From contig NC_043020.1 of the NCBI RefSeq assembly GCF_006345805.1, positions 20,646,001 to 20,710,000 of the forward strand: a stretch of DNA of 64,000 nucleotides, written 5' to 3'. Source of the stretch: Octopus sinensis. Taxonomy: Eukaryota. This document shows, one piece after another, positions 1-64,000 of the stretch. The first letter of the stretch is position 1. Each line of letters opens with the position of its first letter. A program made the translations under genes and the position numbers. A model generated the notes under the pieces. It was not told the DNA's origin. It was given only the letters and a program-made list of their open reading frames with translations, and did no database searches.

Positions 1-6
1 AGGACA

Positions 7-132
7 CAGAGGGTCCCTAGTTCTTCATCAGTTATCAACCAAAATGGTAATGCTCAGTTTTGCATCATTAATGATGCAAAACTGAGCATTACCATTTTAG
101 TTGATAACTGATGAAGAATTAGGGACCCTCTG
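7..132. repeat. Near-perfect 126-bp palindrome with no spacer (possible foldback/MITE)
   Basis: Positions pair i with 139-i around a central TTAA (68-71); 63-bp arms with 2 mismatches (20/119, 40/99). Confidence 0.9.
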
Positions 133-233
133 CATCTTATGCCTATACATTTTTATCTATCACTTATTTACAATGCATTTTTCATCTATTAAGTAATGGA
201 ACATAACACACACCTGGCATTTATTAACAGTAA

Positions 234-270
<37 letters not shown>

Positions 271-1649
271 TAAGTGTAATGGGAAGAAAATAAAATTGAA
301 AACATAGACAAATTCTAAGGATTCTTTACACTTAAGTAAACATTATTGCATGCAAGTAATTCTAAATAATATCTCGTGGTTGTAGAATTATCGATACTTC
401 AATAACTTATACATATAAAACAAAAATGATTCATTTTTATATCATACTCCTTATTCTTAAATAAGCAGGGTAAAAAAAGCAAGGGAAAAGTTCTTTTTCT
501 TCTGCATACTGATAACATAGGTATTAAAGGATTAAAGTATAAAATTGTAGAGTACAGTGTAACCTAGTAGTAGAAGACAGTATCTCTGAAAGTCTTCCGT
601 TGTACTATAGAATCAACATGCAACTAACTAGTTTTCTCATCTTTTCTTTTTTACCTGGATTATGAAATAATGCTGTAATATTTGTTGTCTTTACAGATCA
701 CTGAACAATAAATTTCAACATAACATGTTATGAGACTTCTATAATTTCAGCAACCTTATAGCCATGATACAGCAAAAATACACTGGAGTAGGAATACTTG
801 AAGTTGTTGAAAAGGTGAAGACATTGTAAAAGTGATTTGTTGCACAAATGCTAAAACTGACAACAGGGAGTTGCTACTGGAGACTGGTTATGTAAACAAT
901 CAATGAGAAAAGAAAAAATATCCATGAGAATAGCAGAAAGCAATTAAGATTATAATTAAGACATTAATCAATAAACCTATGGTATAGAAATAACCAATCA
1001 AACTGTCAGTATACCAAAGTTGATTATGGATCAAAGTCTATTATCAGGTCAGCATTCAATGTCTGTATAGGGAATGTTGTCTTAGATTTAAGGACTGAAA
1101 TGCATTATTCATTTACTACAGAGAGTAGTAATTCAGTTTTTAAGTATTGCAGAGTGGGGTGTTGCTTACTATATTAGAAGGTTGAGCTCTAGATAAGTGA
1201 GAGAATATTTCATGCAGAAAGACTGATCCAAGAGACTTCTGAAATCTTTTCTAAACTGGCTTGAGAGGTGGTTCCTCAACCACAATGAAGACATTCTAAC
1301 TAGGAAAGCAGTAACTGAATGTAATTCTGCATAAGGGAGATATGAACTCTACAAGCTGTAAAAAAGGCAACCCATCCAGAAGAGCAGTAACTCTAAATAA
1401 AATATGATACTGTGTAGAGGGGAAATTTTAATGCTGGCAGACAACCTCTCTAGTACTGGTAGTACTATAAGATACATCCAATTCCAAGCTGGCTGTTAAA
1501 TGGCTAGTAACAGGAAAGGTATCCGGCCAACAACACCACTCCAAAATGATAAGTTATAACAAATACAATGAGAAAGAAACCATAACAGGACTAACACTAT
1601 ATTAGTGTTGTGCATGGTAGTAGTATGGTCACATAGGAGTATCTAACAT

Positions 1650-2720
1650 GAATGAATGGTAACATGCAAGAAAGGAATACTTCATTAGGAAACAGGAAAA
1701 CAGCTTGTAAATATTTTTTTCCCAGTGAAGAATTTGCTACTCAATACAGATGAGTGATATCAGGGTAATAGGTAGGACTTTATGACGTAAGACAACCTAG
1801 AGAAGGAATAGAAGTTTAAATGTCCCCAGCTAGATGTAGGGTTAAAGAAATATTAACTGACAAGTATCACAGGAAATGAGAGGAAACAGAGACTTATGGA
1901 GGATAACTATAAATTTTTACTTGCTGCACTCCACAGACCACATGTATGGATGGAGCAAGATTCTAACAGACAGATGATGACTTGGTGGTGGAATAGTTAA
2001 ACAGATAGATCCATAAAGGCTACAAGACAAACCTAGAAAGATTGGAAGAGAAGTATGAAGCAATACCAGGCTGCTAAGAAAGATGTCAGACATCAGGTGT
2101 ATATAACACAGAGAAAAGCTGAATGTAATATTTTGTAATGAGAAGATCAGAGATGTTTCAAACAGGGATGCAATATATCAGCACAAATCAAGATATCACT
2201 GGCAAAACAGATATATAGAATGATAACAATGTATTTGCCATCACTGACAATTAGAAAAAAGAGAAATATTACCACAAAAGGTCGTTGAACAAAAAGACTG
2301 CATTAGAGATAGAGGACCAGGTCCAAGTAGACCCAAAAGAAGGACCAGCTATTGAAATTAACAGTCATATGGATAAGCATACAGTTAAGAATATGAAGAC
2401 AGAAAAAGTAGCCGGACTATCAAGAACAGTTACAGTGAGGCTGAAAATATTTGACAGTGTAGAAGACATGCTATCCCAACTTATGCATAGTCATTTACAT
2501 AGTAGAAGGATGAATCATATTTAATGAATTGTATAGCAGGGCACAGGAGATTCTCTATAAGGACATCAAACTGACCCAAATTATGAAAGTAAAATGAGAA
2601 TTAATTTAGATGAGATACTGTTTGAGTTTATGCCAGATTATGCCAGAATTTGCTAACAAAACTAGGTGTGGATGAATGGTTTGTGGAAGATATGCAAACC
2701 ATATACAGATATGCAGTCAG
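1650..2720 (+). mobile_element. Highly decayed RTE LINE ORF fragment
   Basis: Remnants match the younger RTE copies in this window: TGGTGGTGGAAT (WWWN), KVAGLSRTVTVRLKI (cf. KAPGPSGITAEMLK), GATGAGATACTGTTTGAGTTTATGCCAG (cf. DEMQFGFVPG). Many stops; boundaries approximate. Confidence 0.55.
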
Positions 2721-3399
2721 CATAATTAAAAAACTAATAAATTTAGAGAGGAATTAAGAGTGCAGATAGATACTGTTTATTACAGTTTTCTAAGTAGTAC
2801 AAAAACTACCTACACGTTAAAAATGAACAAACTGAACATGTAAGAAATTTCTATTTAAAACCATCTCCTAAACTACTAAAGCACCATTACAAACTTTTAG
2901 GCATACAAAGAGACTAAGCAATGAGTAAACAGAGTAATATGCAGTGTGATCCTCCAGTTTGTAGGATATATAATACTATTATAACAATGGATTTGTGGAT
3001 CACATCAAATAACATGCCAAAAACTGCCTGATGATACAGAGCAACACAAACAGCCTTTCCAAGAGTTAACATGAAGGAACAAAGATGAAGCAATATAAAA
3101 GAATCCAGTTTATTACACAAATAATTATTGCTACCAAATAATTTTCAATGTCACTCAGTTGTTGCCAGCTGCTCTAATACTTAAAAATAGTTAAAATATG
3201 TCAATATTTCCATATTCAGACATAATTTAAAGAACTATTGTGAAACTCCAAGAGAATACTTGCTGCTAAGTCAGTGATTGATTACAATAATTTAGTATAA
3301 TGTTGAGAAGCAACAGGTGTTTTTAAGAATGGTGGAAGATAGCAAGAATTCCAATAAGATTTCTTTGATGCAAAGTTGGTGAATACATTAGCATTTTCT

Positions 3400-5470
3400 T
3401 TAAAACACCATTCATTGCAACAATCAAGTCTTGTAAATTTAACTTATACAGAGGCAAATATGATGGAATGGATACTAAAACAGTTTAGAAGTTGGATTCA
3501 GAACTACTTGACTTTAAGTTACATCTTGGTCTGCAGCACATTGAGCAAGAGTCTTCAAATGTAGCATCAGATTGATGGAAACTGCATGAAAGCATATCAT
3601 ATTATGAATGTGTGTGTGTTTGTAAAAACAACTGATATTGTTATATGTATTACAGATAACTCGCCAAATGCTCCAAATCATACAGGCAAGTTTGAAGACT
3701 GCCTCACAAAGATAGAAGCGTTCATCAAACTAGAGCAACACATCAGTGTATTCCTTTTGGGTGATTTCAACTTCCCCAACATGGGATGGCCTGAGGTCCT
3801 AATGCTCTCAGGAATGACACGCTGCCAACAAGAACAGGTGAAGTCCTTGCTCAACTTTACCAATGCTTCATTCATTGGTAAAGTTGGCATATTGTGCTCC
3901 AACCAACCAGGGCAAGTTATGGTGCCATGTAAAGAGCACTTAGCACACTCTGTGAAGAGGCTGGAATTAAGAAGGACATCCAGCATTAGAAACCAGGCAA
4001 AAACAGACTATGGATTCTGGTATAGCACCTAGCCATGCCAGCTCCTATCAAACTATCCAATCCATGCCAGCATGGAAAACATGTTAAATGATGATAATGA
4101 TGATGATGATGATCTCTGCTCCACAGACAATATGGATATCATCCATAATGTAAAAGTGACATAGACATTAGTCTTGGATTACAACATAAAGCTGTCAATG
4201 TATAGACCAAAAGCACCAGGAGACATACAGCCAATACGAAGCACCTGAAAGCTCTCCAGTCTGAACTCTCATAAAGCAAACTGGAAATTGATTCAGAAAG
4301 AGATCCTCAAACAAGATTGGCCTAAATGTCTCCCCACACAAGACATTGACATGAAACTCAAATTGTTCATGCCCATAACGCAAGCCACATGCAACAAATC
4401 TGTTACAGAGCACAAGGCCAACACACACGAGAACAAGATCCCTAGAGAGGGGAAAATACTTATGAGACAACAGACTAAGATTGTGAACTGCCTGAACATC
4501 TCAAATGTAGTGAAAAGTCCCACCTGAAAATAAGTGTTGCAGATTAAGAAAAATCTACAACAATCCCATGAAAAAGAAATAGCAGACAAGGAGACCTGGG
4601 TTATAGAAAATACTAAGTTAAGCCTTAAAGCTTTCTTCAACTAGCCATACAAACAGCCTCAGTATGCTACAATATAGGGCTCTTCTTCCAAAAGGATGGC
4701 TCCCTCATAGAAAACCCAATGAAGATAAGTGAAATACTGAACAAATAGTTCAAAAGTGCTTTCACTACCCACTTGGGATACAGGCAAGTGAACAAACCCG
4801 TGGAGTTCTTTGCCACTACATAATAATTGATTACATCAACATTAAAGAAGATGTAATACTGGCCGAAGATGAGATTAACATAAACTTAGCTGCTGACACT
4901 GACAGATTCCCAGCAATCCTTCTGGAAACATGTAACTGAGTCCTCGCAAAACCACTGCAGCTTCTTTTTCAGAGCTTCCCTACAAGTGGTAAGCTCCCAG
5001 GCAAACTGAAGGAGAGAATAATATATATATGCTATTCACAAAGGAGGACGCAGAGCAGATGCTAAAAATTACAGGCTTATCTCTCTGACCTCACATATCA
5101 GCAAAGTGATGGAATGAATAGACCACAGGAAACTAATTGCTTTCCTTTAAGAGAATGACTTGATGATTGACACCCAGCACAGTTTTCAACAGGGAGAAGC
5201 TGCATGACACAGCTCTTACAGTACTACAACTGAGTGTTAAAGCAGCTGCTCAACAACTCAAATGTAGGCATGATGTATCTTAACTTTGCAAAAGCCTTTG
5301 ATAAAGTCAACCATGATATATGTCACAAACTGCATGATCTCAGTATAGTCAGAAAACTTAGAGAGTGGCTACATGACTTTCTAAAAGATAAAAATCAGGT
5401 AGTGGTGGCCAATGGAGCCACCTCTAAGGAAACAAATAGTGAGTGAAATTCCACTAGACACTGTCTTACG
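3400..5470 (+). mobile_element. Decayed CR1-type LINE (endonuclease plus N-terminal RT), truncated at the GVPQG motif
   Basis: APE motif VFLLGDFNFP (ORF 3586-4032); RT motif YLNFAKAFDKVNH...WLHDFLKDKNQVVVANG (5234-5446); ends at an 'SEIPLDTVL' relic. An old RTE 3' tail ending in (GAT)n is inserted at ~3917-4112 (absent from the sister copy at 19.2 kb). Confidence 0.8.
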
Positions 5471-8300
5471 TTTTCTATTGCAGATCTGCCTAGGTTCAAC
5501 CTCTTTTGGTGTTGGAACATTGAATAAGTCATAACAAACTTCTAGTGGTATTTCTTCTCTTTCTTTGGTGTGTCAAATGTTTGTGCTCTCCTATTTGACC
5601 TTTTACTATGTATATCATACTGCCTTTTCTTTTCATCACTATGCCATCCTCCCAACCTTATCTTCCATTCTTATATATTTTGAAATGAACTTAATCTCTC
5701 ACATTAAAATACTTTGTTGTGTTTCTTGGGTTTTCCCTATAACTAAAAAACTTAGTTAACAATTAATCAAAAATTGATTTTATCTTCCAAGCAAATGTCA
5801 GGTCTGCAGATGACTTGCATGAACAGGTGTTCAGGTTAGGTGTTAAACCCTTAAAAAGTTTCTGATTTTTTTAGTGCTTGCTTAAATATGTCTATGAAGC
5901 TTTCTGCTTACCCATTTGATCTTGGGTAGTACAGGAGAGTAGAGATGTGATTGACTGCACATCTCTCACAGAAATTTTTAAATTTGTACCCCAAAAACTG
6001 CGATCTGTATCTGATACTACAGTGTCTGGGACACCGTATCATGCAAAACATTTCATGAAGGAACCTTATTGTTACCTTCAAGGTTGGCCACTTGGTATAG
6101 CTGTCTATTATGGTCAGGTAATAAGTGCAGTTTACTGGTCCAGCAAAATCTATATGTAGCCTGGATCATGGACTGTCTGCCTTTAGCCACAATTGGAATT
6201 TCACTGGTGGTGATTTTGCTGCAAGAACACAACCTCTGCAGGGTTTCATCAGTTGTTCAATATCACAGTCCATAGTAGGCCAATAGACCTAACTCCTCAT
6301 TACTGATTTCATTCTTGAAATCCTTGGATGTCCCATATGAAATTCACTTAATATATACTTTTGTAGTGAGGCTGGTACTACAACTCTTTGTGCATACATC
6401 AATACATTATCATACAGAGAAAAATGGTTCGCATTTGTGTTATGTATATTTTTATTTTCTTTTACCTTCAACATTTCTTTCATCTTTGCAATTAATTAGT
6501 CATTCTCCAATTTTAATTTTATATCTTGAACAGTTACTGGCAGCTCCCAAATGACGTTACACAAAGTGTTTTTTAATTTTCCAGCAATCACGGTATCTTT
6601 GAATAGCCCTGTATTTTTTGGAATTAGCCTTGGTAAACAATCCACATGGCCTAACTTCCTGGATGGCATATACTCCATCTTAAAGTTGTAATTCAACAAT
6701 ATCATATCCCAGCATTGTCACCTATTTGCAACATGGGTAGGAATTCCTTTCTTCAAACCAAAAGTTGATAATAATGGTCAGTGATAACTTTGTAACCAAA
6801 AACGTCTACTATAAAAAAATCTGTGAAATTTCTTCATGGCAAAAATGATCGCTAGAGCTTCTTTCTCTATTTGACTATAGTTTTTCTCTGCTGCTATCAG
6901 AGAATGAGAGGCATGAACCACCATCTTCATATTACCATCTTTATATTTGTGTAGCATTACTGCTCCTATGCTGTATTCAGATGTATCAGAAGCTGCAACA
7001 ATCTCTGCTGCAAGATCGAAATGAGCCAGCGACAAATCCAATATTAATATTTTCTTAATATTGTTAAACGTCTTTTGACAATTATTTGATCAATTCCACT
7101 TCAGGTATTACTACAAAATGTAATGTTGCTTACCATTTCACCTAAGAAGTATAATCTTTCACTTGTGATGCCTAGCACACTTTTCAATGTTTTCTTTAGT
7201 GTAGGTTTCCCAATTTTCTTTCACATGTCAGCATCAATAACTGTAATGTTGCTACCTGTGTTTGGTTGTAGTTTCATTTTTGCATTGTCTATTTTTACAT
7301 ACATATTTTTGGGGTGTCGTCACGACTTTCCATTGAGCAAACCTTTTTAGAAGAATTTTTTTTTCCAACTTTTTTAGTTTCACTATGCACTGCCAGCTTT
7401 TATGTCCTATTTTTCGACAACTAAAACATTTCCAAATTTAATTTTAAATGGACAGTCTTTCTTAAAATTCAGACCTCCACACCCATAGCATGGATTTGGT
7501 CATAACATTCTTTTTTCTTTTATTTATTCCAGGTTAACATGTCTGTACTTGAAAGAAACTTTTTTCTTCAATTTTCTTTACATCCTGTTGCAAGTTGATA
7601 ATTCTTTGACATTCCTATGCTACTGCCTGCAGGGTTAAATTCTGGTCTCCCTGTTCTAGTTTTGTAAGAATCTGTGCATGTATTTTTGCATCTTTGTTTG
7701 CTGTCAAACCTTGCACAAAGATGAGGCATTTAAACACATCAGGAGATAATTCCTTCAGTTTAAATTTTTTGCACATTCTATTTACAATTCCAGCATAACT
7801 GACAAAATATTCCTCCTCTTCTTTTACTAAGTTCAAACACTCCCAGTGAGTATTAAACAGGAAACTCTTATCTCTGAACATTTTGGATAGCAATTCAATT
7901 GTTTCCTTGAAACAAATTTCGTTTGTTTATTTAGGCAGTATTTTTCATGTTCTGAAGGAGCTAATTTTCATAACAGTAGTCTCACTTTTTCACTGTCCAT
8001 CCAACACTTGCATTCTTCCTTGAAGATTTCTATCATATCTTCTGAAGTATGCCAAAAATGGGTTATAACTAAATTCCGCTTGCCACCTGGTGAAAACAAA
8101 CTTGCAGTGTTTCCTGAGTGCTTTAAACATGACTCCACCAACTGTTTGTGTGGTAGTTGTTGCTCTAACTCCTGTTTCTGCTGCTTCTGCAAATGTAATA
8201 TGCCAGAAAATAGGTCTTCCGTAATTAATGAACTTTTTGTATCATAAAAAATTGTTAATGACCAATATAAGCTCCGAATCATGACCTCACATGGCAGTTG
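5470..8300 (-). mobile_element. Decayed Ty3/Gypsy LTR retrotransposon internal region; RT deleted
   Basis: Gag-like FKCLIFVQGL (7615-7893); zinc knuckles PCYGCGGLNFKKDCP and CFSCRKIGHKSWQC (~7390-7510); protease relic LQPNTGSNITVI; RNase H ASDTSEYSIGAV...NYSQIEKEALAIIFAMKKFH (6778-7041); integrase HMGHP, LHIDFAGP, YGVPDTVVSD. LTRs not found. Confidence 0.9.
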
Positions 8301-8949
8301 TAATTAAATATCACCATCATGCAAGTGATGTGTTTCATTTCATTCTGCCATGAAAACATGTCTAGCCATGGACAAATATCACCTTACAAATTTGTACAAC
8401 CCATGCAAGTATAAAAAAGTGAATGTTAAAATGGTGATGATGATCATACACACACATACAATTAATTTATTCCCTAGGCTATCATGTTTTGACTGACCAA
8501 CTGATTGTCAGAAATGTAACAAAAAGAATCCAAAAACCCAGTCTTTAGTGATAGACGAACAACGATTTCTAACATTTGCGCATGGAGACAATTTTGATAA
8601 GGTAGAGGTAAAACATCAACAGTGGACTTTTTTCAGAAGTCATAAATCTAGTAGTAAGGCAGATGAATAGCTGAGTTGTTTGAGAATACAATAAAATGCA
8701 TTATATTTGCTCCAGTTCTCTGCTCTCTGAGTTCCAGTACTGCTGAGGTCCACTTCACCTTTCATCTTTTCAGTGTTAAAATAGAAAGTACCAGCTAATG
8801 TTGGTACAACTGTTTATCTCTCCACCTGGTACCTCAAGCAATGGTTGTCATATTCTTATGTCTAGTAGTACATCAACAAATATGTCCTGTTTCCAATATA
8901 TAAGGGTTTGACTTAAGGAAGATTTGACTGCTATTTCTATCAGATATAG

Positions 8950-9512
8950 GCTCCTTTGTTTGTTGGTTATCTTACCAACCCCCAGAAGACTAAAGGCAAA
9001 TGCAACTTCTGTGTTCTGACCAATTCTCTCCTGATTGTGCCATTCCACCACAATGATAGCTGTATTTAACTAAGATCATCTTTTGCTGTTACTCTTATCT
9101 CCTAAGCTAAGAAGCATGTGCTGCCATCTGTTGGTGCACAACAGAACAAGTCCGGAAACATTTTGATACCAAATACAATTTTTATTTTTACATATCCAAC
9201 AAAAAAACGATACAAGAGAGGAGACTGTACTATTTGGAAATGTGACGTGCATGAAGATAGCTGGCTGGGGAAAAAAAAAAAAGCAGAGTCAAACAATGTG
9301 ACAGGAAACTGCAGAAGAGGAAGACTGAAGAAGATTGATGATGAAGTGTTTAATTCTGATATGAAGAAGCTAGATGAATATAAGAGATGACACATAATTG
9401 CAACATATGGTGAGATGCTATGCCATTGAGAAAAGCAAAGCTACCCATCAAGAAAAGCAAATGTAACACATCAACAGAGAGAAGTAAACATAAACAGATG
9501 ATGATGATACAA
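8950..9512 (+). mobile_element. Old RTE 3' fragment
   Basis: HEDSWL...GNCRRGRLKKIDDEVFNSDMKKL resembles RTE C-terminus GTCGRGRPRKTWDEVVKHDL; ends in GATGATGAT tail. Confidence 0.5.
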
Positions 9513-9739
9513 GCTCTACTGGAAAGTCATACAACTGATGGGCTTAACTGTAGCAAATTATTGGTTTCAGATTTTGGCACAAGGCCAGCAATTTCAAAAT
9601 GGATGACCACTATTAATGGTTCATCCCTGTTATATAATACTTTCACTTTAATAGTTTCAGTATTAAATTGAAAGTCTCTGCATTACAATAAAGAGATGTT
9701 TTTGTTTCACTTTTAACACGTAATACTGAAATAGTGGAG

Positions 9740-9960
9740 AAGATATGGTATTGCTGTGAGGTCACCCTAGGCAAAATGTTAAAAGGAGAGGCTGCTTTAT
9801 CACAATCACCTAAAAGTCTCAGGGCACTATTTGCAGTATTACTACAGGCATGCGAACTGTGTGATCCGGCCACTCTATGGCTCAAATATAGAGACAACCT
9901 GGCTGAAGACTTTCAGCGCCAAGCTCAACTGCTTTATCTTGACATGGAGGGTATCAGCAA
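9740..9960 (+). mobile_element. Helitron Rep/helicase fragment
   Basis: [42 protein letters not shown] matches the conserved Helitron segment between Rep and the PIF1 helicase (EA...P..LR.LFA.IL..C...DP..LW..Y...L.EDF). Confidence 0.8.
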
Positions 9961-11089
9961 TGAATATATATACACATATATATATATATTTATATATACA
10001 CATATATATACATATATACACATATATACACATACATATATATATATATACATACATATATATATATATACATACATATATATATATATACATACATATA
10101 TATATATACCTACATATATATATATATACATATATATAGATATACCATACATATATATATATATACATACATATATATATATACATACATATATAATTAT
10201 ACATATATATATTATACATACATATATATATATACATATATATATATATATCCATACATATATATATATACATACATATATATACTATAATATACATATA
10301 TATATATATACATACATATATATATATACACATGATATATATATATATACATACATACATTATATATATACATACATACATATATATTATACATACATAC
10401 ATATATATATATACATACATACATATATATATACATACATACATATATATATACATACATACATATATATATAACTACATACATATATATATACATATAT
10501 ACATATATATATACATACATACATATATACATACATACATATATATATGCATACATATATACATACGTACATATATATATACATATATACATACATACAT
10601 ATATACATACATACATATATATATACATACATATATATAGAAATTCGGGGTGAGTACTTGATGATTATAAGCACCTGTGTATACCGTTTGGTGGTGTAGA
10701 TGGTGGATCAATTTACATACATATATATATATATATACATACATATATATATATAATACATACATACATATATATATCATACATATATATATGTATACAT
10801 AGATATATATATTATACATACATATATATATATACATACATATTATATATACATACATATATATATATACATACATTATATATATACATACATATATATA
10901 TATATACACAATATATATATTACTACATATATATATACATACATATATATATACATAATATATATATAATATATACATACATACATATATATATACATAC
11001 ATACATATATACATACATACATATATATTACATACATACATATATTTCTATACATACATTATATATACATACATATATATATACATACA

Positions 11090-11121
<32 letters not shown>

Positions 11122-11968
11122 CATATATACATACATAATATATACATACTATATATATACATACATACATATATACATACATATATATACATACATACAT
11201 ATATACATACATACATAATATATACTACATATATATATACATAATACATATATATATACATATATATATACATACATATATATATATACATACATATATA
11301 CATACATATATATATACATACATATATATTATATAACACATACATATATATAATACACATACATATATATATACATACATATATATATTATATATATACA
11401 TACATATATATATATACATACATATTATATATATATATACATACATATATATATATATACATACATATATATATATATACATACATATATATATATACAT
11501 ACATATATATATATATATTATACATATTATATATATATATATACATACATATATATATACATACATATATTATATATATACATACATATTATATACATAC
11601 ATATATACATATATATTATCATACATATATATATACATACATATATATATATATACATACATATATATATATATAATACATACATATATATATACATACA
11701 TATATAATATATATATACATACATATATATTACATACATATATATATACATACATATATACATACATCATACTATACCACATATATATATATACACATAC
11801 ATATATACATACATATACATATACATACATATATATATATATACACATATATATATACATATATATATACATACATACACATATATATATACATATATAT
11901 ATACATACATATACATATACATACATATATATATACACATATATATATACATATATATATACATACAC

Positions 11969-11999
<31 letters not shown>

Positions 12000-12035
12000 C
12001 ATATATACATATATATATATACATATATACATATA
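9961..12035. repeat. Compound (TA)n/(CATA)n microsatellite, ~2 kb
   Basis: Directly visible; one unique ~73-bp island at 10640-10712. Confidence 0.98.
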
Positions 12036-12480
12036 AATATAGGGAATATATCCAAATTTACAGGAAAAAATCAGATTTAGGATTAAATCCATTTATAGTA
12101 AAATATTATAACATAATTGAGACAAAAACCACACTTGCAAAACAACAAGGAAAGACTTAATCATACATAAAATTTAATAAATAGTCAAAAAAAACCGCCA
12201 CTACAATCGTTTCTTGTCTTGATCGACAATCTTCAGGTGGACTTCCAATCTAAAAAATCTTCAATTTGTTACTTCATAATTGTAACTGAATTGTAAGTAT
12301 GTATTTGATTATCCTTATGTCATAATGTTATTTTTGATATTCTGGTTATTACGATGTATTATTGTTTTTCATAAGAGTGTTTATGTATATGAGATTGGTT
12401 GTGAGTTTTTAATTGTATAATTAATTTATTTATCTGTATGAGTGTGGTGTAAATATTGTTGTATATATCGAGTTTTAGTG
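12035..12480 (-). mobile_element. Penelope-like pseudo-LTR fragment
   Basis: Non-coding AT-rich segment carrying a minimal hammerhead, the known hallmark of PLE pLTRs; boundaries set by the flanking microsatellites. Confidence 0.5.
12198..12240 (-). ncRNA. Minimal type I hammerhead ribozyme
   Basis: Minus strand reads CCAC-CUGAAGA-UUGUC-GAUCAA-GACAA-GAAA-C-GAUU-GUA^GUGG: stem I CCAC/GUGG, core CUGANGA and GAAA, 5-bp stem II, near-palindromic stem III ACGAUUGU, GUA cleavage triplet. Confidence 0.8.
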
Positions 12481-12539
12481 AGTATGTATATGCGTATATG
12501 TGAAGGGAGCATATGTATCTGTTGTGTGTGTGTGTTTTG

Positions 12540-12559
12540 CGTGTGTGTTGTATATATAC

Positions 12560-12592
<33 letters not shown>

Positions 12593-13091
12593 CATATATA
12601 TATAATATATATATACATTATATATATATTAATATATATACATATATATATATACATATATATATACATATACATATATAATACATATATATAACATATT
12701 ATATACATATATATATACATATATATATACATATATATATACATATACATATATATATACATATACATATATATACATATACATATATATATATACTATA
12801 CATATATATATACATATACATATATATATAACATATATATATATATATACATATATATATACTATTATATACATATATACATAATATATACTATACATAT
12901 ATACATATATATATATACATATATATAACATATATACATATATATATACATATATATACATAATATATACATATATACATAATATACATATATATATACA
13001 TATATATATATACATATATATATACATATATATATACATATATAATATACATATATATACATATATATACATATATATAATATATATATAC

Positions 13092-13122
<31 letters not shown>

Positions 13123-13209
13123 CATACATATATACATACATACATATATATATACACACATATATACATACATACATATATACATATATATATATAATAT
13201 ATATACATA

Positions 13210-13252
<43 letters not shown>

Positions 13253-13744
13253 CATATATACATATATATATATACATATATATATATACATACATATATA
13301 TACATATAATATACATATACATATATACATACATATAGACATACATATATACATACATATATACATACATATATACATACATATATACATACATATATAC
13401 ATATATATACATATATACATACATACATATAGACATACATATATACATACATATATACATACATATAAACATACATATATATACATATATACATACATAT
13501 ATATACACATATATACACACATATATATACACATATATACACATATATACATATATACATACATATATATACACATATATATACACATATATATACACAT
13601 ATACATACATATATATACACATATACATACATATATATACACATATACATACATATATATACATATATACATATATACATTACATATATACATATATATA
13701 CATATACATATACATATCATATTACATATACATATATACATATC

Positions 13745-13787
<43 letters not shown>

Positions 13788-13795
13788 TATATATA
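12540..13795. repeat. Compound (TA)n/(TACA)n microsatellite
   Basis: Directly visible. Confidence 0.98.
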
Positions 13796-14513
13796 TCACT
13801 GTTTAAATTCCTACTTCCCATGTTTGCATGGGTTGGATGAGAGTATGTGTGTGTACATACATATAATATGCAAACAAACATTAGAAATATATGAGTGTAT
13901 ATTACTTACAAATATATACATGACAAAGCACCGATATACAAAGACAATTATAGTGAGCGATAACAGAGAACAACATTGATAGAGACAGACCATCACACAC
14001 AAACAAACTGCACTGACATCACCTAGTTATTTCAATTTCTGTCCAGGAGAATTTAAAAAAAAAAAGAGGGCACTGCCCTCCTTGCTTCAGAAACACACCT
14101 ACACATGATGCACCTTATACATATATATATACATACACATAAGCACACACAGACACAGATATATACTAGTGCACACACAAACGGCTCACTTATATTTTTG
14201 TGTATGTATGTGAGAGAGTGTAAATAGAGCAAGTGAAAGATATTCAGATGTGACAGTTAAAGACATAAAAGAAAGGAAGAGAATATAGATGAGGAGAAGG
14301 AGGAAGAGCTAATGGTGTTGGTGGTGAGACGAAGGGAGAGATTAGTGTAAATATGAGTCAGCTTTGTTAGGAAAGTATTAGAATGAGGCCAAGGTCTAAC
14401 TTACAGCTTGGAAAAGCAGAATAGCAAATATAGTAAGAACTGTGCCTGTGCTGCTGGCAATGTTAGTGGTGGTGGTAAAGGAGTAATAATAAGGTGGGAG
14501 ATGGGGTAGAGAG

Positions 14514-14560
<47 letters not shown>

Positions 14561-14689
14561 TGGGGGGGTTGTGAGGAGGGAGTCTCTAGTGCAAGTTCAC
14601 AGTAGTTAAATATAATACAGTTTGCATCACAGCAGCTAATACACACACATTTTGTGTGTTTACACATATATGTACATACTCATTATATA

Positions 14690-14905
14690 TATACTTTTCT
14701 ACTCAAGGCACGAGGCCCGAAATTTTTGGGGAGGGTGCCAGGTGATTAGATTGACTCCAGTGCGCAACTGGTACTTAATTTATCGACCCCGAAAGAGTGA
14801 AAGGCAAAGTCGACCTCAGCAGAATATGAACCCCAAATGTAAAGACAGACAAAACACTGCTAAGCATTTTGCTTGGTGTGCTAACGTTTCTGCCAGCTCA
14901 CCGCC
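14690..14905 (-). mobile_element. tRNA-derived SINE, ~210-bp family
   Basis: Same sequence as the array at 38.5-42.5 kb (GACCCCGAAAG...AAAGGCAAAGTCGACCTC; head GGCGGTGAGCTGGCAGAA on minus). Confidence 0.8.
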
Positions 14906-15029
14906 TTATACTCATTATATATATATATGTGTGTCTATATACACACATCACACACACATACATATGTATACATACAAATATATACACACATATATATATA
15001 TATATATAATATATATATATATATATACG

Positions 15030-15240
15030 CGTGTGTATGTGTGTGTATGTGTTTGTCCACCCACCATTGCTTGACAGCCAATGCTGGTGTGTTTATGTCC
15101 CCATAACTTAGCTGTTCGGCAAAAGAGACCGATAGAATAAGTATTAGGCTTACAAAGAATAAGTCCTGGGGTCGATTTGCTCTACTAAAGGCAGTGCTTC
15201 AGTATGGCCGCAGTCAAATGACTGAAACAAGTAAAAAAAA
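15030..15240 (+). mobile_element. SINE (~400-bp family), 3' half
   Basis: GATAGAATAAGTATTAGGCTTACAAAGAATAAGTCCTGGGGTCGATTTG...GACTGAAACAAGTAAAA is shared with copies at 24.1, 28.3, 33.6 and 48.2 kb. Confidence 0.8.
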
Positions 15241-16435
15241 AAAGAAAAAATATATATATATATATATATATACAGACACACATACAGGTAAACTGGTTAT
15301 TATGGGTAGTATATAGTGAAACATATACACAAATGTATATACATGTAAATTACCTACAGTTGACAAAACTTTGAAAACAATGACATTTATAACTGTCTCT
15401 ACATATATTCTGTGTATGTACATATATATTAAATTGGTTGAAGTCATACAGCTGTTTCTGGGATATCCCAAGTGATAGCTGTAGTATTGCTGTAATACTG
15501 CCTGGATTTACCTTGGATTTTAACTAAGGACATTCGGACTAAAATCCATAGAATGAACTTACTCTCTACTCTTCTATTTCATTGCTTATTATCTGTGAAT
15601 TTTCCATGTCTAGATGTTTTATCTGAATATTTCCATGTCTAGATCTGTCATATGTTCTCTACTTGTCTCTGATGACGGAATACCCCATGTTCAGGCATAC
15701 TCACCTATCAGTACCTTTGGGTAGGTTTTCTACCTGGCTGGCACCATTGAAGATGGACGTGGTTGAGGGTTTGTTTGAACCACAATTTTAAAAGCTATCT
15801 GCTGGAACCAAAATTATTTATTTGTTTATGGGGGTTTGGGCTCAAATAACCAAATCAGGGCATATTGACCAAAATTGCCTTTTTGGTGTATTGCAGTCAA
15901 AAATGATTTACTGGTAGGTGCTTTTAAGGGCTCCTCATTTACTCATTTTTTTTTCTCATATGAGGATATGATTGACATCACTTGCAATGATTTTATAGTC
16001 TCTACAAATTAATTTTCAAAAACCAAAATTGCAATTCAGCACTTTGTTGTGTCCATTGTGTCCAACTGCTCAACTTCCTGTTTCAGTTTCACTTTCTTTG
16101 TACAGTCTGCCATTTTGCTGACACAGCATTTTTTCCCTCACTTGTTTGGCGCTTTACCTTCATATTGGTCATTCTCTAAAAGTTGTTATCAATTGATGTT
16201 GTGCCTTGTTGCATGCTTGCATTTTGTTCACTTGTTTTTGAAGTATGTGTGCATCAACAGCAATATTGAATCATTACATGTTTGGGCCAATTGCCATGAG
16301 TTGTTGCAGTTTTATCTGTTTGGGTTGTTCTTTTGACTGGTTTGCATGTGTTTTCTCTAATTTGAGCTCAGGGTGACAAAGCCAATTTTATGCTGATGTA
16401 TTTTCTTTATCTTTTAGGTAGGAAATCAATTCAAA

Positions 16436-18183
16436 ATGAAGTGGAATAACAAAGAAGCATTAGAACTATTTCTTGGTTATACCAAACACTTGCCTAAAAA
16501 CACCAAGAAGGGCAAGAAATGTGATGAAGCAGTGACCATGTTCATAGAGAATCTTCCAAAGCCACCTCCAGACCATTGGTCCATCAGCATGAAATTCTTG
16601 AGAATGTTGGATTCAAAACCTGGCAACAGGAGTTCTCAAAGTGATGTGTCCAAATAGGAGAATTTGGTTTTCTTTGAGCATGTTCAAGCATCAGATAAAG
16701 AAACCAAGAAGCAGACCAAGTGTAACCCTCAGTGATGCACCTTGTTTGAAAAAAACAAGGTCGATTTTGAAAAATGTGGTTTGTTGGGTAGAACAATTTA
16801 CTGAGAAACAGAATGTAACAAAAAAAGTTGCTCTGCAAGTGGTAGTCGATGAATGCAAATGGACTTGGCATTTCTCTGTTAAGCCAACAAAATGCACAAT
16901 TCCTGTTGACAATGCAGTAGCATTAGTCCTGTTACTGTCCTCGTCAGCTGGACTACAACAACACTGTGCTTTGGACAAACCCAGTGCCAAAACAGCACCA
17001 GTTTTGCATGCCCTGTGTTACTTACCAGGTGTGTTGAGGAATGAGATCTTCTTACTGTTGAACTTGAACCATCTTTTGAAGTTATAAGGGATGTGTATCA
17101 GTTAAATGTTCTTCTTGGTGACAAAACTATCACTGTACATTACAAAACAAAGTGCTCAATGGTTGATGGAAAAATGGTCTCCTTGCTTCAAGGTGTCAGT
17201 CAAGTATTCTGTTATCTGTGTAATACATTGCAAGCTGATGCAAACAATGTTAGAGTGATATCTGTAGGCTTTGATATTACGAAGGACTATGCTTCTTGCG
17301 AAACAGAATGGGAAAAACTGTCAGCTGAGGACATTACCAATTCAAGTAGTGAGAGACAAGGACAATGTCATGAGAACATCATCAAAGCTGATCTTTTTTG
17401 CCTTTCTGTTCTTCACTTTCAGCTGAAATCATTGGATTTTGCACAGAAAATTCTCCACTACCTTGGTGGTCAGAAGATCTGGAGTGAGACAGCAAACCTT
17501 AATGTGATGCGATTTCTTGGTTGAACCAAAAAAGAATGCATTGATGCTATCTGTTCCAGTACTGGAATCTTAATGGACTCACCATGTGGTTCAGTGGGGT
17601 ACACCAATACTGGTCCCCTGGCTGATCGGTTCTTCAGTCCAGTTCACCATGATACAATTCTCAGTGACAAAGATCGACAAAACTATTGTACTTTTTGTCA
17701 TTGACAAACATCATGCTCACCATTACACAATCAGTTAATGCAACAAAGAAGGTGCAAGTTGATGCGTTGAAGTAACTGGATAGAGAGCTGATGATGCACA
17801 TGAAGAACATGCTCCTTATCAAGAAGGGGTAGCCTTGGGTGTTGATCATTCCATCTTTCCACAAAATGTGTGTGCATAGCTGGCAGCTCTTTGAGTTAAA
17901 TAGTGGCCAATAAATTGCTAAATGGAGTGAGAGTTGGAATAAACATCTAAGGTCATTTCAAAGTGGTCCTTCTGCAAGATCTTGCTAGCTTTCAATCAAG
18001 GATAACATCCGTGACATCTTCAGAAGAATGTCCATCATGTCACATCCAGCAATTGCTTCAAAACATCCCAGCCCAAGTTGTTCTGTTTGTGGTGAAGTTG
18101 GTCACACAGGCCGTTCTTCAAAACATAACATGGGGTCTGCTTTGACAGAGGAACTATCAAGAATTGAATCACTATATTACTGA
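16436..18183 (+). pseudogene. Decayed Transib/RAG1-like DDE transposase, with internal deletion, stops and frameshifts
   Basis: Ordered motifs: SRPSVTLSD (NBD-like); LWTNPVP/NSTSF..PV (cf. RAG1 KPNSELCCKPL); SMVDGK (2nd catalytic D, cf. Transib TMIDGK); FCYLC (ZnC2); LSVLH; GYTNTGPLADRFF (cf. Transib GNTNDGNTSRRFF); PSFHKMCVH (ZnH2); KWSESWNKH (catalytic E region); DIFRRM..SHP; CSVCGEVGH tail. A splice acceptor TTTTAG ends at 16417, upstream of the ATG. Confidence 0.85.
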
Positions 18184-19189
18184 TTGGTCCATGTTACACA
18201 TATTTATTGTTTAGCATTATTGTTTCAATATTTCTTGTGAATAATAAGTAATCAGTTTTCACAGTTTTGTGCAAATGATTCTGATTTTCTTTGTGAATCA
18301 CAGGGGTGGAGTTTCATTGTATTTTTCTTTGGTGGGGGTAAACTATGGTAAAGTTTCAATCCAGGGATTTGTTGGGAATATTTTCTTTTCGTTATCTTGC
18401 ATTTTGGCTCTTCTTTAATTTTGAAATAAGCAAGACAAAATCCTCCAAACCAGAATCTGACCTTCCTAATAAGATTTTTACTCCATAAAATAGGCTAAAT
18501 ACCAAAAAAGTGCATTTAAGATCAATTATTTCAAGAAATTTATAAGGTTTTGAGTCCATTTTATGTTTCCTGTTTTTATACTTGTTTAATCACATTGGGG
18601 GTCAATAACTACCGATTTTACCCGATTTTGGTTGGTTTTGATGTTTGGTACCCAAACATCAAAACTTTCTGTGTAGCCTTTTAACCCCTTTGAACTGATT
18701 TTTTTCCACAGTTTACATGAAATGTTAAGGATGTCAAATATGTTAGTCTTTAATATGTCAAAATTTGTCATTTAAAAAAAAAATTATGAAGTTTGAGGGG
18801 ATTTTACCAAAAATCTGGGTATTTCTATCAAAAACTTAAATTTTTCATGCATCCCCTATTTTCTCAAATTTAAGTTGGCCTATGCACTCTAGGCTGTGGC
18901 TTGGCTGAAAGACAATAAAAAAATGCTTCTAAATAAGTTCAAACAGAGGTTAAAAATCTTTTTTGTGAAAGAAAATATGTTCAATCTTAAGATACTTAAA
19001 AATAAACGTAAATTTCATTTAAACTGGCCAACTTTAAAGAGCTATAAAAATGTAAACCATACATTATTTTAAACTCAGATTTTTTGCTTTGTAATCTCTT
19101 GAGTTTCGAGAACCAAAAAATATACATTTTAAACATGTGAGAGAAACTTCCAAAAATGATAAATTGCCACTCTGGACACAATATGAGGT

Positions 19190-21050
19190 AGAGTCCCTGC
19201 TCAACTTTACCAATGCTTCATTCATGGAGCAAATTGTGCTCCAATCAAGCAGGACAAATAATATCTCTGCTTCACAAACAATATGGATATCATCCATAAT
19301 GTGAAAGTGATACCAACACTTGGCTTGGATCATAATGTAATAATGCTGACTATGTATGGACCAAAAGCATCTGCAGACATACAATCTATATGAACCACCT
19401 GAAACCTCTCCAGTCTGAATGAACTTTCAGAAAGCAAACTGGAAATTGATTCAGAAAGAGATCCTCAAACAGGATTGGCCTAAATGTCTCTTTACATCAG
19501 ACATTGACATCAAACTCATAGTTTATGTCCACAATGCAAGCCAACAAACACAACAATGAAATCCCTAGGGAGAGGAAAATTTTTATGAGACAACAGACAA
19601 AGATTACAAACTGCCTGAACAAAATCTCAACAGTTGTGAAAAGTCCCACCTGAAAACAACACTGACAGAGATTGAGAAAAGTCTGCAACAATCCCATGAA
19701 ACAGATAAAGAGGCTTGGGTTATAGAAAATAATAAGTTAAACTTTAAAACTTTCTTGAACTTTATCATAGAAATGACCTTAGTATACTGCAAGACAGGGC
19801 CTTCTTCCAAAAGGACAGCCCCCTCACAGAAAACCTAATGTGAATAAGTGAAATACTGAACAGTTCAAAAGTGTTTTCACTATCGCTTTGGGACACAGGC
19901 AAGTGAAACAAACCAGTGAAGTTCTTTACCACTACATAATTAATTACATCAACATTACAGAAGATGTAATACTGACCAAACTCAGCTGCTGGCACTGATG
20001 GGTTCCCAGTAACCCTTCACAAATCATGTAACCGAGTCCTTGAAAAACCACTGCAGTTTCTTTTTCAGAGCTTCCCTGCCAGTTGTAAGCTCCCTGGCAA
20101 ACTGAAGGTAGGAACAATATATCCTATCCACAAAGAAGGAAGCAGAACAGATGTTAAAAATTATAGGTCTATCTCTCAGGCCTCACACATCAACAAAGTT
20201 ATGGAATAAAGTCCGCAGGAAACCAATTTCATTCCTAGAGGAGAATGACTTGATGACCAACACCAGGCATTGTTTATGACCAGGTAGAAGCTGCATGATA
20301 CAGCTCTTACAGCACAACTGGGTGTTAAAGCAGCAATGGTATGATTATGTCACAAGCTGTGTAATTTCAGCATAGTTGTAAAACTTGGAAAGTGGCAATA
20401 AAACGCAGCTGGCTGTCTGGATCCTTCGAAACTTTCTGAATGGGAAAAAAGGAACCATGATGGTCCTCTGGAAGACATATCAGCCACTTAGACTACTGTT
20501 CCCAACCATGGTCACCACACTGTAAAATTAACAGCACAACTTGAAGCAATCCAGCAAAGTTATGAAAAGTTCAATACATGTCAGCTCCTGGAAAAGGCTG
20601 AAAAAGTTAAGACTCTACTCCCTAGAATAAAGGCAGGAAAGATATGCAGTGATATACATATGGAAAATCATGGAAAGAGTTGCAACAAACATTGCTATTG
20701 GACGTTACACAAATAGCAAAATGGAGTACCACAGCATAGTGCCAAAGATCCCAACATTACCATCAGGATACCGAACCAGATACTGCAACAGCTTGGGTTT
20801 CAAGGGCATCCAGCTATTCAATATACTCCCAAAAAGCTTGAAAGGCCTGCATGAGATGGATGTGTCTTCAAAACAAAACTGGATCTCCTCCTGTTATGAG
20901 TTCCAGATGAGCCTACCTCATAGCAGGAAACACAGATGAGAGTAGCATCATCAGATTCCCTCATTCACCAAATACCACATATCAGAGGAGATTTCAAATA
21001 GTGAAAGTGCAGTAAAGCTAACAGCTGTGCCCCAGCATAGATGCAACTCT
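19190..21050 (+). mobile_element. Decayed CR1-type LINE, same family as 3400-5470, internally deleted, 3' end retained
   Basis: Collinear with the first copy (CTCAACTTTACCAATGCTTCATTCAT..., GAAATTGATTCAGAAAGAGATCCTCAAAC); C-terminal IYIWKIME...CNSLGFKGIQLFNILPKSL. Confidence 0.85.
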
Positions 21051-21089
21051 TGTGCTGAAACTAGTAAAAGAGTTATATAAAATTATCAA

Positions 21090-21960
21090 GAAATGGGGTA
21101 GTTGACACTTTTGTTTACCTGGGCAGCACATTGTTAAGAGAAGGCTCTCTAGATGCAGAAATACATCCACACATTCAGAAAGCATCTGTAGTGTTTAGGC
21201 AGCTTGAAAAGAAAATCTGAGCAAATTGCATTATCACCAAGATGAAACATTTACAAGGTATGCATACTAATGGCTCTATTGTACTATTCTGAAACATGGA
21301 CAGTACACCATAGGCATTTCAAGCTGTTTGAGAGCGTTGATCAAAAGTGACGAAGTAAAACACCTAATACAGAAGCCCTTGCAATGGCATCCAGTCACTC
21401 ATCATATGTACTCAGATGCATTAAGCAGGCCATGTGGTGTATATGGAAGATAATAGGATTCCAAAAAAGCTGTTCTATGGTGAGATGTGCACTGGAAAGC
21501 ATCCTCAGCACAAACCACACAAAAAGAGAGGTACAAAGACTGCATAAAAAGCAACCTGAAGGAACTGAAGATCAATCTAAGGAACTGGGAAGAACTAGCT
21601 TTGAAAAGAGCTGAGTGTATAAGGGAAGGTTGTAAAACTTTTGAAGAGGGTAGCCTTGAGCATGAAAGCCTAAAGTGCTGGCTTTGGCTGGGTATATCAA
21701 CATCTGAAGTCCTATGAAAGATCAACTGTATGCAATGTCCTTCCTACTAGTTGGAGTGATTTGACATGTGTAGTGCGTGTAAGATCTGAAGAGATATATG
21801 GTGATTCACAGGGATCATATCTTACAAAGCAATCTGATCAATCCAGTAAAACTTACAACTTTCATCTGTCATGTATGCTTCAAACTATACAGATCTGCAA
21901 CAGGACTGAAAAATAATCTGAGTGGTCAGAAATGCCATCGACAATCAGGAAACTCTGAGA
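21090..21960 (+). mobile_element. Decayed RTE-BovB-like LINE 3' fragment
   Basis: KERYKDCIKSNLKELKINLRNWEELALKRAE is typical of the RTE/BovB C-terminus; upstream relic of the IQKASVVF..L segment. Confidence 0.7.
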
Positions 21961-23166
21961 GATGGCAACCATCTGTAAAGATGGAGCAATCATCACACAC
22001 ACACACACGTAGAGAGAGAGAATGAAAGAAAGAAGTCATGTATATAGTTATAAGTGTTTTTCACATACACACATACATTACCATAATAAGTCAATATCAA
22101 AACTTGCCCGCCTTTATATCCTAATTACATTTTATTTTTCTTCCTTATTGTGGATGTACATGCACATACACAAATATATATACATATACATCATTTATAA
22201 GGAATACATACATACCCATACACACACTAACATAAATGTGTGTGTGTGTGTGTGTGTTTATAAATATAAATACATATATGTACATTTATACATACAAATT
22301 CTATGCTCCATTCAAACACATACACATTAGTATAACTACTACTGCTATGCACACACACACCAACAAACCGCAATGGAAGCTGTTAGATTTATCTACTCTC
22401 AGTTATATAACTTGAAAAAAACTGCTCTTTCTCTCCATCTTTCTCAATTTGTGTAACACAGATACTCTCTCTCCATTCATGCATCTTTTTCTTTTATTCT
22501 CTTTTCTTTCCCCCTTCTCTTTCTCTCTCTGTCACATTAATTTTATCTTTATTATATTTTATCTGTTATTTTTCTATAAAGACTATTTCTTTCCTCAATG
22601 GTAACTAATTCCATATGTTTGGTATTTATGGCCAAGATTTCTTCATTATCTTACATCCCTTCCTGCTTCACCATCACCCCTGCTAATCCTCTCTCTCTCT
22701 CTCTCACACATACACATACACACACACAACCCAATCTCAAATTTTTGTTGGGGAGTAGACAGACACACTACAGAAAACTTTGGTACTTTATGTGTATATG
22801 TATTTTTGTATAGGTATATGTGCTCCCTGTCTAGAGAAAGGAAGAGGAGGAGAGGGAAATGACTACTGAAGGGAGAAAATGGTGAAAAGAGGGAGAAGTG
22901 GTAAAGTTGGCTCCAGAATCCATCTTCCCTCTCCATGGATCTGGCAGCATCAAAGATTGTACATATAATATAAATAATTTACAAATAAAACTATAATATT
23001 ATAAAACCATGAAACAGTTTTATCTACAAACATACACATATGCATACACATACACAGACATATACATGTATAACTATACACACACAGCAACAAAATTATA
23101 TGAAGCTACCATCCATCTGGAATAGTTTGCAGATCACTGGAACTATCTACTAACTGAAATGTAGTG

Positions 23167-23348
23167 TTAAATGGTTGAGTATTCCATTGACACCAGTACT
23201 TTTAATACAGTTGTCAGCAGGGTCAGTGTGATGCAATATGACAAAATAGGAGCTTTTGCATTGGCTGCACAATTTTCAACTTCGTTCACACTTTCTCTCA
23301 GAAGCGAAAGGAGTTCAAACTCTGGAGATTTGATTGTGAAGCAAACAT
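23167..23348 (-). CDS. Candidate terminal coding exon with hydrophobic C-terminus (GPI-signal-like); unverified
   Basis: After AG (23349-50) the frame is open for 59 codons: VCFTIKSPEFELLSLLRESVNEVENCAANAKAPILSYCITLTLLTTVLKVLVSMEYSTI*. Unique, less AT-rich sequence, but the acceptor lacks a polypyrimidine tract. Confidence 0.3.
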
Positions 23349-24109
23349 CTTAATCATTTCACCATGCTTGTAGCTTTACATAAAAATAGTTAAGAATTAA
23401 AAGAAATGAAATCTTGAGATGGTCGTATTCTTCACACTGTTTCTTATGCAGTATTTTCATATATGTTACAACTATGCCACAATGTTGTGAGTATTTGAAA
23501 ATGTGTGTCAAGTGTGTAATGTAGCTGAAACTATGGAAAACTATGTTGTGTACCTTGGAGTACAGAAGTCGTGCTGGGACATTGTAAACAGGAATACAAA
23601 GGAGTCTGTAAACAGGAATTCACAAGCAGTGTGCAAATAAGTATACAGACATAGTGCCATGTACATAGGAGTATATGGGTGCAGTATTGAGAGTAAACAG
23701 GATTATGTAAATAAGTTGTGCTGCGTAAATAAGAGTACAGGGATAGTGTTGTGCAAATAGGAGTACAGGAGTAATGGTGTGCTAATAAAAGAGGTGCTTT
23801 ATCATTTGGTCTCAATAATGTACAACAGAATTTATACTCAGAAAATTTCATTTCATTTCACTTCAGTTCAGCTACATATCTACTTGTATATCTATTAACA
23901 TATCTCTCTATCTGCAAATATGTTGATGTATCTGTAGGCTCATATATATACTTATCTAGCTAGCTACTAATTACTATCACATCATGTCAGTTTACCATTG
24001 GTACACATCTACCATCAATATAGGGTTAAGTCTGGAATTAGATAAAACTGATGAGGGTCTATGCCAATATCAAACAAGAAGTTGCATTTTATAAAACTTA
24101 TTCTTAAAT

Positions 24110-24480
24110 AGGCATGGATGTGTTATTAAGAAGTTCACTTTGCAACCTAACTGCTTCAGGTTCAGTCCAACTAAGCAGCGCTTTGGGAAAATGCCTTCTT
24201 AGTTCAGATCAACTAAAGCTTTGAAGGTGAAATTTATTGAATAGAAACTGCACAGAAGCTTACTACATCTATGTGCAAACACAGACATGCATGTGCATGC
24301 ACACACACAAATACACACACACAGGGCGTGTTTGTGCATGTCCAAAACTGTAACTAAGCAGTTTGACAAATAGAAATGGGTGTAGTAAGTACTAGACTGG
24401 AGGTCTACACAATCAACTCAGCTCTTGAAGGCAGTACTCCAGTTTGATTGCAGTCAATGACTGAAAACAGCAAAAGAATA
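24110..24480 (+). mobile_element. SINE (~400-bp family), diverged
   Basis: GGTTCAGTCCAAC..GCGCTTTGGGAAAATGCCTTC head; internal (CA)n; GCAGTCAATGACTGAAA tail. Confidence 0.7.
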
Positions 24481-25993
24481 GACAGATAAATTAAACAACA
24501 ATTTAGCAAACCAGATGTCTTCAACAAAATACTTCTAGAGGAATTATTAAAAACGGTTATATCAACTACTGTTTTACATCCAATTTTTCATGCTGGCTGT
24601 ATATGATACTGTTGGCGGAAGTAACTTTTTGCAGATATATGCTGCATACATCAGTTAATCTTGCTAAATGACCAGTATACAAAAACCACTGATAGAAAAA
24701 AATTACTCTAGAGATGCAATCTTTTACCTACCAATGCTAAACAAGAACTATCACCATGAACAAATCTTGTATACATGTATGTGGGTTTACATGTGTGTGT
24801 ATATGTGTGTAGAAAGAGAAATAGAAAAGAAAAGACAGGATGTTCACAGAAAAATCAATGATGATGTCAAACTAAAATCACAGGAAACTCAAGTACTTTG
24901 AAAAAATAAATTTTAAAACAGAAAGCACTTAAATAAACACAGAATATAAACAAATGAGTGTAAGGTTCAGTAAGGAGTCCTAATCTGCTGGATAACATGA
25001 CCAACTATCACGGGCATGACAATAATAGATAGCTAAACTATTTAGTTTAGGTAAACTCATAGACAAGATGAAAGTCTGATGGTAGGATGATACAGTTTAA
25101 AGAGAAGGTGTACATTCCACAGCTGAAGATTACTGTTTGACAGTAGGACAGCATATGTTAAAGAGCACAATGTCATAGTTAATAGCAGGATATCAAAGAT
25201 TTCATGGTAGGATATTACATGTAATAGCAGAACACCATGTTGCTGTTAAGCAAAACATATATTTAATGGTTGGATAGCATATGTTTAAAAGCAGGACATC
25301 CACCACATTTAATGGGTACACTTCACACCTGACAAATGAGCAGCAAAAGAACAAAACCCTTCTTGCAATTTTCAAGTCATACTGATGACATTTGATAGGA
25401 TTTCCAAGTGTATGTGCCTCATTTCTCTGTCTTCCTCTCCTTTCTTCACTTTGTGAGCATTACAGTAGGACTTGCATTGTATAAACAATTTACAGGCTTA
25501 TCACCATAACACTGAGCAACAAGACTTAGTACTCACATTCACAAAACTTAGGCGTACCTAATGATATAGTAGAAGACACCCACAAACACATACAAATAAA
25601 TAAAAAAATATGTATATAATATATATCATTATATAGATAATATTATGAATATTATATATGCAAAACACAGAGACAAACACACACAAAAAAAAAACACACG
25701 GGCACAAACAAATGCGCAGATAAGGATACACATCACAGAAAGACAGAATGCACTACACACAGCAGAAAAATATACACAGCATGCAAAAGTTGCTGAAGAG
25801 GTCAGATATGAGTGACACAAGATTTCCAGAAAATGGACATAGGATAAAATAGGAACAATAATAAATGAGAGAATAAATATATATTGTGTGTGATTATTTG
25901 GCAACGAAAGAAAATGATTATCGTAAAATATAACGATATCCGTTTCAACATGGTTTCAAATCAGGCATCTTCCAAACTAACTTCATAAACATA

Positions 25994-26368
25994 TCTATTA
26001 TATAAAATCCGTTCTGTCTGTCTGTGTGTGTGTCTTCTAGGATCTCGGGCATCCTCCATCCAATTGCGCTCAAATTTGATATGTAGATACTGACGGTATG
26101 AGGGCATGTATAAGTCTTGAAAAAATTACAAAAATTGATTCCAGGTAAGAAAGCAATCGATAAAGCCGTGGGAACGTGCATTTGTAAAATCGTTTTATAC
26201 AATAGGACAAATTTATATTATTTAATCTCAACTGAGCATTTGCTGGTGTCTCAAATTTAGGTTAAATCAGTGTTTCTCAAAGGGATGGTCCGACAAGTTT
26301 TGAGAAAATTTGGTTTAAATGTTTGACAACTTGGCACCGTCCAATGGACGGGAGGGCCGTTTTGCTCG
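25994..26368 (+). mobile_element. Non-autonomous Helitron-like element
   Basis: A|TC 5' start (TCTATTATATAAAATCC...), subterminal hairpin CCGTCC-AAT-GGACGG (26337-26351), 3' end CTCG|T (variant of CTRR|T). Confidence 0.65.
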
Positions 26369-26369
26369 T

Positions 26370-26410
<41 letters not shown>

Positions 26411-26507
26411 TATTTTATATACATATGCATACATATATACATATACATGCATATATGTATGTATGTATATGTATATATGTATGCATATGTATATATAAAT
26501 ATATATG

Positions 26508-26542
<35 letters not shown>

Positions 26543-26613
26543 ACGAGCAAAACGGCCCTCCCGTCCATTGGACGGTGCTGAGTTGTCAAACATTTAAACC
26601 AAATTTATATATA

Positions 26614-26713
26614 NNNNNNNNNNNNNNNNNNNNNNNNNNNNNNNNNNNNNNNNNNNNNNNNNNNNNNNNNNNNNNNNNNNNNNNNNNNNNNNNNNNNNNN
26701 NNNNNNNNNNNNN
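26614..26713. other. Assembly gap (100 N)
   Basis: Run of N. Confidence 1.
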
Positions 26714-28319
26714 CTTGCTCTAATTGCTGAGTCACTATCAGAACCAGAGGTGAAGTTTCAAGTGTGGAAATAAGTATTAGAATCGAAGGGCCTTAGAAAG
26801 TTCTAATAAGTAGGAAAGCAGGCAAACCACAAATCCCTTCAGGTAGATGGCCTTGCTCAATATGTAGTAGAGGTGTAGGTAGAAACTCTATGAGATGCAC
26901 CCAGTGTAAGCTATGGACACATAAGAGGTGCAGTAATATCAAAGGGAGGCTAACGGGAGTAGATAGTTTTTGTATGTGGCAGATGCTCAGGAGCAATAAA
27001 TACTGAAAATGCGCAGAGACCAACTTCCGCCACATTCCAGGAAGAAAAACCAGAAGTGGTTGATAGCTTCCGTTACCTAGGGGAGCAAGTCAGTAGCGGA
27101 AGTGCGTGCGTTGAAAGTATAGCTGCCAGAATAAGAATAGCTTGGGCAAAGTTCAGAGAGCTCTTACCTCTGCTGGTGACAAAGGGCCTCACGCTCAGAG
27201 TAAAAGGCAGACTGTATGACGCTTGTGTACAAACAGCCATGCTACATGGCAGTGAAACATGGGCTGTGACTGCTGAGGACTTGCATAAGCTGACAAGGAA
27301 TGAAGCCAGTATGCTCCGATGGATGTGTAATGTCAGTGTGCATAATTGACAGAGTGTAAGTACCTTGAGAGAAATGTTGGACCTAAGAAGCATCAGATGT
27401 AGTGTGCAAGAGAGACGACTGCGCTGGTATGGTCATGTGGCAAGAATGGACGAGGACAGCTGTGTGAAAAAGTGCCACACCCTAGCGGTTGAGGGAACCT
27501 GTGGAAGTGGTAGATCCAGGAAGACCTGGGATGAAGTGGTGAAGCACGACCTTCGAACTTTAGGCCTCACCAAGGCAATGACTAGTGACTGAGACCTTTG
27601 GAAATATGCCGTGCATGAGAAGACCCGGCAAGCCAAATGAAACCATAATCTCATGGCCTATGTCAGAGGTATAACCAGCTCACTTATGCATACCTTTTCC
27701 TCCTTTAGACACTAAAACTCTGCTTGCGAAGACCTGTTGAGGCAAGTGAAATAAATCAATCAACCAATCAAAAGCAAAATCAAATCCGATGACTGGCATC
27801 CATGCTAGCAGTGCGCAAAGAGCACCATACGAGTGTGATTACTGACAGTGGCTAACCGACTTCCGTGCCAGTGGCACTTAAAGGGCACCATTCGAGCGTG
27901 AAGGGCACCATTCGAACGTGATTGTTAACAGCGTCGCCTTCTGGCACTTGTGCCCATGCTAGTAGGGTGCCAAGAGCACCATCTGAGCATGATTGTTGCA
28001 GTGGGCACGTAAAGAGGGCACCATTTGAGCATGATCATTACCAAAATCGCCTTCTGTCACCTGTGCTGGTGGCATGTATAAAAGGATTCGAGCAAGGTCG
28101 TTGCCAGTACCGCCTGACTGGCCCCTGTGCTGGTGGCACGTAAAAGCACCCACTACACTCTCGGAGTGGTTGGCGTTAGGAAGGGCATCCAGCTGTAGAA
28201 ACTCTGGCAAATCAAGACTGGAGCCTGGTGCAGCCATCTGGTTCACCAGCCCTCAGTCAAAATCGTCCAACCCATGCTAGCATGGAAAGCAGACGTTAAA
28301 CGATGATGATGATGATGAT
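26714..28319 (+). mobile_element. RTE LINE 3' portion with 3' UTR and (GAT)n tail
   Basis: VDSFRYLG, RIAWAKFRELLPLL, MLHGSETW, RRLRWYGHVARM, GRSRKTWDEVV; UTR repeats GGTGGCACGTAAAAGCACC; tail. Confidence 0.92.
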
Positions 28320-28321
28320 AT

Positions 28322-28446
28322 ATACAAATCGACCCCAGGACTAATTCTTTGTTAGTCTAGTATTTATTCTATCGGTCTCTTTTGCCGAACCGCTAAGTCA
28401 CAGGGATGTAAACACACCAGCATCAGTTGTCAAGCGATGTTGGGGG

Positions 28447-28478
<32 letters not shown>

Positions 28479-28640
28479 GATATATACACACAACTGACTT
28501 CTTTCAGTTTCCGTCTACCAAATCCACTCACAAGACTTTGGTCAGCCTGAAGCTATAGTAGAAGACATTTGACCAAGGTGCCAAGCAGTGAGACTGAACC
28601 CGGAACCATGCGGTTGGTAAGCAAGCTACTTACCACAGTC
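28322..28640 (-). mobile_element. SINE (~400-bp family)
   Basis: Reverse complement of the family, including GGTTCCGGGTTCAGTC head and internal (CA)n. Confidence 0.85.
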
Positions 28641-29464
28641 TCACTAATTCAGTTTTAATTGAAATCAAATTAAGTTTTTTTATTATGCTTCTCGTGTTAT
28701 AAGCTATATTTAGACATAAAATACTTAAAATCTGGTGCAGTAGAACAAAAGGTAAGAGCAAAAAATGTATAGACCAAAGTGACTGACTGATGTGTAGTAA
28801 CGCTGCTTGACATCAACACTTCGAATCTACACCATTCTTTTAATTTTGTTTAAGAATTATTATATTGATATTAATATGAAAGAGAAATGTTAAAGGAATA
28901 TATTGGTAAAGGTTTCATAAAATTTAGTCCATTAGGAAAAAGATATTTAATTTCAATTCTCAAATTTTTATCAATTTTTGGGTGATATTAAAGAGACCCT
29001 ACTCATATATGAATTAAACTATTTGTTAGGTGTGCACACAACAAAAGATAAAAGACAACACAAATCGATACAAAGAGTTCTAATATTTATTTTCATTAGT
29101 CTAAATTACTTTTTATAAAAAATGAAATTTTTTTGCTTAATTTTTTTGTAGTAAAGCTTTTCGAATAAATTATTTTAAGGACAAGATTATTTAATAAAAT
29201 ATTTTTATTTGTTTGATTTTGTCTCTATGAGCAGCACTGAATCATGTAGTAGGGCTATTCAGGAAATGCAAATGACAAAAAAATCAAATATTCTAACAGT
29301 CAATTTTCACTATTTTCAAATGAGAATTAGTCAAATGAAAAAAATCAAAATTTTGCTTGAATTTACTTGGAAATTTTTGAATTCAAAATGACTGTAAAAA
29401 ATGGTAATTTTATATATTTTTAATTAAAATTTTACTATTACTGCAATGCCTGTAAAAATACTGG

Positions 29465-30138
29465 ACTAGCCAATGAAAAATGCATTCATATACTAACAAT
29501 ATTCTTAACAATTAAACCTGGAAAAGTAGGGGACAAGAAAAAACTCATTAAAATTAGAGCTTAAAATATTGCTGCTAAAATTAAAATTTAAAATTTTTAT
29601 TAATTCATTTAGTACAAAAAATAAAATTCAAATAAAGAAGGAAAAGTGAAATTAATTGAATTTTTTTTTTAAATATGAAAAAGTACCTAAGAGGTACTTT
29701 TTAACTTTCATTTTAGCAGCAATATTTTAAGCTCTAATTTTAATAAATTTTTTTTGTCTTCTACTTTTCTAGGTTTAATGGATCTTTATGAAATTTGAAA
29801 ATTATATACTATGCATGAGGGCAGATGTAATGCAATATATGTTTGAAAGTAATCCCCATGAAAATTCATATGTTCTTGCTGTTGATGAAATCCTAACCAT
29901 AGATATTAGACACAAATGAAGTAATATTCCTAAAATTTCAACTTCTTAGGAGGGTAGTCAGATCCTTTAATGGGAGCTTAACACCCACAGTTTAGTCATT
30001 TTTTCTAAACCAAGACAGTCTTGAAAGCTGTAGAGTCACTTGAGAATACAGGATGCTAAGGGAAAGTTGTTGGGGGGGGGATCAAATTTTGGCCTTTTGC
30101 CAAAAATTGTTAGTATGTGTCTGCATTTTTCATTGGCT

Positions 30139-30141
<3 letters not shown>
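29465..30141. mobile_element. Foldback/MITE-like element with a captured ~325-bp insert in the right arm
   Basis: Exact 20-bp terminal inverted repeats (29465-29484 / 30122-30141); inner arms ~29516-29587 / ~29709-29778; central hairpin AAAAAGTACC-TAAGA-GGTACTTTTT. Confidence 0.75.
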
Positions 30142-30169
<28 letters not shown>

Positions 30170-30194
<25 letters not shown>

Positions 30195-31860
30195 AGTCAA
30201 TGTCTGTGCGTTCATGTGTTACTAATAGATTTGGAAACTACTGGACCCAATCCCAATGAAATTTGGAACACAAAATCCAAGCCTAGGGAGAAGCGTAATG
30301 CCATACATTTCATACAATTTTGAGGGGACATAAATGGTGGGAGGTCAGAACCCTCTGAGAAAATTCATTTTGATGAAATTTGAACCATAGATATTAGAAA
30401 TATATTTTAAAATATACCCAAAATTTGCATTTCTTTGGGTGATTCTAAGACTCCATAATGGGGGCTTAACCCCCAAATTTTAGTCATTTTTTTATGGACC
30501 AAAATTATTGAATGGATCCTAATGATATTTGGAACTTAGACTCAATGCATAAAGGTGGGTATAATGCAGCATGTTTGGTTTGAATTTGAAGGGGCTTCAA
30601 AGGGGCAGAACCCCCATGAACACTCATAAATTTCTTATGGTGATGAAATTTCAACCATAGGTAATTGACACAAATCAAGAAGTATTCCCAAAGTTTCCGC
30701 TTGTCATGAGGATACTGAGACCCCCTAATAGGGGCCTTAACTTCCAAATTTTAGTCATTTTTTAATGATCCAAAACAAGGTCAAAAGTACTGAATGGATC
30801 TTTATGAAATTTGAAAATTATATACTATGCATAAGGGCAGATGTAATGCAATATATGTTTGAAAGTAATCCCCATGAAAATTCATATGTTCTTGCTGTTG
30901 ATGAAATCCTAACCATAGATATTAGACACAAATGAAGTAATATTCCTAAAATTTCAACTTCTTAGGAGGGTAGTCAGATCCTTTAATGGGAGCTTAACAC
31001 CCACAGTTTAGTCACTTTTTCTAAACCAAGACAGTCTTGAAAGCTGTAGAGTCACTTGAGAATACAGAATGCTAAGGGAAAGTTGTTGGGTGGGGGTCAA
31101 ATTTTGGCCTTTGCCCATATAGGGGGCTGTAGCTCCACCCCACCCCATACAACCCTTCCAATTTGTTGTTTTTTTTTCAGCAGAATAATAGTTTCACTTC
31201 TAATAAGACTATAATATTGTCTCACTTTTATTCTTTCACTTTTGATAAGACCCTAATATAGTTTATACTACATACATACAACTGCTTACAAAAATAGAGA
31301 TTAATGTAAATTCTTTCTATGTTCATAATTTTTTGTTTAGAATATTGAAAGATTCCACAAGTATAAAGCAAGGAAGTTTGTAGAAAACCGAAGGCAAGAG
31401 TCTCAAGAGAGAAGGGAAATAAGACTTCCTCAAGATCAGCAAACACATGCTGCAGCACATCAAATGGAGTCTCAAGAGAGAAGGGAAATAAGACTTTCAC
31501 AAGATCAACAAAGGAATGCTACAGCACATCAAATGTAGTCTCAAGACAGAAGTGAGATGAGACCTTCTCAACATCAGCAAAGGCATGCTGCAGCATGTCA
31601 ACTGGAGTCTCAAGACAGAAATGAGATACACTTTCTCAACATCAGTGAAGGCATGCTTCAGTAAATCAGATGGAGTCTCAATACAGAAGGGAGATGAGAC
31701 TTTTCCCAAATTTCCAAATGAAACTAATGGCATGAACTGCTCAGGCAGTAAGGCAAGATTGCCAGCACTACCAGCTCCTCCTCAACGTCTTATAAATCTT
31801 TTGGAAGGCACTTCCATCTAGTCAAAGGATTTTCTGAATGCAACTCTGCATTTTAAATAA
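30170..31860 (+). mobile_element. Helitron 5' region with internal tandem units and decayed Rep N-terminus
   Basis: 5' TATATATAAGTCAATGTCTGT start; ~150-170-bp degenerate internal repeats; 69-bp coding repeats ESQERREIRLPQDQQTHAAAHQM (from 31398); ETNGMNCSGSKARLPALPAPPQRLINLLEG (cf. Helitron ETPGMCC..GKV.LP). Confidence 0.7.
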
Positions 31861-33634
31861 CATTATTTATCAGAAACAGCCACATGAAAGGTGTAAGGAA
31901 ATTGAAGGAAGATGTTGAAACTTCCCCTCTTTGAGTTTTTTTTTCTATAGCAAAGGGAGCTATTTCATACATCAAAAGGTTCTTACATAAAGTGCAAGTT
32001 AAAGATGGAATATATCAACAATATCTTGTAACTTTATTATCAAATAAGAATAAAATAAAAAACAACAAAAAGAAATTTTTTCCAGATTTCTGAAAAAATT
32101 GTGACAATTTTAAACTAGCTGAGACATCAAGACAATCTTAGTCAAATCAGGACATAAGGTAACCATGTGTGAATGGGGTGTGGGTGTGTGAATTTAGTAC
32201 AGGAAATAGAGCCAATAAACGAAGCTCTACATGATTGCTTGACTTGCTACAAATAATAGTCAAATATCTCAAATGACACCCCACTATTTTTAAAACAAGA
32301 AGGATCCATAGAATATTCTATTGGATTTTGTAGTTAAGATACAGTTATAGTTTGAATACCTTCAATCATCAGTCGGCTAGAGTAAGATCAGCTTGGAAAT
32401 AAACAACAAAACAATAATTAAAGCAATAAGCTTTATTGTTAGAAGCTTCGCTTTAAGATCAGATGGGTTTTTCAACCCTCACACTAAAATTCTGCAAAGC
32501 CAGCCTTGCTAATCCCTTATAATATTTCATCAGATCTATTTAGAAGGAATGGGTAGGAGATAGTGATTTTACATAACACTGAAAGATGCAATAATTAAGC
32601 TTAATACATAAATGTAGAAAGAAGGTAAACAAACAATTATAAATACGCATTACATCATTCAAAATCTCTGAAGAGAAAAGTTTTAAATAATAACGGCTAC
32701 AGAAGCTGTCAATTTTAATAAATATTTAAACTAGAGTCTTTGAGAATTCTTAAATCTTTCCAATTAGTTAACCAGCAGGAAATCTTTTCAACAAGTTAAT
32801 TAAATGTTTCACTTTTCAGATACTAATATAAATACTGTTGTGAGAGGATAACATTTATGACAGCCAAATTTTCATAACCTTACCTAATGGAGATTATCTC
32901 TTCACTATGTTACATAATTTTCTCATTTTATTTTTGAATTTATCAACATTCAGTAACCCTATATCTAAATACAGCTGCTACTCAGCACAATATTCTTCAA
33001 TGTTATTTTTGTTTCTATAATGCAAGAGATGTTTGACAATCAACAATGACCGAGCCACTTTTTGTTACTGGTTCCTATCCATCAAAATGTCAGTAGCTTC
33101 TCTAAATCTAATTACTGCATATAGCTTGATTTTCATTCACTTGAAAAATGCACAAATTCACTATTCAATATGATAAAGTATTATCACAGATTCTTTATGA
33201 CAACAGCTCCTTAATTTGATATTTCATTAGACTGAGTTAAAATCCTTAAAAAGCCAAGAAGCTCATCTGACCAGAGCATATCCTGATTTTGTGGTGCTTT
33301 AAGCAACTAAGAGTACCAGACCCCACCCAGAATAGAACAGCAGCCATCACAGGGTAAAACCAGCTCAGCAGGAGCTGGCACACATTTCCAGCTGCCTAAA
33401 CTGAAGCAGTATGAAATGAAGTACCTTGCTCAAGGACACAATGCATCAGCTAATCCTGGAATCAAACCCATGATCTAACAACCGTGAGTACAATACTGAA
33501 ACCTTAAATACTCAGAACGGCATTAAGAATGGCATGTGTGAAAAGGAAGCATTTAACTTCCATTGCTTTTAGGTAATTGTTACAATGTACAGAAGCAGTA
33601 TTCAAACAGTAAAATGTCAGAGTGGTTATTTTAC

Positions 33635-33955
33635 TCTTTTACTTGTTTAAGTCATTTGACTGTGGCCATGCTAGAGCACCACCTTTAGTCAAGCAAATCG
33701 ATCCCAGGACTTATTCTTTGTAAGCCTAGTACTTATTCTATTGGTCTCTTTTGCTGAACCACTAAGTTACGGGGACGTAAACACACCAGCATCGGTTGTC
33801 AAGTGGTGTTGGGGGGACAAACACAGACACAAAAACATATACATACACACATACATACATATATACATATATGACGGGCTTCTTTCAGTTTCCATCTACC
33901 AAATCCACTCACAAGGCTTTGGTCGCCCCAAGGCTATAGTAGAAGACACTTGTAA
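33635..33955 (-). mobile_element. SINE (~400-bp family)
   Basis: Reverse complement of the family body. Confidence 0.85.
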
Positions 33956-34707
33956 AAACTAGTTTCATAACTTTGAGTTCAAATCCTACTAATAAAACAA
34001 AATAGCAGTAATGTGATAATGAAGATCAGCTAACTTCTTCACCTCACTTTTTTTTTCTATGTAGACTTGGTTCACAGAACTGTATTCCTCTGATATATAC
34101 TCCTCCCCTATTGCCCTCCACCCACTACTCTGCATTAAGTTCATCGAGTTATTCCAAGTTAGGATAGATATAGTGCTTTCAATTTTAACAAGATAGGGTA
34201 CATCTGGGGTATTAGAAATATTTGGTGAGTGATCTCAATTAAACACGATCTCTCTCTCGTGAGTTTAACGTACTACACAACCAACCACATCAACATTAGT
34301 CTTCCTAGAGGACAAGAGATATCACTTCTGCTTCATAGTAAAATGGATAGTATTAAGTACACAAATAGCGGTCAAATACTGACCAACCATTCAACTACTT
34401 AGCCACCAAGCTTGCATCCTCATCTGTTTCTTCTGCCACAACTTCAAGTACTCATCTCTCCTTCTTACCAAATTGTTCTACCCTAAGTTAAAAACACACT
34501 TTCCAACTTACTCAAACATCTTTCTGAAACTTCTTATCTAACAAGGTTTTCTCCAATAGCAGTTCAAACTACTGTTAATCAAACTAACCTCACCATTCAG
34601 ATACCTAATATCCACCAGGATGAAGGAAAAAAGAAGGGGTCTTGAAAAAGATATGAGCACAACCCTTCCTCTTCAGACTAACAATGAAAGAAAAAAGCTG
34701 AAATAGG

Positions 34708-34908
34708 CTTGACTCTTTTGTAACCATATTTTTGTTGAAATACACTACTTCTGTTTCAATTAATTTTGAAAATAACGAAGTAAAATAACATTAAGATGTT
34801 TGGAACATAATAAATTAATACAAAATTTTTATAAAAGGTTTCCATTTAAAACAGTAAGCTGTTTCACAGAACCAGAAGTAACAGGTAAGTTGATTTTAAA
34901 TGGGTTAA
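34708..34908. mobile_element. Short MITE-like repeat ending GGGTTAA
   Basis: Degenerate TTAACCC...GGGTTAA-type termini; family recalled from octopus genomes (not database-checked). Confidence 0.5.
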
Positions 34909-35967
34909 CATTGAAGAATATTGTGCTGAGTAGCAGCTGTATTTAGATATAGGGTTACTGAATGTTGATAAATTCAGTAGAATGATTGGTACAATTAGTA
35001 CAGTAGTATTGTCTGTAAACCTAGCTATGTGGTGTCTTGAAATTTTAGTGGCATCAACAAAATTCTTTGATTCCTTCTCTCTCCTATTTTTCTTTTCAAC
35101 ATATTTTGCTAGTAATCTGCATAGCATTCATTCCTAAACAGTTTTCATGCAAGATCGATGAACAGTTGGGTAGGTTGCTGTGCAGGGATCAATACAGTTC
35201 GTAGATTATTTCAGCCTTATCAATAATCATTTTGTTCATAATCTCATTGGAGTAGGTGTGTATTAGTATTGCAGGGTGGGGGTAAAAAAAATAAACACAA
35301 GATCAGTTAAAAACAGAGCAACAAAGCTAATATAGCAATATGTTAAACAATCATTTTTGGTATGAAAATGCAAAACACAACATAACAATGGGTTACAATT
35401 TAAGCACTGAACTTTAGTCAATTAAATCAACCCCAGCACTTGACTGATACTTGATTTTATCAACACCGAAAGGATGAAAAGCTAAGTTGATCTCAGCAGG
35501 ATTTAAACTTAGAATAAAAAGAGCCAAAACAAATACCACAAGGCATTTTGTCCAACTCTAATTGTTTCTAATTGTGGTACAAGATTAGCAATTTTGAGGA
35601 GAGTGGGGGTTAGTCACTTATATTATACTTCATTGTTACTATATTTCATTGGTGCTGAAAAGATGACAGGTACAACTGACTCTGCTGGGGTTTGAACTCA
35701 GAATGTAAACAAATATCACAAAGCACTTTCTCTGATGTGCTAATGATTCTGCCAATCTACTGTCCTTCATCATCTCTAGCATAGGCACAAGACCTAGGAT
35801 TCAAGGAAGGGGGTTTGTCGATAACATTGACCAGTACTTGACAAATATTTTTTTATCAATCCAAAGAAGGTTAAAAGGCAAAATCAACAAGAATGGAATT
35901 TGAACTCAAAATGTAAAAGGTCATAACTAAATACCACAAGCATTTTGTTCAATGATTCTGCATTCTA

Positions 35968-38481
35968 TCAGGCTGAGTAAAATGTAAGTTATGTTTTGAA
36001 ATATGAAATTCATCACAATATATTTCAACAATATATCAGGTCATCCCATAAGTTCTGTCCAATTTTACCTTTTTTAAAATTGAATAAAATTTAATAGCAT
36101 TTTAGAATGTCTAATGGAATTAAAAATTATTTTTATGCATTTGTGTACATTTAAACTAATTGAATATTTCTTTGATTAAAACCCTTTCTAACATGGAAGT
36201 ATCCAAAGAGCATTTAAGGCACATAATGCTTTATGAGTACAAAAAAGGAAACTCTGCAGCCGAATTGGCTTGAAACATACACTCAGTTTATGGGAAAGAA
36301 TGTTTCAATGAAAGAACTTGCAGGACATGGTTTGCAAAATTCAGAAGTGGAGATTTCAGCCTTGAACATGAAGATCGAACAGGACATCCAGCTGAGTTTG
36401 ATGATAAGCTCCTTGAGGCATTACTTGAAGAAAATCCTGCATTATCAGTTGAAGAATTGGCAATAAAGCTTAGTTCAAACCATACAACATCATCTTCAAC
36501 AACTTGGAAAGGTTCTTAAACTTGCAAAATAGGTGCCTCATGATTTGTCCGAAGGCAACCGCAAATCCTGAGTTGACATCTGCTCTTCTCTCCATTCTCG
36601 CTAACTCATTTCACCCTTTTTTAATAGACTTGTGACTGGTGACGAAAAATGGATCTTCTATCGAAATGTTAAACATTTTAAACAGTGGCTTGGTAAAAAG
36701 GAAAAAGCTCAATTACAACCAAGAAGGGAACTTCATGGGAAAAAGGTTCTTCTCTCTATCTGGTGAGATTGCAAAGGAATAATTCACTTTGAATTGTTAT
36801 CACCTAATGCAACAATCAATGCTCAAGTCTACTGTCAGTAATTAGAGTGTTTGAACCAAGCTTTGAAGAAAAAAAGACTCGCTTTAGTGAATCGAAAAGG
36901 AGTAGTGTTTCATCATTCAATGCATGACCCCATACTGCAAAGATCACATCACAGAAGATCGAAGAGCTTGGTTGGGAAAAAATTTCTCATCCATCTTATT
37001 CTCCCGACCTTGCTCCTTCAGACTACCACTTGTTTCGTAGTTTACAGAATCATTTGGGGGACATAACTTTAGCAAACCAGGAGGAGGTCGAAACTGACAT
37101 TTCAGAGTTCTTCGCTTTGAAACCAAAAAATTTTACATTGTTGGGATTAAAAAGCTTGTAAATAGATGGAAGGAAGTCATAGCTAATCAGGGAAAGTACA
37201 TTGATTTTTAAATTTCAATTAAATATAACATTTGATCACTTATTTTCTTTATTAAAAATTCGGACAGAACTTATGGGATGACCTGATATTTCATTAAAGT
37301 AAGTACCATTACAATCAACACAGTTTTGCCAACGAGTTACAAGTTTGTTTATTCTGGTAACATAAAAATCTGGATTTCTGGAGCTGATGAACTCTTTGAA
37401 TGCACTTCCAGCATTGGTTTGATTTTTTTAACTCCTTCTCATGCAGGAAATCATCAAGGTGCTTGAAAAAGTGGTAGTCAGTAGGATAAAAGGTCTGGGG
37501 AATAAGCTGGGTGGGGAACTTCCCTCAACTTCTGGAGCATCATTAGTGAAACGTGTGGTCAAGCATTGTCATGAAGAATGATTGGCCTTCTGTTGACCAA
37601 TCTAGGATGGAGGAGTAGCAGTTTTTTGTTCATTTTGGCAATTTCATAGCAATATGTTTCTGCAGTAATAGTTTTTCTGGGTTTTAAGAAGTTATAGTGG
37701 ATGAGTCCAGTAGTACACCACCAAACAGTCAGCATAGCCTTCTTTTTGAAGAGCTCAGGTTTAGTGAAGGCTTTCGGTGCTTCATTTTGGTCCAACCACT
37801 GCGAAGAACATTTTTTATTATTGTATAAAATCCACTTTTCATTATAAGTTATAACACGGTCGAGAAATGGATTGGTCTGGTTATGAAGAAGAAACGATGA
37901 GCAAATTTCATCTCTTTGCATTTTCTGATTTTCATTCAAATTGTGTGGCACTCAATTGTTGAGTTTTTTTGATTTTCCAATCTCATGCAAATGGTTGCAG
38001 GCAATTTTCTGGCTAATTTGAAGTTCTTTTGACAGTTCTCATGTGGTTTTATGTGGATCTTTCTCAATGACGGTCTTTAATTGACCGTCATCAATGACAG
38101 ATGGGCGTCCACTACACTCATGATCTTCAAGGCTCAGGTCTCCACTGCGAAATCGTTTAAACTATTTTTGAGCTGACCACTCACTGGTCATTTCTTCAAA
38201 CATTTCGTTGATATCGTGAGCAGTTTCAGCTGCTTTACATCCTTTTTGAAGTTGAATAGCAAAATTGCTTGAATAATGCGCTTTCACAGTTCCATTTCAG
38301 ATGATTGTAACAACGGTGAAAAAAAATATCAATGTTAATTTATTGATGCATTTGGGCAAGTCTATATCTGTATTATCAGACAATTTTTAAAAAAAGCATT
38401 TAACAAAAAATTCAAAACTCTGCAAAAATCCAGTACAAATTCTTCATGATTCAAAACATTGCTAACTTTTTACTCACCTAA
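35968..38481 (-). mobile_element. Mariner (Hsmar1/cecropia-like), decayed; host of a nested mariner
   Basis: WMPHNL, ITYNEKW, IILHDNA motifs (37559-37951); related ends TA|TCAGGCTGAGTAAAA and TTTTACTCACCTAA|TA; ~1.26 kb once the insert is removed. Confidence 0.8.
36036..37286 (+). mobile_element. Full-length mariner (1251 bp), transposase inactivated
   Basis: Perfect 25-bp TIRs TCAGGTCATCCCATAAGTTCTGTCC (36036-36060 / 37262-37286) with TA duplication; ATG at 36193; TGDEKW and YSPDLAPSDYHLF motifs; stops and frameshifts. Confidence 0.95.
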
Positions 38482-38499
38482 TATATAATAATGACAATG

Positions 38500-39834
38500 A
38501 GTAGGAAGAAGATTTCTTTTGACAAAGAACGAAATTAAAGTTTTAGTCATTTGACTCTAATGTATTACTGGTACTTTATCAGCTTTAAGTAGAAGAAAAG
38601 TAAAGTTCACCCTAGAGGAATTTGTATTCAATGATAATAATTTTTAACATAGGCAAAAGGCCAATGGTAACAGGGAACAGTCTATCATATTGAGCACCAG
38701 TACTTGACATGTACTTTAATTTATTGATACTGGAAAGATGGAAGACAGAGTTGACCTCTGTGGGATTTTAACATAAAAATACAGAAAGGCATTTTATCCA
38801 TTGCTCTCACAATTCTTCCAATCTACTATCCCAAAAATAACAACTGTTTCTAATTTACACACAAGGCCATCCATTTTGGGGAAGGTCAATCCAAGTACTT
38901 GATTAGAACTTCATTTTATTGACACTGGAAGGATGAAGGGCGAAGGTGAGCTTGACAAAGTTTCAACTCAAAATGTAAAGAGAAGAACAAATACCACAAG
39001 GCAATTTTTCTGGTGCTCTACCGATTCCACAAGCTTGCTGCCTTTGATAATTGTTTTTCAAGTACAGGGCTAGCAATTTTATGAGTAGAGGGTCAGTCGA
39101 TAGCATCGAACCTATTACTTCACTAACACTTTATTTCATCAAGCCCAAACAGACAAAAGATAAAATTGATCTCAACAGAATTTGAACTCCAAACTTAAAG
39201 AGCTGGAACAGATACCACAAAGTATTTCTTTGATGCTCTAAAAATCCTGCCAATCCACTGCCATAATAATAATAATTCTTTGTAATTTTTGACACAAGGT
39301 CAGCAATTTTGAAGGGTTGGAGAAGTTGATTACATCAACCCCAGTGCTCAACAGGTACTTATTTTATTGCCTTCAAAAGAATGAAAGGCAAAGTTTACTA
39401 TGGTGGAATTTGAACAATCCTTTCTACACAAGGCCTGAAATTTTAAGGGAAGGGACTAGTTAATTATATCAACCTCAGTGTGTAACTGGTATTTATTTCA
39501 TCAACCCTAAAGGATGAAAGGCAAAGTTGACTTTGACAGAGTTTGAACTCAGAATCTAAGGATGAACGAAATGCCCCTAAGTATTTTGCCTGACATGCTA
39601 ACGATTCTGTTAGTTCACCCCACTTAATAATCTTTTCTACTATATGCACAAGGCCTGAAATTTGGGGGAAGGGAGCTAGTCAATTACATCAATCCCAGTG
39701 CTCAACTGGGACTCATATTATCAATCCCGAAAGGATGAAAGGCAAAGTTGACTTCGGCAGAATTTGAACTCAGATGGGCAAAATACCGCTAAGCATTTTA
39801 CTTGATGTGCTAACAATTCTGCCAGCTCACTGCC

Positions 39835-39885
<51 letters not shown>

Positions 39886-42374
39886 TTCAGGGATATTTTG
39901 AGCAGGATAGGTTACTCAACCTAACTAGGCCCCATGCGCAGTTTATCTTCAAATGAGATCACCATGTCACGTACATATTGTTGTGATACATGTGCCTGGT
40001 GTGCCCTTATCAGATGGAGAGTCATGATGGGTATATCAGGCTTTATATATTTGTACCTCAGGGTCACTTAGATGGCATGTGCTGCTCTCTCACTCAATAA
40101 TAGTAATAATAATCCTTTCTACTATAGGCACAAGGTCTGAAATTTGGGGGAGGGGACTAGTTGATTATATCGACCCCAGTGTTTCACTGGTACTTAATTC
40201 ATTAACCCCGAAAGGATGAAAGGCAAAGTTGATCTCAGCAGAATTTGAACTCACAACGCAGCAACAGGTGAAATACCTCTAAGCATTTCATCTAGCATGC
40301 TAATGATTCTACCTTAATAATAATAATAATCCTTTCTACTAAAGGCACAAGGCCTGAAATTTGGGGGAGGGGGGCTAGTCAATTACACCAACCCCAGTAC
40401 TCCACTGGTACTTATTTTATCAACCCTGTCAACCTTGGCAGAATTTGAACTTAGAACATAAAGACAGATGAAATATTGCTAAGCATTTGACTTGGCATGC
40501 TAACGATTCTGACAGCTGGCCACCTTAATAATAACAATAACAATAACAATAATAATGATGATTTCAAACTTTTGCCACAAGGGCAACTTGGGGGAAGGGA
40601 TTAAGTTGATTACAATGACCCCAGTGTTTCAATGGTCCTTAATTTATCAACCCTGGAAGGATGAAAGGCAAAGTCGACCACAGCAAAAGTTGAACTTAGA
40701 ACATGAAGACAGATGAAATACTGCTAAGCATTTCACCCAGCATGCTAACGATTCTGCCAGTTAGTCACCTTAATCATCATCATCATCAGCAGCATTTAGT
40801 GTCCGCTTTCCATGCTAGCATGGGTTGGACGGTTCAACTGGGGTCTGGGAAGCCAGAAGGCTGCATCAGGCCCAGTCTGATCTGGCAGTGTTTCTACGGC
40901 TGGATGCCCTTCCTAACGCCAACCACTCCGTGAGTGTAGTGGGTGCTTTTTACGTGCCACCAGCACGGGGGCCAGGCTAAGTTGGCAACGGCCATGATCG
41001 GATGGTGCTTTTTACGTGCCACCGGCACAGGGGCCAGGCGAGGCTGGCAACGGCCACGAACAGATGGTGCTGTTTACGTGCCACCGGCAAGGAGGCCAGT
41101 CGGGGCGGGGCTGGCAACGGCCACGATCGGATGGTTCGCTTACTTGTCACAGGCACTGGTATCACAGCTGCAATTTCCATTGATGTTGACCGACTTCAAT
41201 TTTGGTTCTGCTTTCTGATATCCGATTTGATTTGGTTTGATTTTGATTTTCACTTGCCTCAACAGGTCTTCACAAGCAGAGTTTTGTGTCCCAAGAAGGA
41301 AAGGTATGTATAAGTCGACTGGCTACATACCAGGTAGAGGCCACGGGTTATGGTCTCACTAGTCTTGCCGGGTCTTCTCACGCACAGCATAATTCCATAG
41401 GTCTCGGTCTCTAGTCATTTCCTCAGTGAGACCTAAAGTTCGAAGGTCATGCTTCGCCACCTCGTCCCAGGTTTTCCTGGGTCTACCTCTTCCACAGGTT
41501 CCCTCAACTGCTAGGGTGTGGCACTTTCGCACACAACTATCTTCAGCCATTCTCGTCACATGACCATACCAGTGCAAACGTCTCTCTTGCACACCACAAC
41601 TGATGCTTCTTAGGTCCAACTTTTCTCTCAAGGTACTTACACTCTGTCGATTATGAACACTGACATTACACATCCATCGGAGCATACTGGCTTCATTTCT
41701 TGCGAGCTTACGCATATCCTCAGCAGTCACAGCCCATGTTTCACTACCATGTAGCATGGCTGTACGTACACATGCATCATACAGTCTGTCTTTTACTCTG
41801 AGCGAGAGGCCTTTTGTCACCATCAGGGGTAAGAGCTCTCTAAACTTTGCCCAGGCTATTCTTACTCTAGCAGTTACACTTTCAGCACACCCACCCCCGC
41901 AACTGACTTGGTCACCTAGGTAGCGGAAGCTATCAACTACTTCTAGTTTTTCTCCCTGGAATGTGGTAATAATAATAATAATAATAATAATCTTTACTAC
42001 TAAAGGAGCAAGGCTTGAAATTTGTGGGGATAGGTCTAGTCAATCACATCAACCCCGCTGGTAACTTAATTTATCAACCATGAAAGGATGAAAGGCAAAG
42101 TTGACCTCAGCAGAATTTGAAACTTGAATGTAGCAGCAGAGGAAATATCATTAAGCATTTTGCCCAGCATACTAATGATTCTTCCAGCTCACCTCCTTAA
42201 TAATAGTAATAAGATTACATTGACCCTAGTGCATAACTGATACTTATTTAACTGATCCCGAAGGGATGAAAGGCAAAGTCGACCTTGGCAGAATTTGAAC
42301 TCAGAACACAGCAACAGGCGAAATACCACTAAGCATTTTGTCCAGCATGCTAATGAGTCTTCCAGCTCACCACC

Positions 42375-42412
<38 letters not shown>

Positions 42413-42520
42413 CACAACAACAATAATAATAATCCTTTCTATGAAAGGCACAAGGTCTAAAATTTTGGGGGAAGTGACTAGTCTATTATGAGAAATGAAA
42501 GGCAAAGTCAACACTGGCAA
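38500..42520 (-). repeat. Head-to-tail array of ~210-bp tRNA-derived SINEs separated by (AAT)n; continues at 35390-35960
   Basis: Roughly a dozen same-orientation copies containing GAAAGGATGAAAGGCAAAGT..GAATTTGAACTC; B-box-like GAGTTCAAATTC on the minus strand. Confidence 0.9.
40773..41968 (-). mobile_element. 5'-truncated RTE LINE inserted into the SINE array
   Basis: ORF 41359-41823 (RLYDACVRTAMLHGSETW...); 3' UTR repeats; (CAT)n tail on plus strand. Confidence 0.93.
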
Positions 42521-42522
42521 AA

Positions 42523-42568
<46 letters not shown>

Positions 42569-43259
42569 TTAACAACAACAACCTGTTGTATGTGAGGTGT
42601 ATTTCCTGAAATAATACATGGTATTGTATCAGATTATTGTTATAAAGGTGGCAAACTGGTTGAACTGTTAGGTAAGTGTATGACAACACTTAGTTCCTAT
42701 AAAATATATTTGGAGGCACAGTAATGTAGTAAGGCTGTTCTTTTTATTTATTTATACCCACTCACCAAGTTCAACTTTTTAGGGAAAAAAAACACTACAA
42801 GATACTCCTAGGAACCTTCGCCTGTCTTAAAAAACATGACACAAAGAAAATACTTCAGAACCTTAGCATCAGATAATATTAAGCAAAGCAAAAAGTAATG
42901 TCACATTTCACATAAGTTCAAATCAGCACAAAACATATTGTAAATAGATTTACTCATTCAAAATATATTCGCCATCATTAGCAACAACATTTTCCCACCT
43001 CAAAACTAGTTTTGACAGTCCCAGCTTCTAAATGTATTTCCATGGTAAAGTATTCAAGTGACCTGAATAAGTGAAAATCTGATTGTGCTAGGTCTGGTGA
43101 GCAGGGAGGGTGAGGCAGGGCTTCCTAGTCCAATGAATTTATCATGTTGAATGCACTGCTTTATTGTTGGAGAGAAGCAAACAAAGCACCCACTTCCCTT
43201 CTCTATACACTTCTCCAATCTGCTGGAGATGATCTTGTACAGTGGATCAAGGTTTATGA

Positions 43260-43700
43260 AACCTCCAAGATGAGTCCCCAATGCTTTGATGAGGATCCAT
43301 TTCAACTGCTGTTTTCAATGCATCATTATTGAGAACAGATGGTTTTCCTGACTGATATCCATCAATAGATCGAAATCACAGTTTCCAAATTTGTTAAACC
43401 ACCTTTGGTATTGCCAAACATTCACATCATCAGAATATACAGTATGTATGTTTCTTGTTGCATATGTTGCATTGTTGCTCTTATGAAAATCATAAAGCAT
43501 GCAATGCTGACTATGTTTACCATGGGCTATCAGATAGAGCATACACACACACAGCATATATCCACATTAATATTTAATCGTTAACTCTATGCTGATTAGT
43601 TGATCGCATGGATATCTATTTATTGGTCTCTGAACTATCTGTGGTATGATGTCAGGCAATTTACTTGAAAATACATTACTTTTCGGTATCCCTTGATATA
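43260..43700 (-). mobile_element. Mariner 5' fragment (HTH domain)
   Basis: QHCMLYDFHKSNNATYATRNIHTVY...QRWFNKF..DFDL matches the mariner N-terminal HTH. Confidence 0.75.
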
Positions 43701-44708
43701 TATAATAGGCCTGAAATGATTTACTCTGACAAAAATATCAATGATGCACAACTGCAATACCATACAACAATAATGTTATATAGAATTACACAGACTGACG
43801 TACCTGCTAAATTAAAAAAAAAAAAACACAAAAAAACAAAGCAATGAAGGAATGTAGCCAACATCCCTTTTGTAATTAGTGCAACTGTAAAGTGGTTGAC
43901 AGATTATCTATAAGAATAGTAAGTACACGTTTCAGAAAATTAGAATTCAAGGATCTGTAAATATTGCCAGAGAGCATTTAAAAAAAATTTGAATACTTTT
44001 TTTTGCATGTTTTCCAATATTTACGTAATTTGTGTTTATGTAATAAAATAATTGCTTTCCAACCACATATAAGCTCTTTTAAATTAGCAAACTGAAACTT
44101 ATCTTTGCTGTGTCCCAGTCTCTAAAGCTTTGTTTAAACCTTCTCTTTAAGAACTGCCCATGATTCTCTACAGATATCAAAATTGAACATCAACAACATC
44201 AACTTCAACCACATGAAACTGGAAAAACACAAAGATTAAAGGCATGGAACCCCATATTTCAACTGGAATTTTTTTTTTAAATCCCAGTTATAGCCATTGG
44301 TTCAGCCCCACTGTGCAGCACCTTAGGCAAATGTCATCTACTGTTTAACTTTGGATAGACCAATGTCTAGTGAATAGAACTTATAGACATAAACTGTGTG
44401 AAAGCTGACTAAGTATACATACATATGTCTGTCCATCCGTACATATGTTGGTATATAGACAGACAGTTTTGATTACAAGGGATCCATAAAAGATCAAAGC
44501 ATATCAAAGTGAAACATGTCAGTAATTGGCTAGACAAAGTCATGCAAAGCAGACAGATAAGTAATCTGTTACCATAGCATGGAAGGCACAGATGAAGGAA
44601 GATCATTGTTGTTTGGTAATCTGCAATTCCAATAGTATCCGAAAGTATCCAACAATGAATGGAGCTTTAAGCATGGCGTAAAAGCATAGATGAATGGGTC
44701 ATCTAGTA

Positions 44709-45077
44709 TTGCTATAATTGTTTCATTAGGAGTTTTTATTTTGACACAAGCAGAATACAATTGGTTAGATTGTCAAACAGGTTACATAACCCCCAAATCA
44801 TCAGGCAATCAGGTAAAACAGGTGGGTAACAACTTCTTGATTAATCAACAGATTATCAACAAGTGGAATTTCTAATCAGAATACTAACATTTAAGAAATT
44901 TAAGGTAGGCGTGTGTTCTTACACACCCACATTAAATTTGATTAATCAACAAGTCATTGTTCACCTGTTTTACCTGATAGCTTGATGAGCTGGAAGTTAT
45001 GTAATATATTACACAATCTAACCAATTGTATTATGCTTACATCAAAATAAAAACTTCTAATGAAACAATAATAGCAA
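44709..45077. mobile_element. Foldback MITE with long imperfect TIRs
   Basis: GCTATAATTGTTTCATTAGGAG...TTGGTTAGATTGT is inverted relative to ACAATCTAACCAATT...CTAATGAAACAATAATAGC; inner arms also pair (CAGGTAAAACAGGTG / CACCTGTTTTACCTG). Confidence 0.8.
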
Positions 45078-45116
45078 AATCAAATAACCTATTTATCTGT
45101 TCTTATTTTGAGTGTA

Positions 45117-45154
<38 letters not shown>

Positions 45155-45519
45155 CACATACTAATGTAACTATGCTACATCAAGATGCATTCCTTTACAT
45201 CAAAATGAAACTCTGATAAATAGAAACTAATAAGCACCAGTCAAATAAGTATGGAGGCCTTGAGAGCATCCTCCAGTGGGGCCATAACAACTTTGTCACT
45301 TTTAATAGCAAAAAAAAAAAAATCAAGCATAACTCGTGTTGAGAAAACACCCCTATCAAAACGTGTGGTACTCGGAGCTTTCATGGTCATTTCATACGCT
45401 TGAGCTAGTACCACAAATCACTCCTGGTAAGAGCACTTTTTAGCATGGCTGTGACTTCATCCCAAAAACAAACATTTCTTTTCAGGGTTAGAAGATATTT
45501 CAGGTCCCAATAAGTGCCA

Positions 45520-45930
45520 ACATTCTACAAAGTCAAGTAAGGCCCACAATGGAGTACATCTGGGACAATGCTGCTGCCACACACACTAACATCCTGAACA
45601 GTATCCAAAGAAGGGCCACTCAGCTGATTGGCATTCCATCACTAAAATACACACTAGCCCACAGACAAACTGTTTCTTTTCTCTGTCTTTTCTGTTATTA
45701 CTATAATGGCCTCTATTATTTGGAACTGTCTGGTTTTATACCTCCATCATTCAGGCACCACTGACCCACACTCCTCTCCACCTCTGATCACCTTTGTTGT
45801 GTACAAACCCTCTTTTCCCCCACATTAACCACCATGCCCAATCCTTCTTCTTCAGATCATCAGCCCTCCCAAATCTCTTCCCTGCTCAAGTCTTTTATGC
45901 ATGTATTAACTTTCAACACTTGAAGGTAGT
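45520..45930 (+). mobile_element. Old non-LTR (Jockey/CR1 group) 3' fragment
   Basis: RPTMEYIWD...LNSIQRRATQLIG...LAHRQTVSFLCLFCYYYNG resembles the post-RT region of this group. Confidence 0.6.
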
Positions 45931-47299
45931 GTCCCAGAATGGTTGCATTCCAATGACTGAAACCAGTAAAAGAATTATAGAGTTTAAAAAATAAGTATTA
46001 AAAACCATTCTTGAAATTATAGAGAAAATGTAATAATGTTAAAAAATGTTAAAATAACTAATCATATAATTTCAACTGATATTTTAATTAATTTCTGTAA
46101 ATTAATTAAAACTTTATTCTAAAGTCTTTCTTTTTTCATAATAATTTTCAACCAATTATCCTCACATCTGTGAAGAATGGTGGAAGGGTGAGGATGTCCC
46201 AGTGAACCAAAGTCTGCAATTCCCAGATGAACTATTTCATGTTACATACTCCATATAGCAAAAACAAACACACACACATACTTTATATGCTGTTTGGTAA
46301 TGTTAAATTGGGACAAATACATACTGGTAACAAACCCTCAAAACATGTTCACAAAGGTTATTCACATTTTCCATTTCTATGAGAAAAAACAGCTTGTTTT
46401 TTTTTTGTCATATACTACATTAGAGTAGTATATTATGCAGTATCTTCTCCAAATTTGATTTGTTGTCGATTGCATTGAGCTCAGTCATCAACTAATACTT
46501 ATTCAAGCCCCAAAAAATTCCTCTCAACATATGGCTGTGACACTCCCCCACTACTCCTGCTCATGATCAGAGATGTGCAATATCATCATCCACTAAGGAA
46601 CATGCTCAACTGGTTATGGTCAAACAACTGACAAGCAAATTATTATTATTATTATTATTAACTTCTCACCCTAAATTTATGAACTCTGTAAGAAATCTTC
46701 ATTCATTATTATGTTTTTTATTGTACATATGATCAGGTGTTTAGACATTTGAATCCTGATGACCATACAGATCACATTACTATCCTAAAGTTGTACACTC
46801 AAGGGAGGACAGAAGAGGTCAGTTTGGTGGTACATGCCTTGTTGCTACAGAAGAAGAAAACAAACGGAAAAAGAAGGCAGCAAGTTTTTGAGATGAAGTC
46901 CACAGCTGCTGCTACTGCTGTTTTCACATAATCGCTGATCGCAGCTTTAAGAATATCCAGAGAGAAACCAAAGATAAGTGGGATCCTCCTATCTTAAGTA
47001 CTACCAACACCTGGGCTGAGAACTAGGGCATCAAAAAGCTGTGTCTCATCCTCTATCACTGAAGTAGCTTGGAGCTTCAAGCAACACTTCTAGTTCATCA
47101 TTTCGAGATGGAGCAGGAGAAAGATGAGAAATAGTTAGGGACAGAAAAAAAAATGGGTGAGATTAAGAATGGGCCAGGTTAACAGCTATATAGGAGATCA
47201 AGTCCCTCATGTAGAGATGCCTACCTTTCTGGAGTGCCTGAACTTTACAGTAATCCAAAAGGACGACCTTAGTCTATATCAGGTTGGCAAACTGGGGTA

Positions 47300-48140
47300 A
47301 AAATGAAATTCATGGGAATAATGAGGACTCATTTGACATAATTAAGATTACATAAAAAACATGTTCCTTGTTATAAAAATTTCCTTAAACAACTCTTATT
47401 CAGGGACCTTTTGAATGGGATAGGCTAATCGACCTGGAGAAGATTCTAACTTGGCCCCCATCTGCAAGGTCGTGTGCTGTTTATCTTGATAAGAGGTCAC
47501 TATGTTGCACACATATGGTTATGATGCATGTGCCTGGTGTACCCTTATCAGATGCGTAGTCATGATGAGTATATATTTCTACCCTGGGGTCACTTTGATG
47601 GAATGCACAGCTCTGATCTTAACTGATTGGAAGTTGTCTTGGTGTAAAACATGGGCTACAGCAAATATTCTGCTCAATATCACAGATTTGCTCGTGAGTT
47701 GTTTGACCATAAACAGTTGAACATGTTCCTTAGTGGCTGATAATATGTGCATCCCTGATCACGAGCAGAAGTGGTGGGGGAGCATCACAGCCATGCACTG
47801 AGAGGAATTCTTTGGGGTTTGGAGTTAGGGTTGGGATTTGGATAATTCACCAATAGAAACATGGGTGTTTTGTTCATCATCCTTAAACAACCCTTATTCA
47901 GGGACCTTTTGGGCAGGATGGGCTACTTGACCTAAAGAAAATTCTAATTGGGTCCCACCCGCAAGGTCATGTGCTGTTTATCTTGACACAAGATCACCAT
48001 GTTGCACACATAGGTTGTGATGCATGTGCCTAGTGTACCCTTATCAGACGGGTAGTCATGATGGGTATATTGGGCTTCATATATTTGTAGCCCAGTGTCA
48101 CTTTGATGGCATGCGCTGTTCTCTCACTCAATAACAATAA
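47300..48140 (+). repeat. Two tandem copies of an interspersed SINE-like repeat with (AAT)-type tail; related pieces at 39885-40105 (+) and 46500-46640 (-)
   Basis: Shared CTTATTCAGGGACCTTTT...TGCAAGGTC.TG.GCTGTTTATCTTGA...CCCTTATCAGA...GTCACTTTGATGG. Confidence 0.75.
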
Positions 48141-48221
48141 TATTTTCTTTATGAACCACTTAAGGTTCACAAAAACATTGGGGGATGATACAGGACAATA
48201 AAAGTTGATGAGGATGCAAGT

Positions 48222-48570
48222 ATGGCTGTGTGGTAAGAAATTTACTTCCATACCACTGTATGGTACCTTTGACAAGTGTCTTCTACTGTAGCCTTGGGTT
48301 GACCAAAGCTTGGTGAGTGGATTAGGTAGGCAGAAACTTAAGAAAGCCAGTCATATGTGTGTCTACATGTGTGTTTGTCCCAACCATTGCTTGACAGTTG
48401 GTGTTGATTTGTTTATATCCTTGTAACTTAGTGATTCAGCTGGGAGGCTAATAGAATAAGTACAAAGCTTAAAAAATAACCACTGAGGTTGATTTGTTTG
48501 ACTAAACCTTTCAAGGTGGTACTCCAGCATGGCTGCAGTCTAATGACTAAAACAAGTAAAAAGTAAAAGG
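48222..48570 (+). mobile_element. SINE (~400-bp family)
   Basis: GTATGGCTGTGTGGTAAGAA head; CAAGTGTCTTCTACTGTAGCC; GACTAAAACAAGTAAAAG tail. Confidence 0.8.
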
Positions 48571-49035
48571 AGGGCAAGGCCAAAGAGAAAGGTGTCTTCA
48601 GCCTTTTCAATCTGGTCCATGATTAATTGCTTCTAATATAAGCACAAAGCCAGAATGGGATAGTTGATTAAACCAATACTTTACTGACATATTATTTAAC
48701 AGGCTTTGGAGCTCACCTTGGTGGGATTTCATAATATAAAGAACTAGAACAAATACATCAAGGCATTTTATCTAATACTGTAACAATTCTGCTAACATTT
48801 TCAAAAATAATAATAATCTTTACAAATTTATTGGCATAGACCAGCAATTCTGAAGATAGTGGGAAGTTGATTATATCAACCCTAGTGTTCAACTGGTACT
48901 ATTTTTATCAACCCCAAAAGGATATAAGGCAAAGTTGGTCTCACCAGGATTTGAATTCAAATGATAATTGTTTCTTTCCATCATAAAAAATTTCAGGATC
49001 CTATGTATACACACACACACACGCACGCACGCATG

Positions 49036-49099
<64 letters not shown>

Positions 49100-49111
49100 T
49101 ATATACATACA

Positions 49112-49151
<40 letters not shown>

Positions 49152-50287
49152 GGAAAAAAACTTGCAATAACACAAGTCATAGCTTAATAAATAGGTGAGT
49201 AACCCTTAAGGTTTAAGAGATAAAATCGAAAAACAACCAGCTTGCATTTAACGTGAAGAATGTTCTATAAAAATAATATCTGCATTAGCTTATTCACTCT
49301 TGTTTTTCCTCCTCCTATAATTGTTAATTTAATTAAAGAAGAAAAAAATAACATATTTTCAATCGTTTGAATGTACAACGATAACTTTCTGCCTTCAGGT
49401 TTTATACAGAAAACTTACTAGCTGATGACACATAATGCATATTTTTCAAATGTTAGGACATGATCTGTTTTGTTTTCTAATCATTTGGATACATAAAGAG
49501 AACTAAAAAAAAATTCATTGTGCCTCTAGGTTTTGCAGGCAAAACTTAAGATCTATAGGAGAGGGAAGGACAGAGAGGGAGGGAGAGAGAGAGAGAAGAT
49601 GAGAGGAAGCCTGTCAGTATGATGCTAATGTATATCTATGAGAGACAAATGACAAGGCAACACACAGCATTGTGTGATTGCTTTGGTGAATAATTATTTC
49701 ACAAATCTCGACAACCCATTACAAAATGCTTGCCCGCTGCTGATAACCATACTGATGGATGGTTTATGGAAAGTAAGTGGCGTGTGGATTTCTCTTTCCA
49801 ATTCACTCCACTACACCAACAGACATAGTTATAGAGCTTGAAATTTAAATTATGTCCGGATACTTTCTCACACATGCCGGTTTCTGGCATACCTATCTAT
49901 GAAACCATCCATAACTATCACCACCACCACCACATCCACCTCCTTCCAAATCACCATGTGTGTGTGAGTGTGTGTGTTGTTAAATGCATTGTATTATTTT
50001 ATTACAGCTGTTGGTTATACCAACATCAACAAACACACACACACACACATATCCACACAGACTAGTGCTTCTCTCTCTCTCTCTCCTATCAATCATCTGA
50101 CATCAAATGTATCAAAGTTAGTTGATTCTCTGTTATCATCTCTGCTGATTCCTGTGTTCTCTTTTGTCAATTTCCTTATGACAATATTGCCAGCATGACA
50201 ACTGGACATGAATGACTGCTGAGTAAAGCAAGAGTAAAATGGAAGAAGGAGATGGCCCCCGCATAAGAATACATACAACATATATAC

Positions 50288-50322
<35 letters not shown>

Positions 50323-50414
50323 TATATTATACATACATATGTATATATATGTCGCCATGATAAATGGTTAGCCACTACACACATTTTTTTCTCTCCTTGT
50401 TTTTTCTGTGTCGC

Positions 50415-50448
50415 TTTCTGTAGAAGAGCATAGGCTCGAAACGTAAAA
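50415..50448 (+). ncRNA. Hammerhead-like motif with variant core, in a ~175-bp repeat (50365-50540)
   Basis: UUU-CUGUAGAA-GAGC-AUAG-GCUC-GAAA-CGUA^AAA: perfect 4-bp stem II, palindromic ACGU stem III; core deviates from CUGANGA. Confidence 0.4.
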
Positions 50449-51059
50449 TAATTTTTCTATTCCTGAGCGTTATACTAATACATTTGTTTGTTTTGTACAC
50501 CACCTGTCTTCGTCTTTTGTTTTTTTCATAAACTCTCCCTATATGTATATGTACACATACATTATACATATATCATCATCATCATCATTTAGCGTCCGCT
50601 TTCCATGCTAGCATGGGTTGGACAGTTCAACTGGGGTCTGTGAAGCCAGACGGCTGCATCAGGCCCAGTCTGATCTGGCAGTGTTTCTACGGCTGGATGC
50701 CCTTCTTAACGCCAACCACTCTGTGAGTGTAGTGGGTGCTTTTTACGTGCCACCCGCACAGGTGCCAGACGGAGCTGGCAAATGGCCACGGACGGATGGT
50801 GCTTTTTATATATATACACACACACATATAAATTATACATACATATATATACACACATACGTTATACATATATATACACATACATTATACATACATATAT
50901 ATATATACACACATACATTATACATATATATACACATACATTATACATACATATATATATATACACACATACATTATACATCATCATCGTCGTTTAGCGT
51001 CCGTTTTCCATGCTAGCATGGGTTGGACATATATATATATATACACACATACATTATAC

Positions 51060-51124
<65 letters not shown>

Positions 51125-51169
51125 AACATTATACATATAAACACACAAACATTATACATATATATATAT

Positions 51170-53146
51170 AGCCAGGAAAAGCCCCTAGCCCATCAGGAAT
51201 CACTGCTGAGATGCTTAAAACATCTGGTGGTGTGGGCTATGGCTTAGTCACCCACATCGTAAACTAGGTAGTTCATGATGGAGTCATACCCAATGACTGG
51301 TGTTGCAGCACCATAGTCAACTGCTACGAGGGTAAAGGTGATGCTCTACACAGAAATAACTACAGGGGTATCAAACTGCTGGATCAGGTGATGAAGGTCA
51401 CGGAGAGGGTCATAGTCCATCTCATTAGGAAGAGAGTCTGCTTAGATGGGATGCAGTTTGGTTTTGTTCCGGGTAGAAGCACCACTGATGCCATATTCCT
51501 GGTTCAACAACTGCAGGTGAAATACCTAGCTAAAGATAAACCCCTATACTGAGCTTTTGTGGACTTGGAGAAAGCCTTTGACAGGGTCCCCCGATCCCTT
51601 ATCTGATGGGCAATGCGGAAACTGGAGATTGACGAATGGTTGATAAGGGCTGCACAGGCCCTTTACAGAGAGGCTGTTAGTAAGGTTAGGATTGGCAACG
51701 AATATAGTGAAGAATTCCGGGTAGAAGTAGGGGTTCACAAAAGGTTCGGCCCTTGGTCCCCTTTAATTCATCATAGTCCTCCAGGCAATTACAGAGGAAT
51801 TCAAGACGGGTTGCCCCTGGGAGCTCCTCTATACTGATGACCTGGCCCTCATAGCAGAATCTCTACCAGAACTAGAAAAGAAATTTCAGGTGTGGAAGCT
51901 AGGTTTAGAATCAAAGGACCTTAGAGTAAATGTAGTAAAGACCAAAGTTATAGTAAGCAGAAAGGCGAACTTATCACACACCCCCTTGGGCAGGTGGCCC
52001 TGCTCGATCTGTAGAAAAGGTGTAGGTAGAAACTCCATAAGGTGTATCCAGTGTAAGCTATGGACACATAAGAGGTGCAGCAACATCAACATCAAAGGAA
52101 AATTAACCGAGATGATAGCTTTCATGTGCGGCAGATGCACAGGGGCAATAGACACCACAGATACTCAGAAAACAGATTCCATCACACTCCAGGGGAAGAA
52201 ACTAGAAGTAGTCGATAGTTTCCACTACCTAGGTGACCAAGTTAGTAGTGGAGGTGGATGCTCAGAGAGTGTCACCACTAGAATACGAATAGCCTGGGCA
52301 AAGTTTAGAAAGCTCCTACTCCTACTGGTAACAAAGGGTCAGAGTGAAAGGTAGATTTTATGATGCACCTGTGCGAATTGCCATGCTTCACGGTAGTGAA
52401 ACATGGGCTGTGACTGCAGAGGACATGCGTAGACTTGGAAGAAATTAAGCTACTATGATCCACTGGATGTGTAATGTCAGTGTGCAGACACGACAGAGTG
52501 TAAACGCTCTGAGAGAAATGCTAGACAAAAGAAGCATCAGATGTAGTGTGCAACAGAGACGTTTGCGCTGGTATGGTCATGTACTGCGGATGGATGAGGA
52601 GAGATGTGTGAAGAAGTGCCACTCCCAAACAGTTGAAGGTATCCGGGGGAGAAGTAGACCCAGGAAGACATGGGATGAGGTAGTCAAGCATGACCTTCAA
52701 ACGATCGGCCTCACAGAGGCAATGACGAAAACCTAAGATCTCTGGAGATATGCTGCGATTACAAAGACCCGACAAATAGTGCTTCCTGCACTAGTTTCAC
52801 ATAGCCCCAGTCCATCCAACGTACTTTGGATTACAAAACAACCTGCTATGCTTACCTTGGATCATAGGGTGACCTGCTGCCCTTGAGGAGACCTATTGAG
52901 ACAAGTACATCAACATCAAAATAAATATCAAATGGAAATCGCAGTTGCGATACCTGTGCCGGTGGCACGTAAGAAGCACCCACTACACAGACGGAGTGGT
53001 TGGCGTTAGGAAGGGCATCCAGCAGTAGAAACACTGCCAGATCAGACTGGAGCCTGGTGCAGCCTCCTGGCTTCCCAGACACCAGTCGAACCGTCCAACC
53101 CGTGCTAGCATGGAAAACGGACATTAAACAATTATGATGATGATAA
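51170..53146 (+). mobile_element. 5'-truncated RTE LINE (RT region), several stops
   Basis: QFGFVPG, FVDLEKAFDRVP, LYTDDL, YLG, RWYGHV; UTR and GAT tail. Confidence 0.92.
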
Positions 53147-53166
53147 TGCATGTGTATATATATATG

Positions 53167-53202
<36 letters not shown>

Positions 53203-53221
53203 CATACATTATACATATATA

Positions 53222-53265
<44 letters not shown>

Positions 53266-53280
53266 CATTATACATATATA

Positions 53281-53329
<49 letters not shown>

Positions 53330-53870
53330 AATCAAATCAAATCGAACCAAATCGAAATAGATGAACATCAATGGAATTTGTATCCTTGTGGTACCAGTGC
53401 CGGTGGCACATAAGAAAACCATCCGAACGTGACCGTAGCCAGTACCGCAACGACTGGCCTCCGTGCTGAGGGCACGTAACAAACACCATCCGAGCGTGGC
53501 CGTCCGCCAGCCTCGTCTGGCACCTGTGTCGGTGACACATAAGAAAACACCATCCGAGCGTGGCCGTCAGCCAGCCTCGTCTGGCACCTGTATCGGTGGC
53601 ACATAAAAAACACCATACGAGCGTGGCCGTCTGCCAGCCTCGTCTGGCACCTGTGTCGGTGGCACATAAAAAACACCATCCGAGCATGGCCGTCTGCCAG
53701 CCTCGTCTGGCACCTGTGTCGGTGGCACATAAAATCACCCACTACACTCTCGGAGTGGTTGGCATTAGGAAGGGCATCCAGCTGTAGAAACACTGCCAGA
53801 CCCCAGTTGAACCGTCCAACCCATGCTAGCATGGAAAGCGGACGTTAAACGATGATGATGATGATGATAC
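53330..53870 (+). mobile_element. Solo RTE 3' UTR with ~5 tandem 62-66-bp units
   Basis: Units GTGTCGGTGGCACATAAAAAACACCATCCGAGCGTGGCCGTCTGCCAGCCTCGTCTGGCACCT; (GAT)n tail. Confidence 0.9.
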
Positions 53871-53954
53871 AAACATTATACATATATATACATACATATA
53901 GTACATATATATATACATATATATATACATATATACATATATATATACATATAT

Positions 53955-56060
53955 ATATACATACGTATAGTTAACCAGGTGATACACGAAGGAGTCATTC
54001 CCAATGACTGGTGTAGCAGCATAATAGTCAACTCCTACAAAGGTAAAGGTGACGCCCTAGATACAAATAACTACAGGGGTATCAAGCTGCTAGATCAGGT
54101 AATGAAGGTTACGGAGAGGGTTATAGCCCAACTAATTAGAGAGAGAGAGTTAGCCTAGATCAGATGCAGTTTGGGTTCGTGCCAGGGAAAAGTACTACTG
54201 ATGCTATTTTCCTGGTAAGACAGCTGCAGGAGAAATACCTAGCCAAAGACAAGCCCCTATACCTGGCTTTTGTTGATATGGAGAAAGCCTTCGACAGGGT
54301 TCCCCCGATCCCTTATCTGGTGGTCAATGAGGAAACTAGGGATAGATGAATGGTTAGTGAGAGCTGTACAAGCCATGTACAGAGACGCTGCTAGTAAGGT
54401 GAGGGTTGGCATCGAGTACAGTGAAGAATTCAGGGTAGAGGTTGGGGTCCACCAAGGTTCAGTCCTCAGTCCCCTCCTATTTATCATAGTCCTCCAGGCA
54501 ATAACGGAGGAATTCAAGACAGGATGCCCCTGGGAGCTTCTCTATGCTGATGACCTTGCTCTAATTGCTGAGTCTCTATCAGAACTAGAGGAGAAGTTTC
54601 AGGTATGGAAGCAAGGTTTAGAATCGAAGGGCCTTAGAATCAACCTAGCCAAAACCAAAGTCCTAATAAGTAGGAAGATAGACCAATCACAAACGCCTTC
54701 AGGTAGATGGCCCTGCTTGATCTGTAGAAAAGGCATACGTAGAAACTCTATAAGATGCACCAAATGTAAGCTATGGACACATAAGAGATGTAGTAATGTC
54801 AAAGGAAGACTAACTAGGAAAATAGTTTTTATCTGTGGCAGATAGACTCTGAAAATATGCAGAGACGAACTTCTACCACGTTCCAGGGAGAAAAACTAGA
54901 AGTAGTTGATAGCTTCCGCTACCTAGGTGACCAAGTCAGTAGCGGGGGCGGGTGTGCTGAAAGTGTAACTGCTAGAGTAAGAATAGCCTCGGCAAAGTTT
55001 AGAGAGCTCTTACCCCTGATGGTGACAAAAAGCCTCTCGCTCAAAGTAAAAGGCAGACTGTATGATGCATGTGTACGTACAGCCATGCTACATGGTAGTG
55101 AAACTTGGGCTGTGACTGCTGAGGATTTGCGTAAGCTCGCAAGAAATGAAGCTAGTATGCTCCGATGGATGTGTAATGTCAGTGTTCATAATCGACAGAG
55201 TGTAAGTACCTTGAGAGAAAAGTTGGACCTAAGAAGCATCAGTTGTTGTGTGCAAGAGAGACGTTTGCGCTGGTATGGTCATGTGACGAGAATGGCTGAA
55301 GATAGTTGTGTGCGAAAGTGCCACACCCTGGCAGTTGAGGGGACCTGTGGAAGAGGTAGACCCAGGAAAACCTTGGTCGAGGTGGTGCAGCACGAACTTC
55401 GAACTTTAGGTCTCACCAAGTAAATGACCAGAGACCGAGACCTATGGAAGTATGCTGTGCGTGAGAAGACCCGGCAAGACCAGTGAGAACAGTCAAAATC
55501 AAACCAAATCAATTCATATATCAGAAAGCAGAACCAAACTGAGGTCGATCAACATCAGTGGGATTTACAGCTATGGTTAAGCGAACCATCCGATCGTGGT
55601 CGTTGCCGGTGCCGCCCCGTCTAGCCTCCGTGTCGGTGGCACGTAAAAGCACCATCCGTCCGTGTCCGTTGCTAGCCTCGCCTGGCCCCCATGCTGGTGA
55701 CACATAAAAGCACCATCCGTTTGTGGCCATTTGCCAGCTCTGTCTGGCCCCCGTGTCAGTGACACGTAAAAGCACCATCCGTTTGTATCCTTTGCCAGCC
55801 TCGCCTGGCCCCCGTGCCGGTGACACGTAAAAGCACCATCTGTTCGTGGCCGTTTGCCAGCTCTGTCTGGCACCTGTGCGGGTGGCATGTAAAAAGCACC
55901 CACTACACTCACGGAGTAGTTGGCGTTAGGAAGGGCATCCAGCCGTAGAAACACTGCCAGATCTGACTGGGCCTGATGAAGCCTTCCAGCTTCACAGACC
56001 CCAGTTGAACCGTCCAACCCATACTAGCATGGAAAACGGATGCTAAATGATGATGATGAT
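53955..56060 (+). mobile_element. 5'-truncated RTE LINE, relatively young
   Basis: MQFGFVPGKSTTDAIF, VGVHQGSVLSPLLF, LLYADDL, YLG, RWYGHV (ORFs 54164-55423); UTR and tail. Confidence 0.95.
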
Positions 56061-56129
56061 ACATACATTATACATATATATAGCATGGAAAACGGACGCT
56101 AAACGATGATGATGATGATGATATATATA

Positions 56130-56438
56130 TCATCATCATCATCATTTAACGTCCGCTTTCCATGCTAGCATGGGTTGGACGGTTCAACTGGAGTCTGGGG
56201 AGCCCGAAGGCTGCACCAGGCCAGTCAGATCTGGCAGTGTTTCTACAGCTGGATGCCCTTCCTAACGCCAACCACTCCGAGAGTGTAGTGGGTGATTTTA
56301 TGTGCCACCGACACAGGTGCCAGACGAGGCTGGCGAACGGCCACGCTCGGATGGTGTTTTTTATGTGCCACCGACACAGGTGCCAGACGAGGCTGGCAGA
56401 CGGCCACGCTCGGATGGTGTTTTTATGTGCCACCGACA
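56130..56438 (-). mobile_element. Solo RTE 3' UTR, tail-to-tail with the preceding copy
   Basis: (CAT)n then reverse complement of the UTR; shares the GGGTGATTTTATGTGCC variant with the 53.3-kb copy. Confidence 0.9.
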
Positions 56439-56564
56439 CATACATACATACATTATACATATATATATACATACATACATTATACATATATACATACATA
56501 CATTATACATATATACATACATACATTATACATATAAATACACACACATACATTATAGATATAT

Positions 56565-57998
56565 ATGATGCTCCTGGGAGCTCCTCAATGCTGATGACTT
56601 TGCTCTAATTGCTGAGTCACTATCAGAACTGGAGGAGAAGTTTCAGGTGTGGAAGCTAGGATTAGAATCGAAGGGCCTTAGAATCAACCTAGCCAAAACC
56701 AAAGTCCTAAGTAGGAAGGTAGACAAATCACAAATGCCTTCATGTAGATGGCCCTGCTCGATCTGTAGAAAAAGCGTAGGTAGAAACTCTATAAGATGCA
56801 CCAAGTGTAAGCTATGGACACATAAGAGGTGCAGCAATGTCAAAGGAAGGCTAACTAGGAAGATGGTTTTTGCATGTGGCAGATGCTCAGGAGCAATAAA
56901 CACTGAAAATGCGCAGAGACCAACTTCCGCCACATTCCAGGGAGAAAAACTAGAAGTAGTTGATAGCTTCCGTTACCTAGGAGACCAAGTCAATAGCGGG
57001 GGCGGGCGTGCTGAAAGTGTAACTGCTAGAGTAAGAATAGCCTGGCCAAAGTTCAGAGAGCTCTTACCTCTGCTGGTGACAAAAGGCCTCTCGCTCAGAG
57101 TAAAAGGCAGACTGTATGATGCATGTGTACGTACAGCCATGCTACATGGCAGTGAAACATGGGCCATGACTGCTGAGGATACGTGTAAGCTTGCAAGGAA
57201 TGAAGCCAGTATGCTCCGATGAATGTGTAATGTCAGTGTTCATACTCGACAGAGTGTAAGTACCTTAAGAGAAAAGTTGGACCTAAGAAGCATCAGTTGT
57301 GGTGTGCAAGAGAGACGTTTGCTGGTATGGTCATGTGGCAAGAATGGATGAAGATAGTTGTGTGAAAAAGTGCCACACCCTAGCGGTTGAGGGAACCTGT
57401 GGAAGAGGTAGACCCAGGAAAACCTGGGACGAGGTGGTGAAGCACGACCTTCAAACTTTAGGTCTCACCGGGGCAATGACTAGTGACCGAGACCTTTGGA
57501 AGTACGCTGTGCGTGAGAAGACCCGGCAGGACAAGTGAGACCTGTGGCCTCTGTCTGGGATATAGCCAGCTCACTTATGCATACCTTTTCCTTCTTGGGA
57601 CACAAAACTCTACTTGTGAAGACCTGTTGAGACAAGTGAAATCGAAATCGATCAAAATCAATGGAAATTGTAGTTGTGATACCAATGCCGGTAGCACGTA
57701 AGAGAACCATCCGAACGTGGCCGTTGCCAGCACCGCTCTGACTGGCCTCTGTGCCACTGGCACATAAAAATACCATCCGATCGTGCCGATGCCAGCCTTG
57801 CCTGGCACCTGTGCCGGAGGCATGTAAAAAGCACCCACTACACTCATGGAGTGGTCAGCGTTAGGAAGGACATCCAGCTATAGAAACACTGCCAGATCAG
57901 ACTGGGCCTGGTGCAGCCTCCTGGCTTCCCAGACCCCAGTTGAACCGTCCAACCCATGCTAGCATGGAAAGCGGACATTAAATGATGATGATGATGAT
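56565..57998 (+). mobile_element. 5'-truncated RTE LINE
   Basis: ORF 56647-57222 and 57299-57538 motifs; UTR and (GAT)n tail. Confidence 0.93.
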
Positions 57999-58196
57999 AC
58001 ATATATACATTATACATATATATATATGTATATATACATGCATTATACATATATATATATATATATATATACATACATGCATTATACACATATATACATA
58101 CATGCATTATACATATATATATATATATATACATACATTATATATATATATATATATATACATACATTATATATATATATACATACATTATATATA

Positions 58197-60575
58197 TGTT
58201 AGTTAGTTAGTTAGTTAATTTGGCTCAAAAGCGAATAGCAAGGCCATGTAGGGGGACATGGAGTTAGGTACAGGGTGGTGTTCATGTAAAGAGTTCAGGC
58301 CACTTGAGGTCAAGGGAGGCTTTGAACAAAGCGGTCGTCGGCATCTTCACCATCTCGTCTGGCAGCTTGTTCCACGGATCCGCAACCCGGACGGAGAAAG
58401 CTCCTCTCCTTCGATTGAGATGAAATCGTCGCAGATAGAGCTTTTCGGAATGACCCTGCAGCCGACGCTCTGGAGCAGGAGTGAAGAACAGCTCTTTCAA
58501 GAGGTTACACTTTCCGCTTATGATGTTGTGGGCGAGAATGAGATCACCACAGCGGTGGCGTTTTTCAAGAGAATAAAGGTTGAGCGTCCTCAGCCTTTCG
58601 TCGTAGGACAAATTTTTGAGACCATGAACCATGCGGGTAGCCAGCTTCTGGACTCTTTCGAGATGCTGTATGTCTTTGAGGAGATAAGGAGAAGAGGCTT
58701 AAATCCCATACTCCAATATGGGTCTCACCAGCGTGACATAGAATGGTAGGAATATGGCTGCTGTGAGCATTCCGAATGACCGTCGAATCAAGAACAGAAT
58801 TCCGCATGCTTTGTTGGCAGCATGGACGCACTGGGCCGAAGGCGAAAAGGAGGAATCCACCAAGATACCTAGGTCCTTTACCTGATCGGTCCTCTCCAGC
58901 AGCAGACGACCCGGCTCGAAATCAAGTTGAGTTGCAGGAGTAGAGCCGACAGGCAGATGACAGCACTTTGACACGTTCAGACACAGGTCCCAATTGTTAG
59001 ACCACTTCCAAATTTGGTGGAGGCATCGACGAAGATCCTCTATATTACCGCGAGGAGCGACCAGTTTGATATCGTCGGCAAATAGAAGGGTGTGTTGCGT
59101 GAGGTCGTCTGGCAAGTCATTTATGAAGACTAAGAACAACAAGGGCCCAAGCACTGAACCTTGAGGCACGCCACTGCTCGCACTGGAGACGTCGGACCGC
59201 GAACCATTAACTTGGACTTGGAAGGAGCGATCTGAGAGGAAGGCGCCAACCCATCGTACAATATCCGGATGGAAACTATATGCTTGAAGCTTGACAAGCA
59301 ATAGGCGGTGGTTTACCGAGTCAAAAGCTTTGGCAAAGTCTAGTAAAACGATGTCAACAGCATCACTATCATCGAGGATGCGCGTCACCAATTCTTCCAT
59401 TACTAGTAGGTTGGTCAAGCATGATCTCTTCGGCACGAAGCCGTGTTGGGAATCAGAGATAGAGGCTGTGTTTAGGAGGTGGAGCATCATACTTTTCTTA
59501 AGGATGGTTTCGAACATCTTGCTGATAATTGATGTAAGGGAAACCGGTCGGTAGTTAAGCGGGTCTTCGCGGCTCCCTTTCTTGAAAATTGGGCAGATTA
59601 TCGCTGTTCTCCAGTCTGCAGGTATAACACCCGTCGCCAATGACATATTGAATAGTCGTGTTAAGGGCTCGCAGATGACCGGAGCCAACGCTTTGATAAC
59701 CCGTGGGTGTATGCCGTCAGGGCCGTGACCTTTGTTGACATCAAGGCCTTGAATAACACGTTTGACTTCGTCCCGCGTGATGACCAATCGAAGCATTGGA
59801 GGTACCGATCTATCAAATGGAGGGGGTTCACGACCATCATCTTGTTTGAAAATAGTTGAAAAAGCCTCGGCAAATAATTGACTCTGTTGATAAGGGTCCT
59901 CAATCGATACGCCTGTTGAGTCTACCAACGTTGCAATCTGGTTGTTCAAGCGGGAATTCCGCTGGACATGGGCAAAGAAGGTTTTTGGATTGCTACTGGC
60001 ATTTGCCGCGATTTTGTATTCGTAACTGAAGCGTTCTTTCTTTTCAATTTTCACGGCTCGGTCTCGTTGAGTTTTGTACACCTCAAAAGCTGCAATCGAA
60101 TCCAGATTTTTGAATTCAGCCCAAGCAATATCTCTGAGTCGACGTTCTCGTTTAACCCTCTTCGTCACCCAGGGCTTGTGTTTCTTCCTCTTGGGAAGCC
60201 CAACGGGAACTGCCTGGTCAGTCAAACAGATTACATATGCTTTGAGGGATGACCATAGTTCGTCAACTGAGGACAACGTCATCAGGGATCGCCAGTCCAG
60301 AAGCGCGGAAGCCTCGGTTAGAATTTCAAGATTAATTGCAGAGAAGACTCTACGTGGCAGCGAAGTAGTCGTGGGCGTAGAAAAAGTTGTGTGCATGACG
60401 AACTTCAGGACCGCATGATCACTCTTGGCAAGAGGGGCGCACACAGATACGTCTGACACTGATCTTGGATAGCGGGAGAATACCAGATCTAGCATAGATG
60501 GCTGCTGCCCAGACCGATGCCTTGTCGGATATTCAACATGTTGCGATAGCAAACAATCTTCAGCCACGTCAAGAA
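58197..60575 (-). mobile_element. Young CR1-type LINE, 5'-truncated within the endonuclease; ORF intact except one nonsense codon
   Basis: ORF 60612-58699 (PTR, LDLVF, SDH, YRPVSLTS, LDFAKAFDSVNH, GVPQGSVLGPLLF, LFADDIKL) continues in frame after one TAA (58699-58701; GI*ASSPYL) to 58282; (TAAC)n tail. Confidence 0.95.
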
Positions 60576-60756
60576 TATAAATATATACAAGTATATAAAT
60601 ATATACATACATTATCTATATATATACATACATTATCTATATATATATATACATTATCTATATATATATATATACATTATCTATATATATATACATACAT
60701 TATCTATATATATATACATACATTATCTATATATATATATATATACATACATTATC

Positions 60757-60791
<35 letters not shown>

Positions 60792-60957
60792 TATATATAC
60801 ATACATTATCTATATATATATATACATACATTATCTATATATATATATACATACATTATCTATATATATATATACATACATTATCTACATATATATATAC
60901 ATACATTATCTATATATATACATTATCTATATATATACATTATCTATATACATATAT

Positions 60958-61161
60958 CATCATCATCATCATCATCATCATTTAACGTCCGTTCTCCATG
61001 CCAGCATGGGTTGGACGGTTCGACCGGGGTTCTGGGAAGCCAGAAGGCTGCACCAGGCTCCAGTCTAATCTGGCAATGTTTCTACAGCTGGATGCCCTTC
61101 CTAACGCCAACCACTCCGTGAGTGTAGTGGGTGCTTTTTACGTGCCACCTGCACAGTTACG

Positions 61162-61167
<6 letters not shown>
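60958..61167 (-). mobile_element. Solo RTE 3' tail
   Basis: (CAT)n plus reverse complement of the RTE UTR; a similar copy lies at 50575-50805. Confidence 0.9.
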
Positions 61168-61207
<40 letters not shown>

Positions 61208-61214
61208 GTATATA

Positions 61215-61700
61215 TATAATGTAAAAAAATACAAACTGGGACAAGAACCAAAACATTTAGAAGACGATACAAAAAACACGGACGGGACATTCGAAGCCTT
61301 CAATCTTCAGTCAAGAATCGTATCATCTTCGCAATTTCAGCTGATTAATCTTGAGATTGCTCCGATCTGGCCAGCCCCAAAGGAAAATTTAAGCCAAGCG
61401 CATTAGATTCCTTGGAAGAAAGCCTCGAATGTATATAAAACAAGGACAGAAAAACGGACGATGTTACACGAATAAGAATACAAAAATACGTAAAAACAAT
61501 AATGATAATAATAATAACAATAACCAGGCCGTCACAGACAGGTGTCTTTCGACAGGATGAGTAAACTTTGAGCTGGCGTGTTAGAAAAATGCCTTAGGGC
61601 AGAGAGAAAAAAAAAATGTGTCTTGCCCTGTCGACTGCTAAGCATGAAAGGCCAGCAATCGATCAGTCGGTCACGTGTGAGAAGAGAGAGGAAAAGAGGG
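61215..61700 (-). mobile_element. Probable Penelope-like pLTR fragment
   Basis: Contains CUGAAGA on the minus strand with a degenerate hammerhead-like context; family assignment is from recall only. Confidence 0.35.
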
Positions 61701-62025
61701 ACAGAGAAAAAAGGGGAAGAAGGAACAAAGGAGGAGGAGAAGAGAGAGAGAGAAAGAGACAGATCAAAATGGAGTGCAAAGTGTGAAAGGCAGAGAAATG
61801 TAGGAGAGGGGGGAAAGAGACAGTGTTATAGAGTCGTACCATATATATATGTGTGTGTGTGTGTGTGTTGTGTAAGATATAAGTTAGAGGTAATATAACC
61901 ATCTAAGGGATAGATGTATCCATAGGCACTCCTGGTGTATTACCTCAGTATGTATGGTCCTTGTTATAAGGTACACAGTAGTATGTAATATAAAACTTAA
62001 GCCATGTTTTAATGTATATAAAGAC

Positions 62026-62273
62026 AATAAGAAATGGAGCAATAAACAGTGAGAAGTGGATCGTTGGTGTCATAAAGTCATTATTTAATTAAGATGGGAG
62101 CATGTTTACAACTGTAATCGTTCCAATGAAGTCTATCAATTGCAACGAGTTAAATGCAAATTTACCCCAGCTTGATATACTGAAACAGCTGTAAACATAA
62201 TCTCATCTTAAATAATTAATGACTTTATAACACCAATAATCTACTTCTCACTGCTTATTGCTCCATTTCTTAT
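62026..62273. mobile_element. Foldback MITE with ~90-bp imperfect TIRs
   Basis: ATAAGAAATGGAGCAATAAACAGTGAGAAGTGGAT... is inverted relative to ...ATCTACTTCTCACTGCTTATTGCTCCATTTCTTAT. Confidence 0.8.
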
Positions 62274-63559
62274 CATCTACACAAATATATACACAGTATG
62301 TGTGTGTGTATATATTATATATATGTACATGCACTTTATGCACACAAACACACACATAGTGAACAGAGAGGGATATTATATCCAGGCAGGTACCATTCAA
62401 GCACGTAGTTATAATCCAGATTAAGGCTAACTGCATCAAGTTCAAATGAGCACCTAGAATTACTTGAGGTAAGCAATCCCATTGTATTTTATCTGATGGG
62501 TAAATCCTGGGTTTGCTTCTCTGGATAATGAATATTCAACAGAGTGTATATCCAATACAGTAACAATGAATATGGAGACTGCACATACAATTTTTTAATT
62601 ATTTCTACAGTCAATTGCAGCATATTTGATTTAAATTTGCCCAACACATGTTTCTGTTGTATAGATATCTAGCAATTGCATCTGCATCCAGTTACTTTCA
62701 ACTAGTGATTAGTCTATGTACCTTTATTCAAGGTCCATCCACTGAAATGGATTGAAACAAACTCGGTATATGTAGTTTTGACATGATATATTTTTGGAAA
62801 TTGACTACAGTTTTTTGAGTGCAAGGTGTATGAGAGGAAGGTTAGATAATCTGATATAACTATAAAGATTACTATGATGTTGACCCTCTGCTGACTTTAG
62901 ATTTGAATTTCCAGGCAAGAATTAATTAGGTCAGATTATACTTTTATAAAAATAAATGAACCTTAAGTAGAATGGGAATTAGTGAATTTAGATATTTCAT
63001 ACAGCTACTGGTCACTAGTTTAGATAAAATTAAGGCATGGCTATTTAAGTAAATAGAACTTACACTGTGGGATCAAGGTGAATATTTCTTTTTACAAATC
63101 AAGTTTTAATTTACGTGTAGTTTCTTTGCCCTATGTGTGTTGCAGGAATTTTCAACTATACAGTTCAAGGTATGGAAAATATTAATTACAACTTGAGAAA
63201 GGCAAACCAGATATATCATTGACATTTACCATATAAACCGAGGCACGACCTATTTTCACAGTGCCAATAGAATTAAAATCTTCTCTATGAAAATATTTAA
63301 AATGTCTTTTTGTAAAAGTGTGGACATCTTAGTCCTTGTTCGTTCCTACTACTGAGCAGCTGGTTTTGGACATGAAACTATGGAATATTTCTATGATGCA
63401 TTGATTTCATCACTTTTCCATAATTACGTAACGTTTAACCATGCCTATTATTTGTGTTCTATGTTAAAGTCAGTGTTTCTATCTTTAAGGACCAGATAAA
63501 CATACTTAAGCTTCCATTATGCATTTTCTGCCTATCTTGAAATGAAGCTAAATGATTTG

Positions 63560-64000
63560 CCTAGAAATTACTCTACACTATTATTATTATTATCATTGTT
63601 ATTAACAACGGTAATGTTAATAATAATAATAATAACAGTATTATTGTTGATAGTATTATTAGTTGTATTAACAATAATAATACTAATAATAATAGGAATA
63701 GTGTTGTTAGTGGTGGTAATAATAATAGTAACAACAATCACAGCAATAAAAACTTTGTTTCGATCTCGGAGGACAACCCCAACAGAATTAAATTTTTGTC
63801 TAATAATTCTAAGATTAAGAATTCTATATACCAGTGTAAAATTTCTTCCGGTACCGATGTCTTCTCCTATATAGGTGCGTCCACTTCCCAGTTATCCAAG
63901 AGAATTTCAAACCATTATTCATCATTTAGGGATAGTAAAACCAGATCTTCATTATTGAATCCTTAAAAGTTATACTTCAGAACAATTATTTCCTATTTGA
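63560..64000 (+). mobile_element. Penelope-like element GIY-YIG endonuclease fragment (runs to window end)
   Basis: After an (AAT)-rich linker: NSIYQCKISSGTDVFSYIGASTSQLSKRISNHYSSF. IY..YIG with 11-residue spacing, followed by the conserved R/H helix. Confidence 0.7.

What the first reader, a model, noticed from the sequence alone, without database searches (positions are those of the whole stretch)
16436..18183. RAG1-like/Transib transposase relic with a RAG1L-type C-terminal Cx2Cx3GH tail in an octopus-like genome
Seen: joining frames across stops and shifts gives, in order, an NBD-like segment (SRPSVTLSD...VEQFTEKQNV...IPVDNAVAL), NPVP/NSTSF.PV, SMVDGK, FCYLC, LSVLH, NTGPLADRFF, FHKMCVH, WSESWNKH, DIFRRM, and CSVCGEVGHTGRSS (18079-18120). 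Established: this motif order defines the Transib/RAG1 core (catalytic D and E, ZnC2, ZnH2), and Cx2Cx3GHx4C is the CTT* motif described for invertebrate RAG1L proteins. Inference: a Transib-like core plus a CTT*-like tail may mark an intermediate single-gene RAG1L lineage. No RAG2L/kelch ORF fits in the ~1 kb downstream. The first catalytic D region is missing (deletion near 16940), the last Cys is Ser, and the catalytic E segment appears about 3 residues short, so this copy is dead; intact relatives may exist elsewhere in the genome.
Basis: partly seen in the sequence, partly recalled or inferred. Interest (0 to 1): 0.78.

Follow-up and report, generated by a model that had tools for sequence, protein, structure and literature searches.

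The report
Dead Transib transposon copy, knuckle-tailed type
This is a broken, long-dead copy of a Transib "cut-and-paste" transposon, the family related to the RAG1 gene of vertebrate immunity; its zinc-knuckle tail is real but was already described in Transibs in 2022, so the find is ordinary.

Summary
Intact relatives of 700-723 aa exist (best E=3.7e-191, about 61% identity).

The family is a Transib, not a RAG1L. Its profile scores 130-270 bits against Transibs, including HzTransib, and only 32 bits against BbRAG1L or RAG1. A model of an intact relative matches only Transib/RAG1 structures. Three relatives are single-gene elements of 4-5 kb with CACWGTG-type TIRs and perfect 5-bp duplications, and none has a RAG2L gene.

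The family carries the traits that Tao et al. (2022) gave for "Subgroup I" Transibs:
- a segment between ZnC2 and ZnH2 that matches RAG1 alpha11-alpha12;
- a C-terminal Cx2Cx3GH knuckle (CTT1, also called CTT*);
- an NBD with a GRP motif;
- asymmetric two-part TIRs.

The "intermediate" idea is therefore already published.

This copy is dead: 7 premature stops, 4 frameshifts, a roughly 122-aa deletion that removes the first catalytic Asp, and a 4-aa deletion at the catalytic Glu. The Ser in place of the last Cys is a trait of the clade, not decay. The 3' TIR is at 19146-19185. The 5' end is tentative, at 15291.

The parts
15286..15290 (+). Tentative 5' copy of the 5-bp target-site duplication (AGGTA)
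   Evidence: Identical to the 5 nt after the 3' TIR (19186-19190). Of 114 AGGTA sites in the window, only 2 are followed by a sequence this TIR-like. This one is on the right strand, 1145 bp before the ATG, against 970-1115 bp in the intact elements L001 and L007. Rough chance about 0.01. Tentative.
15291..15335 (+). Tentative, heavily decayed 5' TIR (AACTGGTTATTATG + 13-nt spacer + GAAACATAT...)
   Evidence: Only 6/14 matches to CACWGTGTGCCCAG. A GAAACA-type second element does sit at the 13-nt spacing seen in the 5' TIRs of L001 and L009. It borders an AT microsatellite and a SINE-like repeat. Inference.
15336..16435 (+). 5' non-coding part of the element
   Evidence: The conserved block TTGAGGGTTTGTTT at 15763-15776 is shared with the 5' regions of the closest relatives L003 and L005. 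A TTTTAG|GTA about 20 nt before the ATG is also present in L003.
16436..16675 (+). Relic ORF segment A (frame 2): N-terminal helical region, residues 1-81 of P0001; stop at 16655-16657
   Evidence: tblastn, 44% identity to P0001 1-81; stop mapped.
16698..16928 (+). Relic segment B (frame 3): NBD-like region with GRP motif decayed to SRP (16710-16718), residues about 91-165
   Evidence: 55% identity to P0001 91-178. Relatives carry GRP here, the motif Tao et al. 2022 list as conserved in the NBD.
16927..16929 (+). Junction of the internal deletion of about 122 aa (about 366 bp), with frameshift. Removes part of the DDBD/pre-RNase H region and the first catalytic Asp (GKFGVDGSGSHK)
   Evidence: P0001 residues about 166-287 have no counterpart. 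Segment B ends at 16928 and segment C starts at 16927 in another frame.
16927..16989 (+). Relic segment C (frame 1): SCYCPRQLDYNNTVLWTNPVP
   Evidence: Matches P0001 288-308.
16991..17701 (+). Relic segment D (frame 2): RNase H core. Holds the second catalytic Asp (SMVDGK 17156-17173), ZnC2 (FCYLC 17207-17221), the alpha11-alpha12-like segment (17222-17401) and the LH motif (17402-17416). Stops at 17042-17044 and 17522-17524
   Evidence: 58% identity to P0001 309-550. Motif equivalence to HzTransib, BbRAG1L and RAG1 comes from the HMM alignments. The ZnC2-to-LH spacing is 64 residues, against 28-32 in HzTransib-type proteins.
17692..18183 (+). Relic segment E (frame 1): ZnH2 (FHKMCVH 17857-17877), catalytic Glu motif with a 4-aa deletion (WSESWNKH 17923-17946), CTD, the tail knuckle CSVCGEVGHTGRSS (18079-18120) followed by KH (18121-18126), and the stop at 18181-18183. 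Premature stops at 17773, 17830, 17911 and 17986
   Evidence: 65% identity to P0001 548-715; stops mapped.
18184..19145 (+). 3' non-coding part of the element; no second gene
   Evidence: Collinear DNA homology with the 3' region of relative L003, up to the end of that contig. No ORF longer than 61 aa.
19146..19185 (-). 3' TIR. Read on the minus strand: CATATTGTGTCCAG-AGTG-GCAATTTATCATTTTTGGAAGT
   Evidence: This is the only match in the window to CACWGTGTGCCCAGA within 3 mismatches. It lies 1002 bp after the stop, as in L001 (999 bp). It aligns with the 3' TIRs of L010, L009 and L007 and with the end of L003: a 14-mer, a 4-nt spacer and a GGAATTTAT-type element.
19186..19190 (+). 3' copy of the putative 5-bp target-site duplication (AGGTA). 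Flanking LINE-derived sequence starts here
   Evidence: From 19186 the sequence is a 75-78% copy of the LINE fragment at 3815-5369.

Best explanation
Window about 15291-19185 is a decayed, immobile copy of a single-gene Transib DNA transposon. It lies in a transposon-rich stretch of an animal genome, and its 3' end abuts a LINE fragment.

Its family encodes a transposase of about 710 aa with a RAG1-core-like fold:
- an N-terminal helical region;
- an NBD with a GRP motif;
- an RNase H fold with an Asp-Asp-Glu triad;
- ZnC2 and ZnH2 zinc ligands, separated by a segment the length of RAG1 alpha11-alpha12;
- a C-terminal zinc knuckle, Cx2Cx3GH.

Intact family members sit between asymmetric two-part terminal inverted repeats. 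Each repeat has a CAC(A/T)GTG heptamer-like end and an A/T-rich second element, set 9-10 bp further in at the 5' end than at the 3' end. They make 5-bp target duplications.

By analogy with HzTransib and BbRAGL (inference), the active enzyme cuts by nicking and hairpin formation, and the knuckle helps to hold the inner TIR element.

The copy in the window can do none of this. It has lost the first catalytic Asp in a deletion of about 122 aa and carries 7 premature stops and 4 frameshifts. Its TIRs are eroded.

The family belongs with the Transibs that keep 'ancestral' RAG1L-like traits (Subgroup I characters of Tao et al. 2022). It is not a RAG1L.
For: Sequence homology: the relic translation hits intact 700-723 aa proteins at E=3.7e-191 and maps collinearly from Met1 to the stop.

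Transib versus RAG1L: the family profile scores HzTransib 6pqn at E=3.8e-37 (131 bits), against RAG1 at 3e-7 and BbRAG1L at 4e-7. A local hmmsearch gives 130-270 bits for all Transib lineages tested, including MleTransib_3931 (178 bits), and 32 bits for BbRAG1L.

Fold: the AlphaFold model of P0001 (pLDDT 78, pTM 0.67) finds only HzTransib, RAG1 and BbRAG1L among its 49 significant PDB hits. The top hit is 6pqx_A at E=2.5e-21, TM 0.82 normalised to the target.

Catalytic and zinc residues align with D600, D708, E962, C727/C730 and H937/H942 of RAG1 (alignments).

Transposon ends in relatives:
- L001 9031-13147, TSD CATCT/CATCT;
- L007 2018-5973, TSD TAATG/TAATG;
- L009 4518-9524, TSD CATTT/CATTT.
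All three have the TIR CAC(A/T)GTGTGCCCAG and a second element at a spacer of 13 (or 10) nt at the 5' end against 4 (or 0) nt at the 3' end.

Single gene: no other long ORF lies inside these elements, and no kelch hit lies nearby.

Subgroup I traits: hhalign to MleTransib_3931 runs without a break through the ZnC2-LH segment and the knuckle to the C-terminus (probability 99.9%, 28% identity, 432 columns). HzTransib-type proteins split at profile positions 394-443.

Window 3' TIR. Lesions.
Against: The 5' TIR and the target duplication of this copy are only tentative: 6/14 matches in the terminal 14-mer.

The nick-hairpin chemistry and a DNA-binding role for the tail are carried over from HzTransib and BbRAG1L. 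They were not tested for this family.

In the window's own clade the fourth zinc ligand of the knuckle is not Cys. A His 7-8 residues after the GH His may replace it (inference), or the knuckle may be degenerate.

The neighbour-joining tree does not place the clade with the Subgroup I reference MleTransib_3931. It places it, at 54% bootstrap, next to the HzTransib-type clade. So assignment to Subgroup I rests on characters, not on phylogeny.

Pfam's RAG1 model stays just under its cut-off even for intact relatives (24.8 against 25 bits).
Confidence: 0.9

Rival explanations
1. It is a remnant of a RAGL transposon (RAG1L plus RAG2L) that lost RAG2L, or of a single-gene RAG1L lineage intermediate between Transib and RAGL.
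For: The tail motif Cx2Cx3GH is the one described for invertebrate RAG1L CTT* (PMC7204232). The ZnC2-ZnH2 segment has RAG1-like length and aligns continuously with BbRAG1L. An NBD GRP motif is present in relatives. The 4/13-nt TIR spacers equal those reported for AanRAGL (PMC9435367).
Against: The family scores about 32 bits against BbRAG1L and RAG1, against 130-270 bits for Transibs. No RING or N-terminal zinc domains are present. Complete elements of relatives hold one gene. All of these 'RAG1L-like' traits are already documented in Subgroup I Transibs and are said to occur in Transibs in PMC10462144.
Confidence: 0.04
2. It is a pseudogene of a host gene domesticated from a Transib, not a transposon copy.
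For: Many intact, fairly conserved ORFs exist in different samples. The 5' TIR of the window copy is not clear.
Against: Three relatives have TIRs with perfect 5-bp duplications in unrelated flanks. Non-coding 5' and 3' parts and the 3' TIR are conserved between the window and its relatives. The window copy sits among other transposon debris and next to a LINE fragment. Several relatives are themselves frameshifted or truncated copies.
Confidence: 0.04
3. The motif series is a chance assembly obtained by hopping between frames in AT-rich DNA.
For: No Pfam family matched the relic pieces on their own.
Against: E=3.7e-191 against intact proteins, and a collinear tblastn match over the whole protein in the expected order.
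Confidence: 0

Closest known systems
Subgroup I Transib transposons (e.g. MleTransib_3931 of Mnemiopsis leidyi; Tao et al. 2022, Natl Sci Rev, PMC9435367)
   Same: Single-gene element. The core is collinear, including the alpha11-alpha12-equivalent segment between ZnC2 and ZnH2. A C-terminal CTT1/CTT* knuckle directly follows the CTD, and even the acidic ...EE..L.S.F/Y C-terminus aligns. The NBD has a GRP motif. TIRs are asymmetric and two-part, with 5-bp TSDs.
   Different: Only about 28% identity to MleTransib_3931. The neighbour-joining tree puts the window's clade (97% support) outside the Mle clade (93%) and weakly next to the HzTransib-type clade. In the window's clade the fourth knuckle ligand is not Cys, and a conserved His lies 7-8 residues after the GH His.
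HzTransib (Helicoverpa zea Transib, PDB 6PQN/6PQX; Subgroup II)
   Same: Best solved-structure relative by sequence (131 bits) and by fold (E=2.5e-21, TM 0.82 on the target). Same DDE and zinc ligands, heptamer-like TIR ends and 5-bp TSD.
   Different: HzTransib lacks about 35-48 residues between ZnC2 and the LH motif: the alignment breaks at profile positions 394-443. It also has no CCHC knuckle. By Tao et al. it has a different tail (CTT2).
RAG1L of RAGL transposons (e.g. BbRAG1L of ProtoRAG, PDB 6B40)
   Same: Same core fold, a tail motif of the same type, and an alpha11-alpha12 segment.
   Different: Very low sequence similarity (32 bits). No N-terminal RING or zinc-finger region, and no RAG2L partner gene. 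Protein of about 710 aa, which from my own recollection (not checked here) compares with about 900-1100 aa for RAG1L.
Vertebrate RAG1 core
   Same: Fold; catalytic and zinc residues; a heptamer CACAGTG identical to the first 7 nt of the TIRs of L007 and L009; a two-part signal with unequal spacers.
   Different: RAG1 is a domesticated host gene that works with RAG2 and has an acidic tail instead of a knuckle. Identity in structural alignments is 13-17%.

Membership tests
Transib superfamily (DNA transposons) | Transposase homologous to the RAG1 core, closer to Transib transposases than to RAG1/RAG1L | tested here: met
   Profile against PDB: HzTransib E=3.8e-37, RAG1 and BbRAG1L about 1e-7. 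Local hmmsearch: 130-270 bits against 32 bits. Fold search returns only Transib/RAG1 hits.
Transib superfamily (DNA transposons) | Asp-Asp-Glu triad plus ZnC2/ZnH2 ligands | tested here: met
   Met in the intact relatives (invariant D253, D367, E631, C382, C385, H604, H609; equivalences). In the window copy the first Asp is deleted. The second Asp, the Glu, both Cys and both His are still readable.
Transib superfamily (DNA transposons) | 5-bp target-site duplications and TIRs beginning 5'-CAC with an RSS-heptamer-like end | tested here: met
   Relatives L001, L007 and L009 have perfect 5-bp TSDs and the TIR CAC(A/T)GTGTGCCCAG. In the window copy the 3' TIR is recognisable but decayed (CAT...), and the 5' TIR and TSD AGGTA are tentative.
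Transib superfamily (DNA transposons) | Single gene, no RAG2-like partner | tested here: met
   No second long ORF inside the elements of L001 and L007. No kelch or PHD Pfam hits in neighbouring called genes. The window's 3' part has no ORF over 61 aa.
Subgroup I Transibs (Tao et al. 2022) | alpha11-alpha12-equivalent segment in the zinc-binding domain | tested here: met
   ZnC2-to-LH spacing is 64 residues, against 28-32 in Hz and Epu Transibs. The alignment to MleTransib_3931 and BbRAG1L is continuous and the alignment to HzTransib is split. Also present in the window relic (17222-17401).
Subgroup I Transibs (Tao et al. 2022) | CTT1 (CTT*) tail with Cx2Cx3GHx4C | tested here: inconclusive
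   The motif is at the right place. The window's clade has Cx2Cx3GHx3S plus a variable residue and a conserved His at +7/+8. The outer clade members P0023 and P0033, and many other long-form Transibs, have the full motif. A tail-only search finds only generic zinc knuckles.
Subgroup I Transibs (Tao et al. 2022) | Asymmetric TIRs | tested here: met
   Second TIR element at spacers of 13 against 4 nt (L001, L009) or 10 against 0 nt (L007). The window 3' TIR has the 4-nt form.
Subgroup I Transibs (Tao et al. 2022) | Phylogenetic placement inside Subgroup I | tested here: inconclusive
   Neighbour-joining tree with 200 bootstraps: the window clade is at 97% and is separate from the Mle clade (93%) and the Hz/Epu clade (100%). 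Deep nodes are at 54% or less. No ML software or full reference set was available.
RAG1L / RAGL transposons | N-terminal non-core region (Cys pairs, RING/ZDD) | tested here: not met
   No RING or zinc-finger Pfam hit in ten intact relatives. The N-terminus is a helical region of about 90 aa.
RAG1L / RAGL transposons | Closely linked RAG2L (kelch plus PHD) gene inside the same TIRs | tested here: not met
RAG1L / RAGL transposons | Greater sequence similarity to RAG1/RAG1L than to Transib | tested here: not met
   32 bits against 130-270 bits.

The most novel reading that the evidence does not exclude
The clade to which this relic belongs may be the closest living sister of the canonical HzTransib-type (Subgroup II) Transibs while still keeping the alpha11-alpha12 segment, the GRP-type NBD, 14/23-like asymmetric TIRs and a C-terminal knuckle. 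In that knuckle the fourth ligand appears to have moved from Cys (+5) to His (+7/+8). If so, it would fix the order in which Subgroup II lost these RAG1L-like features and would offer a natural CCHC-to-CCHH variant of the TIR-clamping tail. The relic itself adds nothing beyond showing that such elements once lived in this (probably cephalopod) genome.
Probability: 0.25. Interest if true: 0.35.

Novelty: new member of a known kind. Interest (0 to 1): 0.22.

Why it matters
For the window itself it matters little: this is one more dead DNA transposon in a repeat-rich region.

At family level it adds a well-defined clade to the Transibs that keep RAG1L-like traits. About 45 protein clusters fall in it, all from unnamed marine or metagenome assemblies. 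These Transibs are used to argue how the RAG recombinase arose.

Three complete elements found here (L001, L007, L009) give clean TIR and TSD anatomy: a CACAGTG-type heptamer, and a second element at spacings that differ by 9-10 bp between the two ends. Those elements, not the relic, would be the useful material for anyone testing how a knuckle-tailed Transib reads asymmetric ends.

The work also corrects the idea that a knuckle tail marks RAG1L ancestry.

Tried and rejected
1. Pfam on the four relic pieces gave no RAG1 hit. Intact relatives reach only 15-24.8 bits against PF12940, cut-off 25. Pfam alone therefore neither confirms nor refutes.

2. Generic inverted-repeat searches around the relic and around relatives, and a CAC...GTG plus TSD scan of the window, found nothing convincing. 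The TIRs emerged only from the same scan on relatives' loci.

3. CACAATGCAA (L003, position 3209) and CACCATGCAA (L005, position 283) were considered as TIR ends of the closest relatives. They were rejected because homology between the window and L003 continues past that point.

4. CACAATTTT at window 15781 was considered as the 5' TIR. It was rejected because it lies inside a 5' block conserved with L003 and L005 that extends further upstream.

5. I suspected that the 3' TIR candidate (19171-19185) was just part of the neighbouring LINE, since blastn started the LINE match at 19165. That suspicion was rejected. The Transib 3' homology with L003 runs to 19174, and the next 11 nt complete the TIR as in L007, L009 and L010. 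Clear LINE identity begins at 19186.

6. A search of solved structures with the tail alone gave only generic CCHC knuckles such as Air2, so specific homology of the tail to the BbRAG1L CTT* cannot be shown by sequence.

7. The first tree attempt timed out. It was redone with my own distance code.

8. A second protein search with the family profile, made to find named or NCBI-annotated members such as cephalopod proteins, found none.

9. A literature search for Transib together with octopus found no paper describing such elements in cephalopods.
Full report
**1. The observation**

Window 16436-18183 on the + strand holds the remains of one long reading frame, spread over three frames. This is not a chance pattern. 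The joined translation finds 30 proteins in the 5.8-billion-protein collection, the best at E=3.7e-191 and about 61% identity, and several of them are intact at 700-723 aa.

Mapped back by tblastn, P0001 aligns collinearly with the window:

| P0001 residues | Window coordinates | Frame |
|---|---|---|
| 1-81 | 16436-16675 | 2 |
| 91-165 | 16698-16928 | 3 |
| 288-308 | 16927-16989 | 1 |
| 309-550 | 16991-17701 | 2 |
| 548-715 | 17692-18180 | 1 |

So the relic covers the whole gene from Met1 to the natural stop. There is no other copy in the window.

**2. State of this copy**

The copy is dead.
- There are seven premature stops, at 16655, 17042, 17522, 17773, 17830, 17911 and 17986.
- There are four frameshifts.
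- An internal deletion at about 16928 removes residues about 166-287 of the intact protein. The lost stretch includes GKFGVDGSGSHK, which carries the first catalytic Asp.
- A 4-aa in-frame deletion shortens WSESPVESWNKH to WSESWNKH at the catalytic Glu.
- The NBD motif GRP has become SRP (16710-16718).
- The second Asp (SMVDGK), both ZnC2 Cys (FCYLC), both ZnH2 His (FHKMCVH) and an E-S-W-N-K remain readable.

**3. What the family is**

A profile of ten intact relatives was searched against all PDB sequences. It finds HzTransib at E=3.8e-37 (131 bits), and zebrafish and mouse RAG1 and amphioxus BbRAG1L only at about 1e-7 (about 30 bits). In those alignments the family's D253, D367 and E631 match the catalytic D600, D708 and E962 of RAG1. 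Its C382/C385 and H604/H609 match the ZnC2 and ZnH2 ligands.

A local hmmsearch with the same profile gives:
- 130-270 bits for every Transib lineage tested, among them MleTransib_3931 (178 bits; sequence from the supplement of PMC9435367), EpuTransib_3173 (133 bits) and HzTransib (130 bits);
- 32 bits for BbRAG1L.

An AlphaFold2 model of P0001 (mean pLDDT 78, pTM 0.67) has 49 significant PDB matches. All are HzTransib, RAG1 or BbRAG1L, and the best is 6pqx_A (E=2.5e-21, TM 0.82 on the target). Pfam's vertebrate-based RAG1 model stays just below its threshold (at most 24.8 bits against 25), and no RING or other N-terminal zinc domain is detected.

The family is large. The exhaustive search found 3396 representatives at E≤0.001 and 353 at E≤1e-30.

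**4. Anatomy of intact elements**

Three relatives on longer contigs show complete transposons with perfect 5-bp target duplications:

| Locus | Element | Length | TSD |
|---|---|---|---|
| L001 | 9031-13147 | 4117 bp | CATCT |
| L007 | 2018-5973 | 3956 bp | TAATG |
| L009 | 4518-9524 | 5007 bp | CATTT |

All begin and end with CAC(A/T)GTGTGCCCAG. The first seven bases of L007 and L009 are the RSS heptamer CACAGTG.

A second, A/T-rich element follows (GGAAACAATTAA, GGAAT(A/T)(A/T)AT or GTGAGAAAAAAT). Its spacer is longer at the 5' end than at the 3' end:
- 13 nt at the 5' end against 4 nt at the 3' end in L001 and L009;
- 10 nt against 0 nt in L007.

The ends are therefore asymmetric by 9-10 bp, about one helical turn. 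This is the same 4/13 arrangement that Tao et al. report for AanRAGL.

Each element holds one gene, with about 1 kb of non-coding DNA on either side. No second long ORF lies inside, and no kelch or PHD gene lies nearby.

**5. Ends of the window copy**

The only match in 64 kb to the TIR 15-mer within three mismatches is at 19171-19185 on the minus strand, 1002 bp after the stop. The corresponding distance in L001 is 999 bp.

I first doubted this candidate, because a LINE-like repeat starts close by. Two results settled it:
- The 3' non-coding DNA of the window is collinear with that of relative L003 right up to the end of that contig, which falls inside the TIR.
- The 40 nt at 19146-19185, read on the minus strand, are CATATTGTGTCCAG-AGTG-GCAATTTATCATTTTTGGAAGT. 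They align with the 3' TIRs of L010, L009 and L007, including the 4-nt spacer and the second element.

Clear identity to the LINE copy at 3815-5369 starts at 19186. The transposon either inserted into a LINE, or a 5'-truncated LINE landed at its tip.

The 5' end is less certain. The 5 nt after the 3' TIR are AGGTA, and an AGGTA lies at 15286-15290, 1145 bp before the ATG. It is followed by a poor 14-mer (6/14 matches) and a GAAACA element at the 13-nt spacing typical of 5' TIRs. Only 2 of 114 AGGTA sites in the window are followed by anything this TIR-like. That gives a rough chance of about 0.01 for one at the right place and on the right strand. The region borders an AT microsatellite and SINE-like repeats.

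A conserved 5' non-coding block at 15763-15776 is shared with L003 and L005. It shows that the element reaches at least that far upstream.

**6. The tail and the 'intermediate' idea**

The motif Cx2Cx3GHx4C is indeed the one described for the CTT* of invertebrate RAG1L (Martin et al. 2020, PMC7204232). Tao et al. (2022, PMC9435367) then divided Transibs into two subgroups. They showed that Subgroup I Transibs carry this same tail (renamed CTT1), an alpha11-alpha12-equivalent segment in the zinc-binding domain, a GRP-containing NBD and asymmetric TIRs. [quoted passage not shown] Martin et al. [quoted passage not shown]

I tested these traits here.
- The ZnC2-to-LH distance is 64 residues in the window relic and its relatives, against 28-32 in HzTransib-type proteins.
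- Alignments to HzTransib-type proteins break at profile positions 394-443, whereas those to MleTransib_3931 and BbRAG1L run through.
- hhalign to MleTransib_3931 is continuous over 432 columns, through the knuckle to the very C-terminus.
- GRP is present in the NBD of relatives.
- The TIRs are asymmetric (section 4).

The family therefore has the Subgroup I character set.

A neighbour-joining tree recovers three well-supported groups: the window's clade (97%), the clade of MleTransib_3931 (93%) and the HzTransib/Epu clade (100%). It joins the window's clade to the HzTransib-type clade with only 54% support. The formal subgroup placement is unresolved. Placement far from BbRAG1L is not in doubt.

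**7. A correction on the tail**

All nine close intact relatives also lack that Cys (S, A, I or F at that position) and share a His seven residues after the GH His. This is H696 in P0001, nearly invariant, and the window has it at 18124-18126. More distant clade members (P0023, P0033) and many other long-form Transibs have the canonical Cys and no such His.

This looks like a ligand swap from CCHC to CCHH, which is inference. It is a clade trait, not a lesion. The tail on its own matches only generic zinc knuckles in the PDB, so its kinship to CTT* rests on position and motif.

**8. How it works**

Shown:
- homology, fold, and conserved catalytic and zinc residues;
- TIRs, 5-bp duplications and single-gene structure in relatives;
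- loss of function in this copy.

Inferred from HzTransib and BbRAGL work cited in the papers above:
- The intact enzyme pairs the two unequal ends.
- It nicks at the CAC end and forms hairpins on the flanks.
- It integrates with 5-bp staggered cuts.
- The NBD and the C-terminal knuckle hold the inner TIR element.

The relic can neither encode the enzyme nor, with its eroded ends, be expected to move.

**9. What could not be tested**

All members of the clade in the protein collection come from ENA, Logan or JGI metagenome-type assemblies and carry no names. I could therefore not name any host, nor show intact copies in cephalopods. The origin of the window could not be checked either. The SINE-like repeats look to me like cephalopod repeats, but that is memory only. 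No paper in the library describes Transibs in octopus.

**10. Verdict**

This is a dead copy of a Transib transposon of the knuckle-tailed, alpha11-alpha12-retaining kind that is already in the literature. It is a new member of a known kind, of low interest in itself. There is a modest family-level point: clean asymmetric TIR anatomy and a possible CCHH tail variant.

Noticed in passing
window 9964-13796: A microsatellite of about 3.8 kb, (AT)n/(ATAC)n, GC 14-18%, lies a few kb upstream of the relic.
   Followed up: partly
window 14694-14908 and 15009-15244; copies at 38915-42377, 28325-28486, 33637-33870, 48354-48569: Two SINE-like repeat families. The first has at least 10 copies, clustered almost in tandem at 38.9-42.4 kb. 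The second ends in an A-rich tail just before the tentative 5' end of the Transib.
   Followed up: partly
window 19186-20396 and 3815-5369: Two copies (75-78% identical) of a LINE-like element. One starts exactly at the outer edge of the Transib 3' TIR, so the Transib either inserted into a LINE or was hit at its tip by a 5'-truncated LINE.
   Followed up: partly
window 37559-37951 (-): Fragment of a mariner/Tc1-type transposase (Pfam PF01359, E=3.7e-26).
   Followed up: partly
window 58699-60612 (-); 51890-57222 (+): A 637-aa reverse-transcriptase ORF (PF00078, E=1.7e-32), and several repeated RT fragments that end in a PHD/C1-like Cys-rich stretch. The region has higher GC (44-48%) than the rest of the window.
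   Followed up: partly
window 26614-26713: A run of 100 N, which is an assembly gap.
   Followed up: yes
window 16411-16420; L003 about 448-456: TTTTAG|GTA about 20 nt before the start codon, both in the relic and in relative L003. It may be the acceptor of a 5'-UTR intron, which would explain the 5' non-coding part of about 1 kb.
   Followed up: no
window 18635-18665: A 31-nt near-perfect hairpin (GTTTTGATGTTTGGTACCCAAACATCAAAAC) inside the relic's 3' non-coding part. It is absent from the aligned region of L003.
   Followed up: no
relatives P0001-P0034 (tails); window 18079-18126: Across the clade the knuckle has either Cys five residues after the GH His, or His seven to eight residues after it, but never both. 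This suggests a CCHC-to-CCHH ligand swap.
   Followed up: partly
L010 8005-8826: Directly outside the 3' TIR of relative L010 lies a tandem array with a unit of about 33 nt that reads as a repeated SHYRLPWVKLV in translation. It is flank, not part of the element.
   Followed up: no
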